Shown here: piece by piece, positions 1 to 64,000 of the stretch | How the letters are laid out: each line of letters starts with the position of its first letter | How positions within the stretch are numbered: the first letter of the stretch is position 1 | NCBI GenBank assembly: GCA_963702955.1 | Contig: OY969774.1 | Coordinates: forward strand, 1,113,476-1,177,475 | Length of the DNA stretch: 64,000 nucleotides | Origin: an uncultured Solirubrobacterales bacterium | GTDB lineage: Bacteria; Actinomycetota; Thermoleophilia; Solirubrobacterales; 70-9 | Direction of reading: 5' to 3' | Program-made: the position numbers and the translations under genes | Notes under the pieces: model-generated | Seen by the model: the letters and a program-made list of their open reading frames with translations, nothing else | Told to the model about the DNA's origin: nothing | Databases searched by the model: none

Positions 1-250
1 TTCCGCCGGGGTAGCCGCTGTGGCGCCAGTAGCGCTTCTGCTCGAGCTTTTTGCCGGTGACGCGGATCTTCTCGGCATTGACGACGACGACGAAGTCGCC
101 GGTGTCGACGTGCGGGGTGTACTCCGGCTTGCGCTTGCCGCGCAGCGCATTGGCGATCCGGGTCGCCAGGCGGCCCAGGGTCTGGCCCTCGGCGTCGATG
201 ACGTACCAGTCTCGCTGGCGGTCGGCGGGTGTGGCGACGTAGGTCTTCAT
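1..250 (-). CDS. rplM: 50S ribosomal protein L13, first 83 codons (3' end lies beyond the window edge)
   Basis: Not in the ORF track because there is no stop in the window. Reverse-strand ATG at 250-248 gives [83 protein letters not shown], a textbook L13 N-terminus. Confidence 0.9.
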
Positions 251-334
251 CGTGCGGGAACGAGCAAGCGCGCGGGCGTCCGGCGCGGCGGCGCATCATA
301 GCCGCCCAGCGTCCTATACTGCCGCGCCAGCAAT

Positions 335-480
335 GCCGAATCCCGCCGTGCGATCGGCGGGAGCGGAGGAACCGCAGGGACTCTTGCAGGTCCCAGGGGC
401 GAATCGGACGAACTCGTCCGTAGCGCATCTCTTTCAGCGCGAGCCCGACAGCTAACTCCGCAGGCGAACGAAAGAGAGGC
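335..480 (+). promoter_or_regulatory. c-di-AMP riboswitch (ydaO-yuaA class) in the 5' leader of the M23 peptidase gene
   Basis: Blocks GAGCGGAGGAACC (361-373), GGGGCGAATC (396-405), CCGTAGCGC and CCCGACAGCTAACTCCGCAGGCG (444-466) match the hallmark conserved blocks of this class as I remember them. TCTCTTTC (428-435) is complementary to GAAAGAGA (470-477), which overlaps the purine-rich SD before GTG 486. A TATACT -10-like box lies at 315-320. Confidence 0.65.
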
Positions 481-485
481 ACGCG

Positions 486-1427
486 GTGCGCAGTGCTTGG
501 CCGGTTAGACCGGTTTCGATAGTCGTATTCGTGGCGCTTCTGGCGGGCTTCCCCGCCGGCGCCTCGGCGACGACCGGCGGCGCCCCGACCCCGAGCGGCT
601 CGCCGCCGCCTCCCCCGAGTCAGAGCGGCACCCCCGACCCGGCTCCGTCGGCGGGCACGCTCAGCGTGATCTCGGCGAAGACCTGGCCGCGCAAGTCCTT
701 CTACTACGGAGTCCAAGCGCCGCGGCTGCGCTATGAGATCGGCAGCGACCAGGCGAGCAACGACCTCCGCGTCGACGTCGTCGGCCCCAGCGGCGAAGTC
801 GTCAAGAGCTACTACCGCAACGACATCGCCCCCGAAACGCCCGACAGCGTCTCCTGGGACGGCACGATCGCCGGCGGACGGCCGGCGCCCAACGGCCGCT
901 ACACGTTCCGGATCTCGCCGCAGGCCGGCGGTCCCGCCGCGCGTCCCGCCTTCCGGCCTTCGGCCACCTCCTCCAGCTCGACCGGCCTCGGCTTCGAACT
1001 CTACGGCTACGCCTTCCCGGTCCTCGGCCCGCACAGCTTCGGCGACGCCGCCGACCGCTTCGGGGCGCCGCGCGCCGGCCACACCCACGAGGGACAGGAC
1101 GTGCTCGCCGGGTGCGGCACGCCGATAGTCGCGGCGCGGGGCGGCCGCGTCCAGTACGCCGGCTACCAGAGCGCCGCCGGCAACTACCTGGTGATCGACG
1201 CCAAGGGGACCGGGATGGACTTCATGTACGCGCACCTGGCCCAGCCCTCGCCGCTGCCGACCGGGGCGACGGTCCTCACCGGCCAGCCGGTCGGCGAAGT
1301 CGGCGAAACCGGCGACGCCGTCGGCTGCCACCTCCACTTCGAGATCTGGACCGCCCCCGGCTGGTACGAAGGAGGCAGCCCGATCGACCCGCTGCCCTTC
1401 CTCGAACGCTGGGACGCCTACAGCTGA
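486..1427 (+). CDS. secreted M23 (LytM-type) peptidoglycan metalloendopeptidase
   Basis: GTG start. Signal-like N-terminus (MRSAWPVRPVSIVVFVALLAGFPAGASA) and a Pro/Ser linker. C-terminal M23 motifs GHTHEGQDV, GNYLVID, GCHLHFEIW. Confidence 0.85.
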   Translation: MRSAWPVRPVSIVVFVALLAGFPAGASATTGGAPTPSGSPPPPPSQSGTPDPAPSAGTLSVISAKTWPRKSFYYGVQAPRLRYEIGSDQASNDLRVDVVGPSGEVVKSYYRNDIAPETPDSVSWDGTIAGGRPAPNGRYTFRISPQAGGPAARPAFRPSATSSSSTGLGFELYGYAFPVLGPHSFGDAADRFGAPRAGHTHEGQDVLAGCGTPIVAARGGRVQYAGYQSAAGNYLVIDAKGTGMDFMYAHLAQPSPLPTGATVLTGQPVGEVGETGDAVGCHLHFEIWTAPGWYEGGSPIDPLPFLERWDAYS

Positions 1428-1787
1428 GAGCAGGACCGGAGCGGGCTCGGTCCTACTTCCCGCGGTTCTGGCCGCCCCCGCGAGTCTCCGGGATCCCGAC
1501 CCCGGGAGGCGGAGGCGGTGGCGGTGGCGGAGGCTTCGAACCCGATGACTGTAGCGCGGCCGACAACGGTTGTTTGGCGTGAGCTGCCATCTCAATCAGC
1601 CTACCGCCGGCGGTCCAGCTCCTCCTCGTCATCGCGAATCTCGTACAGGGCGCCGTAGGTTCGGGTGCGGTCAGAACCTGCTCCTGCTGGCCCAGCGCTT
1701 GCGCCGCTATCCGATGTGCCTCTTGCTCGAGCTTTGCCACCACCCGAATCTATGGCTTGCCGCGGACAACACAATGCGGCTTCCAAC

Positions 1788-2234
1788 TCAATCGGAGCAG
1801 CGGTCGCAGCGGCCGCGGATCACTACCTCGTGCTCGGCGGCGTCGAAGCTCATCCGGCCGCTGACCCTGTTGATCGCCCGCTCCAGCGAGGGGTCCTCGA
1901 AGGGCACCATGCGGCCGCAGTCGCGGCAGATCGCGTGGTGGTGGTGCTCGCCGGTCGGCTCGATCCGCTCGTAGCCGGCGGTCCCGCGGCTGACCTCGAG
2001 CCGCCGCAGGAGGCCCAGCTGCTCGAGCTGCTCCAACGCCCGATAGACGCTTGCCCGCCCGACCGCAGGTTTGCGCCGTCGCAGCTCGTCGTCGAGCTCC
2101 AGCGCGGTGACCGCGCAGTCGTGACGCGCGAGGGCCTCGACCACGGCGGTGCGGGCCCCACCGCGGCGATAGCCCGCCTCGCGCAGGGTCCGCAGGGCGT
2201 GCTCGGCCCAGCTCGTCCGCGTCTTCGTCGTCAC
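1788..2234 (-). CDS. zur: Fur-family metalloregulator, probable Zur
   Basis: C-terminal 148 aa of ORF 1788..2450: RASVYRALEQLEQLGLL winged helix, HHHHAICRDCG and CDRC metal sites. GTG 2234-2232 overlaps the upstream permease stop (GTGA). It is the last gene of the ABC-3 metal uptake operon. Confidence 0.8.
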   Translation of the reverse strand: MTTKTRTSWAEHALRTLREAGYRRGGARTAVVEALARHDCAVTALELDDELRRRKPAVGRASVYRALEQLEQLGLLRRLEVSRGTAGYERIEPTGEHHHHAICRDCGRMVPFEDPSLERAINRVSGRMSFDAAEHEVVIRGRCDRCSD

Positions 2235-3097
2235 AGCGTCGATCCTAGAGGTCGTCTTCTCTCCCTCGTCTCGCTTCTGCGGGGTCGGCGGCCGCGCAGG
2301 CGATCGACCGCGGCGGCAGCGACGAGAGCGGCGGTCGCCACCCCGATCACCGCCGTGCCGGCGGGCAGCGAGGGGATCCGGTAGCTGAGCGCGAGCCCGG
2401 CCCACATCGAGCCCACCGCGATCGAAGCCGAGAGCGCCAGGCCGCGCCACGGGTTGTCGGTCAGCAGCCTTGCCGCTCCGCCGGGGGCGGCCAGCAGCCC
2501 GAGCAGCAGCAGCGCGCCGACCGCCTGCGTCGCCTCGGCGGCGACCAGGGCGAGCAGGACGAAGAAGACGATGCCGAGGGCGCGAACGGGGAGACCGAGG
2601 CTGCGCGCCACGTCGGGGTCGAGCGAGCCGAACAGCAGCGGTCGGGCGATCGCCAACAGGGCCAGCAGGACCACGATCGCGACCAGCGCGGCGAGGCGCG
2701 CGTCGGCGGCGGAGAGCCCGAGGATAGAGCCGAAGAGGACGCGGACGGCGGCGGTGCCGTTGGAGCCGCTCGAGCCGTTGACGAAGATCGAGAGGAAGAG
2801 CGCGCCGAGCCCGAGGACCCAGGCGAAGACGGAGCCGATCACGACGTCGTCGGGGCGAGCGCGATCGCCCAGCACCCCCATCCCGGTCGCGACGAGAACC
2901 GTCGCGACGAAGAGGCCGAGCCTGATGTCGACCCCCGCCGCGGCCGCCGCCAGGGCGCCGGTGAAGGCGACGTGGCTGAGCGCGTCGCCGGCGAAGACCT
3001 GGCTGCGCAGGACGACGAAGTAGCCGACCGCGCCACAGGCCAGGGCGACGAAGGTGCCGGCGAGGAAGGCGTTGCGCATGAACTCGTGGGCGAACAT
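2231..3097 (-). CDS. metal (Zn/Mn) ABC-3 family transporter permease, second copy
   Basis: Real start is MFAHEFMRNAFLAG (ATG 3097-3095, ATGA overlap with the upstream stop). Polytopic ZnuB/MntB-like sequence. The track ORF's N-terminal 143 aa are Arg-rich shadow. Confidence 0.85.
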   Translation of the reverse strand: MFAHEFMRNAFLAGTFVALACGAVGYFVVLRSQVFAGDALSHVAFTGALAAAAAGVDIRLGLFVATVLVATGMGVLGDRARPDDVVIGSVFAWVLGLGALFLSIFVNGSSGSNGTAAVRVLFGSILGLSAADARLAALVAIVVLLALLAIARPLLFGSLDPDVARSLGLPVRALGIVFFVLLALVAAEATQAVGALLLLGLLAAPGGAARLLTDNPWRGLALSASIAVGSMWAGLALSYRIPSLPAGTAVIGVATAALVAAAAVDRLRGRRPRRSETRERRRPLGSTL

Positions 3098-3987
3098 CAG
3101 GCGAGGGCCTCCGCCGGGCGAGGCCGGCGATCGCGAACCGCGTGGACGCCCAGCCGCACCGCGACGTAGAGGCCGAAGGAGAGGCTCGTCACCCAGAACC
3201 CGACCGGGTAGGGAGAGAAGTAGGCGATCCCCAGGCCGACCCAGGTGACCGCGAGGGCGAGCGCGACCGAGAGCGCCAGGCCCGGGCCGGGCCGAGCGGT
3301 GATCTGCTGCGCGGTCGCCGCGGGGGTGACCAGCAGGGCGAAGACGAGCAGGGCGCCGGTGATCTCGGCGGTTGCGGCGACCGCCAGCCCGAGCAGGAGC
3401 AGGAAGGCGAGGGCGAGGGCGCCCACCGGCACACCGCCGGCGCGGGCGATCGCTCCGTCGACCGAGGCGAACAGCAGCGGCCTGCCGATCGCGGCGAGCA
3501 GCGCCAACGCCGCGACGGCGACCCACAGCAGGGTCAGCACCTGCCCCGCGGTGATCCCGAGGAAGGTGCCGAAGAGCAGCGACTGCAGGCCGGTGAGCTG
3601 GCCGCCGTAGAGGCTGACGAAGAGGAAGCCGAGGCCGAGGCCGAAGGCCTGCACGGTGCCGATCGCGGCGGACTCGCCGCCGAGGGCGGCCTGCCCGGGA
3701 CGGCTGACCAGCGACAGCGACAGCGCCCCGAGGCCGCAGGCGCCGAAGTAGCCGAGCGCGATCGGCAGGCCGGCCAGCGTCGCCGCGGCCGCCCCGGGGA
3801 AGGCGATCACGGAGAGCGTGTGGCCGGCGAAGGTCTGGCGGCGCAGGACCATGAACCAGCCGATCGCCCCCGCCATCACGGCGACGATCGTCCCCGCCTC
3901 CAGGGCCTGCACCATGAAGGGGAATTCGGTCAGCTGTTCGAGGTCGCCGACCGGGTTCCAGGAGAGACCGGCGAGCTCAGTGGCCAT
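3097..3987 (-). CDS. metal (Zn/Mn) ABC-3 family transporter permease, first copy
   Basis: 296-aa polytopic protein, paralogous to the next gene, ZnuB/TroC-like. Overlaps the ATPase gene by 11 nt. Confidence 0.85.
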   Translation of the reverse strand: MATELAGLSWNPVGDLEQLTEFPFMVQALEAGTIVAVMAGAIGWFMVLRRQTFAGHTLSVIAFPGAAAATLAGLPIALGYFGACGLGALSLSLVSRPGQAALGGESAAIGTVQAFGLGLGFLFVSLYGGQLTGLQSLLFGTFLGITAGQVLTLLWVAVAALALLAAIGRPLLFASVDGAIARAGGVPVGALALAFLLLLGLAVAATAEITGALLVFALLVTPAATAQQITARPGPGLALSVALALAVTWVGLGIAYFSPYPVGFWVTSLSFGLYVAVRLGVHAVRDRRPRPAEALA

Positions 3988-4804
3988 GATCGTGGCGAGA
4001 GTGGTGGTGGGCCGGGGGCTCCGGGGTGCCGACGACGGCCAGGCGGCCGTCGCTGGTCTCCAGCACCTCGACGGGAACCCCGTAGAGGTCGCTCAGGGTG
4101 GGGCCGGTGATCACCTCGCGCGGCGTCCCTTCGACCCCGCGGCCGGCGGCGAAGTAGATCACCCGGTCGAGGTAGGAGAGGATCGGGTTGACGTCGTGGG
4201 CGACCAGCAGGACCGTTACGCCCTCGCTCTCGCAGATTCGCTGCACGAGCCCGGCGACGGCGCCCTGGTTGCTGAGGTCGAGGCTGTCCAGCGGCTCGTC
4301 GAGCAGCAGGATCCGCGGGCGGCGGACGAGCGCCTGGGCGATCAGCAGCCGCTGCTGCTCGCCGCCCGAGAGCGAGCCGATCGGCCGCGCGGCGTAGGCG
4401 CTCGCGCCGACCAGCTCGATCGCCTCCTCGACCCGGCGCCGCGCGGCCCGCCCGCCGGCGCTGAACGCGGCCGGCAGCGGCAGGCCCCAGCGCGTCCCGT
4501 CGAGGCCGAGGCGGACGAGGTCGACGCCGCGGACCCGCGTCCCCGAGTCGAAGCTGCGCCGCTGCGGCAGGTAGCCGATCTGGGAGTTGAGCGACCCGGG
4601 CGGCCGCGAGAGGACCGTCGCCGTGCCTTCGCTCAGCGGCAGCAGGCCCAGCAGAACCTGGATCAGGGTCGACTTGCCGGACCCGTTGGGCCCGAGGACC
4701 GCCACGAACTCCCCCCGGCGGACGCACAGATCGACCCCGGACCAGACGGTGCGGCCGCCGCGCACGGTCGCCGCCCGCTCGAGCCCGATCGCCTCCGCGC
4801 TCAT
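3977..4804 (-). CDS. metal ABC transporter ATP-binding protein
   Basis: Walker A GPNGSGKST, signature LSGGEQQR, Walker B LLLDEP. 4-nt overlap with the binding-protein gene. Confidence 0.9.
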   Translation of the reverse strand: MSAEAIGLERAATVRGGRTVWSGVDLCVRRGEFVAVLGPNGSGKSTLIQVLLGLLPLSEGTATVLSRPPGSLNSQIGYLPQRRSFDSGTRVRGVDLVRLGLDGTRWGLPLPAAFSAGGRAARRRVEEAIELVGASAYAARPIGSLSGGEQQRLLIAQALVRRPRILLLDEPLDSLDLSNQGAVAGLVQRICESEGVTVLLVAHDVNPILSYLDRVIYFAAGRGVEGTPREVITGPTLSDLYGVPVEVLETSDGRLAVVGTPEPPAHHHSRHDHGH

Positions 4805-5727
4805 CTCCCTGCCGCGGCCTTGGCGAGCGCGGCGCGCAGCCCCTCCAGCTCACGCACCTGCCAGGCCTGGAAGCTCGCGCCTTCGGGGGTCAGCGTCTCG
4901 GTCACCGTGGCGATCGGGATCCCGGCTCCCTTCGCCGCGTCATTCAGACGCTGCACGTCGGGAGTCGCGTTCTGGCTGTTGTAGACCCAGACCGCGATCC
5001 GGCGGTCGGCGACCTGGCGGTCCGTCGTCGCCTTGTCGTCGGGGGTGGGTTCGGTGCCCTCGGCGATCGCATCGAGGAAGCCGGTCGGCGTGGTCAGCTT
5101 CAGCCCCAGCGCGGGCGCAAGCGGTTCGAAGATGCTCTCCGAGGCGCCGACCGGAGTACCGGCGTAGCGGGCTTTGATCTGCGAGATCAGGCTGTGGTAC
5201 CGCGCCAGCCCGACGGCCTCGAAGCGACGCTGCCGCTGCTCGTAGTAGGCGTCGTGACCGGGGTCGGCCACCTCGTAGTCGCGGGTGATCTGCTCGATCG
5301 TCCTCTGCACCGCGGCCGGCGAGTACCACTGGTGGGGGTTGTCGCCGTCCTTCAGCCCGAGCAGTTCGCCCACCGTCAGCACCGTCCGTTCCGGGTCGGG
5401 GTCGGCGGCGAGCAGCTTCGTCGCCCACTGGTCATAGCCGATCCCGTTGACGACCGCGACCTGCGCGCCGGCCATCGTGCGGGCGTCTTCGCTGGTCGGT
5501 TCGTAGTCGTGGGGGTCGGCGGCGGGGTTGGTGATGATGCTGGTCACCTGCACCCGGTCGCCGCCGAGCTGCGCGGCGATGCTGCCCCAGAAGTCCTCGG
5601 CCGCGACCACGTTCAGCCTGGTCGACGAGCCGCCCGAGGAGGAGCCGGAGCCACCGCCGCAGCCGGCGAGAAGCGCCGCCAGGGAGACGACGAGAAGGGC
5701 GGCACAGGCAAGAGCACGGGGGCGCAT
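4801..5727 (-). CDS. metal ABC transporter substrate-binding lipoprotein (ZnuA/TroA cluster-9 type)
   Basis: Probable start MRPRALACAALLVVSLAALLAGCGGG (lipobox) at ATG 5727. His/Asp-rich cluster-9 SBP-like body. Operon context with ABC-3 permeases. Confidence 0.8.
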   Translation of the reverse strand: MRPRALACAALLVVSLAALLAGCGGGSGSSSGGSSTRLNVVAAEDFWGSIAAQLGGDRVQVTSIITNPAADPHDYEPTSEDARTMAGAQVAVVNGIGYDQWATKLLAADPDPERTVLTVGELLGLKDGDNPHQWYSPAAVQRTIEQITRDYEVADPGHDAYYEQRQRRFEAVGLARYHSLISQIKARYAGTPVGASESIFEPLAPALGLKLTTPTGFLDAIAEGTEPTPDDKATTDRQVADRRIAVWVYNSQNATPDVQRLNDAAKGAGIPIATVTETLTPEGASFQAWQVRELEGLRAALAKAAAGR

Positions 5728-5835
5728 TCGCCGGCAACCTAGCATAAGAGTGAGACTCGTTCTCTTTTTGTGATCGGGGAACGACTCCCCTATCGGCATG
5801 CGGAGGCGGCCCGTTCGATAGAACACAGGTTCGAG

Positions 5836-6810
5836 ATGAGCCTGGACCTGACGCTCGACTGCTCGATCCCCAGCCCGGCGTCGAGCGGCTTCCACCTCGG
5901 TCCCTTCGGCGTCCACGTGTATGGCCTGATGTACGTGGTCGGACTGATGGCGGCGGTGCTGATCACTGTCCGCCGCTGGGAGGCGCGGGGCGGCTCACGC
6001 GAGCTCGTCTACGACGTCGCCCTCTGGAGCTTTCCGGCCGGCCTCGTCGGCGGCCGCCTCTACTTCGACCTGACCAGCTCCGACCTGGTGCCACCGCACT
6101 GGTGGGGGCCGTTCGCCGTCTGGGACGGCGGCATGGGCATCTGGGGCGGGATCGCGCTCGGCTGCCTGGTCGGGCTCTGGCGCCTGCGCCGTGCCGGGGT
6201 CTCCCCCGCTCCGTTCATGGACGCCGCCGCGCCCGCCCTGCTGGTCGGGCAGGCGATCGGCCGGATCGGCAACTACTTCAACCAGGAGCTGTTCGGCGGG
6301 CCGACGAGCCTGCCCTGGGGACTGCAGATCTCGCCGGGCCACCGGCCCGCCGGGTACGCGGCCTTCGCCACCTTCCAGCCGACCTTCCTCTACGAGCTGA
6401 CCTGGAACCTGGCGCTGGCCGCGTTCCTCGTCTGGCTCGGCCACCATCGCCGCATCCGCCCCCCGGGCCTCTTCGCCCTCTACGTCAGCGGCTACTCGGC
6501 CTTCCGCATCTTCGAGGAGTCGCTGCGGGTCGACCCGGCCCACCACATCCTCGGGCTGCGGCTGAACTTCTACGTCGCCTGCGCTCTGACGATCGCCGGC
6601 GCTGTCTGGTTCGTGGCAATCCAGAGACGCGGGCGCACGGTCGAGTCCCGCCGGTGGCGAGGGTGCGGTCCGACGCTGCTGGCGATCGGCTGGGCCGCGT
6701 TCGCCCTCTTCGGCTGCGGTCAGGGGTCGAAAGCGACCGCGGCGGGCGGTCGGCCCGGTCATGCGCCGGTGGCGACTCAGACTCACACGGAGCCTGCCGA
6801 GCGGAAGTGA
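5836..6810 (+). CDS. lgt: prolipoprotein diacylglyceryl transferase with about 70-aa C-terminal extension
   Basis: Motifs GGMGIWGG and GQAIGRIGNYFNQELFGGPTSLPWGL. Start taken at ATG 5836 (MSLDLT...). Confidence 0.9.
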   Translation: MSLDLTLDCSIPSPASSGFHLGPFGVHVYGLMYVVGLMAAVLITVRRWEARGGSRELVYDVALWSFPAGLVGGRLYFDLTSSDLVPPHWWGPFAVWDGGMGIWGGIALGCLVGLWRLRRAGVSPAPFMDAAAPALLVGQAIGRIGNYFNQELFGGPTSLPWGLQISPGHRPAGYAAFATFQPTFLYELTWNLALAAFLVWLGHHRRIRPPGLFALYVSGYSAFRIFEESLRVDPAHHILGLRLNFYVACALTIAGAVWFVAIQRRGRTVESRRWRGCGPTLLAIGWAAFALFGCGQGSKATAAGGRPGHAPVATQTHTEPAERK

Positions 6811-7671
6811 TCATCCGACCCCGGTCGGGCGGGCGGCGCGTCGCCCGGGGGACTCGCGGGGCTCCAGCCCCCTGTAGGCGATCAGGACGATCGCGATCGT
6901 GTAGGAGATCGAGCCGGGCACCCACATCACCCCGGCGGCGAGCTGCTGATCGGTGAAGGCCGAGATCTGCCCCGGCCGGCTCGCCTCGGCCGCATAGGCA
7001 GAGTAGAGCGGCGAGGTCGCCAGCGCGAGCACGATCGCCAGCACCCAGCCCACGACCAGGGTCGACCCCAGGTAGACGAGTTTCGCCGGCTCGCCGAGCG
7101 GCGAGCGCCACGGGGGCGAGGGGACGACGCGGGTCCAGAAGAGGAGCGCGGTGGCGAAGAAGGCGAGGTGCTCGAGCGCGTGGAGCGGCGGCGAGCGCAA
7201 GGCCGCGTCGTAGAGGACGGGGAGGTGCCAGGCGAGGAAGTTGAGGTTGAAGATCAGCCACGAGGCCAGCGCGCCGCCGGCGAACGCGGCGGCTCGGCGC
7301 AGCGGCGCCAGCCGCGGGTTGCGGACGATCTCGCGGGTGGCGGCCCGCCGGTATTCGACCGGGACGCCACGCCACATTCGCGTCCACGGCCGCGCCAGCG
7401 CGAGCAGCGGCGGCGCGACCGCGATCAGCAGGACGTGCTGGACCATGTGCACCCAGAAGAGCCGGTCGGCAAGCTCGTCGATCGGCGAGTTGACCGCGAG
7501 CATGATCGCCGCCAGGCCGGCGACGAAGGCGGCGGTGCGCCGGCGATCGGCCGTTCGCAGGGGACGGCGGCCTCCCCGTCCCCCCAGCCAGTAGAGCAGC
7601 GCCGCGCTCAGCACCCAGAGAAGCGCCGGGCCGCCGGTCCAATCCAGGGGCGTTGCGAGCGCCGCCGGCAT
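6811..7671 (-). CDS. Caa3_CtaG-like cytochrome oxidase assembly / copper-insertion membrane protein, paralogue 1
   Basis: Polytopic, with VHMVQHVLLIAVAPPLLALARPW and LHALEHLAFF motifs typical of the Bacillus-type CtaG family (from memory). Its stop abuts the lgt stop (TGATCA). Confidence 0.65.
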   Translation of the reverse strand: MPAALATPLDWTGGPALLWVLSAALLYWLGGRGGRRPLRTADRRRTAAFVAGLAAIMLAVNSPIDELADRLFWVHMVQHVLLIAVAPPLLALARPWTRMWRGVPVEYRRAATREIVRNPRLAPLRRAAAFAGGALASWLIFNLNFLAWHLPVLYDAALRSPPLHALEHLAFFATALLFWTRVVPSPPWRSPLGEPAKLVYLGSTLVVGWVLAIVLALATSPLYSAYAAEASRPGQISAFTDQQLAAGVMWVPGSISYTIAIVLIAYRGLEPRESPGRRAARPTGVG

Positions 7672-7674
7672 CGC

Positions 7675-8598
7675 TCAGACCGGCGCGTGGGACGCTCGTT
7701 CGAGACGCTCGCGCAGTTCGTCCCCGCGGCCCGCCGCGACCGCCCGCGCGGCCCGCGCGTCGCTCAGCTCCAGATCGTGCCGCTGCGCGTAGTCCAGCAG
7801 CGCCTGGCGCTCCTCCCCCTGCTTGGCCGCTTCGAAGAACAGCCAGGCGAGCAGGCCGAGCGTCAGCAGGCTCTCCTCGACCATCATCACCACCCCGGCG
7901 ACGCTCTGGTCGCCGATCGCGGAGATGTGGTGGCGGGCGTCGCCCTGGAGGTAGTACGGGTAGAAGACGACGCCGCTCCACATGAAGACGTTGCCGAGCA
8001 CGGTGCCGAGCAGGCGGACGACCACGATGTAGATCAGTTTCGCCCCGTTGCCGAACCAGGCCGGACGCGGGAAGGGCCCGAGCAGGGCCATCCACATCGC
8101 CATCCCGAAGCCGATGAAGCTGGCGTGCTCGATCGCGTGGACGAAGTCGTTGCGGAGCGCGGCTTCGTAGAAGATCGGGATGTGCCAGGCGTAGAAGTTG
8201 ATCGCCCAGGCCGGCAGGGCGATCAGCGGGTTGGTCAGCACCCGGAGGCGGTCGATCGCCTTGATCCGCAGAAGCGGCTGCAGGATCGGCACGGTCAGCC
8301 CGAGGACGAGCAGCAGCGAGGCGATGTCGCCGAGCAGCAGGTGCTCGACCATGTGCGCGGTCAGAAGTTCGTCGCTGAGCGTCCCGACCGGCCCGCTGAG
8401 GGCCACGGCGCAGACCAGCAATCCGGCGGCGAAGCAGGCCCGCCGCCAGCCCGGCACCGGCCGCCCGGCCCTGGCCAGGGTCCGCGTGCGATGCGCGTAG
8501 GGCAGCCAGTAGGCGAGCGCGAGCAGGGGCAGCATCACGCCCTGGAGCGGGCTGTAGGCGGCGAGCGGGACCGCGGGGACGATCGTGGCCGAGCCCAT
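7675..8598 (-). CDS. Caa3_CtaG-like membrane protein, paralogue 2
   Basis: AHMVEHLLLGDIASLLLVLG and VHAIEHASFIGF motifs parallel paralogue 1. 3-nt spacer to the downstream paralogue. Confidence 0.65.
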   Translation of the reverse strand: MGSATIVPAVPLAAYSPLQGVMLPLLALAYWLPYAHRTRTLARAGRPVPGWRRACFAAGLLVCAVALSGPVGTLSDELLTAHMVEHLLLGDIASLLLVLGLTVPILQPLLRIKAIDRLRVLTNPLIALPAWAINFYAWHIPIFYEAALRNDFVHAIEHASFIGFGMAMWMALLGPFPRPAWFGNGAKLIYIVVVRLLGTVLGNVFMWSGVVFYPYYLQGDARHHISAIGDQSVAGVVMMVEESLLTLGLLAWLFFEAAKQGEERQALLDYAQRHDLELSDARAARAVAAGRGDELRERLERASHAPV

Positions 8599-8618
8599 CC
8601 GCGTCGGTCGGCGGCCGG

Positions 8619-8774
8619 CTACGCCGAGGAGGCGCGGCGGTCGCTGCCGCCGCCTCCCCGCTCGCGCCGGTTGCTGAACCAGAGCCAGATGCCGACGATC
8701 GGCACCGGGGCAAAGAAGATGAACGACGTGTACCAGTGCTTGAGACAGGCCAGAACGAGCATCGAGGGAGTCAT
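8619..8774 (-). CDS. 51-aa single-pass membrane protein (below the ORF-track size cut-off)
   Basis: ATG 8774-8772 overlaps the ycnI-like stop (ATGA); TAG at 8621-8619. MTPSMLVLACLKHWYTSFIFFAPVPIVGIWLWFSNRRERGGGGSDRRASSA. Third codon positions are almost all G/C, like the neighbouring genes. Confidence 0.55.
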   Translation of the reverse strand: MTPSMLVLACLKHWYTSFIFFAPVPIVGIWLWFSNRRERGGGGSDRRASSA

Positions 8775-9493
8775 CCTAGCGCCGTCCGCCCTCGAGTCCT
8801 GAGCAGCGCCGCGCCGCCGGCCAGCAGGCCGAGGACGCCGACGACCAGCGCCGCGATCGCCAGGCCGTCGCCGGAGCCGCCGCCCGATCCCGAGCCGCCG
8901 GACGCGGCGGCTCCGACCCCCGGCGCCTGACCGGGCGTCGGGCCGGCCTCGCCGCCGGCGACGTCCTCGATCACCCCGCCCTTGGCGGTGACGTTGATCG
9001 TCGGCGCCGGGTATTCGGCGCTCGGCGAGCCGATCCAGTGCGCCACCTTCCCGTTGCTGTAGGACTCGAGCGTCTTGAAGGCGAGCGACTTGCCGGCCAG
9101 ATCGTCGGGGATCGCGACCGAGAGCGGGAACTGGATGAAGGTGCCGTTGTCGAGGCGCCCGTCAACCGAGCGGTCTCCGGTCCAGATCACCTGCGAGACC
9201 TCTTCGTCGACCGGCCCGTCGTCGGTCTGGATCGGCTTGGCGAGCTTCTTGGTCACCTCCTTGATGCTCCAGCCGGGGACGTTCTGGGTGTCGACCGAGG
9301 TGAACCCGGGCGGCAGCAGCATGTCAACCTTGTAGGCGTAGGCGTTTTCTTCCTCGCCGGGCACGCGCACGTCGAGCGTCGCGAAGGCGCCGGCGGGAAC
9401 GGTGTCGGGGTGCAGGCTGACGTGCGCCTGGGCCGCCGCCGGAAGCAGCAGGGAGCCGGCCAGGGCGCAGAGGAATACGGTTCGCTTGAGCAT
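8771..9493 (-). CDS. YcnI-like (DUF1775) copper-binding protein with C-terminal membrane anchor
   Basis: Start MLKRTVFLCALAG with GGAGG SD 5 nt upstream. Signal cleavage AQA/HVSLHPDTVPAG leaves an N-terminal His. Gly-rich linker and a TM anchor at the C-terminus. Confidence 0.75.
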   Translation of the reverse strand: MLKRTVFLCALAGSLLLPAAAQAHVSLHPDTVPAGAFATLDVRVPGEEENAYAYKVDMLLPPGFTSVDTQNVPGWSIKEVTKKLAKPIQTDDGPVDEEVSQVIWTGDRSVDGRLDNGTFIQFPLSVAIPDDLAGKSLAFKTLESYSNGKVAHWIGSPSAEYPAPTINVTAKGGVIEDVAGGEAGPTPGQAPGVGAAASGGSGSGGGSGDGLAIAALVVGVLGLLAGGAALLRTRGRTALG

Positions 9494-9519
9494 CGAGACC
9501 TCCTGTTGGGTATGTGGAC

Positions 9520-11268
9520 TCACCGGATCGGGACCGGGATCGTCTTGGCGTACTGGTCGAAGGCGGAAACCCGGTCGGTCACCTGGATCTCCCAGGTGCC
9601 GCCGGGGCTGAGCTGGGCCGCGGTCAGCGTGTAGTGGCCGGGGCCCGAGAGGTTCGCTTTCAGCGGGATCGGCCCGATCCGCTCGGCCGGCAGCCTGGCG
9701 GTGACCGTGAGCTGCTTGGTGGCGGTGAACTGGGCGCCGTCCTTGGCGTCGATCAGGTAGAGGTGGATCGTGTTAGGCCCGGCCCGCGCCGGTTCGACCG
9801 TCATCTCCAGCTCGGCCGGGCCGAGCGTCGTGTTGATGGCGAACGGTCCCTGCGCCGCGTCGATCGGCGGCGCGTAGGAGACCAGGGCCGCGGTGACGCC
9901 GAAGACGACGAGCATCAGCGCGATCTCGCCGCGGAAGCTGCGACGGGCCTCGACCCCGGTCGTGCCCGGCGCCAGCGCCCGCTCGGCGAGGCGCCGCAGC
10001 GCCGGCAGGACCCGCTGCCGGTTGACCGCCCCGAGGCCGATCAGCGCCAGCAGCAGGGCCACCTTGGCGAGGACCAGCAGCCCGTAGGTGGTGCTGAGCA
10101 GCGCCTCGACGCTGCGCACGTCGATGTAGGCCTGGACGACGCCGGTGACCGCGATCGCCACCACCGAGGCGAGCGCGAGCGGCGAGAAGCGGGACAGGGT
10201 CGCCAGCAGCAGCCGGGTGCGGTCCTCGGGGTGGAGCCTGCGGGTCGCGGCGGGCAGCGCCAGCAGCAGGCAGGCGATGCCGCCGACCCAGACGCTCGCC
10301 GCGAGGACGTGGACGAAGTCGGTCGGGAAGAAGACGGCAACCGGGCTCTCGATGCCGGCGTGACCGGCGAAGGCCGGCGTCATCGCCAGGTAGGCCGCGC
10401 CGATCGCGATCGGGACGCTCGACGGGCGCCGCGCCCGCGGCGCCCGCCAGGCCGCCGTCAGGAGGATCCCCAGGACGATCCAGTCGGCGGCGCGCAACGC
10501 CCAGACCGTGCCGAAGCGGCTGCTCAGCGTGTCGTTGAGGATCGGGCCCTTCAGCGAGGACCAGAGCGAGACACCGGCGGCGCTGGCGCCCTGGAGGAGG
10601 ATGCCGAGGACGCTGACCGCGATCCCGAGGACGACCGCGGCCGCGAGCAGACGCCCCAGCCGGCGCCCGAACGCCCGCGAGACTTCCGACCACTCCGCCG
10701 CGCCGACGGAGGCCGCGGCGAACCCGGGGCGCCAGACGAAGACGAGGAAGGCGAGCCCGCCGATCAGCAGCGCGATCGAGAGGTAGTCGAGCATCCTGGT
10801 CGCGCCGAAGGCGAGTTTCGTCACCTCGCCGCTCTCGCCTTTGCCGATCAGGCCGGCGACCGTGTACTTCGGCGCCGCTCCGGCGTGGCCGATGCTGAAG
10901 ACGAGGCCGCCGTAGACGATGTGGGTGTCGGCCGAGATCACCCGGTAGGTCGCCGTGTAGGTGCCGTCGGGGAGGTTCGGCTTCAGCCCGACGCCCATCC
11001 AGGACTCGTGGCCGCCGGGGTGGGAGATGTCGAGGTCGTCGACCTCGGAGCCCTGGGCGTCGTAGACGCGGACCGCCCCGACGGTCCCGCCGACCGCCTG
11101 GTTGTACTTGAAGATCACCTCCTTGGGCTGCGTCTTCACGGTCGCCCCGGAGGGCGGCGAGGTGCCGACGAGCTGGGCATGGGCAAGCGCCGACGGCGCC
11201 CAGGTCAGGGCGCCGAGGAAGGCGACCAGGACGGTCGCCCCGAACGCCGTCGCGCGGCATGCGCGCAT
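9520..11268 (-). CDS. CopC-CopD fusion protein (YcnJ-like) with C-terminal Ig-like/YtkA-like domain
   Basis: Signal ALA/HAQLVGTSPPSGATV (CopC with N-terminal His), then about 8 TM helices (CopD-like) and a soluble beta-rich C-terminal domain. AAGGGGG SD before ATG 11268. Confidence 0.8.
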   Translation of the reverse strand: MRACRATAFGATVLVAFLGALTWAPSALAHAQLVGTSPPSGATVKTQPKEVIFKYNQAVGGTVGAVRVYDAQGSEVDDLDISHPGGHESWMGVGLKPNLPDGTYTATYRVISADTHIVYGGLVFSIGHAGAAPKYTVAGLIGKGESGEVTKLAFGATRMLDYLSIALLIGGLAFLVFVWRPGFAAASVGAAEWSEVSRAFGRRLGRLLAAAVVLGIAVSVLGILLQGASAAGVSLWSSLKGPILNDTLSSRFGTVWALRAADWIVLGILLTAAWRAPRARRPSSVPIAIGAAYLAMTPAFAGHAGIESPVAVFFPTDFVHVLAASVWVGGIACLLLALPAATRRLHPEDRTRLLLATLSRFSPLALASVVAIAVTGVVQAYIDVRSVEALLSTTYGLLVLAKVALLLALIGLGAVNRQRVLPALRRLAERALAPGTTGVEARRSFRGEIALMLVVFGVTAALVSYAPPIDAAQGPFAINTTLGPAELEMTVEPARAGPNTIHLYLIDAKDGAQFTATKQLTVTARLPAERIGPIPLKANLSGPGHYTLTAAQLSPGGTWEIQVTDRVSAFDQYAKTIPVPIR

Positions 11269-11313
11269 GGATGAACCCCCTTCAGTCGTCGGTCTTCGCG
11301 CGGAGAGGGCTGC

Positions 11314-11643
11314 TCAGGCGCAGCCCGCGGGCGCGGGGGGAGCGCGCCCGCCGAGCGAGAGGGCGATCAGGCGACCGCCGTGGGGCGTCCGCAGGGGCGG
11401 ACGGGCTCGGGGGACGATGACCGCCGGAGAGGGGCGCCGTCCGCGGCGCTTGACGAGGCCGGCGATCAGGTCCGCGCCCGGGTAGGGCCAGACCAGCATC
11501 GTCGCCACCAGCAGCGCCAGCGGCATCAGGTCGAGCAGGGCGTTGTCGAAGCCGCCCAGGGCGAGGACCAGCGCTCCGAGGCCGAGCAGCAGCGCCGAGA
11601 GGAGCGGAACCCTCCAGCGCCATGAGCGGCCCGGCCTGACCAT
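11314..11643 (-). CDS. small two-TM membrane protein, function unknown
   Basis: 109-aa ORF with strong GC3 bias through the first 65 or so codons. First gene of the minus-strand copper cluster. Confidence 0.45.
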   Translation of the reverse strand: MVRPGRSWRWRVPLLSALLLGLGALVLALGGFDNALLDLMPLALLVATMLVWPYPGADLIAGLVKRRGRRPSPAVIVPRARPPLRTPHGGRLIALSLGGRAPPAPAGCA

Positions 11644-11700
11644 GCGCGAAAGGATATGCCTTCGCCTCGCCGTTGGCGGCGACGGCTATCGTGTCCCGCC

Positions 11701-12414
11701 GTGGACGGCAGGCTCCCGACGAGTCGCCTCGGCCTGGCGATCGCCCTGGCGGCGGCGCTGCCGGCGCTCTCCTTCCCCGCGAGCGCGCCGGCCGGCAACC
11801 CGGACTACCGCTCGGTGATCGAGAGCGTGACGCCGAAGGTCCCGGGCGTCAGCTTCGAAGTGCTCGAATACGACAGCTACGTCGAGCTGCGCGACCGCAG
11901 CGGCCACGAAGTCGTCGTCTACGGCTACGAGCACGATCCCTACGCGCGGATCCTCAGCGACGGCACGGTCCAGGTCAACCAGCGCTCCCCCGCGACCTAC
12001 CTCAACACCAGCTTCTTCCCGACCGCCCCGGTGCCGGCCAGGGCCGATCCGAAGGCGCCGCCGGAATGGAAGACGCAGAGCCACGACGGAACCTTCGTCT
12101 GGCACGACCACCGGATGCACTACCTGACGACCGGCGTGCCGCCGCAGGTCAAGGACGCGAGCCGCAAAACCAGGATCTTCGACTACGAAATCCCGCTGCG
12201 GATCGACGGCCGCAGGGGGGCGATCCACGGCATCCTGTTCTGGGTCGGCAGTCCCGCGGCCTCGAAACTGCCGATCATCATCGCCAGCGTCGTGATCCTG
12301 CTCGGCGCCGTGGCGCTGGTGCTGGCGACCCGGCGCCGGAGGCGCGGTGGCGGCGAGGGAGGAGAGGGCGACACCCCCGACTCGCGGGAGGAGCCGGCGG
12401 GCGAAGCCTGGTAG
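11701..12414 (+). CDS. exported, C-terminally anchored protein of unknown function (WHDHRMHY motif)
   Basis: The track ORF starts at 11656, but coding-like GC3 begins at GTG 11701. Signal-like LGLAIALAAALPALSFPASA, a beta-rich body with FVWHDHRMHY, a C-terminal TM helix and an RRRRRGGGEGGEG tail. Confidence 0.6.
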   Translation: MDGRLPTSRLGLAIALAAALPALSFPASAPAGNPDYRSVIESVTPKVPGVSFEVLEYDSYVELRDRSGHEVVVYGYEHDPYARILSDGTVQVNQRSPATYLNTSFFPTAPVPARADPKAPPEWKTQSHDGTFVWHDHRMHYLTTGVPPQVKDASRKTRIFDYEIPLRIDGRRGAIHGILFWVGSPAASKLPIIIASVVILLGAVALVLATRRRRRGGGEGGEGDTPDSREEPAGEAW

Positions 12415-12426
12415 CCGCGCGGTCGA

Positions 12427-13116
12427 TCAGTCTTCGAGCAGCTTCGGCAGGTCGTGGACGATCTGGCTCGGCTGGAAGTTCTCCGGGTAGATCGTGGTCA
12501 GCTTGCCGCCGGCGTCGATCCCGTAGACCAGCGCCGAGTGGGCGACGAATTCGGGATTCGACGGTTCCGGAGTGGAGGCGACGTTCCATGCCTGCCAGAC
12601 CGGGTTCAGCTGCTTGGCGCTGCCGATCAGGTACTTCATCCTGCCGGTCATCCCGTGCACCTTGAGGAACTTGGCGACGGCTTCGTGCGTATCCCCCTTC
12701 GGATCGACGGAGACGGCGATTATCTGCATCTGCCTGCTGCGGTCGGGGCCGAGCTGGCCGAGGACGTTGTGGAGCTGGGCGGTGATCAGCGGGCAGACGT
12801 CGGGGCAGTGGGTGTAGAGGAAGGTGACGAATACCGCCTTGCCGCGGTAGCCGGCCAGGCTGACGGGTTCGCCCAGATAGTTGTGCAGGTCCCCGAACGA
12901 CGGCGCCGGCTTCTGCGGTTCCACCAGCTGCCCGTCGTAGCCGGTCACCGACCTGCTGTGGGCGTCGTTCGGGAGCGCCACCGAGGAGTGCTGGGTGACC
13001 AGCAGGGCGGTGACGCTGGCGACGATCGCCGCCACCGCCACGAGGGGGATGGCGAGGGAGACGGGCACCCCGCGGCGCTTCTCCGGGCTGTCCGGGCTCG
13101 GCTCGTCGCTCGCCAT
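12427..13116 (-). CDS. SCO1/SenC-family thioredoxin-fold copper chaperone
   Basis: Start MASDEPSPDSPEKRRGVPVSLAIPLVAV (ATG 13116). TM anchor, CxxxC motif FLYTHCPDVCPL, distal His (AHSALVYGID). Confidence 0.85.
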   Translation of the reverse strand: MASDEPSPDSPEKRRGVPVSLAIPLVAVAAIVASVTALLVTQHSSVALPNDAHSRSVTGYDGQLVEPQKPAPSFGDLHNYLGEPVSLAGYRGKAVFVTFLYTHCPDVCPLITAQLHNVLGQLGPDRSRQMQIIAVSVDPKGDTHEAVAKFLKVHGMTGRMKYLIGSAKQLNPVWQAWNVASTPEPSNPEFVAHSALVYGIDAGGKLTTIYPENFQPSQIVHDLPKLLED

Positions 13117-13280
13117 GCGGTGAAGCTTGACACGTCGGCTTAAGAGCCTCCAAAGCGCGGCGGGGAAGCGCTGGCGCAACCCGCGACCGCGTCGGCCCAC
13201 GGGATCGTCGGCCGCGCCGACCTGCCGATCCCCTCGTTGCTGTTCGCCTGGGCCGCCGCGATCGTAATGGTGATCTCCTT
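13110..13280. repeat. direct repeat copy A: decayed duplicate of the sco/membrane-gene intergenic region plus a 5' gene fragment
   Basis: 13114-13159 is identical to 18005-18050; 13160-13167 equals 18066-18073; 13168-13280 matches 18145-18257 at 111/113. It lacks the ATG and first 19 codons present in copy B. Confidence 0.9.
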
Positions 13281-13306
13281 GGTTGACGCCGCTAGCATCC
13301 GCGCCG

Positions 13307-14245
13307 GTGCGTGTCCTCGACAGCCCCGACCAAAACACGATCAGCGAGCTTTTGGCGCGCGATGAGTTCTTCTGGCTCGACCTGGAGCAGCCGAGTCCCG
13401 AAACGATCGAACTCCTGGGCGAGTTATTCCACTTTCACCCGCTGGCCCTCGAGGATTCCCAGCACTTCGGTCAGCGGCCCAAGCTCGACGACTACGACAA
13501 CCACATGTTCCTCGTCTACTACGGCGCTCGCCCCGAGGGAGGCGAGGACGACGAGATGCTGGTGGAGGTCCACGCTTTCCTCAGTGGCGGTTTCATCATC
13601 ACGCTCCACCATCGCCCCTGCGCGGAGCTGGATGAGCTGCGCGCGCGCCTCCCCCGCCAGGCTGATCGCAGCGAGCAGTTCGTCATCTACCGCGTTCTCG
13701 ACGCCCTGACCGACAGCTTCTTCCCCGCCCTGGAGGGGATCGGCATTGAGATCGAGCAGCTGGAGGCCGAGATCCTGGAAAAGCCCACCGACCAGCACCT
13801 GGAGCGGATCTTCGACCTCCGCCGCCATCTGGTCGCACTACGCCGAGTCGTCTCCCCCCAGCGCGATCTGCTGGCGCGCGCCACCGACGACATCCTCGAT
13901 CTGCCGGGCCTGGAGGCCGACAGCCGCAACTACTTTCGCGACGTCTATGACCACATGCTGCGGATCTCGGACCTGATCGACAGCTACCGGGACCTGCTCG
14001 CCAGCTCGCGGGACGCCTATCTCTCGATGGTCTCCAACCGCCTCAACTCGATCAGCAAGCAGCTGACGATCGTCGCGACGATCTTCTTGCCGCTTGCCTT
14101 CATCACCGGCTTCTTCGGCCAGAACTTCAAGTGGATGACCGATCACATCCAGTCCTTCGCCGCCTTCGCGGTCTATGGCGTCGGCGGCCTTGTGGTGTCG
14201 GCTATCGCGCTCTTCATCTGGTTTCGCCGCGGCGGCTACTTCTAG
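13307..14245 (+). CDS. corA: CorA-family divalent cation channel with GQN instead of GMN
   Basis: Typical CorA layout: acidic soluble domain, two C-terminal TM helices, LPLAFITGFFGQNFKWM loop (GQN codons 14117-14125). Start taken at GTG 13307; the track gives TTG 13283. Confidence 0.8.
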   Translation: MRVLDSPDQNTISELLARDEFFWLDLEQPSPETIELLGELFHFHPLALEDSQHFGQRPKLDDYDNHMFLVYYGARPEGGEDDEMLVEVHAFLSGGFIITLHHRPCAELDELRARLPRQADRSEQFVIYRVLDALTDSFFPALEGIGIEIEQLEAEILEKPTDQHLERIFDLRRHLVALRRVVSPQRDLLARATDDILDLPGLEADSRNYFRDVYDHMLRISDLIDSYRDLLASSRDAYLSMVSNRLNSISKQLTIVATIFLPLAFITGFFGQNFKWMTDHIQSFAAFAVYGVGGLVVSAIALFIWFRRGGYF

Positions 14246-14247
14246 CG

Positions 14248-14913
14248 ATGAGGCTGTCGCGAGCAGATCGTGAGGAGCTCGGCGTGGTCGAGCCGTTTTG
14301 GCAGGCGCAGCTCGCCGTGCTTTTCGCCCTCCTGCTTTACCTCCTGCTGCCGGGCCGGCTGACGCTCGGGCCGCGCTGGCTGCTGCCGGCCTTCGAGGGC
14401 GTACTGCTGGTGGGGCTCGCGATCTCGACTCCGTACCGCCACCACACTCAGTCGCCCGTGCGCCGACGGCTGTCGATCGGCCTGATCGCGCTGGTGACGG
14501 CCGCCAACTTCACCGCGCTGGGGCTGCTCGTCCACCTGCTGCTTGAGCGCAACACGGCCGCCGGCCGCGACCTGATCATCGCCGCCGGCCAGATCTGGCT
14601 GACGAATGTGGCGGTCTTCGCGCTCTGGTTCTGGGAGATCGACCGCGGCGGGCCGCACGTGCGAACCAAGTCCGAACAGCGGGCGCCGGATTTTCTCTTC
14701 CCGCAGATGACCGTTCCCGAGCTGCCGCTCGGAGACTGGCGCCCGGGCTTCATGGACTACCTCTACGTCGCCTTCACGAATGCCAGCGCATTCAGCCCGA
14801 CCGACGCGATGCCGTTGACCGTCCGGGTCAAGAGCCTGATGCTGGTCGAGGCAATGGCCTCGTTCCTGACGGTGGGCCTGATCGCCGCGAGGGCGGTCAA
14901 CATCCTCGGCTGA
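14248..14913 (+). CDS. DUF1345-like polytopic membrane protein
   Basis: ATG 14248 lies 3 nt after the corA stop. About 6 TM helices with a YVAFTNASAFSPTDAMPLT segment that I associate with DUF1345 (from memory). Confidence 0.5.
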   Translation: MRLSRADREELGVVEPFWQAQLAVLFALLLYLLLPGRLTLGPRWLLPAFEGVLLVGLAISTPYRHHTQSPVRRRLSIGLIALVTAANFTALGLLVHLLLERNTAAGRDLIIAAGQIWLTNVAVFALWFWEIDRGGPHVRTKSEQRAPDFLFPQMTVPELPLGDWRPGFMDYLYVAFTNASAFSPTDAMPLTVRVKSLMLVEAMASFLTVGLIAARAVNILG

Positions 14914-14917
14914 GTGC

Positions 14918-15268
14918 TTACTTGTTCCGAGCGCGCATACGGCGGCGCTCGGCGCGGCGGAAGCGAATCAGCTCGTTTGCAGCGCCCACCACGATCAGCC
15001 CGGCGATCAGGCCGAGCGCGATGCTCGGCACTCCACTCAGTACGCCCACCGCGACCACCGCGAGCGCTCCCAGGCAGCCGGCCAGGAGGATGCGAAGAAC
15101 GAAGACATCTGCCGGTGAGGCTTGGCCGCGGCGCGCACCGATCACGGCGCCGAGCGCCGCGGCGCTGCACACCACCAAGGCGGGATACGCCGCGCCTCCC
15201 ACCGTCGCGGCAAGGACACCTACGGCTGCTCCCAGGAGGACGCCGTTTCTAGTACCGGCCGAGACCAT
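14918..15268 (-). CDS. small Gly/Ala-rich membrane protein
   Basis: MVSAGTRNGVLLGAAVGVLAATVGG..., 3-4 hydrophobic helices and a basic tail. Directly downstream of the Nramp-related gene. Confidence 0.45.
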   Translation of the reverse strand: MVSAGTRNGVLLGAAVGVLAATVGGAAYPALVVCSAAALGAVIGARRGQASPADVFVLRILLAGCLGALAVVAVGVLSGVPSIALGLIAGLIVVGAANELIRFRRAERRRMRARNK

Positions 15269-15296
15269 CGCTGTTTCCCGAGCAGAGCGCCATCCG

Positions 15297-16607
15297 TCAG
15301 AAGCCAAACACCGTTACCGCGACGAGGATCAGCGACAGCGTAGACGTGGCGGCGACGGTGGCCGCGGTCAGCCCGTCGACCACTCCCCGGTTTCGGTGCT
15401 CGCCCATCAGCTCCTCGTTGCGCGCCAGGCGCCAGATGAAAAAGAGATTGATCGGCAGTAGCAGGCCGTTGACGACCTGCACTCCGACCAGCAGGGAGAT
15501 AACCGGGACTCCGGGGATCACGGCGACGATGGTGGAGATCGCGATCATCGCCGCGATCACGCCCATGAAGACGGGCGCGTCACGCAGCCGGTTGCCGATC
15601 CCCTTCTCGAATCCCAGCGACTCGGAGAGAACGTAGGAGGTGGCTATCGGGAGGATCGCCGCCGCCAGGAGGCTGGCACCGAGCAGGCCGATCCCAAACA
15701 GCAGCTCGGCGTACTTGCCCGCCAGCGGTCCCAGCGCCTTGGCGGCGTCGGCGGCGGAGCCGATCGTGTGGATGCCACCGACGTACAGAGTCGCGGCGGT
15801 GGCGATGATGATGAAGACGGCGATCAGGTTGGCGAACAGCGCGCCTGCGACGGCCTCCCTACTCTCAGCCTTCAGCTCGTCCTTGCCGGCGCCGCGCTCG
15901 ACCACGGCCGACTGGAGGTAGAGCTGCATGTAGGGGGTGATGGTCGTTCCCGCCGTGGCGACGAACAGCAGCAGGTAGGCGGAGTTGGTCTGGATCTGCG
16001 GGACGACGAGAGAGTGTCCGACTTCGCCCCAATCGGGATGGGCGAGGATCGCCGCGATCGGATAGGCGAAGAACGGGATCGTCAGCCAGATGAAGATCCG
16101 CTCTGCGGAGCGGTAGGAGCCGCGCAGGATGATCAGCCAGATACAGCCCGCGGCGATCGGGACCGAGACCTGGGCCGGGATGCCGGCCAGCCCGAGCGCC
16201 GCCCCGACGCCGACGAAGTCGGAGATGCAGATGCCCATGTTGGCGATCAGCACTGCCGTCGTGGCGAAGGCCGACCAGCGGATTCCGTAGCGCTCGCGGA
16301 TCAGCTCGGCGAGGCCCTTGCCGGTGATGACCCCCATCCGCGCCGCGGCCCGCTGGACCATGACCAGGGAGATCGTGATCAGCACCATCGCCCAGAGCAG
16401 GCTGTAGCCGTACTTGGCTCCTACCGAAGAGTAGGTGGCGACCCCGCCGGCGTCGTTGCCGGCGTTGGCGGCGATCAGGCCGGGGCCGAGCAGCCCGAGG
16501 AAGACGAGGACGCGGCTACGCCGCGAGCGCAACCGGGCAGGCAGGCGCGGCCGGCCGGCGGCAAGTGACCGGACCCGGCGTATGGCGGCTCGTACTCGGC
16601 CCGCCAT
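15297..16607 (-). CDS. Nramp/SLC11-related transporter with non-canonical metal site (NRMT-like, possible Mg2+ transporter)
   Basis: Overall Nramp/MntH-like 11-TM sequence. TM1 reads GNDAGG (16443-16457) where DPGN is expected, and TM6 reads TTITPYMQLYLQS (TPY 15930-15938) where MPHN is expected. Confidence 0.75.
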   Translation of the reverse strand: MAGRVRAAIRRVRSLAAGRPRLPARLRSRRSRVLVFLGLLGPGLIAANAGNDAGGVATYSSVGAKYGYSLLWAMVLITISLVMVQRAAARMGVITGKGLAELIRERYGIRWSAFATTAVLIANMGICISDFVGVGAALGLAGIPAQVSVPIAAGCIWLIILRGSYRSAERIFIWLTIPFFAYPIAAILAHPDWGEVGHSLVVPQIQTNSAYLLLFVATAGTTITPYMQLYLQSAVVERGAGKDELKAESREAVAGALFANLIAVFIIIATAATLYVGGIHTIGSAADAAKALGPLAGKYAELLFGIGLLGASLLAAAILPIATSYVLSESLGFEKGIGNRLRDAPVFMGVIAAMIAISTIVAVIPGVPVISLLVGVQVVNGLLLPINLFFIWRLARNEELMGEHRNRGVVDGLTAATVAATSTLSLILVAVTVFGF

Positions 16608-16668
16608 CTATCACTTCGTGTTCGTCCCAGCTCGCCATCGGCGCCGGGCAGTCTACGCCCGCGAGCGC

Positions 16669-17955
16669 CTACTCGTCGCCGAGCAGTCCGAATCTGCGCC
16701 GCCAGCCCTTGGGCAGCATCACCTCGAGCACGTCGTCAACCGTCACCACGCCGATCATCCGTTCCTCGGCATCGACAACCGGCGCCGCGATCAGGTTGTA
16801 GTCGGCCATCAGGCGGGCGACTTCCTCGAAGTCCGCCTCGGGGATCAGGTGGGGTATGTACTGGAGGTCCAACTCGGAAAGACCCGCTTCAGGATCTGAG
16901 CGAACCAGGGTCGCGAGCGGGACCGCGCCGAGGAAGTGGTGTCCCACGTCCATGACGTAGACGCTCGACAGCATCTCGGCGGCGAGCGAGCTTCGGCGCA
17001 CCCGCTCCAAAACCTCGCCGACCGTCGCCTGCCGGTAGACGCTGATGAAGTCCGGGCTCATCAAGCCACCGGCCTCGGCCGGGTCGTAGCCAAGCAGCGC
17101 CCGCACCTTGCGCTGGTGGAGCGACGGCAGCAGGTCGAGCACGATCCCCCGGCGCCCCTTCTCCAGCTCGGCGATCAGGTCGGCGGCGTCGTCAGGTGCC
17201 ATGCGCGCGACCACGGCGGCCACCTGCTCGTCGGAGCGGTGCTCGATGAACTCCATCTGGTGCTGCTCGTCCAGCTCCTCAAAAACGTCGGCTTCAAGCT
17301 CCAAGTCGTCCTGGCCGACCGCCTGGATGATCTCCTCGCCCTCGCTGTGGGAGGCGGCCTCGACCAGATCGGCGATCTGGGCGGGGTGGAGCTTGGCGAG
17401 TCTGGTGTGGAAGACGCGGAGCCGGACGGTCGGAAGGTCACCGGCAAAGGGCTCGACGCTGGCCCAGTCGAGGAACTCTCCGGTCGCGATCCTGCGCCCG
17501 AGCATCCGGGGGAGAAGGCGGCGCATCCCACCGCGCGGGCCGGTATCGACGCCGACCACGCGCCACCAGCCCTCCAGCCGCGCCAGCTCGACCTCGTTGG
17601 CTCGCACCAGGCGCGCACCCTCGACGTTGATCAACTGGTGGTCGAGAACGTCGTGCTTGAGCAGAACCTCCTCCGGACGCCTCTCAAAAGGCCGCAGATC
17701 GAGCTTCGCCTTGCTGAGCACGGCTTCTCCGGGAGCGAGGTCGGCAAGTCTGTCTGAGGGCAGATATGCCTGTCGCCCGGCCACCGTCACCAGCAGTCCC
17801 GTGATCGGCGGGTAGCCGGTCCCGCTGAGGCGCACGATCAGGTCATCGACCCGTCCAAGCCGCTGCCCATCGCTGTCACGGAGCGCTCCGCCGGTGACGA
17901 GCGAGAGGTGAAGGATCTTCGGCGCCTCGGCCAGCTCCGCAGCCATAGGCAACAT
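16669..17955 (-). CDS. soluble PRC-barrel + MgtE N-domain + CBS-pair protein (no MgtE pore domain)
   Basis: N-terminal PRC-barrel-like repeats (GQRLGRVDDLIVRL...), an MgtE_N-like acidic helical domain (AQIADLVEAASHSEGEEIIQAV...), and two CBS motifs. It ends right after CBS2 (DDVLEVMLPKGWRRRF). Start taken at ATG 17955. Confidence 0.7.
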   Translation of the reverse strand: MLPMAAELAEAPKILHLSLVTGGALRDSDGQRLGRVDDLIVRLSGTGYPPITGLLVTVAGRQAYLPSDRLADLAPGEAVLSKAKLDLRPFERRPEEVLLKHDVLDHQLINVEGARLVRANEVELARLEGWWRVVGVDTGPRGGMRRLLPRMLGRRIATGEFLDWASVEPFAGDLPTVRLRVFHTRLAKLHPAQIADLVEAASHSEGEEIIQAVGQDDLELEADVFEELDEQHQMEFIEHRSDEQVAAVVARMAPDDAADLIAELEKGRRGIVLDLLPSLHQRKVRALLGYDPAEAGGLMSPDFISVYRQATVGEVLERVRRSSLAAEMLSSVYVMDVGHHFLGAVPLATLVRSDPEAGLSELDLQYIPHLIPEADFEEVARLMADYNLIAAPVVDAEERMIGVVTVDDVLEVMLPKGWRRRFGLLGDE

Positions 17956-18000
17956 GCTAGGCGCAGCGGCTGAAGACGTGGCTAGTGGGCGTGCCCGTAC

Positions 18001-18257
18001 TCGGCATGCGGTGAAGCTTGACACGTCGGCTTAAGAGCCTCCAAAGCGCGCCGTGCGCCCGCGCGGCGGGGAATATCCTTCGCGCCGATGACGCTCAGGC
18101 TCGGCCGGCGAGCTCTCGTCCCGATCGGGCTGCTGGGGCTCGTCGCGCTGGCGCAACCCGCGACCGCGTCGGCCCACGGGATCGTCGGCCGCGCCGACCT
18201 GCCGATCCCCTCGTGGCTGTTCGCCTGGGCCGCCGCGATCGTGATGGTGATCTCCTT
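18001..18257. repeat. direct repeat copy B (intact): intergenic region plus the first 57 or so codons of the membrane gene
   Basis: See copy A. It contains a relic of the sco start codon (ATG 18007-18005) followed by a 16-codon dead-end ORF. Confidence 0.9.
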
Positions 18258-19515
18258 CGTCGCGCTCTTCCGGCTCTGGAGCGAGCCGCGCGGGCGGGCG
18301 CGGGAGAGATTGCTCCTCCACCTGCCGGCGACGCTGGAGTGGCCGCTGGGGGCGTTCGGCGTCCTCGTCTTCGCGGCGGTCGTCGTCGCGGGGCTGTGGG
18401 GCGCCCAGGACTTCACCTCGAACCTGGCGCCGACCTTCGTCTACGTCGTCCTCTGGGTGGGGGTGCCGATCGCCAGCTTCTTCGTCGGCGACCTCTTCCG
18501 GCCGTTGAACCCGTGGCGGGCGGTGGCCCGCCTGACGGCGGGGCTGCTGCGCCTGGCCGGCCGCGAGGCGCGCCCGCTGGCCGGCGCCTACCCGCCGCGG
18601 CTCGGCCGCCGGCCCGCCGCCGTCACCCTGGCTGCCTTCGCCTGGCTCGAGCTGGTCTACCCGAGCAAGGACGACCCGAGCCTGCTCGGAGCGCTGGCGC
18701 TCGTCTACGCCGCCGTCCAGCTCGCCGGCATGGCCTGCTTCGGGATCGAGGAATGGACGCGCCGCGGCGACGGCTTCTCGGTCTACTTCGGGTTCATCGC
18801 CCTGCTGGCGCCGCTGCGCTGGAGCGAGGGCCGGCTCTACCTGCGCTGGCCGCTGCTCGGCGCCCGCGAGCTCGACGTCTTGCCGGGCACCGCGGCCGTC
18901 CTCTGCGTCCTGATCGGCTCGACCAGCTTCGACGGCTTCTCCAACGGGGAGCTCTGGTACAAGATCGCGCCGCCGCTGCAGCGGTTCTTCGAGCACCTCG
19001 GCTTCACCGCGATCGGCGGCTTCGAGGCGGAGGGGACGCTGGGGCTGATCTTCTGGATCCTCTTCGTGGCCGGCATCTACAACCTCGGCATCTACGGGAT
19101 GTCGCGAGCGGTCGGCGGCGACCGGCGTCGCCTGCGAGGCGAGTTCCTGCACACGCTGCTGCCGATCGCCTTCGGCTACATGCTCGCCCACTACTTCTCG
19201 CTGCTCGTCCTGCAGGGGCAGGCGGTGACCTACCTGATCTCCGACCCGCTCGGCCAGGGAAGCGACTACTTCGGGACCTCCAACTTCCTCGTCAACTACA
19301 ACCTGATCTCCTTCGCCGCGATCTGGTACGTGCAGATCGCGGCGATCGTCGCCGGCCACGTCGGCGGCCTCGTCCTCTCACACGACCGCGGCCTGGTCTC
19401 GTTCCGCTCGCCGCGGGACTCGGTTCGTGCCCAGCACTGGATGCTGATCGTGATGGTCGGCTTCACCTGCCTCGCCCTCTGGATCCTCTCGGCGGTGACC
19501 ACGGCGACCGTCTGA
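18088..19515 (+). CDS. polytopic membrane protein, unknown function, predicted mature N-terminal His
   Basis: 475 aa. Signal MTLRLGRRALVPIGLLGLVALAQPATASA/HGIVGRADLP, then about 10 TM helices. Ancestrally divergent from sco. Confidence 0.7.
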   Translation: MTLRLGRRALVPIGLLGLVALAQPATASAHGIVGRADLPIPSWLFAWAAAIVMVISFVALFRLWSEPRGRARERLLLHLPATLEWPLGAFGVLVFAAVVVAGLWGAQDFTSNLAPTFVYVVLWVGVPIASFFVGDLFRPLNPWRAVARLTAGLLRLAGREARPLAGAYPPRLGRRPAAVTLAAFAWLELVYPSKDDPSLLGALALVYAAVQLAGMACFGIEEWTRRGDGFSVYFGFIALLAPLRWSEGRLYLRWPLLGARELDVLPGTAAVLCVLIGSTSFDGFSNGELWYKIAPPLQRFFEHLGFTAIGGFEAEGTLGLIFWILFVAGIYNLGIYGMSRAVGGDRRRLRGEFLHTLLPIAFGYMLAHYFSLLVLQGQAVTYLISDPLGQGSDYFGTSNFLVNYNLISFAAIWYVQIAAIVAGHVGGLVLSHDRGLVSFRSPRDSVRAQHWMLIVMVGFTCLALWILSAVTTATV

Positions 19516-19537
19516 CGGCGAGGAGCGAGCGATCGGA

Positions 19538-20188
19538 TCAGCGGGCCTGCCGGGTCTGCCGATCTCGCAGCTCGACCAGCGCCAGCGCCAGCGCGACCGG
19601 CACCGTAGCGGGCAGCGTGTCGACCGCGAAGAAGAGCAGGTCGAGGGCCAGGGCGAAGATCGCCACCAGCCAAGCCGCGCGCAGCTGGATGCGGCGCGAG
19701 CCGGCCAGGAGGCAGCCGAGGGTGGCGGCTACGAAGAGGTCGCCGAAGCCCATGACCGCCGCGCCGAAGTGGACCGCCTGCAGGCGCGGCAGGCCGGCCG
19801 GGGCGGCGGCGGTGAGGACGGCGTTCGGGCCCTGCAGCAGTTCGGTGGCGACGAACCAGGTGTCGACCACGGCCATCGCGTAGATCCCGAGCTTCAACCA
19901 GGCGGCGGGGGCGACGGCGACCAGCAGCCGGCCGAGGCCGACGCAGCCGAGCGCGGTCAGCGCCGTCGCCGCGGTCTCGCCGGCGAGCGAGCCGGACCCG
20001 GCCCAGGCAAGCGCGAACAGCGGCACGACGGCGAGCGCCCAGGCGGGCCGGCCGCCGCGGACCAGCCGGCCGAGTGCCAGGGCCGCGAACGGCGGCACGG
20101 CGACCAGCGCCAGCCAGGAGAGCACCGTCGCCGATTCCCCCCAGAGGGCAACGATCCCGATCACGACGACGATCGAGAGCGCCGGCAC
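19538..20188 (-). CDS. polytopic membrane protein with GxGD-like motif; start uncertain
   Basis: 216 aa from GTG 20188. The frame stays open upstream to 20365 and encodes another TM-like stretch (FAVSIAILGLLQAALVAL) with no ATG/GTG/TTG. Motifs AVVDTWF, MGFGDLF, LPATVP. Confidence 0.55.
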   Translation of the reverse strand: MPALSIVVVIGIVALWGESATVLSWLALVAVPPFAALALGRLVRGGRPAWALAVVPLFALAWAGSGSLAGETAATALTALGCVGLGRLLVAVAPAAWLKLGIYAMAVVDTWFVATELLQGPNAVLTAAAPAGLPRLQAVHFGAAVMGFGDLFVAATLGCLLAGSRRIQLRAAWLVAIFALALDLLFFAVDTLPATVPVALALALVELRDRQTRQAR

Positions 20189-20309
20189 CAGCGCCCACCA
20201 GGGGTTGCGGAAGCCGTCCAGCCAGTCGAGCCGCCGAGCCCGCGGCAGCGCAACCAGCGCCGCCTGCAGCAGGCCGAGGATCGCTATCGAGACGGCGAAG
20301 GAGGGCGAG

Positions 20310-21896
20310 CTACTCCCACTCGATCGTGGCCGGCGGCTTCGATGAGATGTCCAAAGCCACTCGATTCACGTCTCTTATCTCGTTGATGATCCGGTTGGAG
20401 ACTCGCTCCAGCAGGTCGTAGGGCAGGCGCGCCCAGTCGGCGGTCATCGCGTCGTCGGAGGTGACGGCGCGGATCACGATCGGGTAGGCGTAGGTGCGGC
20501 CGTCGCCCTGGACTCCCACCGAGCGGACGACCGGCAGCACGCAGAACGACTGCCAGAGCTGCCGGTACAGCTCGGCGGCGCGGACCTCCTCCTGCAGGAT
20601 CGCGTCGGCGGCGCGGAGGATGTCGAGCCGCTCGCGGTTGACCTCGCCGCCGACGATGCGGATCGCCAGTCCCGGCCCGGGGAAGGGCTGGCGCCAGACC
20701 ATCCGCTCCGGCAGCCCCAGCTCGGCGCCGACCGCCCGCACCTCGTCCTTGAACAGCATCCGCAGCGGCTCGACCAGCTCGAACTCGAGGTCCTCGGGCA
20801 GGCCGCCGACGTTGTGGTGGGACTTGATCGTCGCCGCGTGGTCGCTGCCGCCGGACTCGATCACGTCCGAGTAGAGCGTCCCCTGCACGAGGTAGGCGGC
20901 GTCCTCGAGCTTCGCCGCCTCCTCCTCGAAGACGCGGATGAACTCCTCGCCGATGATCTTGCGCTTGCGCTCCGGCTCGTCCTCGCCGGCCAGCCGGGCG
21001 AGGAACCGCTCCTCGGCCTCGACGTGGACCAGCGGGATGCCGAACTGCTCGAAGGCCGCGACCACCTGCTCCGCCTCGTTCAGCCGCATCAGGCCGTGGT
21101 CGACGAAGACGCAGGTCAGCTTCTCCCCCACCGCGCGGTGGACGAGCAGCGCCGCGACCGAGGAATCGACGCCGCCGGAGAGGCCGCAGATCACCCGGCC
21201 CTCGCCGACCTGGGCGCGAATCGCCTCGACCTGCTCGGCGATCACCGACTGCGGCGACCACTCCTGCTCGCAGCCGGCGATCTCACGCAGGAAGCGGGTC
21301 AGGACCTCGGTGCCGTAGGGCGTGTGGACGACCTCGGGGTGGAACTGGATGCCGTAGAGGCCGCGGTCGGGCGCCTCGCAGGCGGCGACCGGCGAGGTCG
21401 GCGTCGAGGCGAGAGCGACGAAGCCGGGCGGCGGCTCGAAGACGGTGTCGCGGTGGCTCATCCAGCAGCTCTGCTCCTCCGGCAGGCCGCCGAGCAGCTT
21501 GCCGCCGGCGTTGCGCAGGGTCAGCTCGGCCCGCCCGAACTCGCCCGACTCGGCGCCTTCGACCTTCCCCCCCAGCGCCTGCACCATCGCCTGCATCCCG
21601 TAACAGATCCCCAGCATCGGAATCCCCAAATCGAGCAGATCGGTAGGAAACGCCGGCGCCCCCGGCTCGTACACGGAAGCCGGCCCGCCCGAGAGGATCA
21701 AGCCTTTCGGCGCCCGCCCCTTGATCTCCTCAGCCGAAACCGTCGCCGGCAGCAGCTCGGCGAACACCCCACATTCCCGAATTCGCCGCGCAATGAGCTG
21801 CGAGTACTGGCCCCCGAAGTCGAGGACGAGCACCTCCTCGGAGGCCTGGGCCGGCGCCGCGGTGGCGCCGGCCTCAGTCGTCGGCGACTCCAACAC
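20310..21896 (-). CDS. guaA: GMP synthase (glutamine-hydrolysing)
   Basis: GATase domain ([26 protein letters not shown]), ATP-PPase SGGVDSS, canonical C-terminus KPPATIEWE. Confidence 0.95.
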
Positions 21897-23079
21897 CGGC
21901 GGAGACCGCCGCGCGACCGTTCGACCCCATCCCCACCGATTGCTCGTTCTGCAGCTTCTTCCCCTCGCTCTGCAGCGCCGGCGCGACCATCACCTCGGCC
22001 CGCTGGAAGGAGCGGATGTCCTCGTAGCCGGTCGTCGCCATCGAGGTTTTCAGCGCCCCCATGATGTTGAAGGTGCCGTCGTTCTCCTGAGCGGGGCCGA
22101 GCAGGATCTCCTCCATCGTCCCGTCCTGCTTGGTCGAGACCCGGGTGCCGCGCGGCAGCGAGGGGTGGAAGGTCGCCATACCCCAGTGGAAGCCGCGGCC
22201 GGGGGCCTCCTTGGCGCGGGCCAGCGGCGAGCCGACCATCACCGCGTCGGCGCCGACCGCGATCGCCTTGGAGACGTCGCCGCCGGTGCGCATGCCGCCG
22301 TCGGCGATCACGTTGACGTACTCGCCGGTCTCCAGCATGTGCTGGGCACGGGCGGCGGCGACGTCGGCGATCGCGGTCGCCTGCGGGACGCCGATCCCGA
22401 GCACGCCGCGGGTCGTGCAGGCGGCGCCGGGGCCGACCCCGACGAGGACGCCGACCGCGCCGGTCCGCATCAGGTGCAGGCCGGTCGAGTAGGAGGCGCA
22501 GCCGCCGACCACCGTCGGCACCGGGACTTCGGCGATGAACTCCTTCAGGTTGAGCGGCTCGACCGTGGTCGAGACGTGTTCGGCGGAGATCACCGTGCCC
22601 TGGATGACGAGGATGTCGATCCCGGCCTCGACCGCGATCTCGTAGTGCTCGCGCACCTTCTGCGGCGTCAACGAGCCGCAGGCGACGGCGCCGCGATCCT
22701 TGATCTCGGCCACCCGCTGCCCGATCAGCTCCGGCTTGACCGGCTCGGCGTAGATCTCCTGCATGATCCGCGTCGCCAGGTGCTTCGGCGCGGCGGCGAT
22801 CTTCTCCAGCTGCTCCTCGGCGTTCTCGAAGCGGGTCCAGATCCCCTCCAGGTTGAGCACCCCGAGGCCGCCCAGCTGGTTGACGAGGATCGCCGTCTCC
22901 GGGCTCACCACCCCGTCCATCGCCGAGGCGACGAGCGGCAGCTCGAAGCGGTACGGGCCGAGGGTCCAGCTGATGTCTATGTCGTCGGGATCGCGGGTGC
23001 GGCGCGACGGAACGATCGCGATGTCGTCGAATCCGTAAGCGCGCCTCCCCTTCTTGCCGCGACCGATGTCGATCTCCAA
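21874..23079 (-). CDS. GuaB3-type IMP dehydrogenase-related protein (no CBS insert)
   Basis: [38 protein letters not shown]... and a TIM-barrel IMPDH-like core lacking the CBS pair. Matches actinobacterial GuaB3. Confidence 0.85.
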
Positions 23080-23118
23080 ATCGATCCTCCAGAGAAGGTG
23101 GTGGCTTGAGCAGTCAGC

Positions 23119-24075
23119 CTACACTTCCGCATGGACCTCCAGATCGCGCACCTCGACCTCGTCGAGCAGGCGCTCGACCCCGCGGCGGTCAACGGTACCG
23201 GCGCCGAAGTGCTGGGTCAACTCGGCGCCGGCGGCGACGCCGTAGGCGAGGCACTCCTCCGGCTCGCGGCCGTCGTAGAGGGCGGCGGCGTAGCCGGCGA
23301 GGAAGGCGTCGCCCGATCCGACCGTCGAGACCGGTTCCAGCGAGCGGGTGCGGACCTCGACCACGCGCCGCTCGGAGCCGCTGCCGACCACCGCGACGCA
23401 GCCGTCGGGCCGCGTGATCGCAGCTTCACCGGCGCCCAGCCGGACCAGCTCGCCCAGCCCGTGGACGAGGTCGTCGCGATCGGCGAACTCCTGGCCGACC
23501 AGCTCCTCGGCCTCGCCCTCGTTCGGGGTGACGATCGAGGCGCCGGCTCGCAGGCCGGCGAGCATCGGCTCCCCCTCGGAGTCGAGGATCGTCGTCACGC
23601 CGCGCTCGCGCAGCTCGCCGACCAGGCGCGCGTAGATGTCCTCGCCCGCTCCCGGGGGCAGGCTGCCGGCGAGGACACAGATCCGCGCCCCCGCGGCGAG
23701 GTAGCCGAGGCGCTCGACGAAGCGCTCGACCTCCTCGGCGCTGACCGCCGGGCCGCGCTCGTTGATCTCGGTCTGCTCGCCCGAGGTCGGATCGATCACC
23801 GCCATGTTGATCCGCGTCTCGCCGGCGATCCAGGTGAAGTCGGTGAGGATCGCCTCGCGCCGCAGCTGCTCGAGCACCCGGTTGCCGGTCGGCCCGCCGG
23901 CGAAGCCGGCGGCGATCACCGGGCGGCCGAGCAGGCGCAGCGCCCGGGCGACGTTGATGCCCTTGCCGCCGGCGACGGTGCGGCTCTCGACCGCGCGGTG
24001 GCGCCGGCCGAGGCGGAAGTTCGGGACCGCGACCGTGCGGTCGCTGGCCGCGTTGAGGGTGACCGTGAGGATCAT
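23119..24075 (-). CDS. PfkB-family sugar kinase (1-phosphofructokinase / tagatose-6-P kinase type)
   Basis: Start MILTVTLNAA (ATG 24075, ATGA overlap with the upstream stop). GGKGINVA and GSGDAFLAG motifs. Confidence 0.85.
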   Translation of the reverse strand: MILTVTLNAASDRTVAVPNFRLGRRHRAVESRTVAGGKGINVARALRLLGRPVIAAGFAGGPTGNRVLEQLRREAILTDFTWIAGETRINMAVIDPTSGEQTEINERGPAVSAEEVERFVERLGYLAAGARICVLAGSLPPGAGEDIYARLVGELRERGVTTILDSEGEPMLAGLRAGASIVTPNEGEAEELVGQEFADRDDLVHGLGELVRLGAGEAAITRPDGCVAVVGSGSERRVVEVRTRSLEPVSTVGSGDAFLAGYAAALYDGREPEECLAYGVAAGAELTQHFGAGTVDRRGVERLLDEVEVRDLEVHAEV

Positions 24076-25259
24076 CGCCGGAAGCGCCTGATTACGAGGC
24101 TCACGAGGACCAGTATCCCTAACAGGGCGAGCGCGATCCACACGGCGTTGTCTTCGGCGAAGCTGCGGGCGCGATCCCAGGCGCTCGCCTTCCCCACCGC
24201 GCGGGCGGCGCGCAGCGGGACGATCCCGTCCGGCAAGCCGTCGACGCGGACGATCGCCCGGCCGAGGACGGCGCCGCGGCGGATCGGTCCTTCGACCTGG
24301 CCCGGCGCCCGCACCGCGACTTCGACCCGCTCGCCCCGCCGCACCCCGGCGGCAACGCTGTGCGCTGCCCGCAGCGGCAGCTCGCCGCCCTGGTAGCGGA
24401 TCGACGGGCGCGCCGGCACCTGGCCGGCGTGAACCGGGACCCGCCTGCGGTACTGCGAGAAGCCGTATTCGAGCAGCCGCAGGGTGTCGTCGAAGCGGTC
24501 TTCGTCGGTTTCCGCGCCGACCACCGCGGCGATCAGCTCGACCCCCTTGCGGCGACCGGAGCCGACCAGCACGTAGCGGGCCCCGAAGGTGTGCCCGGTC
24601 TTGACCCCGTTGACCCAGGGCGCCAGGTCGAGCAGTTCGTCGATCGTCTCGATCCGCCGCCGCGGATGGACGCTGCGCAGCATGGCCTGCTTCGAGTCGG
24701 CGATCTTGGCGAAGACCGGGATCTGCAGCAGGCGCCGGGCCAGCGCCGCCAGGTCGGCGGCGCTGGAGTGGTTGCCGCGCTGGTCGAGGCCGATCGGGTT
24801 CGCGTAGTGGGTGTTCGCGAGGCCGAGCGCCGCCGCATAGCGGTTCATCTGGCGGACGAAGCCGGCCTCCGAGCCGCCGGCGGCCCGGGCGAGGTCGTAG
24901 GCGGCGTCGTTGCCGCTGCGCAGGATCAGCCCATAGAGCAGGTCGCGGACGCTGATCCGCTGGCCCGGGCGCAGGTTGAGCAGCGACTCGCCGTAGGTGG
25001 GGACGTAGGGAGCGGCGCGGACGATCCTCTCGAGCGGCAGCTCGTGCAGCACGACCCAGGCGGTCATCAGCTTGGTCGTGCTGGCGACCGGCAGGCGGCG
25101 GGCCGCCGCGTGGGAGGCCAGCACTTCGCCGCTGCGGGCGTCGATCAGCGCCCAGGCACGGGCGTCGAGGTCGGGGGGGCGTTCGGCGGCCCGCGCCGCG
25201 GCCGGGACGGTGGCCAGCAACACCGCGGCGAGCACGGCGGCCGGCCGGGCCGCCCTCAC
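24072..25259 (-). CDS. D-alanyl-D-alanine carboxypeptidase (S11 penicillin-binding protein)
   Basis: Signal peptide; SxxK (ASTTKLMT), SxN (RSGNDAA), KTG (VKTGHT); C-terminal TM anchor. Confidence 0.9.
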   Translation of the reverse strand: MRAARPAAVLAAVLLATVPAAARAAERPPDLDARAWALIDARSGEVLASHAAARRLPVASTTKLMTAWVVLHELPLERIVRAAPYVPTYGESLLNLRPGQRISVRDLLYGLILRSGNDAAYDLARAAGGSEAGFVRQMNRYAAALGLANTHYANPIGLDQRGNHSSAADLAALARRLLQIPVFAKIADSKQAMLRSVHPRRRIETIDELLDLAPWVNGVKTGHTFGARYVLVGSGRRKGVELIAAVVGAETDEDRFDDTLRLLEYGFSQYRRRVPVHAGQVPARPSIRYQGGELPLRAAHSVAAGVRRGERVEVAVRAPGQVEGPIRRGAVLGRAIVRVDGLPDGIVPLRAARAVGKASAWDRARSFAEDNAVWIALALLGILVLVSLVIRRFRR

Positions 25260-25576
25260 CGCAGCTTCAGCGTTTCTCCGGAGATCAGGATCTGCGGATC
25301 GACGCCGGGGTTGAGCGCCCGGATGCGGGCGACCGGGACGCCCGTCTTGCGGGCGATCGAGGTCAGGGTGTCGCCGTATTCGACGACGTAGGCCTTCGCG
25401 GCGGGGCGGCTGTCGCCGCCGCTGTGCTTGGCGGCATGGTTGCCGCCGCCGTTGCCGGAGCCGCTGTCGCCGCCGCCGCCGAGCGAGGTGGCGATCACCA
25501 CGACCACGACGACGAAGCCGCAGAGGACCGCGACCGCGGCGAGCACCCGAGCTGGGGCTGAGGAGCGCTTTCTCAT
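25256..25576 (-). CDS. LysM domain membrane-anchored protein
   Basis: N-terminal TM, Gly/Ser linker, C-terminal LysM (YVVEYGDTLTSIARKTGVPVARIRALNPGVDPQILISGETLKL). Confidence 0.85.
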   Translation of the reverse strand: MRKRSSAPARVLAAVAVLCGFVVVVVVIATSLGGGGDSGSGNGGGNHAAKHSGGDSRPAAKAYVVEYGDTLTSIARKTGVPVARIRALNPGVDPQILISGETLKLR

Positions 25577-26457
25577 GACACCTCCCAGACCGCCGCCCGG
25601 AGGCGCTCCGCTGCCGCCGCGGGATCGGGGTCCGCGGAAATGCTACGCGAGGCGGCGATCAGCGCGGCGGCTCGGCCCGGGGCGAAGGCGGCGCCGAGCT
25701 GCTCCGGGCGCCCGCCCTGGGCGCCGACCCCGGGGATGAGGAAGACCGAGCGTGGCATCAGCTCGCGCAGGCGGGCGATGTGCTCGGGCTCGGTGGCGCC
25801 GACGACGGCACCCATTCCGCTCAGGCCGGCCTTTCCCGCCAGCCGGGGGGCGAGCCCGTCGACGAGCTCCGCCAGCCGCTCGTGCAGAGGCCGCTCGGGC
25901 GCCGGCAGGTCCTCGACGTCGGCGGCGCCGGGATTGCTGGTGCGGACCAGGGCGAAGACGCCGGCCCCGGCTGCCTCCGCGGCGGCGACGAGCGGCTCCA
26001 GCGCGTCGAGCCCGAGCAGCGGGTTGGCGGTGAAGGCGTCGGCGCCGAGCCCCGCGACCGGCCCCCAGGGCGTCGGCGTCTCGCCGACCAGCGCCTGCGC
26101 GTAGGCGGCGGCGGTGACCGGCACGTCGCCGCGCTTGCCGTCGGCGATCGTCAGCAGGCCGGCGTCGGCCGCTGCGGCCCGCACCTCGGCCAGCGCCGCC
26201 CAGCCCGGCGCGCCGAGCCGCTCGAAGCAGGCGAGCTGGGGCTTGACCGCGACGCAGGCCGGTCCGGCCTGCTCGATCAGCCGCCGGCAGTGGACGGCTA
26301 CAGCGGCGCCCGCCCGCTCGGCGGGCGACCCGGAGGCCCCCACCGGATCGAGATCCGGTGGAAGCTTGGCGGGGTCGGGGTCGAGGCCGAGGCAGATCTG
26401 ACTGCGGCGCTCTTCGACGAGCGCCGCGAGCCGATCCGAGAAGGGCTCTAGGTTCAG
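25573..26457 (-). CDS. pyrF: orotidine 5'-phosphate decarboxylase, type 2; start codon anomalous
   Basis: ADGKRGDV, VKPQLACFE and an upstream ICLGLDPDP block. The first canonical start (GTG 26343) lies downstream of ICLGLDP. The only in-frame candidate is CTG 26457-26455, which overlaps the hup stop. Confidence 0.85.
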   Translation of the reverse strand: MNLEPFSDRLAALVEERRSQICLGLDPDPAKLPPDLDPVGASGSPAERAGAAVAVHCRRLIEQAGPACVAVKPQLACFERLGAPGWAALAEVRAAAADAGLLTIADGKRGDVPVTAAAYAQALVGETPTPWGPVAGLGADAFTANPLLGLDALEPLVAAAEAAGAGVFALVRTSNPGAADVEDLPAPERPLHERLAELVDGLAPRLAGKAGLSGMGAVVGATEPEHIARLRELMPRSVFLIPGVGAQGGRPEQLGAAFAPGRAAALIAASRSISADPDPAAAAERLRAAVWEVS

Positions 26458-26732
26458 CCCTTGACCTTGGCCTTCAGCGCCGATCCGGCGGAGAAGCGCG
26501 GCACCCTGCCGCCCGGGATGGTGATCCGTTCGCCGGTGCGCGGGTTGACGCCCTGGCGGGGCCCGCGCTCGGCGACGTGGAATTTGCCGAAGCCGGTGAA
26601 GCTGACTTCGCCACCGCCGCTCAGCGTGTCGGTGATCGTGTCGAGCACGGCGTCGACCGCGTCGCTCGCGGCCTTCTTGCTGCCTACCCGCTCGTCAGCT
26701 GCCAGTTGGTCCAGAAACTCAGCCTTGGTCAC
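26454..26732 (-). CDS. hup: HU-family nucleoid-associated DNA-binding protein
   Basis: MTKAEFLDQLAADE...GFGKFHVAERGPRQGVNPRTGERITIPGGRVPRFSAGSALK. GTG start with a GGAGGAG SD. Confidence 0.92.
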   Translation of the reverse strand: MTKAEFLDQLAADERVGSKKAASDAVDAVLDTITDTLSGGGEVSFTGFGKFHVAERGPRQGVNPRTGERITIPGGRVPRFSAGSALKAKVKG

Positions 26733-26829
26733 GTCGATGCTCCTCCGTCGTCGTTGAGGTCGGGCGGCAATCTAACAGCGCGCGCGGGCGTAAGGCGCGC
26801 CTGCGGCGGTGCCGGGCCGGATCGAAGGC

Positions 26830-28185
26830 CTAGGAACCGCCGACCGTCATCTCGCCGATCAGCAGCGGCGGCGCGCTGACCGAGCCCCCGAACGGGACCC
26901 AGCGAGGCTCCGAGCCCGCCGCCCGCACGGCCCGCAGCATCGAGACCAGGTCGCCGGCGATCGTGAACTCGCGCAGCGGCTCGGCCGGCTCGCCGCCGCG
27001 GATCGCCCGCCCGCTCGCGCCGACCGAGAAGGCGCCGGAGACCGGGTTGACGCCCGAGTGCAGGCCGGCGACGTCGCCGACCAGGACGCCCTCGCCGGCC
27101 TCGCACAGCAGCTCCCCGAGTGCGGCGGCGCCCGGGGCGACGATCAGGTTCGAGGCGGCGACGCCGGGCGGCGCCCGGTAGCCGGAGCGGCCGGCGTTGC
27201 CGGTCGAGGCGGCTCCGCCCCGCCTCGCCGTGTAGGCGTCGTAGAGGTAGGCGCGAAGGCGGCCGGCGTCGATCAGCGCGGTGCGCCGGCGCGGCGTGCC
27301 CTCGGCGTCGAACGGCGCGGCGGCGAAGCCGTCGCGGTCGAGCCCGTCGTCGTAGAGGACGAAGGCCTCGCCGGCGACCTCCTCCCCCAACCGCCCGGCG
27401 AGCGGCGAGCGGCCGCGCTGGACCGCGTCGGCGCCGAGCGCTTTGCCGAGCAGGCCGACGAAGGCGGCGGCGACGGTCGGGTCGAGGACGACCGGGCAGC
27501 TGCGCGACCGCGGCTTCCGGGAGCCGATCATCTCGGTCGCCCGCCGGGCCGCCTCGCTGCCCACCGCCTCGGGGTCGAGGCCGGCCGGGCCGCGCGCCAG
27601 GTCGAAGCCGAGGCCGGTCTCGCGCGCGCCGTCTCCCTCGGCGAGGGCCTGCGTGTAGGCGTAGCAATCCGAGCTTTCGTACTCGCCGGCGGCGCCGGTC
27701 GAGGTAGCGATCGCGACCCGCTCGGCGGAGTCCGCGTAGACCGCCTGCTCGACTCCGACCACCCGCGGGTCCGACCGCAGCGCGGCGCGCTCGACCGCGA
27801 GCGCCAGCTCGGCGGCGCGCGCGGTCGGCCACTCGCCGAGCGAAGGGTCGCTCAGTCCGGCCAGCGGCGGCGCCTCGCCGCTGCGCGGCGGCGGGCCGGC
27901 GAACTCGTCCTCGTCGGCGACCCGGGCGCCCGCGGCGGCGCGGGCGGCGATCTCCTCGACGCCGGGGCCGGAGAGGTCGGTGCCGAAGCCGTAGCCGACC
28001 CGGCCGCCGATCCAGGCGCGCACCCCGATCCCCCGCTGGGTCGCCGCGGTGAGGCTCTCGACCTCGCCGCCGTGGGCGCGTACCTCGCGCCGCGCCGCCT
28101 CGGAGGCATAGGCCTCGGCGTCGCTCGCGCCGGCGGCGAGCGCCGCCTCGACCGCGCGCCCGGCCAGCCCGGCCAGCTCGCTCAT
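26830..28185 (-). CDS. pmbA: PmbA/TldE metalloprotease partner
   Basis: Start MSELAGLAGRAVEAALAAG (ATG 28185, ATGA overlap with the tldD stop). TldD/PmbA-fold sequence without HExxxH. Confidence 0.85.
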   Translation of the reverse strand: MSELAGLAGRAVEAALAAGASDAEAYASEAARREVRAHGGEVESLTAATQRGIGVRAWIGGRVGYGFGTDLSGPGVEEIAARAAAGARVADEDEFAGPPPRSGEAPPLAGLSDPSLGEWPTARAAELALAVERAALRSDPRVVGVEQAVYADSAERVAIATSTGAAGEYESSDCYAYTQALAEGDGARETGLGFDLARGPAGLDPEAVGSEAARRATEMIGSRKPRSRSCPVVLDPTVAAAFVGLLGKALGADAVQRGRSPLAGRLGEEVAGEAFVLYDDGLDRDGFAAAPFDAEGTPRRRTALIDAGRLRAYLYDAYTARRGGAASTGNAGRSGYRAPPGVAASNLIVAPGAAALGELLCEAGEGVLVGDVAGLHSGVNPVSGAFSVGASGRAIRGGEPAEPLREFTIAGDLVSMLRAVRAAGSEPRWVPFGGSVSAPPLLIGEMTVGGS

Positions 28186-29576
28186 ACTTCGGTGCCTCCG
28201 ACCGTCATCGCGGCGAGGCGGACGTGGCCCTGGCCGGTCCCGACCGGGACTTTCTGGCCGCCCTTGCCGCACATCCCCGTCTTCATCCGGAAGTCGCTGC
28301 CGACCGCGTCGATCGCCATCAGCGCCTCGAGGCAGTTGCCGATCAGGGTCGCGCCGCGGCACGGCCGGGTCACCTCGCCGCCCTCGATCAGGTAGCCCTC
28401 GCTGACCCCGAAGACGAAGTCCCCGGTCGCCGGGTCGACCTGCCCGCCGGCGAAGGAGGCGGCGTAGAAGCCCTTGCCGACCTCGGCGATCAGCTCCTCC
28501 GGCGCCGCCTCGCCCGGGGCGATGTAGGTGTTGGTCATCCGCGGGATCGGCAGGTGGCGGAAGCTCTCGCGGCGGCCGTTGCCGGTCGAGGCGACGCCGT
28601 CGCGCTCGGCGCGCAGGCGGTCGTAGAGGAAGGCGACGAGGCGGCCGTCCTCGATCACCCGCGTCTTCTGCGTCGGCGTCCCCTCGTCGTCGATCGCGTC
28701 GCTGCCCCACTCGCCCGGCAGGCGGCCGTCGTCGTAGGCGCTCAGCAGCGGCCGGGCGACCTGCTCGCCGAGCTTGCCGGCGTAGACGCTGGCCCCCTTC
28801 TGGACGTGATCGGCCTCGAGCCCGTGCCCGGTCATCTCGTGGAAGAGGACGCCGCCGAAGCCGCCGCCGACCACGACCGGCATCGAGCCGGCCGGCGCGG
28901 GGCCGGCGTCGAGCAGGGTCAGGGCCTTGCCGGCGGCGCTCGCGGCGATCTCCCCCGGATCGTCTTCGAGCAGCTCGAAGCCGCGGTGGCCGCCGAGCGT
29001 CTCGGCGCCGGTCTCGACCCGGTCCTCACGCCGGGCGACCGCCTGCACCCCGATCCGCGTGCGGGTGCGGTCGTCACCGCTCAGCAGTCCGTCGGAGTTG
29101 GCGACAGCGACCTCGCGCCGCGCCTCGGCGTAGGAGGCCGTCAGCTGGGCGATCTCGCCTCCGGCCGCACGGCCGCGCTCGTCCAGCTCGCGCAGCAGCG
29201 CCGCCTTGCGCTCGGCCGCGACGTCCCCCGGCGGGCGCTCGATCGGTTCCGGGCTGGTGGCGACGCGCTGCAGCGCCCGCGGCTCGGTCCGCTCGCCGCG
29301 CAGCGCCGCCGCCGCCTCGTCCGCCGCGCGCTCGAGGTCGGCGGGGTCGAGCCCGTCGACGTGGGCGAAGTGGGTGGTGGCGCCGCTGACGACGCGGACT
29401 CCCGCGCCCTGCTCGGCGCCGGACTGGACCGACTCGATCCGCGACTCGTCGATCGCCATGGTCATGCCGCTGCGCCGTTCGGCGAACAGCTCGGCGAAGT
29501 CGCCGCCCGCGGCCAGGGCACGCGCGAGGACGCGCCCGGCGACCTCCGGGTCGAGCAGCTCCTCCGGACCGCTCAC
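28182..29576 (-). CDS. tldD: TldD metalloprotease
   Basis: HExxxH motif in LFHEMTGHGLEADH and a GxC-rich C-terminal region (MCGKGGQ). Confidence 0.9.
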   Translation of the reverse strand: MSGPEELLDPEVAGRVLARALAAGGDFAELFAERRSGMTMAIDESRIESVQSGAEQGAGVRVVSGATTHFAHVDGLDPADLERAADEAAAALRGERTEPRALQRVATSPEPIERPPGDVAAERKAALLRELDERGRAAGGEIAQLTASYAEARREVAVANSDGLLSGDDRTRTRIGVQAVARREDRVETGAETLGGHRGFELLEDDPGEIAASAAGKALTLLDAGPAPAGSMPVVVGGGFGGVLFHEMTGHGLEADHVQKGASVYAGKLGEQVARPLLSAYDDGRLPGEWGSDAIDDEGTPTQKTRVIEDGRLVAFLYDRLRAERDGVASTGNGRRESFRHLPIPRMTNTYIAPGEAAPEELIAEVGKGFYAASFAGGQVDPATGDFVFGVSEGYLIEGGEVTRPCRGATLIGNCLEALMAIDAVGSDFRMKTGMCGKGGQKVPVGTGQGHVRLAAMTVGGTEV

Positions 29577-29797
29577 TGCTTCGGTCGCTTCCCGGCGACC
29601 TCGATCAACCGCCCCGCGGCGACGAACATCTCGGCGCCGGCGACCGAGTCGGCCGCGTGGTCCTCGGCCCGCCCGCCGCCGTAGTAGAGGCGGGCGAAGG
29701 GGCGGCGCGAGGCGCGGCGGCGGCGCACGTAGGCGGCGGCTTCGTCGGCGTAGCCGGAGACGCGGTCGAGAAATACGCGGTGTGGCTTCGGGGCCAT
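29573..29797 (-). CDS. 74-aa hypothetical protein translationally coupled to tldD
   Basis: MAPKPHRVFLDRVSGYADEAAAYVRRRRASRRPFARLYYGGGRAEDHAADSVAGAEMFVAAGRLIEVAGKRPKQ. Its stop overlaps the tldD start, and its ATG 29797 is 6 nt after the upstream stop. Confidence 0.45.
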   Translation of the reverse strand: MAPKPHRVFLDRVSGYADEAAAYVRRRRASRRPFARLYYGGGRAEDHAADSVAGAEMFVAAGRLIEVAGKRPKQ

Positions 29798-29802
29798 CGG
29801 CC

Positions 29803-30183
29803 TCAGTCCCCCGAGCGGCCGTCGCCGCCGCCGGCCAGATCGCGCAGCATCGCCCTCAGGTCGAAGAAGGTCAGCGAGGCGAGCGCGAAGCGCTCGGTCA
29901 CCGCCACCGCCGCGAGGCCGGCATGGCGCAGGGCGAAGACCTCGCCCTGCTCGGTGCCGATGTGGATCTGCTCGACCGGCTCCGCGCCGGCCCGGTCGGC
30001 GGCGGCGAAAAGCGCCGCGGCGTCGTCGCGCCAGCGCTCGGGCCGGTCGCTCGCCGCCAGCACCGCACCGGCCGAGTCGAGGATCGCGGCGCCGCGCAGG
30101 TCGAGCGACATCTCGCTCAGGTAGGCGAGCGCGCCCTCGGCGGCATCGCCTGAAACAACCCCGGTCGCGGCATCGTCGGGCAT
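29803..30183 (-). CDS. Roadblock/LC7 (MglB-like) domain protein (tentative)
   Basis: Start MPDDAATG (ATG 30183). Pattern LSEMSLDLRGAAILDSAGAVLAAS...GEVFALRHAGLAAVAVTERFALASLTFFDLRAML fits the Roadblock fold profile by eye. Confidence 0.45.
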   Translation of the reverse strand: MPDDAATGVVSGDAAEGALAYLSEMSLDLRGAAILDSAGAVLAASDRPERWRDDAAALFAAADRAGAEPVEQIHIGTEQGEVFALRHAGLAAVAVTERFALASLTFFDLRAMLRDLAGGGDGRSGD

Positions 30184-30349
30184 CTGCGTGAAAATACCGG
30201 CCTGTGTCCGTCGCCCGCGCCTCATGGATGACCGTAGTCGGCATTTGCGCGATCGCCGTCGTCCTCTTCGCGATCGGCGGCTACACCGGCTACGCGATCA
30301 CCGTCGGCGCCGTCGGCCTCGCCGCCGCCGTCAACCTCTTGCCAAGCCC

Positions 30350-31258
30350 TTAGCCGGAGCGGTAGGGCCCGCCGTCCCCGTCGGGGGCGCGGAAGGAGGT
30401 CTCCGGCTCGGAGTGGATCAGCACTTCGGAGTGCGGGATCGCCGCCTCGATCTCGGCCCGCATCGCGTGGGCCAGCTCGTGGGCGCGCTCGAGGCTGGTG
30501 CCCGAGCGGTACTGCACGTGCATGTCGATGTGGCGGCGGCTGCCGGCGCGGCGGGCGCGCAGCTTGTGGTAGCCGGCGACCTCGGGCGTGCGGGCGGCGG
30601 CGATCGCCGCCTCGATCCGGTCCATCTCCTCCTCGGGCAGCGCTTCGTCGACGAGCACGCCGGAGGAGCGGCGGATGATCCGCACGCCGGCGACGACGAT
30701 CGCCGCGGCGACCAGCAGCGCGGTCACCGAGTCGAAGGCGACGATGCCGGTGATCTGGACCAGCGCCAGGCCGACGAGCACGCCGGCGGAGGTGAGGGCG
30801 TCGGTTCGCAGGTGCGCCGCGTCGCCTTCGAGGGCGGGCGATTCGTGCGCGCGCGCCTGTCGCGAGAGGACCGAGGAGACGGCGAGGTTGGCGAGGACCG
30901 AGAAGCCCATCACCGCGATGCCGACCCCCAGCGTCTCGACCTGGGAGCCGACGACCAGGCGGTGGGTCGCCTCGTAGACGATGATCCCGGCGCCGATCAG
31001 GATCAGCATCCCCTCGATCGTCGCCGCCAGGCTCTCGACCTTCTCGTGGCCGTAGGGATGGTCGGCGTCGGCCGGCTCGTCGGCTTTGCGGACCGAGACG
31101 AAGGCGACCACCGAGGCGACCAGGTCGATCGTCGAGTGGACGGCCTCGGTGACGATCGCGATCGAGCCGGTGATCGCCCCGGCGGCGAGCTTGATCGCGA
31201 TCAGCAGCGCGTTGGAGGCGATCGAGAGCGCCGCCGCGCCGCTCTTGGTGCGGATCAT
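30350..31258 (-). CDS. cation diffusion facilitator (CDF) family metal efflux protein
   Basis: ALLIAIKLAAGAITGSIAIVTEAVHSTIDL, HPYGHEKVE, HLRTDALTS, plus a C-terminal cytoplasmic domain. Confidence 0.9.
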   Translation of the reverse strand: MIRTKSGAAALSIASNALLIAIKLAAGAITGSIAIVTEAVHSTIDLVASVVAFVSVRKADEPADADHPYGHEKVESLAATIEGMLILIGAGIIVYEATHRLVVGSQVETLGVGIAVMGFSVLANLAVSSVLSRQARAHESPALEGDAAHLRTDALTSAGVLVGLALVQITGIVAFDSVTALLVAAAIVVAGVRIIRRSSGVLVDEALPEEEMDRIEAAIAAARTPEVAGYHKLRARRAGSRRHIDMHVQYRSGTSLERAHELAHAMRAEIEAAIPHSEVLIHSEPETSFRAPDGDGGPYRSG

Positions 31259-31854
31259 CGTTCCGCCGGCGCCGCCTCGGCGGCAGCGAGGTGCCGGGCC
31301 AGCAGCCGGGCGGCCAGGCCACGGTGGCTGATCTCGTTCTTCTCCGCCTGGCTCAGCTCCGACATCGTCCGCTCGTCGCCGGGGCCGGTGGCGTCGGGGA
31401 CGAAGGCCGGGTCGTAGCCGAAGCCGCCCTCGCCGCGCGGGGCCTCGATCAGGCGACCCTCGCAGCGGGCCTCGAAGAGGCGCTCGGAGCCGTCGGCCGC
31501 GACCAGCGCCAGCGCGCAGTGGTAGGCGGCCCGACGGTCCCCGCCCGTCGCCGCGACCTCGCGCAGCAGCTTTTCGAGGTTCTCCTCGTCGCTCGCGGTG
31601 GGGCCGCCGTAGCGGGCGGAGTGGATGCCGGGGCGCCCCCCGAGCGCCGCCGCCTCGATCCCGGAGTCGTCGGCGATCGTCGCCTTCCCGGTCGCCGCAT
31701 GGGCCGCCCGCGCCTTGTCGAGCGCGATCGAGGCGAAGTCCGGGCCGTCCTCCGGCGGCAGCTCGACCCCCTCCGGCAGGCCCTCCAGCTCGACCCCCGG
31801 CAGCAGTTCGCGCAGCTCGCGCAGCTTGCGCTTGTTGGCGGTGGCGAAGATCAA
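31255..31854 (-). CDS. rdgB: non-canonical purine NTP pyrophosphatase (RdgB/HAM1)
   Basis: MIFATANKRKLRELRELL..., ADDSGIE, GFGYDP, SHRG motifs. Confidence 0.9.
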   Translation of the reverse strand: MIFATANKRKLRELRELLPGVELEGLPEGVELPPEDGPDFASIALDKARAAHAATGKATIADDSGIEAAALGGRPGIHSARYGGPTASDEENLEKLLREVAATGGDRRAAYHCALALVAADGSERLFEARCEGRLIEAPRGEGGFGYDPAFVPDATGPGDERTMSELSQAEKNEISHRGLAARLLARHLAAAEAAPAER

Positions 31855-31861
31855 CGGTGGC

Positions 31862-32605
31862 CTAGCCGCCGGCTACCCGCTCCTGCACCTGGCGCAGTCG
31901 CGAAATGCCCATCTCGGCGAGCCCGAGCAGCTCGTCCAGCGAGGCGCGAGAGAGCGGCGTCCGCTCCGCCGTCGCCTGCACCTCGACCAGGCCGCCGTCG
32001 CCGGTCATCACCACGTTGGCGTCGACTTCGGCGTTGGAGTCCTCGCCGTAGTCGAGGTCGCAGAGCGCCCGGCCGTTGACCATGCCGACGCTGACCGCCG
32101 CGACCGAGCCGGTCAGCGGTATCGCCTCGATCTTTTTCGCGTCGACCAGCTTCTGCAGGGCGAGTCGCAGCGCCACGTAGCCGCCGGTGATCGCCGCGCA
32201 GCGGGTGCCGCCGTCGGCCTGCAGCACGTCGCAGTCGACGTAGACGCTGCGTTCGCCGAGGGCGCGGAAGTCGACGACGACGCGCAGCGAGCGGCCGATC
32301 AGCCGCTGGATCTCCACCCCGCGCCCGTCCTGACGACCCTTCGAGACGTCGCGAGTCTTGCGATCCCCGGTCGAGGCGGGCAGCATCGAGTACTCGGCGG
32401 TGACCCAGCCTTTGCCCCGCCCGCCCATCCATTTCGGCACCGATTCGTTGACCGAGGCGGTGCAGATCACCCGCGTTTTGCCGATCGAGATCAGCGCCGA
32501 GCCGTCGGCGGTCTCGACGAAGCCGGGATCGATCGTGACCGGCCGGATGTCGGCCTGTGCGCGGTCGTAGCTGCGTGAAGCCGGCATAGGGCGCGAGTCT
32601 GTCAT
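31862..32605 (-). CDS. rph: ribonuclease PH
   Basis: IRPVTIDPGFVETADGSALISIGKTRVICTASV and DCDVLQADGGTR. Confidence 0.93.
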   Translation of the reverse strand: MTDSRPMPASRSYDRAQADIRPVTIDPGFVETADGSALISIGKTRVICTASVNESVPKWMGGRGKGWVTAEYSMLPASTGDRKTRDVSKGRQDGRGVEIQRLIGRSLRVVVDFRALGERSVYVDCDVLQADGGTRCAAITGGYVALRLALQKLVDAKKIEAIPLTGSVAAVSVGMVNGRALCDLDYGEDSNAEVDANVVMTGDGGLVEVQATAERTPLSRASLDELLGLAEMGISRLRQVQERVAGG

Positions 32606-32638
32606 GGGAGCGGCCGGGCGGGCAACCCGGGTGCGGGC

Positions 32639-33052
32639 TCAGGGCGCGGGCAGAACGCGCAGGCCGCGCTGGGCGAAATGGCCGTCGAAGGCGAACGCCT
32701 CGCCGCCGCCGTCGCGCTCGATCAGCGCGAAGGAGGTCGCGTCGACGTAGCTCCAGCGCTTGTCGCCGTGGCGCTCGAGGATCTCCCAGGCGTCGTCCTC
32801 GACGTCGGGCTCGAGCCGCACCAGCTCGATCGCCGCGCCGGCCCGGAAGCGCCGCCCCCACTCGATCGCCTCCTCGCGGCCGACCCTGACGAGCAGCGCC
32901 GTGTAGGTCTCGGCGAAGACGTAGTTGGAGGTGAAGAGCGCCGCCCCGTCCTCGATCAGCGCTGCCAGCGTCGCTCGGGCACGCTCGTGCTCGGCCTCCG
33001 AGCCGTTGCGCAGCGCGACGAAGGCGCTGGTGTCGACGAAGACCGACCTCAT
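32639..33052 (-). CDS. vapC: PIN-domain toxin (VapC-like)
   Basis: MRSVFVDTSAFVAL..., acidic PIN residues (D..E..D..D). ATG 33052 overlaps the antitoxin stop (ATGA). Confidence 0.8.
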   Translation of the reverse strand: MRSVFVDTSAFVALRNGSEAEHERARATLAALIEDGAALFTSNYVFAETYTALLVRVGREEAIEWGRRFRAGAAIELVRLEPDVEDDAWEILERHGDKRWSYVDATSFALIERDGGGEAFAFDGHFAQRGLRVLPAP

Positions 33053-33285
33053 CGCCCGTAGAGGTCGCGATCGAGCGTGGTCACGCTCGTCCCCTCGCGA
33101 CCGCGGGCGGGCGACTCCTCGACCAGAAAGCGGAGCAGCGGATCGCCGCCGGGATCGGCGAGCCGAGCCCGCTCGGCGTCGATCAGCTCGCGCACGACCG
33201 CGGCGATGCTGCCAGCCTTGCCCGCGCGCTGCTTGAGCCACCGGTACCGGCCCTCGTCCAGATATAGCTGGGTTCGATGCTTCAT
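33049..33285 (-). CDS. vapB: ribbon-helix-helix antitoxin (VapB/CopG-like)
   Basis: MKHRTQLYLDEGRYRWLKQRAGKAGSIAAVVRELID. An alternative start is 33300. Confidence 0.7.
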   Translation of the reverse strand: MKHRTQLYLDEGRYRWLKQRAGKAGSIAAVVRELIDAERARLADPGGDPLLRFLVEESPARGREGTSVTTLDRDLYGR

Positions 33286-33422
33286 GCTGGAATACAGCAT
33301 AAGCCGTCCGTCGGTCGTCACCGCGCCACTCGCCGGCCGCCCGCTCGGGGGGACCAGCGTCAACGGCGTGACCACGGGCGGGGCGGCCCGCGCCGCGAGC
33401 CGCCCCCCTTCCGCCGCCGCCC

Positions 33423-33671
33423 TCATTTGAAGGTCACCTTGTCGACCGCCTGCTTGATCTTGTCGACGATCACCCCGGCCAGCTCGGTGCCCTGCTTGCC
33501 GTTGAATCCCTTCATCGCCGCGACCATCCCGACCATCAGCAGCGAGACGAGCAGGATCAGGCCGACATACTCGACCGTCCCCTGCCCCCGCTCGCCGCCG
33601 GCCAGGGCGCGGATCGCCCGCACCCGCTCCACGATCGCGGCGTGTGCGTAGCCCATCAGCAGATAGATCAT
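33423..33671 (-). CDS. Flp/Fap-type (class III signal) pilin-like protein
   Basis: AGGAGG SD before ATG 33671. Leader followed by GQGTVEYVGLILLVSLLMVGMVAA, matching the G/xxxxEY Flp processing motif. Confidence 0.6.
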   Translation of the reverse strand: MIYLLMGYAHAAIVERVRAIRALAGGERGQGTVEYVGLILLVSLLMVGMVAAMKGFNGKQGTELAGVIVDKIKQAVDKVTFK

Positions 33672-33814
33672 CGAAGCCTCCTGTCTCGGTTTGAGCCGAT
33701 GCTCCAGGGTCTCGACGCACGGATCTAGACGCGAATGCGCCAACTGTGAGGCCGAAATGTCAAAAGTCCCGCGACACCGGGGGGTGCCGGCCGCTGCGGG
33801 TACGCTCAGCGCCG

Positions 33815-34756
33815 ATGCGGGTGCTGGTCGTCACCAACTTCCTGCCCGACGCGGGCGCGCCCCAGCGAGGCCGCTGGGTGCGCGACCAGATCGAGGAGAT
33901 CCGCCGCCGCGGGATCGAGGTCGAGGTGTTCGGCTTCCCGCCCGGCGCCGGCCACTACGTCCCGGCGACGCGGCGCTTGCGACGGCTGTTGCGCGACGAG
34001 CGCTTCGACCTCGTCCACGCCCACTACGGCCTGCCCGGCTGGTGCGCGCGGCTGGCCGGTGCCTCGCCGCTGGTCGTCAGCTTCCACGGGACCGACGTGC
34101 GCCACGGCCTGGTCGGACCGCTCAGCCGCCGGCTCGCCTGGCGCGTCAACCTCGTCGCCGCCGTCTCGCGAGCCCTGTTCGGGCCCGAGGACGGTCGGCC
34201 GGGACTGCCGCCGGTTCCAGGCTCGGCGGTGCTGCCCTGCGGCCCGGACCTCGGTCGCTTCCACCCGATTCCGCGGGCCGACGCGCGCCGCGAGCTGGGC
34301 CTCGAGCCGGACGGGCGCTACCTGCTCTTCCCCGCCGACCCGGGGCGTCCCGCGAAGCGCGCCGATCGGGCGGCCGAGCTGGCGGCGGCGACCGGCGCCG
34401 AGCTGCTGACCGGCGGCGCCATCGACCCCGACCGGATGCCGCTCTGGGTGAACGCGGCAAACGCGGTCCTCGTCACCTCCGACCACGAGGGCTTCGGCCT
34501 TGCCTGCGTCGAGGCGCTGGCCTGCGAGGTGCCGGTCCTCTCGACCCCGGTCGGGATCGCCCCCTGGGCGCTGGCCGGAGTCGACGGGGTCCTCTGCGCT
34601 CCCTATGACGCGACGACGTGGAGCGAGGCCGCCCGCCCCCACCTGGCGGCGACCGACCCGCGGGTCGACGGAGCGGCGCGCGCCGCCGCGCTCTCGGCGG
34701 CGCGAATGGCCGAGCGGACGATCGAGGCTTACCGCGACGTTCTGGCGAAGGCGTAA
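33815..34756 (+). CDS. GT4-family (group 1) glycosyltransferase
   Basis: MRVLVVTNFLPDAGAPQRG..., E-x7-E region EGFGLACVEALACEVPVLSTPVG. Confidence 0.85.
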   Translation: MRVLVVTNFLPDAGAPQRGRWVRDQIEEIRRRGIEVEVFGFPPGAGHYVPATRRLRRLLRDERFDLVHAHYGLPGWCARLAGASPLVVSFHGTDVRHGLVGPLSRRLAWRVNLVAAVSRALFGPEDGRPGLPPVPGSAVLPCGPDLGRFHPIPRADARRELGLEPDGRYLLFPADPGRPAKRADRAAELAAATGAELLTGGAIDPDRMPLWVNAANAVLVTSDHEGFGLACVEALACEVPVLSTPVGIAPWALAGVDGVLCAPYDATTWSEAARPHLAATDPRVDGAARAAALSAARMAERTIEAYRDVLAKA

Positions 34757-34771
34757 TAGATTGAGAGCCCG

Positions 34772-35215
34772 ATGAGCAGCGGAGGCGGCGAGCGCGGCAG
34801 CAGCGAGGTCCCGGCCGATCGGGTCGAGACGGCCGAGCGCCGGCTGCGCGAGGCGGCGGAGTCCGCCGCCGCCGCCGAAGAGCGCGCCGCCGCCGAGATC
34901 CAGGCGCTCGAAGAAGACCTCGAGAAGGAGCGCCGGCGCTCGACCGAAGAGCTGGAGGGCCTGCGGCGCGGCCATGAAGCCGAGCTGGCGCGCGAGCGGG
35001 AGGCGAAGGACCAAGCGATCGCCGCCGCCGAGAGCCGTCTGGCCGAGATCGAGACGCAGGCCGAGGCGGCCGAGAAGCGGGTCGAGGAGGCGGAGCGGCG
35101 CGCCGTCGCCGCGGAGGGCGCGAGAACCGGCGGCGAGACCGGCGCGCGCGAATCGGCCGCCGCCTGGCTGCGCGAGCAGGTCGAGGCGATCAGGCGAGAG
35201 GCGGGACGGCGATAG
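34772..35215 (+). CDS. Glu/Ala/Arg-rich coiled-coil protein, unknown function
   Basis: 147-aa low-complexity helical sequence (AERRLREAAESAAAAEERAAAEIQALEEDLEKERRR...). Confidence 0.45.
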   Translation: MSSGGGERGSSEVPADRVETAERRLREAAESAAAAEERAAAEIQALEEDLEKERRRSTEELEGLRRGHEAELAREREAKDQAIAAAESRLAEIETQAEAAEKRVEEAERRAVAAEGARTGGETGARESAAAWLREQVEAIRREAGRR

Positions 35216-36657
35216 CCGCAGGATCGGCGTGTGACGTCGCCGTCGTCGGCGGCGGCGCGGCGGGACTGTGGACGGCGCTTCGCGCCGCCGAGCACGGTGC
35301 CTCCGTCTGCGTCATCTCCCGCACTCCGCTCTCCCAGAGCGCCAGCTTCTGGGCCCAGGGCGGCCTCGCGGCGGCGCTGGAGCCCGGCGACTCGCCCGAG
35401 CGACACGCCGCCGACACGATCGCCGCCGGGCGCGGCCTCTGCCGGCCCTCCGCGGTGCAGGTGCTGGTCGACGAGGCCCCCGCCGCCGTGCGCGACCTGC
35501 TGGCACGCGGCGTCGTCTTCGATCTCGACCACGAAGGCCGGCTGGCGCTGGGCCTGGAGGGAGGGCACGCCGGCCGCCGCATCGTCCACTCCGGCGGCAG
35601 CCAGACGGGGCACGAGCTGACTTCGAAGCTCTCGGCGATGGTCGCCGCCGAGCCGCGGATCGAGGTGCGTGAGCGGACCTCGGCGACGGCGCTGTGGAGC
35701 GACGGCAAGCGCTGTCACGGGGTGATCGGCGACGACGGTCCGATCGGCGCCGCGGCGACGGTCCTGGCAACCGGCGGCGCGGCCGCTCTCTGGAGCCGCA
35801 CCACCAACCCGCGCGGCGCGATCGGCGCCGGCCCGGTGCTGGCGGGGGCCGCCGGCGCCGACCTCGCCGACCTCGAGTTCTGCCAGTTCCACCCGACCGC
35901 GGTCGCCCTGCCCGGCTCGCGCTTCGACGGTGCCCTGATTACCGAGGCGATCCGCGGCGAGGGGGCGAAGCTGCTCGACGCCGCCGGCGAGCGCTTCACC
36001 GACGAGCTGGCGCCGCGCGACGAGGTCACCGCCGCGATCCTCGACCGCATGCAGGCCGACGGTGCCGCCGACGTCAAGCTCGACCTGCGGCAGATCGACC
36101 CGGCCCGCTTCCCCAACGTCTTCGCCTCGCTCGCCGAGGCGGGCCTCGACCCGCACTCGGACCCGATCCCCGTCACCCCCGCCGCCCACTACACGATGGG
36201 AGGGATCGCGGTCGACCTCGACGGCCGCTCCTCCCTGCCCGGCCTCTACGCCGTCGGCGAGTGCTCCTGCACCGGCCTGCACGGGGCCAACCGGCTCGCC
36301 TCCAACTCGCTCAGCGAGTGCTTCGTCTTCGGCGGCCGTGCCGCGGCGGCGGCCGTGGCCGAGGTCGCCGCGAGCGAGCGGCCGACGCCGCCCGAGTGGC
36401 GGTTCGAGCCACCGAGCCAGGAGACCCGCGAGGCGGTCTGGCGGCTGGCAGGTCCGCTGCGGGACCCGCGGCGGCTGACGGAGCTGCGCGACGACCCCTA
36501 CCCGCTCGCGGCGGCGATCGCCGCCGCGGCGCTCGAGCGCCGCGAGTCCCGCGGCGGCCACCTGCGGACCGACCACCCCGGGATCGACCCCGAGCTCGAC
36601 GGCGTCCACATCGTCCTCGGCCCGGACGGCACGACCCGCCGCGAGGACTGGCGCTGA
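35212..36657 (+). CDS. nadB: L-aspartate oxidase; start codon anomalous
   Basis: DVAVVGGGAAGLWTALRAAEHG (FAD Rossmann, from 35233), AQGG, and succinate DH/fumarate reductase flavoprotein-like motifs. The first canonical in-frame start is GTG 35455, downstream of the Rossmann motif. Confidence 0.85.
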   Translation: MAAGSACDVAVVGGGAAGLWTALRAAEHGASVCVISRTPLSQSASFWAQGGLAAALEPGDSPERHAADTIAAGRGLCRPSAVQVLVDEAPAAVRDLLARGVVFDLDHEGRLALGLEGGHAGRRIVHSGGSQTGHELTSKLSAMVAAEPRIEVRERTSATALWSDGKRCHGVIGDDGPIGAAATVLATGGAAALWSRTTNPRGAIGAGPVLAGAAGADLADLEFCQFHPTAVALPGSRFDGALITEAIRGEGAKLLDAAGERFTDELAPRDEVTAAILDRMQADGAADVKLDLRQIDPARFPNVFASLAEAGLDPHSDPIPVTPAAHYTMGGIAVDLDGRSSLPGLYAVGECSCTGLHGANRLASNSLSECFVFGGRAAAAAVAEVAASERPTPPEWRFEPPSQETREAVWRLAGPLRDPRRLTELRDDPYPLAAAIAAAALERRESRGGHLRTDHPGIDPELDGVHIVLGPDGTTRREDWR

Positions 36658-36674
36658 GCCGGTAGCTTCGGCGC

Positions 36675-38654
36675 ATGCTGCTCGGGGTCGACGTCGGCGG
36701 GACCTTCACCGACGCGGTCCTGCTCGACGGCGAGTCGGTCCACACGGCGAAGCTGCCGACCACGCCGGAGGACCAGTCGGAGGGCGTGATCGCCGCGGTC
36801 GAGGAGGTGCTGCGCCGGGCCGGGACCGGGACCGAGGCGGTCGAGTCCTTCGCCCACGGGATGACGGTCGGGACCAACGCCCTGCTCGAGGAGCGCGGCG
36901 CGCGCACCGCGCTGATCGCCACCGAGGGCTTCGCCGACCTGCTCGATATCGGCCGCCAGGACCGGCCCGAGCTGTACCGGCTCTGCGCTCCGAAGCCCCC
37001 GCCGCTGGTCGAGCCGGAGCTGCGCTTCGAGGCGGCCGAGCGGGTCGGCCCGGAGGGCGTGGTCGAGGCGATCGGCGCCGAGGAGCTGGAGCGCCTGGCG
37101 GACCTGGTCCGCGAGAGCGGCGCCGAATCGGTGGCGATCTGCCTGCTCTTCTCCTACCTCGACCCGGCGCACGAGCGGGCGATCGCCGAGCGCCTGCGGC
37201 GCGAGCTGCCGGGCGTCCACGTCTCCGCCTCGCACGAGGTCCTGCCCCGCTTCCGCGAGTACGAGCGCTGCTCGACGACGACGATCGACGCCTACCTCTC
37301 GCCGCTGCTGGGGCGCTACCTGGGGCGGCTCGCCGACGCCGCCGAGGGGGCGGGATTGCCGCGGCCGGTCGTCATGCGCTCCTCCGGCGGAGTCGCCGAG
37401 GTCGCCGAGGCGGCGCGGGCCGGTGCCTGGAGCGTCCTCTCCGGACCGGCCGGCGGCGCGGTCGGCGCCGCCCTGCTGGCGCGCGCGGCCGGCGACGGCA
37501 ACGCCCTCGGCCTCGACATGGGCGGCACCTCGTGCGACGTCTGCGTGGTCGAGGACGGCGAGGTGCGGCGCACCGGCTCGCGGCAGATCGGGGGGCGGGT
37601 CATCCAGCTGCCGATGGTCGACGTGCACACGGTCGGCGCCGGCGGCGGCTCGATCGCCTGGCGCGACCCCGGCGGCGCGCTGCGGGTCGGCCCGCGCTCG
37701 GCCGGCGCCGTGCCCGGTCCCGCCTGCTACGGACGCGGCGGCGGGGAGCCGACGGTCACCGACGCCGACCTGCTGCTCGGCCGGCTCGCGGCCGACTCGA
37801 CCCTGGCGGGCGACGTCGTGCTCGACGTCGAGGCCGCCGGCGCGGCGGTCGGGAGGCTGGCCGGAGCGCTGGGGATCGGCGAGCTGGAGGCGGCGGAGGG
37901 GATCGTGCGGGTCGCCGACCAGGAGATGGTGCGGGCGCTGCGCGTGGTCACCGTAGAGCGGGGGGTCGACCCGCGCGGCTTCGCCCTGCTGCCCTTCGGC
38001 GGCGCCGGGCCGATGCACGCCGCCGGGATCGCCGCCGAGCTCGGCATCGGGCGGATCCTCTGCCCGCGCGCCGGCGGCGTGCTCTCGGCGCTCGGCCTCT
38101 GCGCCTCCGACCGCCGCCGCGACACCGCCCGCACGGTGATGCTGAGCGGCGCAGCGCTCAGCGCGGCGAGAATCGCGGCGGAGATCGAGGAGCTGATCGC
38201 CGGGCTCGGCGGCGACCCGGCCGGCAGAGCCGAGCCCGAGATCGTCTACGAGATGCGCTACGCCGGCCAGGCCTTTGAGCTGCCGGTGAACGGGACGGCG
38301 CGACCGGACCCCGAAGAGCTGACCGCCCGCTTCGAGCGGGCGCACGAGGAGCGCTACGGCCACCGCGACCCCGACGGCGAGGTCGTCCTCGTCAACATCC
38401 GCCTGGCGCTGGTGGCGCCGGGACCGCGGCCGCGCCTCGCGGCACCCGAGCCGGGCCGCCTTGAGGAGAGCATGCGCCAGGTCCGCTTCGCCGGCGAGTG
38501 GCTGGAGACGCAGGTGCTGCGCGGCGAGCCGGCTGCCGGAACCGCAGCGGAGGGCCCGGCGATCTTCGAGCTGCCCGAGGCGACCTTCGTCGTCCCCCCG
38601 GGCTGGAGCGCCACCGTCAACCCCACCGGCACCATCCACGCGGGGGAGCGGTGA
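36675..38654 (+). CDS. hydantoinase/oxoprolinase A family protein
   Basis: MLLGVDVGGTFTDAVLLDG... and a second DMGGTSCD ATPase motif. Confidence 0.9.
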   Translation: MLLGVDVGGTFTDAVLLDGESVHTAKLPTTPEDQSEGVIAAVEEVLRRAGTGTEAVESFAHGMTVGTNALLEERGARTALIATEGFADLLDIGRQDRPELYRLCAPKPPPLVEPELRFEAAERVGPEGVVEAIGAEELERLADLVRESGAESVAICLLFSYLDPAHERAIAERLRRELPGVHVSASHEVLPRFREYERCSTTTIDAYLSPLLGRYLGRLADAAEGAGLPRPVVMRSSGGVAEVAEAARAGAWSVLSGPAGGAVGAALLARAAGDGNALGLDMGGTSCDVCVVEDGEVRRTGSRQIGGRVIQLPMVDVHTVGAGGGSIAWRDPGGALRVGPRSAGAVPGPACYGRGGGEPTVTDADLLLGRLAADSTLAGDVVLDVEAAGAAVGRLAGALGIGELEAAEGIVRVADQEMVRALRVVTVERGVDPRGFALLPFGGAGPMHAAGIAAELGIGRILCPRAGGVLSALGLCASDRRRDTARTVMLSGAALSAARIAAEIEELIAGLGGDPAGRAEPEIVYEMRYAGQAFELPVNGTARPDPEELTARFERAHEERYGHRDPDGEVVLVNIRLALVAPGPRPRLAAPEPGRLEESMRQVRFAGEWLETQVLRGEPAAGTAAEGPAIFELPEATFVVPPGWSATVNPTGTIHAGER

Positions 38655-40156
38655 GCGGGGTGGATCCGGTGACCCTGCAGGTGATGGTGGGTGGGCTGCG
38701 CGCGGCCTGCGAGGAGATGGGGGCGGTGCTGATCCGCTCCGCCTACTCGGCCAACATCAAGGAGCGGCGCGACTGCTCGACGGCGCTCTTCGACGCCGGC
38801 GGAGAGCTGGTGATGCAGGCCGAGCACATCCCCGTCCACCTCGGCTCGATGCCCGACGCGGTCGCCGCGATCCTCGGCGAGGAGCATCGGCCCGGCGACG
38901 CCTGGATCCTCAACGACCCCTTCCGGGGCGGCACCCACCTGCCCGACATCACGCTGATCTCCCCCGTCTTCGCCGCCGGCGAGCTGTTCGGATTCGCCGC
39001 CTGCCGGGCGCACCACGCCGATGTCGGCGGCCCCACCCCCGGCGGGATGCCGGCTCACTCGCACACGCTCGAGGAAGAGGGTGTCGTGATCCCGCCGACC
39101 CGCGCCGACGCGGCCGGGCTGGAGCGGCTGGCCGGGCTGATGCGCTCGCCGCGTCAGCGACTCGCCGACCTGCGCGCCCAGGCCGCCGCCAACCGGATCG
39201 GCGAGCGGCGCCTCGTCGAGCTCGCCGAGCGCCACGGCCCCGACCGCATGCGCGACGGCATGGAGGAGATCCTCGCCTACGCCGAGCGCCGCACCCGCGC
39301 CGCCCTCGACTCCCTCCCGGACGGGACCTACGCGGCCGCCGACGTGCTCGAGGACGACGCCGGCGGCGCGGCGCGCGACGCCACGCTGCGGATCGCGGCG
39401 ACGATCGACGGCGATCGCCTCGTCCTCGACTTCACCGGCACCGACCCGCAGATCGACGGCAACCTCAACTGCCCGCTCTCGGTGACCAAGTCGGCGGCGT
39501 TCTTCGCCGTCCGCGTCCTCACCGATCCCGACGCGCCGCCTTCGGCCGGCGCCTACCGGCCGATCGAGGTGCTCGCCCCCGAGGGCTGCCTGCTCAACGC
39601 CCGCTTCCCGGCGGCGGTCGCGGCCGGCAACGTCGAGACCTCCAGCCGCGTCGCCGATCTGGTCATCGCCGCCCTGGCCGAGGCCCGCGAGGTGCCCGCC
39701 CAGGGGCAGGGCACGATGAACAACCTGACGCTGGCCGGGGAGGGCTTCACCTACTACGAGACGCTCGGCGGCGGCCAGGGCGCCTGTCCCGACGCGGACG
39801 GCCCGAGCGCGATCCACGTCGCGATGTCGAACACGCTGAACACGCCGGTCGAGGCGCTGGAGACGGAGTTCCCCGTACGGGTCCGCGAGCTGTCGCTGCG
39901 GCGCGGCAGCGGCGGCGAGGGGCGGCATCGCGGCGGCGACGGGATCGTCCGCGAGATCGAGGCGCTGGCGCCGATGCGCTACACGTCGATCGGCGAGAGG
40001 CGCCGGCATCCGCCGCACGGACGCGAGGGCGGCGAGGACGGCGAGACGGCGAAGGACCTCCTCAACGGCAAGCCGCTGGCGGGCAAGAGCGAGGGCGATC
40101 TGAGGCCCGGAGACGTGCTCAGGAGCGAGACTCCGGGCGGCGGCGGCCACGGCTGA
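38651..40156 (+). CDS. hydantoinase B/oxoprolinase family protein
   Basis: GTG 38651 overlaps the upstream stop (GTGA). DPVTLQVMVGGLRAACEEMGAVLIRSAYSANIKERRDCSTALFD. Confidence 0.9.
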   Translation: MSGVDPVTLQVMVGGLRAACEEMGAVLIRSAYSANIKERRDCSTALFDAGGELVMQAEHIPVHLGSMPDAVAAILGEEHRPGDAWILNDPFRGGTHLPDITLISPVFAAGELFGFAACRAHHADVGGPTPGGMPAHSHTLEEEGVVIPPTRADAAGLERLAGLMRSPRQRLADLRAQAAANRIGERRLVELAERHGPDRMRDGMEEILAYAERRTRAALDSLPDGTYAAADVLEDDAGGAARDATLRIAATIDGDRLVLDFTGTDPQIDGNLNCPLSVTKSAAFFAVRVLTDPDAPPSAGAYRPIEVLAPEGCLLNARFPAAVAAGNVETSSRVADLVIAALAEAREVPAQGQGTMNNLTLAGEGFTYYETLGGGQGACPDADGPSAIHVAMSNTLNTPVEALETEFPVRVRELSLRRGSGGEGRHRGGDGIVREIEALAPMRYTSIGERRRHPPHGREGGEDGETAKDLLNGKPLAGKSEGDLRPGDVLRSETPGGGGHG

Positions 40157-40167
40157 GCAAACTCGAT

Positions 40168-40196
40168 TTGGCGATTTGGCCGACCTCGTCTAGAAT
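40168..40196 (+). promoter_or_regulatory. candidate sigma-70-type promoter for the DUF1802-like gene
   Basis: TTGGCG (40168-40173), 17-nt spacer, TAGAAT (40191-40196). Overlaps a tandem GATTTGGC x2 (40165-40180). The palindrome TGGACAgTGTCCA (40222-40234) lies in the leader. Confidence 0.35.
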
Positions 40197-40289
40197 GCAC
40201 GGCCTTGGGCGGGGGCCCGCCTGGACAGTGTCCAAAGGCGCCAGACCTGCCAGTCACAGAATCATCGACCTCTTAGGTAGAGCTTTCAC

Positions 40290-40919
40290 ATGCCGATCGC
40301 ATTAAAGGAATGGGCTGTAACGGTGCGCGCCCTCGCCGAGGGCGAGCAACTGCTGACCCTGCGCAAGGGCGGGATCCGCGAGGAGAACAAGCACTTCGAG
40401 CTCGAGCACGAGCGCTTCTTCCTCTACCCGACCTTCGACCACCAGCGGAACAACCTGGTGCGCGAGTCCCATCACCCGGAGCTCGGACGCGCCCTCGAGG
40501 AGGGCGTCTGGCCCGACGAGGAGCCGCCGCCCGCCGCGCTGATCCAGGACGGTGGCATCCCCCAGCCCGAGCGCGTGCGGCTGCGCTGCTGGGCCGAAGT
40601 CACCGATCACCTGACGATCGCCAATCCCCGCATCGTCAACGAACTCTCCCCCTTCTACGTCTGGACCCCCGACTACGCCGAGAAGCGGCTCAACTGGAAG
40701 CGGCGCCATCCGCTGCATATCCTGCTGCTGCGGGTCCACCGCATCCCGCGCCCGGTCACGGTGAAGGTGCGCGAGGAGTACCACGGCTGCCGCTCCTGGG
40801 TCGAGATCGACCGCGACCTGCCCTTCGAGGGCACCCCGGTGATGGCCGACGAGGAGTTCGACCGCGCCCGCAGCGAGATCCACTCGGTCTGCACGTCGTC
40901 CGAGCCGGTCCTGGTTTAA
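40290..40919 (+). CDS. DUF1802-like protein
   Basis: N-terminus IALKEWAVTVRALAEGEQLLTLRKGGIREE resembles the DUF1802 signature as I remember it. Confidence 0.5.
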   Translation: MPIALKEWAVTVRALAEGEQLLTLRKGGIREENKHFELEHERFFLYPTFDHQRNNLVRESHHPELGRALEEGVWPDEEPPPAALIQDGGIPQPERVRLRCWAEVTDHLTIANPRIVNELSPFYVWTPDYAEKRLNWKRRHPLHILLLRVHRIPRPVTVKVREEYHGCRSWVEIDRDLPFEGTPVMADEEFDRARSEIHSVCTSSEPVLV

Positions 40920-40948
40920 GGCACCGTCCCAGGCAGTAGGGTCGGCTC

Positions 40949-41704
40949 GTGCCCTGGGTCGAGACCCATTCTCTGAGTTTCACGGCCCGTCACGACAGCG
41001 GCGATTCGAGCTTCGCGGAGCGGATCCTGGACCGGATGGAGGAGCTTCGACTGCGGCTCGAGGATCGCTTCGAGGCCGTCCCCGGCGACGTCACCGTCGT
41101 CGTCCACACCAACCCGGCGCTGCTGGCGATGGCCCACCCGTTCCTGCCGGCGGCCCGCTGGTCGGCGGCCCCGGCCGGCCGCCGCTACCTGGCCGGCTGG
41201 GCGATGGCGACCGAGCTGCACGTCCTCAACGACACGCACATGGAACGGCGCGCCGCCGGCGCGGACTCGCGCGAGGCGCTGCGCGGAACCGCCGAGCGCC
41301 TCTACGCGCAGCTGGTACTCGCCGCCAACAACCCCGACCTCCCCCCCTCCTGGACGCCGCGGCGCTTCGTCCGCTACCTCGGCTGGGCCTGGCTGGTCGA
41401 GGGCGCCGCCCAGTACTTCGCCCGCCAGGTCGGCCTCTACCGCGCGGCGGTGATCCGGCGGCTGCGGGAGAGCGCCCGCCCCTCCTTCCCCCCCTCGCGC
41501 CGCGACGCCGTCATCCTCGGCGGCACGATCTTCGACCTGCTGGAGACAGAGCGCGGCGCCGACGCCTGCGAGCGCCTCGCCCTGAAGCTCCTCCCCGGCG
41601 GCGCCGTGCCCACCCTCGAAGCCGCCTTCGAGGCGCGGATCGGCGAGGTCGAGGACGCCTGGCGCGCCTACCTGCGGTCGGTGGCACGGCCCGCCAGCGG
41701 ATAG
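40949..41704 (+). CDS. hypothetical protein (251 aa)
   Basis: Good GC3 coding signal. I recognise no motif. Confidence 0.55.
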   Translation: MPWVETHSLSFTARHDSGDSSFAERILDRMEELRLRLEDRFEAVPGDVTVVVHTNPALLAMAHPFLPAARWSAAPAGRRYLAGWAMATELHVLNDTHMERRAAGADSREALRGTAERLYAQLVLAANNPDLPPSWTPRRFVRYLGWAWLVEGAAQYFARQVGLYRAAVIRRLRESARPSFPPSRRDAVILGGTIFDLLETERGADACERLALKLLPGGAVPTLEAAFEARIGEVEDAWRAYLRSVARPASG

Positions 41705-41714
41705 ACCCGGCCTT

Positions 41715-41754
41715 TGGCAGCCTTTGGGGTACTCAGGACCCCCAAAGGCTGCCA
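41715..41754. terminator. 15-bp perfect stem hairpin between convergent genes (palindromic element family member 1)
   Basis: TGGCAGCCTTTGGGG (41715-41729), 10-nt loop, CCCCAAAGGCTGCCA (41740-41754), then TTT. Starts 10 nt after the stop at 41704. Confidence 0.6.
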
Positions 41755-41779
41755 TTTAGCCGGGGGGCCATCGGGTCGG

Positions 41780-42005
41780 CTAGGGGAAGAGAGCGCGGTC
41801 GGCGAAGGGGTGCGCTTCGACGTAGGCGAACCGGGCGTCGAGGACTCGGCGACCCGCCGCTCCAGCGGGCGCTCGCCGACGAAGTGCTCGCGCCAAACCT
41901 CGCGCGGCTCGGCGCAGTGGCGCTCGAGCAGGTGCTTGTAGAGATCGCGCTTCGAGTCGAAGCGTTGTGCGACCCACTCTCCACGATCGACGGCGGCACC
42001 ACCGC
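41780..42005 (-). pseudogene. gene remnant: coding-like signal in two frames, no start codon
   Basis: Frame A: GGGAAVDRGEWVAQRFDSKRDLYKHLLERHCAEPREVWREHFVGERPLERRVAE, with high GC3 and no ATG/GTG/TTG. The signal switches near 41845 to the frame ending VLDARFAYVEAHPFADRALFP-stop (41780). Confidence 0.35.
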
Positions 42006-42236
42006 CTAGCTCGTTCCCGGCGTCCCCTCCAGCACTTCGCGTGCTCGCTCGGCGATCTCCTCGGCGACCAGAACCTGGCGCGGGCCGGCGGCGAGGAAGT
42101 CGGGCACGTCGAAGCCGGCGGCGCGCTTCAGCATGCTGGGGATGCCGTGCTCGGAGAGCAGGCCCTGGATCATTTCCGCCTCGGCCTGGTTCTGGCCGTA
42201 GCCGACCTTGACCAGCTTGCCGCTACGCGACGACAA
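42006..42236 (-). CDS. DUF2007-like small protein
   Basis: 76 aa, MSSRSGKLVKVGYGQNQAEAEMIQGLLSEHGIPSMLK... Overlaps the mec stop by 14 nt. Confidence 0.45.
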   Translation of the reverse strand: MSSRSGKLVKVGYGQNQAEAEMIQGLLSEHGIPSMLKRAAGFDVPDFLAAGPRQVLVAEEIAERAREVLEGTPGTS

Positions 42237-42618
42237 GCTCCGCCTCGGCGATCTCGCCGTCGCGGATCCAGAAGCCCTTCAGGTCGGGCGCGTCCGGGTC
42301 GGCCAGCGAGGCGATCAGGTAGACCGCGTCGGGCCAGCCGGCCAGGTTGACGTCGGTCTGCGAGGGATAGGCGGCGCTCTTGGTGTGCGAGTGGTAGATC
42401 CCGACCAGCTCCTCCCCCGCCGCTTCGATCTCCTTCATCAGCCGGAACTGCTCCCTGGCGTCGATCGAGTAGCGCAGCGGGCTCGCCTCGGCGTTCGCGG
42501 CCCGGTAGACCGTCCGCGCCTCGCCGCCGGCGCCGCCGACCATGCCGCAGCACTCGTCGGGCATGTCGTCGCGCGCGTGGGCGACGATCTCGTCGATCAG
42601 CGACTGGGCGATCCGCAT
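42223..42618 (-). CDS. mec: JAMM/MPN+ metalloprotease (Mec-type CysO-cysteine hydrolase)
   Basis: Start MRIAQSLIDEI (ATG 42618). ECCG and the JAMM motif HSHTKSAAYPSQTD. Confidence 0.85.
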   Translation of the reverse strand: MRIAQSLIDEIVAHARDDMPDECCGMVGGAGGEARTVYRAANAEASPLRYSIDAREQFRLMKEIEAAGEELVGIYHSHTKSAAYPSQTDVNLAGWPDAVYLIASLADPDAPDLKGFWIRDGEIAEAELVVA

Positions 42619-42638
42619 CGTCGAGGCGAGGCTTGCGT

Positions 42639-43619
42639 CTACCACCAGACCGTCGAATCGAGGTTTTCGATGTCGTCGATCGGTTTCGTGTAGACGCCGG
42701 AGGAGAGGTACTTCCAACCGTCGTCGGGGATCAGGAAGACGACGTTGCCGCCGTCGAGCTCGCTGCCGATGCGGACGGCGATGCGGGCGATCGCGCCGGA
42801 GGAGACGCCGGCGAAGACGCCCTCCTCGTCGAGCAGCTTGCGGGTCCAGACGATCGCGTCGCGGTTGGAGACCATGATTTTGCGGTCGATGATCGAGAGG
42901 TCGATGATCGGCGGGATGAAGCCGTCGTCGAGCGAGCGCAGGCCGTGGACCATCTCGCCCTGCATCGGCTCGGCGGCGACGATCAGCGTCTCGGGGTCGT
43001 GCTCCTTGAGGCGGCGGCCGTTGCCCATCAGGGTGCCGCCGGTGCCGAGCCCGCCGACGAAGGCCGTCACCTCGTCGAGCTCTTCGAGGATCTCGACCGC
43101 GGTGCCGTTGTAGTGGGCGAGCGGGTTGGCCTCGTTGCCGTACTGGTAGGGCATGTAGTAGCGCGAGTCCTCGGCCATCTCCAGCGCCACCTCGACCGCG
43201 CCGTTGGAGCCCTTGGCGCCCTCGGAGTAGACGATCTCGGCCCCGTACATCTCGAGCAGCTGGGTGCGCTCGGCGGTGACGTTGTCGGGCATCACCACCT
43301 TCAGCGGGTAGCCCTTGCGGCCGCAGATCATCGCCAGCGAGATGCCGGTGTTGCCGGAGGTCGGCTCGAGGATCGTCTGCCCCGGCTCGATCGCGCCCTC
43401 GGCCTCGGCCGTCTCGATCATCGAGCGGGCGACCCGGTCCTTGACCGAGCCGGTCGGGTTGCGCCCCTCGAGCTTTGCGTAGATGCGAACGCCTGGCTTC
43501 GGCGAGAGGCGCGGCAGCTCGACCAGCGGCGTATTGCCGATCGACTCGACGATGTCGCCGAAGCGTCCCCCGCAGGGTCGGTTCAGTAGCTCTCCCGGCA
43601 CTTCAAAAAGTATAGCCAT
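42639..43619 (-). CDS. cysM: PLP-dependent cysteine synthase (CysM-type, thiocarboxylate-dependent by context)
   Basis: NPTGSVKDRVA (PLP lysine), TSGNTG, GTGGT motifs. Located between cysO and mec. Confidence 0.9.
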   Translation of the reverse strand: MAILFEVPGELLNRPCGGRFGDIVESIGNTPLVELPRLSPKPGVRIYAKLEGRNPTGSVKDRVARSMIETAEAEGAIEPGQTILEPTSGNTGISLAMICGRKGYPLKVVMPDNVTAERTQLLEMYGAEIVYSEGAKGSNGAVEVALEMAEDSRYYMPYQYGNEANPLAHYNGTAVEILEELDEVTAFVGGLGTGGTLMGNGRRLKEHDPETLIVAAEPMQGEMVHGLRSLDDGFIPPIIDLSIIDRKIMVSNRDAIVWTRKLLDEEGVFAGVSSGAIARIAVRIGSELDGGNVVFLIPDDGWKYLSSGVYTKPIDDIENLDSTVWW

Positions 43620-43650
43620 GGAGCGCCGAGGCGCCGGCTTACAGCCCGTC

Positions 43651-43923
43651 TCAGCCGCCGGCCATGGCCGGCAGGATCACCACGGTGTCGCCGTCGGAGA
43701 CCGCGGTGTCGAGCCCGTCGAGCACCCGCACGTCCTCGTCGTTGAGGTAGACGTTGACGTAGCGGTTGAGGTCGCCGTCGGCGCCGAACAGCTGCGCCTC
43801 GGTGTCGGGGTGCGCAGCGGTCAGCGCCCGCAGCACCTCGCCCACGTTGCCGCCGCCGGCCTCGACCTCGGGCTGCCCCCCGGTCTGGGCGCGCAGCACC
43901 GGTGGTATGCGGACGGTTGCCAT
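43651..43923 (-). CDS. cysO: MoaD/ThiS-family sulfur carrier protein ending in GG
   Basis: 90 aa with beta-grasp-like sequence. C-terminus ...VVILPAMAGG-stop. Confidence 0.85.
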   Translation of the reverse strand: MATVRIPPVLRAQTGGQPEVEAGGGNVGEVLRALTAAHPDTEAQLFGADGDLNRYVNVYLNDEDVRVLDGLDTAVSDGDTVVILPAMAGG

Positions 43924-43958
43924 CGACGCGATCCTAGTGGGGTGGGCCGCCGCGCGCC

Positions 43959-45119
43959 TCAGCCGGCGCAGAAGGCCTCGTAGTCCGGGAACTTGCCGAG
44001 ATCCTCGTCGGCGATCTCCGGCGCGTTCTCGCCGCAGATCGGGCAGTCGGGGTCGCGGCGCACCTTCAACTCGGTGAAGCGGGTGCTGAGCGCCTCGAAG
44101 AGGAGCAGACGGCCGATCAGCGGCTCGCCGATCCCCAGCACCAGCTTCAGCACCTCATTCGCCTGCAGCAGGCCCATCGTCCCGGCCATCACCCCGAGCA
44201 CGCCGTTGGCGGAGCAGCTCGGCGCCAGCTCGGCCGGCGGCGGGGTCGGGTAGAGGCAGCGGTAGCAGGGGCCCTCGAAGGGGACGAAGGTCGAGATCTG
44301 TCCGTCGAAGCTGAGGATCGAGGCGGAGACGACCGGCTTGCGCAGCCGCACCGAGGCGTCGTTCAGCAGGTAGCGGGTGGGGAAGTTGTCGGCCCCGTCG
44401 ACGATCACGTCGTACTCGCTAAGGATCTCGACGATGTTGGAGGAGTCAAGGCGGAGGCGGTGCTCGACCACCTCGACGTCGGGGTTGAGCGCTTCGATCG
44501 TCAGCCGCGCCGACTCGGTCTTCGGGACGCCGATCCGTTCGGTGTTGTGGATCACCTGGCGCTGCAGGTTGGAGGCGTCAACGACGTCGTCGTCGACGAG
44601 GCCGATCGTGCCGATCCCGGCCGCGGCGAGGTAGAGCGCGGTCGGCGCGCCGAGGCCGCCGGCGCCGACCAGCAGCACCTTCGCGTTCAGCATCTTCAGC
44701 TGGCCGTCGACCCCGACCTCCGGCAGCAGCGTGTGGCGCGAGTAGCGGTCGCGCTGATCGGCGGTCATCCCGGAGGCGGCGACCACCGGCAGGCCCTGCT
44801 CCTGCCAGGCGAGGATCCCGCCGGCCATCGAGGCGACGTCCTCGTAGCCGAGCGCTTCCAACTGCTGCGCGGCGATGTAGGAACGGTTGCCGCTGCGGCA
44901 GTAGAGGATCGTCCGCGCCGACTTGTCGGGCGCCGCGGTCGCGATTTCATCGCCGATCAGCCCAGGCGGGACCAGCTTGCCGCCCTCCAGGTGGGCCTCC
45001 TGGTACTCGTGCGGCTCGCGGGTGTCGACCAAGACGACGTCGCCGCCCTCGATCTCCTGCGCCGCCTCGAAGGGCTCGATCTCCTCGACCTGCTGCTTGG
45101 TCTGCGCCGTGGTTGCCAT
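43959..45119 (-). CDS. sulfur-carrier adenylyltransferase/sulfurtransferase (MoeZ-like) with N-terminal rhodanese domain
   Basis: aa 20-110 or so are rhodanese (active-site loop CRSGNRS). aa 130-386 or so are ThiF/MoeB (LLVGAGGLGAPTALYLAAAG, CYRC...CPIC zinc site). Confidence 0.85.
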   Translation of the reverse strand: MATTAQTKQQVEEIEPFEAAQEIEGGDVVLVDTREPHEYQEAHLEGGKLVPPGLIGDEIATAAPDKSARTILYCRSGNRSYIAAQQLEALGYEDVASMAGGILAWQEQGLPVVAASGMTADQRDRYSRHTLLPEVGVDGQLKMLNAKVLLVGAGGLGAPTALYLAAAGIGTIGLVDDDVVDASNLQRQVIHNTERIGVPKTESARLTIEALNPDVEVVEHRLRLDSSNIVEILSEYDVIVDGADNFPTRYLLNDASVRLRKPVVSASILSFDGQISTFVPFEGPCYRCLYPTPPPAELAPSCSANGVLGVMAGTMGLLQANEVLKLVLGIGEPLIGRLLLFEALSTRFTELKVRRDPDCPICGENAPEIADEDLGKFPDYEAFCAG

Positions 45120-45178
45120 CCGTCTCCTAAATACCCGAATTCCGATCCGGCTTTACTTCATAAAGTATAGCGCCGATT

Positions 45179-46042
45179 TCAGCCGAGGCTGGGGCGCATC
45201 TGGCGCAGGCGCTTGACCCGCTCCTCGATCGGCGGATGGGTCGAGAAGAGGCCGGCCATTCCCTTGCTGGAGAAGGGCCTGACGATGTAGAGCGGCTCGG
45301 CCGCCTGGTTGACCTGCATCGGCGTCGCCTTCGCCCCCTGCTCGAGGCGCAGCAGGGCGCTGGCCAGCGACTCGGGGTTGCCGCAGATTTCCGCCCCGCC
45401 GGCGTCGGCGGCGTACTCGCGCTGGCGCGAGATCGAGAGCTGGATGATCGTCGCCGCGAGTGGCGCCAGCAGGACCAGCGCCAGCGAGGCGACCAGGCCG
45501 ACCGGCGAGTTGTTGTCTTCGCCGCCGAACCAGAGCAGCATGTAAGCGAGGTAGGTGATCGCCGCGCCGATCGCCGAGGCGACCGAGACGATCAGGATGT
45601 CGCGGTGCTTGACGTGCGCCAGCTCGTGCGAGAGGACGCCGCGCAGCTCTTCGTCGGAGAGCAGGCTGAGGATGCCGCGGGTCACCGCGACGGCGGAGTG
45701 CTCCGGGTTGCGGCCGGTGGCGAAGGCGTTGGGCTGGTCCTGCGGGATCACGTAGAGGCGCGGCATCGGCAGGTCCGCACGGGTCGTAAGTTCGCGGACC
45801 GTCTCGTAGAGCTTCGGCGCTTCCGATTCGGAGACCGGTTTGGCGCGGCTCATCGCCAGCGCCATTTTGTCGCTGAAGAAGTAGGAGCCGAGGTTGATCA
45901 GGAGGGCGAAGCCGAGGAAGAGCGCCGCCGTGCTGGGACCGCCGATAAGGGCGCCGATCACGACCAGCAGGCCGGACAGCGTCGCCAGCAGAATCGTCGT
46001 CCGCAGCGTTGCCCCGAAGTTCGACCGCTTGGTGGTGCTCAT
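45179..46042 (-). CDS. htpX: M48 zinc metalloprotease HtpX
   Basis: 4 TM helices and HELAHVKHRD (HExxH). Confidence 0.9.
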   Translation of the reverse strand: MSTTKRSNFGATLRTTILLATLSGLLVVIGALIGGPSTAALFLGFALLINLGSYFFSDKMALAMSRAKPVSESEAPKLYETVRELTTRADLPMPRLYVIPQDQPNAFATGRNPEHSAVAVTRGILSLLSDEELRGVLSHELAHVKHRDILIVSVASAIGAAITYLAYMLLWFGGEDNNSPVGLVASLALVLLAPLAATIIQLSISRQREYAADAGGAEICGNPESLASALLRLEQGAKATPMQVNQAAEPLYIVRPFSSKGMAGLFSTHPPIEERVKRLRQMRPSLG

Positions 46043-46092
46043 GCCGCTCAGCTCCTAGGTAGATGGGTGGCCCCTGATTATGACGCAGCGCC

Positions 46093-46120
46093 ATAACCGA
46101 CTGCCTCGGTAGGATTTAAG
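46093..46120 (+). promoter_or_regulatory. shared suf upstream motif, copy 1 (operator/promoter candidate)
   Basis: ATAACCGAC-tgcct-CGGTAGGATTtAAG ends 1 nt before ATG 46122. TAGGAT (46110-46115) is -10-like and implies a leaderless or near-leaderless rrf2 transcript. Confidence 0.5.
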
Positions 46121-46121
46121 C

Positions 46122-46601
46122 ATGCTGTTCTCTACGAAAGCGGAGTACGGGGTCCGGCTGATGGTCGAGCTGGGTCGCCAGCCGGGCTCCTCGCCGATCT
46201 CGCTGAGCGCCGTCGCCGAAGCCGAGCGGCTGCCGCTCTCCTACCTCGAGCACCTGGTCGCGCGGCTGCGCAAGGCCGGGCTGGTCAGCTCGACCCGCGG
46301 CGCACACGGCGGCTACCGCCTTGCCAAGCCGGCCGAGGAGATCACCCTCGACGCGGTGGTCGAGGCGCTGGAAGGCCAGATCGCGCCGATGGAGTGCTTC
46401 CACGAGACTCCCGAGGGCAAGGTGCTCTGCTCGCACGAGAGCGACGGCGACCGCGCCTGCGCGACGAAGCTGCTCTGGACCCGCGTGCAGGGCGGCGTCA
46501 CCAAGGCGCTGGCCGGCACGACGCTGGCCGAGCTGGTCGAGTTCGGCGGCGGCCCCGAGGGCGCCCCCGAGCCGGCCGCCCCGGTCGGCAGCGCCGCTTG
46601 A
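46122..46601 (+). CDS. Rrf2-family transcriptional regulator (IscR/SufR-like role by context)
   Basis: MLFSTKAEYGVRLMVELGRQ... winged HTH. Cys residues at CFHETPEGKVLCSHESDGDRAC are potential Fe-S ligands. Confidence 0.85.
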   Translation: MLFSTKAEYGVRLMVELGRQPGSSPISLSAVAEAERLPLSYLEHLVARLRKAGLVSSTRGAHGGYRLAKPAEEITLDAVVEALEGQIAPMECFHETPEGKVLCSHESDGDRACATKLLWTRVQGGVTKALAGTTLAELVEFGGGPEGAPEPAAPVGSAA

Positions 46602-46634
46602 CGCTTAATCCCCGAACGACACGAATGGAGACCG

Positions 46635-47399
46635 ATGGCTGAGTTGGAGATTCGCAACCTGCACGTGAGCGCCGAAGGCAAGGAGATCCTCCGCGGCCTC
46701 GACCTCGACGTCTCGAAGGGCCGCGTCCACGCGCTGATGGGGCCGAACGGGTCGGGCAAGTCAACCCTGGCCAACGCGATCATGGGACACCCCTCGCTGG
46801 AGGTGACCGAGGGCTCGATCGTCTTCAAGGGCGAGGACATGACCGCGGCCGCTCCCGACGAGCGCTCCCGCGCCGGCCTCTTCATGGCCTTCCAGTATCC
46901 GGTCGCGATCCCCGGGGTCTCGGTCAGCAAGTACCTGCGGATGATCCTCAACGCCAGACGGGAAGCGCGCGGTGAAGCCGAGATCAAGATCAAAGAGTTC
47001 GCCAAGGTCGCCCAGGAGGCGATGGAGCTGGCCAACATCCCCAAAGCCTTCTCCAGCCGCTACCTCAACGACGGTTTCTCGGGCGGCGAGAAGAAGCGGA
47101 TGGAGCTGCTGCAGCTGGCGCTGCTGCGGCCCGAGATCGCCGTCCTCGACGAGACCGACTCGGGGCTCGACATCGACGCGCTGCGGGTCGTCGCCGACGG
47201 GGTCAACAAATTCTCCGGTCCCGACATGGGCGTCCTCATCATCACCCACTACCAGCGCATCCTGCACATGGTCAAGCCCGACTCGGTCCACGTCATGTTC
47301 GAGGGCCGGATCGTCAAGGAGGGCGGCCCGGAGCTGGTCGGCCAGCTCGAGGAGAAGGGCTACGGCTGGATCGGCGAGGAGGTCGCGGCGAACGCGTGA
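46635..47399 (+). CDS. sufC: Fe-S cluster assembly ATPase SufC
   Basis: MAELEIRNLHVS, GPNGSGKST, FSGGEKKR, AVLDETDSGLD. Confidence 0.95.
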   Translation: MAELEIRNLHVSAEGKEILRGLDLDVSKGRVHALMGPNGSGKSTLANAIMGHPSLEVTEGSIVFKGEDMTAAAPDERSRAGLFMAFQYPVAIPGVSVSKYLRMILNARREARGEAEIKIKEFAKVAQEAMELANIPKAFSSRYLNDGFSGGEKKRMELLQLALLRPEIAVLDETDSGLDIDALRVVADGVNKFSGPDMGVLIITHYQRILHMVKPDSVHVMFEGRIVKEGGPELVGQLEEKGYGWIGEEVAANA

Positions 47400-48640
47400 C
47401 CGTCTCCACCGCCCCCTTCCCGATCGAGAAGGTCCGCGCCGCCTTCCCGGCGCTTCGGCGGGAGGTGCACGGGCGCCCGGTCGCCTACCTCGACAGCGGC
47501 GCCAGCGCCCAGCGGGTGCTGGCCTCGATCCAGGCGGTCAACCGCTACGAGCGGGCCCACCACTCCAACGTCCACCGCGGCTCGCACACGCTCTCGGCCG
47601 AGGCGACGGCGGCCTACGAGGGCGCCCGGGCGACGGTCGCCGACCACCTCGGCGCCGCCGACCGCCGCGAGGTGATCTTCGTCCGCAACGCGACCGAGGC
47701 GATCAACCTGGTGGCGCGCGCCTGGGGCGACGCCAACCTCGGCGCCGGCGACCGGGTGCTGCTGACCGAGATGGAGCACCACTCCAACATCGTCCCCTGG
47801 CAGCAGCTCGCCGAGCGGGCCGGGGCCGAGGTCAACTGGGTCCCTGTCGGCGACGACGGTCTGCTCGACATGGCCGCCTTCGCGCAGCTGCTCGAGCGCG
47901 GGCCGAAGCTGGTCGCCGTGACCCACGTCTCCAACGTGCTCGGCACCGAGAACCCGATCGCCGAGATCTCCCGCCTCTCCCACCAAGCCGGCGCGCTGGT
48001 GTTGGTCAACGGCGCCCAGGCGGCACCGAAGCTGGCGCTCGACGTCGCCGAGCTGGGGGTCGACTTCTACGCGCTGACCGGCCACAAGCTCTACGCGCCG
48101 ACCGGGATCGGGGCGCTCTGGGCGAGGCTCGACCTGCTGCGCGAGATGCCGCCCTTCCTCGGCGGCGGCTCGATGATCCGCAAGGTGACCAAGGACGGAA
48201 CGACCTACGCCGACCCGCCCGCCCGCTTCGAGGCCGGGACGCCGGCGATCGCGCAGGCGATCGGGATGGCCTCGGCGCTGCGCTGGCTCGACGGACTGGG
48301 GATGGACGCGGTGCGCGACCACGAGCGGGCGACGACCGCCTACGCGCTGGAGCGCCTCGCCGAGGTCCCCGACCTGCGCGTCTTCGGCCCGGCCCCGGGC
48401 CCCGAGCGGATCGGACCGGTCTCCTTCGAGCTGGAGGGCGTCCACGCCCACGACGTCTCCGAGATCCTCGACCGCCACGGCGTCGCCGTCCGCGCCGGCC
48501 ACCACTGCGCGCAGCCGCTGATGGACCGCCTCGGCGTCGCCGCCACCGCCCGCGCCAGCTTCGGCGTCTACACCACCGAGGAGGAGATCGACCGCCTGGT
48601 CGAGGGCCTCCACGACGCGCGGAAGGTGTTCGGCCTCTGA
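47396..48640 (+). CDS. sufS: cysteine desulfurase SufS (group II)
   Basis: YLDSGASAQ, HHSN, TGHKLYAPTGIG (PLP Lys), RAGHHCAQP (active-site Cys). Confidence 0.93.
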   Translation: MTVSTAPFPIEKVRAAFPALRREVHGRPVAYLDSGASAQRVLASIQAVNRYERAHHSNVHRGSHTLSAEATAAYEGARATVADHLGAADRREVIFVRNATEAINLVARAWGDANLGAGDRVLLTEMEHHSNIVPWQQLAERAGAEVNWVPVGDDGLLDMAAFAQLLERGPKLVAVTHVSNVLGTENPIAEISRLSHQAGALVLVNGAQAAPKLALDVAELGVDFYALTGHKLYAPTGIGALWARLDLLREMPPFLGGGSMIRKVTKDGTTYADPPARFEAGTPAIAQAIGMASALRWLDGLGMDAVRDHERATTAYALERLAEVPDLRVFGPAPGPERIGPVSFELEGVHAHDVSEILDRHGVAVRAGHHCAQPLMDRLGVAATARASFGVYTTEEEIDRLVEGLHDARKVFGL

Positions 48641-49071
48641 TGGACGAGCTCTATCGCGATCAGATCCTTGAGCACTACAAGCGGCCGCACAACTTCGGCC
48701 GGCTGGAGCACGCGGATCTCGAGTACGAGGACACGAACCCGTTCTGCGGCGACGAGCAGCATGTGACGATCCGGCTCGACGAGGACGACCGGGTCGCCGA
48801 GATCGCCTTCGAGGGCCAGGGCTGCGCGATCTCGACCGCGGCGACCTCGCTGCTGACCGACGAGCTCGCCGGCAAGAGCCGCGAGGAGCTGCTGCGACTG
48901 CCGAAGGAGTTCGTCCTCGATCTGCTCGGGATCGAGATCTCGGCGACGCGGATGAAGTGCGCGATGCTCGGCCTCAAGGTCGTCAAGAGCGCCGGCCTCG
49001 GCCAGCCGGCCGAATGGGAGGACGAGGGCGAGAGCGGCGACCCTACGGAAGCCGCGGCCGACCTCAAGTGA
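48640..49071 (+). CDS. sufU: SufU/IscU-like sulfur acceptor-scaffold
   Basis: ATG 48640 overlaps the sufS stop (TGATG). MDELYRDQILEHYKRPHNFG, Cys ligands in NPFCGDE, GQGCAIS, RMKCAML, and an acidic C-terminal tail. Confidence 0.9.
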   Translation: MDELYRDQILEHYKRPHNFGRLEHADLEYEDTNPFCGDEQHVTIRLDEDDRVAEIAFEGQGCAISTAATSLLTDELAGKSREELLRLPKEFVLDLLGIEISATRMKCAMLGLKVVKSAGLGQPAEWEDEGESGDPTEAAADLK

Positions 49072-49110
49072 AGCATTTGGGGTAGTGCACTACCCCAAAT
49101 GCTTCACTTG
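49065..49110. terminator. perfect 46-bp palindrome spanning both stop codons of the convergent sufU and mmpL genes (family member 2)
   Basis: CAAGTGAAGCATTTGGGGTAGTG|CACTACCCCAAATGCTTCACTTG. Every position pairs. sufU TGA is at 49069-49071 and mmpL TGA at 49106-49104. Confidence 0.8.
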
Positions 49111-51215
49111 AGCGAGCCGGGCCACCAGGCGCGGTCGCCGAGCAGGTAGGTGATCGCGGGGATCAGCAGCGCCCGGACGACGAAGGTGTCGAGGAGGACG
49201 CCGACGGCGACGGCGGCGCCGATCTGGACCAGCTCTTCCAGCGGCAGCAGGGTCAGCGTCGCGAAGGTCCCGGCGAGGACGATGCCGGCGCCGGTGACGA
49301 CGCCGCCGGTGTTCTCGAGGGCGACGAGGACGCCGTCGCGGGTTCCCAGCCGGGCCGCCTCCTCGCGGGCGCGGGTCATCAGGAAGATGTTGTAGTCGAC
49401 CCCCAGGGCGACGAGGAAGATGAAGGCGATCAGGACGAGGTCGAAGGCGATCCCGCCCGAGCCGATCAGGTCGGCGAAGGCGAAGGTGACGAGGCCGAGG
49501 GTCGCCGCGAACGAGGCGACGACGGTGGCGATCAGGTAGGCCGGCGCCGCCAGCGCCTGCAGCACCAGGGCGAGGATCAGCGCGACGACCACCAGCACCA
49601 CCGGGACGATCAGCCTGGTGTCGCGGGCGTTGGTCTGCTCGACGTCGAAGTTCTCGGCGGGGATGCCGCCGAGGAGGGCGCTCGGCGCCACCTGCAGCAG
49701 CCGGTCGCGAATTCCCTCGACGGCCGCCGCGGCCGCGCCCGAGTAGGGATTGCCGCGCATCACGATCGTCAGCACCGCCTCGCTCGACCCCGGCGAGGGC
49801 GGCACCGGCAGGGTCAGCTTGACGGCGGCGAGGTGCTTCAGGCCCGCCAGCGCCGACTCCACTTCGCCGACGTCGACCACGGCGGTCAGCGGCGAGCCCA
49901 GCCCCGGCGGGAAGTGTTCGTCGAGGACTTCGCTGCCGCGGCTCGATTCGGTCGGTCCGATCTCCCCCTGCCCGAAACCGATCGTGCCGTGGCCGACCAG
50001 GTTGCCGAGCGAGAGCAGCGCCAGCACGCAGAGCACCGCGACGACGATCGTCCGCGGCCGGCGGCGGACGAAGTCGGCGATCCTTCTCCAGCGCCGGTCG
50101 GGCCCGGCCGCCCGGCGAGGTCGCGCCGGCCAGAAGGCACGCTCGCCGAGCACCGCGAGGAGGGCCGGGAACAGGGTGAAGGCCGCGACGAGCATCACCG
50201 CGACGCCGACGGCGAGTACCGGGCCGAGCCAATGGGTCAACTGCAGGTCGGCCAGCAGCAGCACCAGCATCGCCGCGATCACGGTCCCGGCCGAGGCGGC
50301 GATCGCCGGCACGCTCTCGCGCACCGCGAGCGGCAGCGCGGCGGCCGGCTCCCGTCCCCTGCTGATCTCCTCGCGGTAGCGATGCACCAGCAGCATCGTG
50401 TAGTCGGTGCCGGCGCCGAAGATCAGCACGAGCAGCAGCAGCGTGCCCTCGGTGTTGACCGTGATCAGACCCGCCTCGATCAGCAGGTAGACGACGCCGG
50501 TCGCGACCAAGTAGGCGGCGCCGACCGTGAGCAGCGGCAGCAGCGCCAGGACCGGCGCCCGGTAGACGAGCAGGAGCAGGAGGAAGACCAGGCCGAGCGC
50601 AGCGACGAGCAACGTCTGCCCGGCGTCTTCGGCCACCTGCTCGAGGTCCGCGGCGATGCCGCCCGGTCCGGTGACGTAGGACTGCAGGCCGGGCCGACGG
50701 TGGGCGGCGAGGTAGCTGCGGATCTGGCCGACGCCGGCGACGACGGCGCCACGGTCGCCGGCGTTCAGCGCCAGCGCGACCAGCGCCGCTTCCCCGTCGC
50801 GGGAGATCGGACCGACGCCATCGGCGATCGTCGCCACCTTCCCCAGCGGCCTCCCGGTGTCGCCGGAGTAAGGAGCGAAGACCGGGGTGGCGCCGCGCAG
50901 GCCGAGCCGTTCGAGGCCGCTGCCGAGCCTGCCGATCGCGTTCAGATCGGCCGCGGTGAGCCCGCCCCGGCGGTCGAAGACGATCAGGACCGGGACGTCG
51001 TTGCCCCCTTTGTAGTTGCGCTGGAGGGCGTCAACGACGCGGGTCGATTCGGAGTTCGAGGGCAGGAAGCTGGTCTGGCCCGCTGCGGTGACGCCGCCGA
51101 TCCGGGCGTGCGCGAACAGGCCGGCGAGGCCGAGCAGCGCCCAGGCCGCGATCGTCAGCCGGCGCCCGCGCGGGCCGGTGACGGCCGCGACAGAGCGCTG
51201 GATCGTGCGGCTCAC
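49104..51215 (-). CDS. MMPL-family (RND superfamily) membrane transporter
   Basis: 703 aa, two 6-TM bundles with intervening periplasmic domains, typical MMPL sequence (GTDYTMLLVHRYREE, GVDYNIFLMTRAREE). Confidence 0.9.
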   Translation of the reverse strand: MSRTIQRSVAAVTGPRGRRLTIAAWALLGLAGLFAHARIGGVTAAGQTSFLPSNSESTRVVDALQRNYKGGNDVPVLIVFDRRGGLTAADLNAIGRLGSGLERLGLRGATPVFAPYSGDTGRPLGKVATIADGVGPISRDGEAALVALALNAGDRGAVVAGVGQIRSYLAAHRRPGLQSYVTGPGGIAADLEQVAEDAGQTLLVAALGLVFLLLLLVYRAPVLALLPLLTVGAAYLVATGVVYLLIEAGLITVNTEGTLLLLVLIFGAGTDYTMLLVHRYREEISRGREPAAALPLAVRESVPAIAASAGTVIAAMLVLLLADLQLTHWLGPVLAVGVAVMLVAAFTLFPALLAVLGERAFWPARPRRAAGPDRRWRRIADFVRRRPRTIVVAVLCVLALLSLGNLVGHGTIGFGQGEIGPTESSRGSEVLDEHFPPGLGSPLTAVVDVGEVESALAGLKHLAAVKLTLPVPPSPGSSEAVLTIVMRGNPYSGAAAAAVEGIRDRLLQVAPSALLGGIPAENFDVEQTNARDTRLIVPVVLVVVALILALVLQALAAPAYLIATVVASFAATLGLVTFAFADLIGSGGIAFDLVLIAFIFLVALGVDYNIFLMTRAREEAARLGTRDGVLVALENTGGVVTGAGIVLAGTFATLTLLPLEELVQIGAAVAVGVLLDTFVVRALLIPAITYLLGDRAWWPGSLK

Positions 51216-51266
51216 GGCGCGGGAGCCTAGCTGCCCCCGCGCCCGTCCCGCGAGCCTCGGCTCGCC

Positions 51267-52061
51267 CTAAGCGCTCGCCCCGCCTTCGCCACTGGGCGTG
51301 ATCACCGCGAAGACGCCCCCGAACGGGTCGTGGACGACGGCGAAGCGGCCGGGGGCGATGTCGACCGCGGCCATGTTGACGCCGCCGCCCAGCTCCTCCA
51401 CCTTCGCCACGGTCGCGTCGGTGTCGTCCACCGCGAAGTAGGTCAGCCAGTTGGGGGGCACCTCGTCGGGGACGCGGCCGCTCATGTCGAAGATGCCGCC
51501 GACAATGCCGTCCCCGAGCTTGACCGTGGTGTAGGTGCCCATCCCCTCGAACTCCTCGTCTTCGAACGACCAGCCGAAGACGGCGCCGTAGAACCGCTTG
51601 GCGGCGTCCGGATCGCGGGTGTTGAGCTCGTTCCAGGTGAAGGCACCGGGCTCGTTGACGAGTTCGGCGCCGAGGAACGTCCCCGGCTGCCAGATGCCGA
51701 AGAAGGCGCCGGTCGGATCGGTGAAGATCGCCATCCGGCCGAGGTCCATCACGTCCATCGGCTCGGCGATCACCGTGCCCCCGGCCGCGGTCACCTTGGC
51801 CGCGGTCGCATCGGCGTCCGCGACCGAGACGTAGGTGCTCCAGGCGACCGGCTGGCCCGCCTGCATCAGCGGCGTCAGGCCGGCGACCGGCTTGCCGCGC
51901 AGCAGCGCCTGCCGGTAGCCGCCCGTCTGCTCGGCGTTCTCGGCCTCCGGCGCGTCCCAACCGAACAGCGACCCGTAGAACCCGGCCGCGGCCTCGATGT
52001 CCGGAACCCCTAGATCGACCCAGCAGGGAATTCCCGGCTCGTAACTCGTTCTCTCGCTCAT
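51267..52061 (-). CDS. two-domain VOC (glyoxalase/bleomycin-resistance fold) protein
   Basis: Internal duplication (FYGSLFGW... / FYGAVFGW...), typical of the actinobacterial VOC family. Confidence 0.8.
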   Translation of the reverse strand: MSERTSYEPGIPCWVDLGVPDIEAAAGFYGSLFGWDAPEAENAEQTGGYRQALLRGKPVAGLTPLMQAGQPVAWSTYVSVADADATAAKVTAAGGTVIAEPMDVMDLGRMAIFTDPTGAFFGIWQPGTFLGAELVNEPGAFTWNELNTRDPDAAKRFYGAVFGWSFEDEEFEGMGTYTTVKLGDGIVGGIFDMSGRVPDEVPPNWLTYFAVDDTDATVAKVEELGGGVNMAAVDIAPGRFAVVHDPFGGVFAVITPSGEGGASA

Positions 52062-52076
52062 CGTCGCCTTTCTCTA

Positions 52077-52103
52077 AAATCCGACCGTAGCGGTAGGATT
52101 AAG
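52077..52103 (+). promoter_or_regulatory. shared suf upstream motif, copy 2
   Basis: AAATCCGAC-cgtag-CGGTAGGATT-AAG lies 37 nt upstream of ATG 52140. Same CCGAC-N5-CGGTAGGATT block as at 46097-46116. Confidence 0.5.
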
Positions 52104-52139
52104 TCTCAACCCGCACGAAGCAAGGCTACCCCGACACTC

Positions 52140-52466
52140 ATGACAGACACCACCGGAACGACCATCGCCGTTTGCCCGCTCGCCGAGCTGGCGCCCGGCA
52201 CCATGCGGCTGGTCGAGCACGAGGGTACGAAGATCGGGGTCTTCAACTGTGACGGAGCTGTGTACGCGATCGAGGATCGCTGCTCGCACGACGACGGGCC
52301 GCTCGCCGAGGGCGAGTTCGACGGCGCCACCTGCACCGTCGAGTGCCCCCGTCACGGATCGCTCTTCGACCTGACCACCGGCAGGCCGAAGACCCTCCCC
52401 GCCTATGCTCCGGTGCGGACGTTCGCGACGGCCGTCGTGGACGACACCATCGTCTTGGAGGTCTGA
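52140..52466 (+). CDS. Rieske [2Fe-2S] ferredoxin-like protein (suf-associated)
   Basis: CSHDDGPL ... CPRHGSLFDL Rieske ligands. 108 aa. Confidence 0.88.
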   Translation: MTDTTGTTIAVCPLAELAPGTMRLVEHEGTKIGVFNCDGAVYAIEDRCSHDDGPLAEGEFDGATCTVECPRHGSLFDLTTGRPKTLPAYAPVRTFATAVVDDTIVLEV

Positions 52467-52472
52467 CAGACC

Positions 52473-53906
52473 ATGGCAACGCCAGAGGCAGTCGCAGAGA
52501 AAAAAGAGCTCGCCGGGATCAACGCCGACTACAAGGAGAAGTTCGGCTTCCACGATCCCGAGACCGGCTACGCCTACAAAGCGCCGAAGGGCCTCTCCCG
52601 CGAGGTGGTCGAATCGATCTCCGAGTACAAGCAGGAGCCGCAGTGGATGCGCGACTTCCGGCTGAAGGCGCTGGAGCACTTCGAATCGCGCCCGACCCCG
52701 GCCTGGGGCGGCAACCTCGGCCAGATCGACTTCGACGACATCCACTACTTCGTCCGCGCCTCCGACAAGAACAGCCGCGACTGGAGCGAGGTCCCGGACG
52801 ACATCAAAAACACCTTCGACCGGCTCGGCATCCCCGAGGCGGAGCGCAAATTCCTCTCCGGGGTCGGCGCCCAGTACGAGTCGGAGGTCGTCTACCACCA
52901 GGTCAACGAGAAGCTCGAGGCCCAGGGCGTGATCTTCACCGACATGGACACGGCGCTGCGCGAGCACGAGGACCTGCTGCGCGAGTACTGGGCGACGGTG
53001 ATCCCGGCCAACGACAACAAACTGGCGGCGCTCAACTCCGCCGTCTGGTCGGGCGGCTCCTTCGTCTACGTTCCCGCCGGGGTCAAGGTCGAGATGCCGC
53101 TGCAGGCCTACTTCCGGATCAACACCGAGAACATGGGCCAGTTCGAGCGGACGCTGATCATCTGCGAGGAGGGCGCTGACGTCCACTACATCGAGGGCTG
53201 CACGGCGCCGGTCTACTCAACCGACTCGCTGCACTCGGCAGTGGTCGAGATCGTCTGCAAGCCCAGCTCCCGGGTCCGCTACACGACCGTCCAGAACTGG
53301 TCGCAGAACGTCTACAACCTGGTCACCAAGCGCGCGATCGCGCAGGAGAAGGCGACGATGGAGTGGGTCGACTGCAACCTCGGCTCGAAGTTGACGATGA
53401 AGTACCCGTCGATCTACCTGCTCGGGCCCGAAGCGCACGGCGAGATCCTCTCGATCGCCTTCGCCGGTCAGGGCCAGCACCAGGACGCCGGCGGCAAGAT
53501 CATCCACGCGGCGCCGCGGACCTCGTCCTCGATCTTCTCCAAGTCGATCTCCAAGGACGGTGGCCGGGCGACCTACCGCGGCCTGCTCGAAGTCGCCGAC
53601 GGGGCGAGCGAATCGCGCTCGAAGGTGGTCTGCGACGCGCTGCTGCTCGACGAGGACTCGCGCTCTGACACCTACCCGACGATCCGGATCGACGAGAACG
53701 ACGCCGACGTCGGCCACGAGGCGACCGTCTCGAAGATCGGCGACGAGCAGGTCTTCTACCTGCAGAGCCACGGGCTCGACGAGGAGGAGGCCTCGAAGAT
53801 GATCGTCAACGGCTTCATCGAGCCGGTCACCAAGGAGCTGCCGATGGAGTACGCGGTCGAGCTCAACCGCCTGATCGAGCTGCAGATGGAGGGCTCGATT
53901 GGCTGA
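52473..53906 (+). CDS. sufB: Fe-S cluster assembly scaffold SufB
   Basis: 477 aa, canonical SufB sequence (...[18 protein letters not shown]..., [13 protein letters not shown]). Confidence 0.95.
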
Positions 53907-55059
53907 GCTGGCGACCGAACCGACCTGGTTGGAGGAGAGGCGCCGGCGGGGCGCCTCTCTCGCGCAGAGCCTCCCCCTGCCCGACCAGAAGGCGAAGGGC
54001 TGGGAATTCACCGACCTCGCCGGGCTGGAGATCGACTCCTACGCGGAGGCGAGCCCCGCCGCTTCGATCGAGGGCGCCGAGGGCGCGACGGTGCTGCCCC
54101 TGACGGCGGCGCTCGAGTCCCACGGCGAGCTGCTGCACGAGCGGCTCGGCTCGCTGGTCCCGATCGAGGACCCGTTCGTCGCCCGCAACGAGGCCGGCTG
54201 GCGCGACGGCGTCCTCGTCCACGTGCCGCGCGGCGTCAGGCTGGCGGAGCCGATCCGGGTCGAGCTGCCGCTCGACGAGAACGGAGCGGCGATCGCCTGG
54301 CGAACCGTCGTCGTCCTCGAGGAGGGCGCCGAGGCGGAGGTCTGGGAGCACTGGTCCTCGCCGGGCGACGAGATCGATGCGCTGCTCAACACGGTGGTCG
54401 AGCTGCACGTCGGCCAGGCGGCGACGCTGCGCTACATCGCCACCCAGGACGTCTCCGAGCGGGCCTGGGTCTTCTCCAGCCAGCGCGCTGAGGTCGGTCG
54501 CGACGCCCGCCTCGACTGGACCGCGCTCGGCTTCGGCTCGGGCCGCGGCAAGGTGCGGATGGAGACCAGGCTGGCCGGCCCGGGCTCCGAGGCGCGGGTG
54601 ACCGGCGGCTACGCCGGCGGTCCCGGACAGCACCTCGACTACGACACGCTGCAGGAGCACGCGGCGCCGAACACCTTCTCCGACCTTGCCTTCCGCGGCG
54701 TGCTCGCCGCCGGGGCGACGGCCGTCTGGCGGGGGATGATCCGGGTCAACCCCGGCGCCCAGGGAACCGACGCCTTCCAGGAGAGTCGCAACCTGCTGCT
54801 CTCCCCCGACGCCCACGCCGACGCGATCCCGGGCCTGGAGATCGAGGCCGACGACGTGCGCTGCACCCACGCCGCGGCGATCGCCCAGATCGACCGCGAG
54901 CAGCTCTTCTACCTGACCTCGCGCGGCCTCGACGCGGCGGCGGCGAAGCAGATCATCGTCGAGGGCTTCCTCGAGTCGCTGGTCGAGCGCCTCGCCGAGG
55001 GCCCTGTCCGGGACGAGGTCTCGGACGCGCTGGCGAGCAGGCTCGCCGAGATCCTCTAG
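53899..55059 (+). CDS. sufD: Fe-S cluster assembly protein SufD
   Basis: TTG start overlapping the sufB end. SufB/D beta-helix C-terminal region ([23 protein letters not shown]). Confidence 0.9.
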
Positions 55060-55255
55060 GCCGGAAGAGCCTCAAACAGCCAGGGCCGCCGGCGTGGCTG
55101 AGTTTGCCGACGGCCCCAGTGTTTATGGGGAGAGGGATCGGAGTCCGATCCATGATTCGCAACCTCTGCCCAAGTCAACCAGCGCGGGCATAGCCGGGCA
55201 TCGGTAGAAAACCGAGCATTTGGCGGCAAATCGCCGCGGATTCCGGATCGAATCG

Positions 55256-55885
55256 CTAGACGACGGGCGGGGACACGCCGTCGAGCAGGCGCCAGTTGGC
55301 CTCGAAGGCCGACTCGGCGGCGGCGACCAGGGCGTCCGGATCGGCGCCGTCGAGGTGCGCCTCGATCAGCGAGCGGCCCTCGGCGGCGTGCTCGACGTCG
55401 GCCTTCTCGTGCACCCGGAAATACTCGTTGCCGGGCCCGTCGCCGATCCCGTAGTGCGCGGCGAGGCCCTGGCGCTTGGTCTCGGAGATCGCCGGCTGGC
55501 CGCTCTCGATCGCGTAGAGGCGGACGAGCTGGGAAAGCCGGTCGCCATCAGCGGTCCAGGCGTCGACGCAGCCTTTGGTCTCCGGCCTGGGGGCGGCGGC
55601 GACCTCGCCCCCGACCGCCTCGACGAAGCCGTCCCAGAGGGCGATGTGGGCCTCCTCCTCCTCGGCGTGACGGCGCAGCTCGGCGCGCTCGGCCTCGGGC
55701 GCCGACTCGGCGACGGCGGCGCTGAGACGGGCGATCGCGGCGGTCGCGTGGCGGTACTGGCCGGAGTAGGCGGCCAGCTCCTCGCGGCTCAGCTCGCCGG
55801 CCGACCAGCGCTGGTAGAAGGGATGCTCGAGCACGTTCCAGCGGGCGCGAGCCTGCTCAATCCTCTGCCAAACGTCGTTGCTCAC
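55256..55885 (-). CDS. haem-oxygenase-like di-iron protein (CADD/PqqC/TenA_C-like)
   Basis: GTG 55885 with a GAGGAGG SD. LEHPFYQRWSAGELSREEL, EEEAH (ExxH) and HEKADVEH (HxxxDxxH) ligand-like motifs. Confidence 0.7.
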   Translation of the reverse strand: MSNDVWQRIEQARARWNVLEHPFYQRWSAGELSREELAAYSGQYRHATAAIARLSAAVAESAPEAERAELRRHAEEEEAHIALWDGFVEAVGGEVAAAPRPETKGCVDAWTADGDRLSQLVRLYAIESGQPAISETKRQGLAAHYGIGDGPGNEYFRVHEKADVEHAAEGRSLIEAHLDGADPDALVAAAESAFEANWRLLDGVSPPVV

Positions 55886-56003
55886 TGGGGCCTCCTCGAT
55901 TCGCCGGTTTGAGGGACGTGCCGGTGATTGACCGCCCAATATGGTGGTTAATCCCCGGCGCGTCTGTATCGCGAGCGCAGGATAACGTCCGCCGCCGCTG
56001 CCG

Positions 56004-56825
56004 ATGCGCCCCGAGAGAGAGAACATCGCCGCCCCCGACCTGCCGGAGGGGATCGAGTGGGTCGGCGAGGCTCCGCGGTCGATGCCGGTGGCGACCGCGG
56101 CCGGCCCGGTCCTCGTCCACTTCCTCGACTTCGCCCAGCTCAACAGCGTACGCACCCTGCCTTACATCGCCGAGTGGTCGCGCCGCTACGGCGAGCACGG
56201 GCTGACGACGATCGGCGTGCAGGCGCCGCGCTTCCCGTTCGGAGCGGACCGCGACGCCGTCGCGAACGGGCTCGAACAGCTCGGGGTCGAGTTCCCGGTC
56301 GCGATCGACGCCGATCGCCGCCTCTGGCACGCCTACGGCTGCGAGGGCTGGCCCAGCCTCTTCCTCTGGAAGACGGGAGGCGCGCTCGCCTGGTTCCACT
56401 TCGGCGAGGGCGAGTACCGGGCGACCGAGGAGGCGATCCAAGACGAGCTGCGCGAGTCCGACGCCCTCCGCGACCTCCCGGCCCCGATGGCGCCCCTCCG
56501 CCCCACCGACGCCCCGGGCGCCAAGGTCATGCCCCCGACAGAGGAGATCTTCCCCGGCGGCTCCTGGGAGCGCCCGTGGGTCGCCGGAGAGGATGGCGAT
56601 TCCTTGCCGATCCCCTACGAAGCCGGCGGCGCCTTCGCCACGGTCGAGGGCAAGGGCCAACTCAACATCGCTCTCGACGGCACCGAGCTCCCGCCTATCG
56701 CCGTCGAAGCACCGGCCCTCTACACCCTGGCCGAGCACAAGCGCCACGAGCAACACCAGCTACTCCTGAAAGCTGACCCAGGCCTCCGAATCTGGTCCGT
56801 CAGTTTCTCGGCAGGCTTGCCGTAG
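56004..56825 (+). CDS. DipZ C-terminal-like thioredoxin-fold + jelly-roll protein lacking the CxxC
   Basis: VLVHFLDFAQLNSVRTLPY...GVQAPRFPFG...WPSLFLW...HFGEGEYRATE parallels the DipZ C-domain as I remember it, but QLNS (56136-56147) replaces C-x-x-C. Confidence 0.6.
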   Translation: MRPERENIAAPDLPEGIEWVGEAPRSMPVATAAGPVLVHFLDFAQLNSVRTLPYIAEWSRRYGEHGLTTIGVQAPRFPFGADRDAVANGLEQLGVEFPVAIDADRRLWHAYGCEGWPSLFLWKTGGALAWFHFGEGEYRATEEAIQDELRESDALRDLPAPMAPLRPTDAPGAKVMPPTEEIFPGGSWERPWVAGEDGDSLPIPYEAGGAFATVEGKGQLNIALDGTELPPIAVEAPALYTLAEHKRHEQHQLLLKADPGLRIWSVSFSAGLP

Positions 56826-56828
56826 CTG

Positions 56829-56943
56829 AGGGGGAGTGGGGTACTGCTCCCCGCGGCTTGTACTTTTTCCGAAATCCCGTCCTCGGACGGACACCCACTG
56901 TCTTCGGAAAAAGTTGAGCGGGGAGTAGTGCCCCACTCCCCCT
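56829..56943 (+). repeat. 115-nt nested hairpin filling the whole convergent intergenic region (family member 3)
   Basis: Outer 26-bp stem 56829-56854 / 56918-56943 with two G.U pairs on the + strand only. Inner perfect 11-bp stem 56863-56873 / 56903-56913. Apical 5-bp hairpin 56877-56890. The right arm overlaps the ispH stop. Confidence 0.75.
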
Positions 56944-57916
56944 ACACCGCGGCCTGTTGCGCCTCGCGAATCTCCTTCGGCAGCATGAACCGAACGTCCT
57001 CATGCACCGTCCGCAACTCGGAAACCTCGCCGGCCCCGCGCTCCCGGAAAAACTCGACCAACCGCTCCACCAGCTCCTCCGGCGCGCTCGCCCCGGAGGT
57101 GATGCCGACCGTCTCGACCCCGCCCAGCCACTCCTCGCGCACCTGGGTGTGATTGTCGATCAGATGCGAGGCGGCGCCGTGCTCGCGCGCCACCTCGACC
57201 AGGCGGTTGGAGTTGGAGGAGTTGGTCGAGCCGATCACCAGCACCAGGTCGCACTCGCGGGCGAGCTGCTTGACGGCGATCTGGCGGTTGGTCGTCGCGT
57301 AACAGATGTCGTCGGACTTGGAGCTGACGATCGCCGGGAACTTGGCCCGCAGCGCGGCGATGATCTCCGCCGTCTCGTCAACCGAGAGGGTGGTCTGGGT
57401 GATGAACGCGACCCGCTCGGGATCGGGCACCTCGAGCGCAGCCACCTCGTCCACGGTCTGCACCAGGACGATGCTCTCGGGCGCCTCGCCGGTGGTCCCT
57501 TCGACCTCCTCGTGGCCCTCGTGTCCGATCATCACGATCGCGTAGCCGTCGGCGGCGAAGCGGCGCGCCTCGACGTGGACCTTGGTGACCAGCGGGCAGG
57601 TGGCGTCGATCGTCCGCAGGCTGCGCGCCGCGGCGTTCTCGTGCACGGCGGGGGCCACGCCGTGGGCCGAGAAGACGACCATCTCGCCCTCCGGCACCTC
57701 GGTCTCCTGCTCGACGAAGATCGCGCCCCGCTTCGCAAGCTCCTCGACCACGTGCTTGTTGTGGACGATCTCCTTGCGGACGTAGACCGGCGCCCCGTGC
57801 AGGTCCAGCGCCCGCTCGACCGTCTCGACGGCGCGGTCGACGCCGGCGCAGTAGCCGCGCGGGGCGGCGAGCAGGACCCTTTTCGGGGCCACGGTTGCGG
57901 TGGAAGCCATCGTCAC
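56942..57916 (-). CDS. ispH: 4-hydroxy-3-methylbut-2-enyl diphosphate reductase
   Basis: [37 protein letters not shown] motifs. Confidence 0.95.
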
Positions 57917-57945
57917 CAGGGTACCGGTGCAGCTAGCCTTGCAGG

Positions 57946-59361
57946 ATGAACGACGCCGCCGGCCATCTCGAGCGCCTTACCGCGGTCAACGCCTCGTTCC
58001 TGACCAACGAGGGCTCGTCCAGCCACATGCACATCGGCGGGCTACTGATCTTCGAGGGCCCGCCGCCGCGCTACGTCAACCTGGTCGAGCACGTGCGGGG
58101 TCGGCTGGACCAGGTGCCGCGCTTCCGCCAGCGGCTCGTCGTGCCGCCGCTGGAGGCCGGCCGGCCCCTCTGGGCCGACGACGTCAACTTCAACCTCAGC
58201 TACCACATCCGCCACACCGCGCTGCCCGATCCGGGCGGCGAGGCAGAGCTGAAACGGCTCGCCGCCCGCGTCTTCTCGCAACGGCTCGACCGCTCCAAGC
58301 CGCTCTGGGAGATGTGGCTCGTGCAGGGCCTGGAGCGGGACCGCTTTGCGTTGCTGACCAAGACCCACCACGCGGCGGTCAACGGCATCGCCGGCGTCAA
58401 CATCGGCACCGTCCTCTTCGACCTCGAGCCGGTGCCCGAGCCGGCGCCGGTCGAGGACGGCTGGGTGCCGGCGGCGACGCCGAGCACCACCCAGCTGATC
58501 GCCCGCGGGGCCACCGACGCGGCGGCGATGCCGGTCAAGCTGGCCGAGCGGGCTGCGGCGGCGGTGCGCCACCCGGAGACCGCCGCGCGGCGGGTGGTCG
58601 AGGCGTTGGAGGGGCTCGGCGAGGTGTTCGGCGGCTTCGCCGATCCGGCCCCGGACGTGCCGCTCAACCAGCCGATCGGGCCGCACCGGCGCTTCACCTG
58701 GGCGCGCTCGGAGCTGGCGACCTTCAAGCGGATCAAGGACACCTTCGGCGGCACGGTCAACGACGTGGTGCTGGCGGTCGTCACCGGGGCGCTGCGCGGG
58801 TGGCTGCACGAGCGCGGCATCCGCACCGAGGGGCTGGAGCTGCGGGCGCTGGTCCCGGTCTCGATCCGCACCGCCGACGAGCGCGGCGAGCTGGGCAACA
58901 AACTCGCGGCGATGCGCGGCCCGCTGCCGGTCTACGTCGAGGACCCGGTGCGGCGGCTGCGCGTGGTCAGCGAGCAGATGGAAGGGCTGAAGCGATCGAA
59001 GCAGGCGCTCGGCGCCGAAGTGATCTCCCGCTTCAACGACTTCGCCCCGCCGACCCTGCTCGCCCAGGCTGCGCGGATCAACTTCTCGACCCGCCTGTTC
59101 AACATGATCGTCACCAACGTGCCCGGGCCGCAGCAGCCGCTTTACGTCCTCGGCCGCGAACTGGAAGAGATCTTCCCGGTCGCCTTCCTGCCCGAGAACC
59201 ACGCGCTGGCGGTGGCGATCATGAGCTACAACGGCCGTATCTGCTTCGGCCTGCTCGCCGACTACGACTCGATGGAAGACGTCGAAACGATCGCCCGCGG
59301 GCTCGACGAGTCGCTGGCCGAGCTGGAGCAGGCCGCGGTGGCCGCTTCGACGCCGGCCTGA
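57946..59361 (+). CDS. wax ester synthase/diacylglycerol acyltransferase family protein with HHxxxNG variant motif
   Basis: [19 protein letters not shown] (HH 58366-58371, N 58381-58383), NVPGP, YNG motifs. Confidence 0.88.
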
Positions 59362-59376
59362 CTGAGAAGCCGAGAG

Positions 59377-59437
59377 CTTTGAAAGCCCAGCGACAATCCC
59401 AAGAATCTTTGAAAGAAAAAAGCGATATCTTTCAAAG
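59377..59437 (+). promoter_or_regulatory. three CTTTSAAAG palindromic boxes upstream of fic
   Basis: CTTTGAAAG at 59377-59385 and 59407-59415, CTTTCAAAG at 59429-59437 (ends 2 nt before ATG 59440). Centre spacing is 30 and 22 bp. The region is AT-rich. Confidence 0.5.
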
Positions 59438-59439
59438 CT

Positions 59440-60573
59440 ATGGATGTGCGGCGGTTCACCAAAAGCGCCGGCGGAACGCTGCTCCAGGCACCCGAGGGAT
59501 ACCCGGCATTCGTTCCGGAACGAGCTCCACGGGAGCTCGTTCTGTCCAACGCCTGCCTAGCCGCCCTTGACGAGGCTTCCAACCGCCTGGGAATTCTGCA
59601 GGGAATCGGGCGCCAGATCCGCAATCCCCATCTGCTGATCTCCCCATACATGAGCAGAGAGGCGGTTCTCAGCTCTCGCATCGAGGGAACGCAGACCACC
59701 ATGTCAGACGTTTACGCCGCCGACCTCGGACAGCAGGAGCTGATCCAAGCACCTGACGTTCGAGAGGTTCGCAACTACAGAGAGGCCCATCGCCTTGGGC
59801 TGAACTCGAAGCTCCCGCTCAGCCTCCGGCTCATCCGCAACCTCCACGGACAGTTGATGAAGGGTGTGCGCGGACAGGAGCGCCATCCCGGTGAGTTCCG
59901 CACCTATCAGAACTTCATAGGAGCGATGACGGGCGCCGAAGCTACCTATGTGCCGCCCCCGGTCCCCGAGATGCAAAGCCTGCTCGACGACTTCGAACGT
60001 TTCCTGCACGAGGACTCTCTCCGACCTCTGGTCCAGGCGGCCGTCGTCCACTACCAGTTCGAGGCCATCCACCCGTTCGGCGACGGGAACGGTCGTGTCG
60101 GTCGTCTGCTCGTTCCCTTGTTCTTGCGCGATCGCGGACTGCTGCCACAGCCGCTTCTATATCTCTCTGCGTACTTCGAGCGCAGCCGAACCGACTACTA
60201 CGACAAGCTCTTCAGAGTCAGTACCCATGGCGCCTGGGGCGAGTGGATTTGCTACTTCCTGACCGGCATCTCCACACAAGCCCAAGAGGCTGCGGATCTC
60301 GCCGATCGACTTCTGGCACTCCACAATCGGTATCGAGAGGACCTGCAGGCTAAGCACGTCACGGCCAATGTGCTGGCGCTGATCGATGCCTTGTTCGAGA
60401 ATCCACTCATTTACACGAGCCGGGCGGAGTCCGTCCTCGGGGTCAGCGCGCCGACCGCGCGCGCCACGATCAGAACCCTCGAGGAGCACGGAATTCTGCG
60501 CGAGATCACCGACCGGAGCTGGCGGAAGATCTACCAGGCCGACGAGATCTATGCGCTGCTGCGAGGCGGATAG
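59440..60573 (+). CDS. fic: Fic-family AMPylase/adenylyltransferase with N-terminal inhibitory helix and C-terminal wHTH-like domain
   Basis: Fic motif HPFGDGNGRVGR. Upstream SSRIEG fits the (S/T)xxxE(G/N) inhibitory motif. Visibly lower GC3 than the neighbours. Confidence 0.9.
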   Translation: MDVRRFTKSAGGTLLQAPEGYPAFVPERAPRELVLSNACLAALDEASNRLGILQGIGRQIRNPHLLISPYMSREAVLSSRIEGTQTTMSDVYAADLGQQELIQAPDVREVRNYREAHRLGLNSKLPLSLRLIRNLHGQLMKGVRGQERHPGEFRTYQNFIGAMTGAEATYVPPPVPEMQSLLDDFERFLHEDSLRPLVQAAVVHYQFEAIHPFGDGNGRVGRLLVPLFLRDRGLLPQPLLYLSAYFERSRTDYYDKLFRVSTHGAWGEWICYFLTGISTQAQEAADLADRLLALHNRYREDLQAKHVTANVLALIDALFENPLIYTSRAESVLGVSAPTARATIRTLEEHGILREITDRSWRKIYQADEIYALLRGG

Positions 60574-60595
60574 GTCGCCCAACTAGGCTGTCAAC

Positions 60596-61072
60596 ATGCT
60601 CCTGCTCGTCCTCCTCTTCATCGTCGTCCCGATCGTCGAGCTGTACGTGATCATCCAGGTGGGCGAGTGGATCGGGGTGCTGCCGACCCTGGCGCTGCTG
60701 CTGGCCGACGCGCTGCTCGGCTCGCTGCTGCTGCGCCACCAGGGCCGCGGCGCCTGGCGCCGCTTCAACGCCGCGATCGGCGAAGGCCGCTTCCCCGCCC
60801 GCGAGGTCGCCGACGGCCTGATGATCGCGATCGGCGGAACGCTGCTGCTGACGCCCGGCTTCGTTACCGACATCTTCGGCCTGATCTTCCTGATCCCACC
60901 GACCCGTGCGATCGTCAGGCGCCTCTCGCGCGCCTACTTCGCCCGGCGCTTCGTCGTCGTCGGCCTCGGAGGTACGCCGCCGACGGACGACCCCCCGTCG
61001 TCCCGGCGCGATTACGACTACGAGGCGACCGCCGAGGAGGTCGACGTAGACGACCGCCAGCTTCCCGGTTAA
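60596..61072 (+). CDS. fxsA: FxsA-family membrane protein
   Basis: MLLLVLLFIVVPIVELYVIIQVGEWIG...LLLTPGFVTDIFGLIFLIPPTR. Confidence 0.8.
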   Translation: MLLLVLLFIVVPIVELYVIIQVGEWIGVLPTLALLLADALLGSLLLRHQGRGAWRRFNAAIGEGRFPAREVADGLMIAIGGTLLLTPGFVTDIFGLIFLIPPTRAIVRRLSRAYFARRFVVVGLGGTPPTDDPPSSRRDYDYEATAEEVDVDDRQLPG

Positions 61073-61119
61073 GCTACTGCGGATTTCCTTGAACGAAACG
61101 AGGCGCTGGAGCGGTTCAG

Positions 61120-61566
61120 TTGGAAGCACGGGCAGTCAGTCCTAGGGAATTCACCCTTCCGGTCGTCGCCTTGGCGATGGTGGGTTTCGGCGCCTTCTCC
61201 GAACGGGCTGAGGCCGTCTCCGTCGCGCTGATCGCGATCGGCGCCGGGATGTTCTTCATCGGGCTGCTCCTCCCCACCCTGACCGAGTTCCAGATCGGCC
61301 CAAGCGGCTTCTCGGGGAAGCTGCGCGAGCGCGACCAGGAAGTCCAGGCTGCCCTCGAACCCCACTCGGAGGGCCTGCTCCGCACCGCCGTGACGATCGC
61401 CGGGAGCCCCGAGAAAGGCAGGGAACTGCTCGACCAAGCGCTGGTCGAAACCTACATGCAGTGGCAGCAGGCCAAACGCGATGGCCCCGCCGATACCGTG
61501 CTCAAGCGGCTGGGAGATATCGCGTCCGCCGAGGTCTCGAGTGCCGCGCCCGGAGCCTCCCCGTGA
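61120..61566 (+). CDS. two-TM protein with C-terminal sigma-70 region-2-like fragment (tentative)
   Basis: TTG start (ATG 61177 is an alternative). The C-terminus ELLDQALVETYMQWQQAKRDGPADTVLKRL resembles ECF sigma region 2 by eye. There is no region 4. Confidence 0.5.
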   Translation: MEARAVSPREFTLPVVALAMVGFGAFSERAEAVSVALIAIGAGMFFIGLLLPTLTEFQIGPSGFSGKLRERDQEVQAALEPHSEGLLRTAVTIAGSPEKGRELLDQALVETYMQWQQAKRDGPADTVLKRLGDIASAEVSSAAPGASP

Positions 61567-62120
61567 ACGACCCCGGCACGCCCCCGCTCGATTGGGGCTC
61601 GGTCTTCGATCGCGCTCATCGCCGGCTCGCCGTCCGGCTCATCCTGCTCGCGGCGATCGGGGCCCTGGGAGCGATCCTGCTCCTCGGCGGAGGGCTGAAG
61701 GCCCGGGGCAAGCTCTCGCTGGGCTTTGGACATACCGCGAAGAAGACCAAGCTGGTCAAGCAGCCGCCGCCGAGAAATCCGTCGCCCGTGCATCACAGGG
61801 AAGAACGGACGACCAAATCGACGAGGCGCCGGCATCCGGTCAAGCCGCCGCCGGAAGAACCGGAAGTCCCGATCGTCGCACCGCCGGTCTGCGTAGAAGA
61901 AGAAGACGCAAGCGGCCAGCAATACTGCAACGGTGTGCCCTCCGACGGAGGCGGCGGGACCGCCGCCGACGAAGGCAACGGCGGCACGACCGCCGAAGGG
62001 GAACCCGAACCGACGGAACCTTCACCGAGCGAACAGCCACCCGTCAAGGAACAGCACATCGAAGTGGGCGCCGAAGCCGGCTCGCAAGCGCCGGCTCCCG
62101 AACCCGCGCCCAAGGGCTAA
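61563..62120 (+). CDS. single-pass membrane protein with Pro/Glu-rich extracytoplasmic tail
   Basis: GTG 61563 overlaps the upstream stop (GTGA). VNDPGTPPLDWGSVFDRAHRRLAVRLILLAAIGALGAILLLGGG..., then a PPPEEPEVP low-complexity region. Confidence 0.55.
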   Translation: MNDPGTPPLDWGSVFDRAHRRLAVRLILLAAIGALGAILLLGGGLKARGKLSLGFGHTAKKTKLVKQPPPRNPSPVHHREERTTKSTRRRHPVKPPPEEPEVPIVAPPVCVEEEDASGQQYCNGVPSDGGGGTAADEGNGGTTAEGEPEPTEPSPSEQPPVKEQHIEVGAEAGSQAPAPEPAPKG

Positions 62121-62331
62121 CCGCCCGGCGCTCAGAAGCCGGGGGCGCGAACCTGGTGTCCTCGTCACCCCATATTCGGGATGTGAACGCATATAAACCG
62201 CTTGAGAACCCAGGGTTCAAGGACCAAGACCTAGGGTCACGCTTTACCTCCACGACGTCCTTCTCCTTCGAGTCCGAGTCCTTCATCATCGACCGCAGCC
62301 TAAACGCCGGGCACAGAGATACGTTGCGACG

Positions 62332-62624
62332 ATGGCCGATCCGTTCATCCGCCCGCTCTCCGCCAACGCCCGCATCCTTGTCGAGCTTGACGGTCGCCCG
62401 ATGGAACACTACGCGGTCATGCTCCAGCTAAGGATCGAAGGCGAGTGGCAGACCATTCGCCTGCTCGACAATGCCCACGGCGACCACGATATGCACCGCT
62501 ACACTGGAGCCGAGAAGCAAACTGCGGAGCCATTGAAGAGGGCGAAGCCAAAGAGGTAGCGCCGAAGGCCATCCGCTACTTGACCGATCATTGGGAAGCA
62601 ATCGCAGAGTCATGGAAAAGCTAG
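62332..62624 (+). pseudogene. frameshifted small gene with a DNAHGDHDMHRY motif (DUF6516/TumE-like?)
   Basis: The frame from 62332 stops at 62559. The -1 frame continues from about 62529 as AIEEGEAKEVAPKAIRYLTDHWEAIAESWKS-stop (62624), overlapping the next ATG (62612). Confidence 0.4.
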
Positions 62625-62962
62625 AGCGCAGCAAGTTCTCCGCGGCGGGCGAGATCGCCAACGAACGGCTGGTCGAAACCGCGACCGACCCTGACCGCTA
62701 CCCCGAGGGCACCACCTTCATCGCCGCCGATCAGGAGGGCTTTGGCGCAGCTCTCGCCGAAGCCGTTGCGGAGCACCGGCCGCTGGCAATCGTCTATCCC
62801 GACGGCCGCGAGATCGTCGCCGCTCCCCGAGGCGGTGCCCTCGCGTTCTTCGAGCACCTGCTGACTCGCCGCCGCGAGTCCAAGCACAGCGCTCCGACCG
62901 TGCCGCTGCCAGCCGACTATCAAGTCGAGATCAGGGACAGACAGGCGCTCGCCGCCGCCTGA
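62612..62962 (+). CDS. hypothetical protein (116 aa)
   Basis: ATG 62612 (the track gives TTG 62591). MEKLERSKFSAAGEIANERLVETATDPDRYPEG... I recognise no motif. Confidence 0.45.
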   Translation: MEKLERSKFSAAGEIANERLVETATDPDRYPEGTTFIAADQEGFGAALAEAVAEHRPLAIVYPDGREIVAAPRGGALAFFEHLLTRRRESKHSAPTVPLPADYQVEIRDRQALAAA

Positions 62963-63089
62963 TCCCTGCCTAGAAGCCGAGCGCGAACTTGGCGTCCTCG
63001 GTCATTATCACGCAGGAAACCGGGCATAACGTCCCTGCAAATCCGCCGTTTCCTTCGTCGGTGGGGACAGCGGTGGGGACGGCGCGGCG

Positions 63090-63665
63090 TCAATGAGCGG
63101 TGCGGCGCTCGCGGAATCCTTCGATGGATGCCTCCAGGATGGCTTTCCATTCGTCGGTCAGCGGGATCGTCCCCCACTCCGCGATCAGGTGCCAGGCGAC
63201 GTACTCCAGCGGGACGCGGCCGGTCGGAACGTGCAGGCCCCGGACCTCCTCTCCGTCGAGGCGACCATGGAAATGAACGTGAGCCGGGGGATATGCGTAG
63301 TCGGGCCTGGGCGGATCGCGGTCGTACTCCCAACGGATGAGCGTCGATCCCGGCGAGTCGTCGGCCTGGAGCCGGTAGCGATAGGAAACGGTCTGGCAGT
63401 GCTTGCCGCCGTCCGGGTCGTCCACGACACGGACCACCTGCTGCGCAAACAGGGTCCGCGATGTTCCGGGCAGCTCCAGGGGCGGATCGTCACCGCCCTC
63501 CAGGCGCTTGACGAGGAACAGATCCGTCTCCCCCGGTATCTCGATCAGGGAAAGGCGCGACTCGGTGAGCGTCGTGTTGAGGACGCGGTTGAGGTGGTCC
63601 GTAAATCGCTGAGCTGCGCTGCCGCTGCTAGATGCGACCGTTCTGACCGATCCGAAGGAGGGCAA
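63090..63665 (-). CDS. hypothetical protein with His-rich AHVHFHG motif
   Basis: 191 aa, TTG start. IRWEYDRDPPRPDYAYPPAHVHFHGRLDGEEVRGLHVPTGRVPLEYVAWHLIAEWG. Overlaps the upstream small gene by 38 nt. Confidence 0.5.
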   Translation of the reverse strand: MPSFGSVRTVASSSGSAAQRFTDHLNRVLNTTLTESRLSLIEIPGETDLFLVKRLEGGDDPPLELPGTSRTLFAQQVVRVVDDPDGGKHCQTVSYRYRLQADDSPGSTLIRWEYDRDPPRPDYAYPPAHVHFHGRLDGEEVRGLHVPTGRVPLEYVAWHLIAEWGTIPLTDEWKAILEASIEGFRERRTAH

Positions 63666-63843
63666 CCAGCTCGCTCACGCCGGGATCGGCGTCGTCAAGG
63701 TCGCCAGCCCCATACGCGCTCCTGAATTCGGCGACGGACATGCCCGCAAGCGCTTGCGCGCGAGCCTCCAGGTACTCGGCGTACTCCTTCGCGGAGGGCT
63801 CGTAGATCTTCGTGCCTGCATCCGTCGTGAGAACGCTGTTCAT
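63628..63843 (-). CDS. 71-aa acidic small protein (antitoxin-like position)
   Basis: MNSVLTTDAGTKIYEPSAKEYAEYLEARAQALAGMSVAEFRSAYGAGDLDDADPGVSELVALLRIGQNGRI. Confidence 0.45.
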   Translation of the reverse strand: MNSVLTTDAGTKIYEPSAKEYAEYLEARAQALAGMSVAEFRSAYGAGDLDDADPGVSELVALLRIGQNGRI

Positions 63844-63908
63844 GGTCTAAACGATGATAGGGCAGTCGGACGGAATTTCCGCCCTACGGCTTGAGCCATA
63901 TCAACGAA

Positions 63909-64000
63909 ATGGCTCTGGCTCAAAAAACGTCGTCGCTGGCCAACTTGCTCAAGTCGCTCCGGCCCGAGCTGAACGCTCCGATGAGCGTGAAGGACGGCTG
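63909..64000 (+). CDS. partial ORF at the window edge (possible HTH regulator N-terminus)
   Basis: ATG 63909. MALAQKTSSLANLLKSLRPELNAPMSVKDG... Only 30 codons are visible. Confidence 0.25.
   Translation, partial: MALAQKTSSLANLLKSLRPELNAPMSVKDG

Follow-up and report, generated by a model that had tools for sequence, protein, structure and literature searches.

The divergent junction between sco, a copper chaperone gene, and the gene for a 475-aa membrane protein (here FH475) in the chromosome of a soil actinobacterium of the Solirubrobacterales carries an inserted cluster of five genes, among them the magnesium transporter genes corA and nrmT. Both flanking genes are copper-related. The insertion is derived and recent. 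The cargo combines two operons that were already joined before arrival, and a 261-base target duplication allowed both neighbouring genes to keep their start regions. The insert is the clean scar of an ordinary genome rearrangement and not a new mobile element. Coordinates below refer to the window, that is, the whole 64-kb stretch of DNA that was analysed.

The duplicated junction

The left resident gene, sco (12427–13116, minus strand), encodes a SCO1/SenC copper chaperone of 229 aa (Pfam PF02630, 85 bits). It shares 85% amino acid identity with Sco of the closest relative, L001, and its start, ATG GCG AGC, matches ATG TCG AGC in that relative. The right resident gene, FH475 (18088–19515, plus strand), encodes a 475-aa polytopic membrane protein with a signal peptide that is 91% identical to P0001 on L001. 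Its family is called 'fenitrothion hydrolase' in some NCBI records, and a search of FH475 against Pfam and NCBIfam returned no match.

The segment at which these genes meet, termed J, is present twice. Every repeat coordinate and identity in a preliminary description of this DNA was reproduced exactly on recomputation: 13114–13159 is identical to 18005–18050 (46/46), 13160–13167 to 18066–18073 (8/8), and 13168–13280 matches 18145–18257 at 111 of 113 positions, the mismatches lying at 13238 and 13266. The homology is slightly longer than these blocks, pairing 13109–13162 with 18000–18053 and 13168–13283 with 18145–18260. The longest exact direct repeat within 12000–19500 reaches 70 nt, whereas none of 50 shuffles gave one longer than 15 nt, and a search of positions 1–24000 found no other repeat comparable to the two copies of J.

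Copy B (18000–18260, 261 nt) is intact, as had been proposed, and comprises a relic of sco nucleotides 1–8 with a single mismatch at 18004, the full 80-nt intergenic region and FH475 codons 1–57; it holds a candidate −10 element for FH475, TATCCT, at 18075–18080, followed by the ATG at 18088. Copy A (13109–13283, 175 nt, that is, 261 − 15 − 71) comprises sco nucleotides 1–8 (13109–13116), a 46-nt intergenic core, the 8-nt block and FH475 codons 20–57. It is without the equivalent of 18051–18065 (15 nt), a deletion flanked by GCGCG repeats, and of 18074–18144 (71 nt), which takes in the FH475 −10 candidate, the ATG and codons 1–19. Two indels and three substitutions distinguish the copies. Of the two, copy B has the ancestral form and copy A is degraded, since the single-copy region of L001 resembles copy B and retains the stretch deleted from copy A. 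The earlier view that copy A is dead holds for FH475, whose start and first 19 codons are lost, but not for sco: the real sco start is still flanked by copy A, whose 46-nt core lies directly against the start codon and must hold the 5′ control region that belongs to sco. The relic sco ATG reported at 18007 in copy B does open a 16-codon reading frame (MPSTGTPTSHVFSRCA*), most of which is the minus strand of a 31-nt stretch (17969–17999) between copy B and the conserved stub upstream of mgtE_N, where homology to L090, L092 and L093 ends at 17964–17968.

The cargo genes

In the cargo, corA and a DUF1345-like gene on one strand converge on mgtE_N/CBS, nrmT and a small membrane protein gene on the other. 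Four of the start codons are corrected here (corA, DUF1345-like, small membrane protein and mgtE_N/CBS). The left junction, with a retained corA upstream stub, spans 13281–13306 on the plus strand; homology to L087/L089 begins at 13287, and a weaker match to the L094 flank may reach about 13281. A −10-like hexamer, TAGCAT, lies at 13293–13298, 8 nt before the GTG of corA (13307–14245, plus strand). The product is a 312-aa Mg2+/Co2+ channel (Pfam PF01544, 243.7 bits) that passes TIGR00383 (229 bits against a cut-off of 200.75); its homologs are also 312 aa, and the gene has 89.9% nucleotide identity to that of L089. The DUF1345-like membrane protein (14248–14913, plus strand) has 221 aa from ATG 14248, although GTG 14284 (209 aa) could also serve. 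Its gene is the conserved partner downstream of corA, in the same position in L087, L089 and L094, and homology to L087/L089 ends at its stop codon.

On the minus strand, mgtE_N/CBS (16669–17946, ATG 17946) encodes a 425-aa cytosolic protein with MgtE_N and CBS domains (Pfam PF03448 and PF00571), whose homologs are 425 aa at 100% coverage. A second TAGCAT hexamer stands 7 nt before its ATG (17952–17957, minus strand) and is conserved in L008, L022, L026, L090 and L093. Next comes nrmT (15297–16607, minus strand), for a 436-aa Nramp-related magnesium transporter (Pfam PF01566, 301.6 bits). Its product matches PDB 7QIA (EleNRMT) at E = 1.2e-101, whereas matches to canonical MntH structures are near 1e-27, and it has AGNDAGG and GTTI-P motifs in common with EleNRMT (PMC8806188). 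An upstream partner gene of nrmT encoding an MgtE cytoplasmic-domain homolog has already been described (PMC4072509). Downstream of nrmT lies the gene for TM116 (14918–15268, minus strand, ATG 15268), a small, four-helix-like membrane protein of 116 aa with a third-position GC content (GC3) of 0.77. This is a genuine though rare gene: a search of 1.84 billion representatives gave 4 relatives, and the best of them (89% identity) sits in the equivalent position on L094. The CorA, Nramp and MgtE_N/CBS assignments made earlier are borne out by Pfam and the small membrane protein is real; the DUF1345 label is weaker, at 24–25 bits against PF07077 and below the 31.8-bit cut-off. Apart from the rare TM116, the kinds of gene in the cargo (CorA, NRMT with its MgtE-N/CBS partner, DUF1345-like) are already known.

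Judged by hexamer position and conservation only, each cargo operon would have brought its own TAGCAT −10-like element near the start codon, and the duplicated sco promoter in copy B would also point into mgtE_N–nrmT; a sigma-70 consensus scan found nothing. The codon composition of the cargo appears foreign: its GC3 is 0.77–0.91 against a median of 0.934 for the 42 other window genes (Mann–Whitney p = 0.0015) and 0.94–0.98 for cargo orthologs in the L001-type population, the shift being moderate, with a few resident genes equally low (minimum 0.826).

As the preliminary description had noted, the insert shows no sign of an integrase, transposase or tRNA: no integrase or transposase domain was found in the genes scanned, and no tRNA in the whole 64-kb window. 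Terminal inverted repeats were not found for the insert, the cargo holds no replication, partition or transfer gene, and searching it against plasmids, phages and viral contigs disclosed no carrier.

The empty site and the origin of the cluster

A genome of the same species was sought and none was found, the best relative of FH475 being 91% identical. Flank proteins of L001 are 81–94% identical to those of the window, and there sco and the homolog of the 475-aa gene diverge directly from a single copy of the segment, the cargo being absent. L002 is likewise cargo-free with a single segment (the 475-aa homolog is 91% identical in both), and in L004–L006 sco adjoins the FH475 homolog, again with no cargo. 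Relatives of just this kind had been predicted. L001 and L002 are collinear with the window on both sides of the insert: window 7693–13055 matches L001 3893–9437, window 18144–23172 matches L001 10081–11450 and 17756–21452, and both copies of J match one single place on L001. In the intergenic core, L001 has only scattered conserved blocks in common with J of the window, and blastn gives no alignment there. Elsewhere in these flanks, a Fur-ABC-ZnuA-LGT block occupies 1797–6624 of the window but lies downstream of FH483 in L001, and VKOR/DsbA is missing from the window, where FH475 now abuts p216.

The preliminary description treated the cargo as a single anonymous cassette, whereas it is a composite of two operons. 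Both corA–DUF1345 and mgtE_N–nramp are conserved chromosomal units in Solirubrobacterales. The former lies between a RES toxin–antitoxin pair and bacA/kdp in L087 and L089 (88–90% nucleotide identity), and mgtE_N is paired with Nramp in 80/80 loci. The sample that yielded L001 has mgtE_N–nramp at an unrelated locus, L090, and in the population of L001 the two units occupy two separate, unrelated loci. They are already joined in L094, which is collinear with window 13289–17082 at 90–91% nucleotide identity, TM116 and a 382-nt middle piece included, and which ends inside mgtE_N. Its flank differs from that of the window, the 51 nt beyond corA being unrelated to copy A. TM116 is diagnostic of the composite cluster: it had no match in 86 other loci, and the 382 nt around it (14915–15296) are unmatched in any non-composite locus. 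Third-position divergence from the window is 17–21% for the L094 cargo, 14–25% for the L001 flanks and 20–29% for the cargo orthologs of the L001 population. Between the J copies, only 2 of 113 positions differ, against that 17–21% from L094. From these comparisons together it follows that the cluster had been put together before it entered this site as one unit. The structure, the composite, pre-assembled cargo, the empty site and the youth of the duplication are established by these results, with the caveat that gene conversion between the J copies could make the duplication seem younger than its true age.

How the cluster was inserted

We favour, at about an even chance, an element-independent, one-step illegitimate insertion with the target duplicated in place. 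A ready-made cluster of five genes and ~4.7 kb, assembled elsewhere beforehand, would have been joined to the divergent sco/FH475 junction of the chromosome in a recent, single duplicative event with two breakpoints 261 bp apart. This would have copied 261 bp of recipient DNA (sco nucleotides 1–8, the 80-nt intergenic control region and FH475 codons 1–57), leaving one J on each side, with the sco 5′ region kept by copy A and FH475's own by copy B. The cargo may have been end-joined between breaks in two sister chromatids, or replication may have switched template to the cargo and then back to a position 261 bp behind. The 15-nt and 71-nt losses from copy A would have occurred during the event or after it and, in removing the FH475 −10 candidate, ATG and 19 codons, would have silenced a redundant gene stump. 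One-step insertion is favoured because both J copies consist of recipient sequence, in contrast to the foreign-looking composition of the cargo; the copies are 98–100% identical to each other and the L001 version is far more diverged, which suggests that both arose in situ. A 4-nt microhomology, CTCG, may exist at the right joint, where the mismatch at 18004 puts the boundary of perfect identity at 18005; the left joint shows no clear microhomology.

The preliminary description had proposed Campbell-type integration, in which a circle carrying the cargo and a copy of the 261-bp junction enters the chromosomal junction by one RecA-dependent crossover. We regard this as possible but rather unlikely. 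The repeat structure does fit, direct repeats of a homologous segment being the exact product of a single crossover, which could fall in the 46-nt perfectly identical core with the differences split to either side; the cargo composition fits an external origin, and element genes are not expected where host RecA integrates the DNA. It is nevertheless one of several routes and not the most economical, given the recipient-type J and the GC3 contrast (p = 0.0015). The circle would need a J 98–100% identical to that of the recipient, when even the intergenic J of the closest relative is too diverged for blastn, and ligating J to the cargo at both ends already takes the two illegitimate joints of the one-step route, to which a crossover must then be added. 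Moreover, L094, the only other carrier of the composite, is without J beside corA; the cargo has no replicon functions and is carried by no plasmid, phage or viral contig; and 261 bp is a short, though workable, crossover target. Relocation within the chromosome appears less probable still. A large tandem duplication from the junction to a cargo copy further along would make the joint between cargo end and J at 17999/18000, and later loss of everything between FH475 codon 57 and the cargo start in the first copy would make that at about 13280–13287. Another same-orientation block move lies nearby relative to L001, a pattern that duplication and differential loss would give, and the third-position divergence of the cargo (20–29%) is near that of the flanks (14–25%) and compatible with vertical descent. 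Yet at least two rare events are needed, and a third if the original cargo copy was not retained; a second copy is absent from the 46 kb downstream and the 13 kb upstream, the other relocated block has no flanking scars, and cargo GC3 lies below that of both resident genes and L001-population orthologs.

The remaining readings are very improbable. Were the occupied site ancestral, recombination between direct repeats of 175–261 bp would remove the cargo precisely, with one J remaining just as in L001, and mgtE_N–nramp does stand beside copper genes elsewhere (after Sco in L007, YcnI in L049 and a cupredoxin gene in L093). This is already largely refuted: the repeats differ by <2% against 14–25% third-position divergence between window and L001, corA–DUF1345 has a different and mutually conserved context in L087 and L089, both cargo units lie at other loci in the L001-type population, and L004–L006 are empty too. 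To a chimeric join or repeat-induced misassembly we attach an equally slight probability. The exact FH475 protein is absent from the public collection, but the copies are distinguishable and so cannot stem from one set of reads placed twice, repeats are collapsed and not created by assemblers, both novel joints leave intact genes in a sensible arrangement, and the composite cargo is seen independently on L094.

Comparison with known systems

The island resembles the Campbell-type integration of suicide plasmids and episomes in its flanking direct repeats of a few hundred bp and in needing no element recombinase. It differs in that the searches detected neither a circular vehicle nor a replicon gene nor any plasmid relative, its repeats are recipient-type while the cargo composition is different, and L094 is without the segment on its visible side. 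In E. coli, e14 and phage 21 insert in icd and bring a replacement end of the target gene, by means of a site-specific integrase and an attP within which the gene fragment lies. Here, too, long direct repeats derive from a protein-coding gene, the target stays functional and a stump remains on the other side, but the island has no integrase, tRNA or phage gene, and its repeats are near-identical, unlike a diverged, element-borne copy. A review covers integrative elements that supply the gene they enter with a replacement end (PMC6379469).

Template-switch rearrangements mediated by microhomology (FoSTeS/MMBIR; PMC2621351), and the stress-induced rearrangements of E. coli (PMC3161906), provide a further parallel. 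Under FoSTeS/MMBIR a single event may both bring in a distant segment and copy a stretch of the original template again, giving an insertion flanked by a duplication, and non-recurrent breakpoints with small errors near the joints are shared features, whereas microhomology in the island is doubtful (possibly CTCG on the right, none on the left). We know of no description of template-switch events as a route of gene relocation in Actinomycetota. As for the cargo, an NRMT-type gene preceded by one for an MgtE cytoplasmic-domain homolog, as in the window, is the arrangement described for most members of the NRMT branch (PMC4072509); EleNRMT (PMC8806188, PDB 7QIA) is likewise among the closest known systems. 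Compared with those operons, mgtE_N–nrmT of the window has no M-box riboswitch and is fused into a convergent cluster with corA–DUF1345 and a rare small membrane protein.

The duplicated sco/FH475 junction and its empty counterpart

The five-gene island is flanked by two copies of the junction between sco (12427-13116, minus strand), which encodes a copper chaperone of the SCO1/SenC family, and FH475 (18088-19515, plus strand), which encodes a 475-residue membrane protein. The family to which FH475 belongs is called 'fenitrothion hydrolase' in some records, and the protein has no match in Pfam or NCBIfam. Copy B, to the right of the cargo (18000-18260), is an intact segment of 261 nt that starts at nucleotide 8 of sco, takes in the intergenic region (80 nt) and ends at codon 57 of FH475, while copy A, to the left (13109-13283), is reduced to 175 nt by two deletions of 15 and 71 nt. 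Block by block, the copies agree at 50/51, 8/8 and 111/113 positions (98-100%); the longest stretch they share exactly is 70 nt, whereas shuffled sequence gave no exact repeat above 15 nt, and the first 24 kb of the window hold no other repeat on this scale. When the sequence was rechecked, the repeat blocks, both deletions and a relic sco start codon fell at exactly the coordinates reported in the preliminary description.

The 15-nt deletion in copy A sits between GCGCG repeats. The 71-nt deletion takes out TATCCT (18075-18080), a TANNNT-type hexamer 7 nt before the FH475 ATG, together with that ATG and 19 FH475 codons. Of the two, copy B represents the ancestral state and copy A the deleted one, because the single-copy version in the relative L001 retains the stretch immediately 5′ of the ATG (…ATATGCTTGTGGCGCGATGACGCTC in L001 versus …ATATCCTTCGCGCCGATGACGCTC in copy B). 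A perfect core of 46 nt adjoins the sco ATG; here the sco strand carries TGTCAAGCT 7 nt before the start codon (TGCCAAGCT in L001), which is probably sco's own leaderless-type promoter. The differences between the two copies lie on both sides of this core, as expected under any model because the outer halves are native genes.

The organism is a member of the Solirubrobacterales. Relatives in which sco directly adjoins FH475, with a single copy of the junction, had been predicted and were found. The nearest relative found, the JGI metagenome contig L001 (protein identity 91% for FH475, 94% for GuaA, 85% for Sco and 81% for CopCD), is collinear with the window on either side of the island; its sco is directly divergent from the FH475 homolog, the cargo is absent, and both copies of the window match a single place. 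The same arrangement is seen in L002, and in L004-L006 (approximately 80% identity) sco likewise adjoins the FH475 homolog without cargo, so that none of the five relatives examined carries an insert at this site. A short contig from the L001 population (L003) has FH475 and stops short of sco. No same-species relative was found, the best FH475 match being 91% identical.

The gap between the two residents also varies in length. It is only 80 nt in the window (within 18007-18144), approximately 485 nt with a 107-aa ORF in L001 (within 9515-10100), and is occupied by a 195-aa gene in L004-L006. The window's FH475 starts ATGACGCTC, as does the 107-aa ORF of L001, and an older deletion of approximately 400 nt probably fused the start of that ORF onto the FH475 signal peptide.

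Composition, age and origin of the cargo

The cargo is a composite that joins two chromosomal units, each of them conserved. The first, corA (13307-14245, plus strand) with a DUF1345-like gene (14248-14913, plus strand), is 88-90% identical in nucleotide sequence (window 13287-14914) to two loci, L087 and L089, in which corA-DUF1345 is flanked by a RES toxin-antitoxin pair on one side and bacA/kdp on the other; homology begins 20 nt 5′ of the corA start and stops at the DUF1345 stop codon. The second unit, from 15297 to approximately 17968, comprises an Nramp-related gene, nrmT (15297-16607, minus strand), and an mgtE_N/CBS gene (16669-17946, minus strand), which are adjacent in 80/80 Solirubrobacterales loci recovered. 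In the sample that yielded L001 this pair (90% amino acid identity) lies on a separate contig, L090, between unrelated genes, and two further contexts are provided by L092 and L093. Between the units is a middle piece of 382 nt that encodes a 116-aa membrane protein (TM116; 14918-15268, minus strand) and has no match in L087/L089 or in the nramp/mgtE_N loci (L090, L092, L093 and the 80 pairs). TM116 is rare, with four relatives in 1.84 billion representatives, and a scan of JGI metagenomes with it returned none and hence no longer contig with the composite.

Two of the individual loci have features of their own. L092 (13185-13727), whose mgtE_N-nramp pair is the closest for which the context is available (89% nucleotide identity), has a gene with a transposase-type helix-turn-helix (HTH_Tnp_1) approximately 540 nt downstream of nramp, whereas no gene of this type lies near the pair in the window. 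In L088 (8547-10945), a CorA (P0146) is 95% identical to the window's CorA over only 76% of its length and adjoins BacA fragments (ORFs of 77 and 55 aa); the locus may be a form of corA-bacA that has recombined or is decaying.

One relative of TM116, with 89% identity, sits on L094, a 3.9-kb Logan contig (run SRR31557546) that is collinear with window 13289-17082 at 90-91% nucleotide identity and carries the five genes, middle piece included, arranged and oriented as in the window, ending inside mgtE_N. The 51 nt of L094 past corA resemble neither copy A nor the L087/L089 context, and searches with them gave only random matches of 12-14 nt. Third-position divergence between the window and L094 cargo is 17-21%, while the FH475 fragment differs at 2/113 sites between copies A and B. 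Provided that gene conversion has not evened out the two copies, the duplication is several times younger than the composite, and therefore the cluster arrived as a unit; on these comparisons the composite was already in existence before it reached the sco/FH475 junction.

The GC3 of the cargo (0.77-0.91) differs moderately from the median of the 42 other window genes (0.934; Mann-Whitney p = 0.0015); orthologs in the L001-type population have a GC3 of 0.94-0.98, like their neighbours, and L092, L093 and L094 resemble the window cargo. By nucleotide identity, the window's nramp groups with L094 (93.0%) and L092 (91.2%) and not with L090 (87.7%), and for corA-DUF1345 L094 and L089 are equally distant from the window. 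GC3 points to a foreign source, and the evidence leans towards acquisition from a related lineage of lower GC3; relocation within the organism's own genome is a lesser contender, the divergence levels fitting a horizontal or a vertical origin alike.

Predicted functions and promoters of the cargo genes

The Nramp-related protein matches EleNRMT (PDB 7QIA), a characterised Mg2+/Mn2+ transporter (PMC8806188), with E = 1.2e-101 and 343.9 bits, compared with approximately 1e-27 for canonical MntH structures. Lying 61 nt upstream of nrmT on the same strand is the MgtE_N and CBS domain gene, and a gene for a homolog of the MgtE cytoplasmic domain beside nrmT has already been described (PMC4072509). 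CorA gives a full-length match above the TIGR00383 cut-off (229 bits against 200.75) and scores 243.7 bits with Pfam PF01544. From the NRMT match, the described MgtE partner and the CorA score, the cluster is predicted to be a magnesium (possibly manganese) uptake set of known components. An M-box riboswitch lies upstream of many NrmT members, though not all, and in window 11000-21000 neither an M-box nor a Mn riboswitch was matched in Rfam at E <= 1. One riboswitch-less NrmT member is reported to transport mainly Mn2+ (PMC4072509).

A TAGCAT hexamer precedes the start codons of both corA (13293-13298) and mgtE_N (17952-17957) by 7-8 nt. Its position is kept in relatives with unrelated upstream DNA, and only four such sites occur in the whole window. 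These hexamers are probably the -10 elements of leaderless genes, carried along with the cargo. At both sites the motif extends to CTAGCAT, and a third CTAGCAT, at 5740-5745, lies approximately 24 nt before an LGT ORF, which suggests that this is a common -10 form and that leaderless transcripts may be frequent in the organism. A scan for the sigma-70 consensus found no promoter, and a terminator scan gave one weak terminator-like site. It was considered whether copy A gives the FH475 promoter to corA; this was rejected, since the likely -10 and the ATG fall within the 71 nt that copy A has lost, and corA has its own TAGCAT.

Mechanism of insertion

When every ORF of the cargo and its flanks was scanned against Pfam, no tyrosine or serine recombinase and no transposase appeared; the 64-kb window contains no tRNA or tmRNA, and no terminal inverted repeats lie at the cargo ends. 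The CTAGCAT at both ends was rejected as a candidate for such repeats: it is only 7 nt long, and in relatives whose flanks are unrelated it stands at the -10 site of each of the two genes. A search for a vehicle among plasmids, phages and IMG/VR gave no relative of the cargo, only weak single-gene matches of 66-73%, and no replicon gene was found.

The route we favour, at roughly even probability and on circumstantial evidence, is a one-step illegitimate insertion in which breakpoints 261 bp apart would leave a target copy on either side of the cargo, either through end joining between sister chromatids or through template switching during replication, as the MMBIR model describes (PMC2621351). 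It is favoured because both junction copies are the recipient lineage's own sequence and the cargo differs in composition. The preliminary description had instead proposed that a circle carrying the junction entered by a single crossover (Campbell-type integration). Direct repeats of one homologous segment (175 and 261 nt) do flank the insert, and such integration could account for them; it is nonetheless the less probable mechanism, perhaps half as credible as one-step insertion, because the same two illegitimate joints would already have to be present on the circle, with a crossover still to follow. Against it also speak the recipient-type junction copies, the lack of any match to the cargo among plasmids, phages or viruses and, in L094, the absence of the junction beside corA.

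A large tandem duplication followed by internal deletion would likewise leave two junction copies, and the neighbourhood does contain another block that has moved in the same orientation relative to L001. It would require a nearby second copy of the cargo, however, and none is present within the 64-kb window, so we consider this route unlikely and the one-step insertion preferable. At the right joint of that insertion there is a possible 4-nt microhomology (CTCG); none is evident at the left.

The copper-locus neighbourhood

In three other lineages, mgtE_N-nramp lies directly downstream of a copper-related gene, namely Sco (L007, 8107-11308), YcnI/DUF1775 (L049, 7992-11233) and a cupredoxin (L093, 9524-12641), and in the window mgtE_N-nrmT is placed after the duplicated, putative sco promoter. 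That the module has repeatedly been re-sited beside copper-handling genes in Solirubrobacterales is a speculative idea to which we attach little credence. If true, a functional link between the transporter and copper-protein maturation may exist, and element-free, target-duplicating insertion would allow new operons to be installed in a bidirectional control region while leaving the residents intact.

Several other features of this region were recorded. In approximately two dozen more distant Solirubrobacteraceae loci, the divergent upstream neighbour of mgtE_N-nramp is a homolog of p216 (19538-20188, minus strand), a 216-aa polytopic membrane protein whose gene lies just past FH475 in the window, 22 nt from its end. 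It has no match in Pfam or NCBIfam, and its GFGD motif (…AVMGFGDLFVAA…) and upstream …AVVDTW… recall the motifs of GxGD intramembrane aspartyl proteases. In the window a Fur/ABC-3/ABC_tran/ZnuA/LGT block (1797-6624) is placed upstream of the CtaG-YcnI-CopCD-sco cluster; in L001 it is found, in unchanged orientation, downstream of the FH475 homolog (12774-17659). No duplication scars were found around the block in the window (1797-6624), and the VKOR and DsbA-like genes of L001 (11512-12755) have no counterpart in the 64 kb. A second Caa3_CtaG paralog (6811-7671, minus strand) adjoins the first (7675-8598); it is absent at this position in L001, at the DNA level it is closest to the second CtaG of L004/L006 (77%), and it has the look of a further lineage-specific gain at this copper locus.

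Consequences and comparison with known systems

Despite an insertion in an 80-nt divergent control region, sco (via copy A) and FH475 (via copy B) both retain an intact 5′ region. What is left of FH475 in copy A, now redundant, is disabled by the 71-nt deletion, and the redundant, putative sco promoter in copy B faces a relic ORF of 16 codons and then mgtE_N-nrmT-TM116, to which it may add sco-like regulation. Target duplication allows an insertion to settle inside a compact divergent promoter region with the 5′ ends of both residents kept.

The island is a well-preserved rearrangement scar with cargo of a known type rather than a new kind of element. Its genes are of known kinds and it opens no long-standing question; its value is as a well-resolved natural example of bacterial gene-order change without mobile elements, one that shows the two breakpoints together with the empty site, the ancestral loci at which the parts lay separately, and the pre-assembled cargo in an independent second copy. 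It also cautions that flanking direct repeats without an integrase are not automatically the product of Campbell integration or the mark of a new mobile element. Transposons, insertion sequences and MITEs leave short target duplications of 2-15 bp, in contrast to the 261-bp duplication here. With integrase-type genomic islands it shares a moderate difference in composition, but it is without a recombinase and without a tRNA or att site. The nrmT operon differs from many known NrmT operons in being without an M-box riboswitch, and resembles them in its pairing of an NRMT-type transporter with an adjacent gene for an MgtE cytoplasmic domain.
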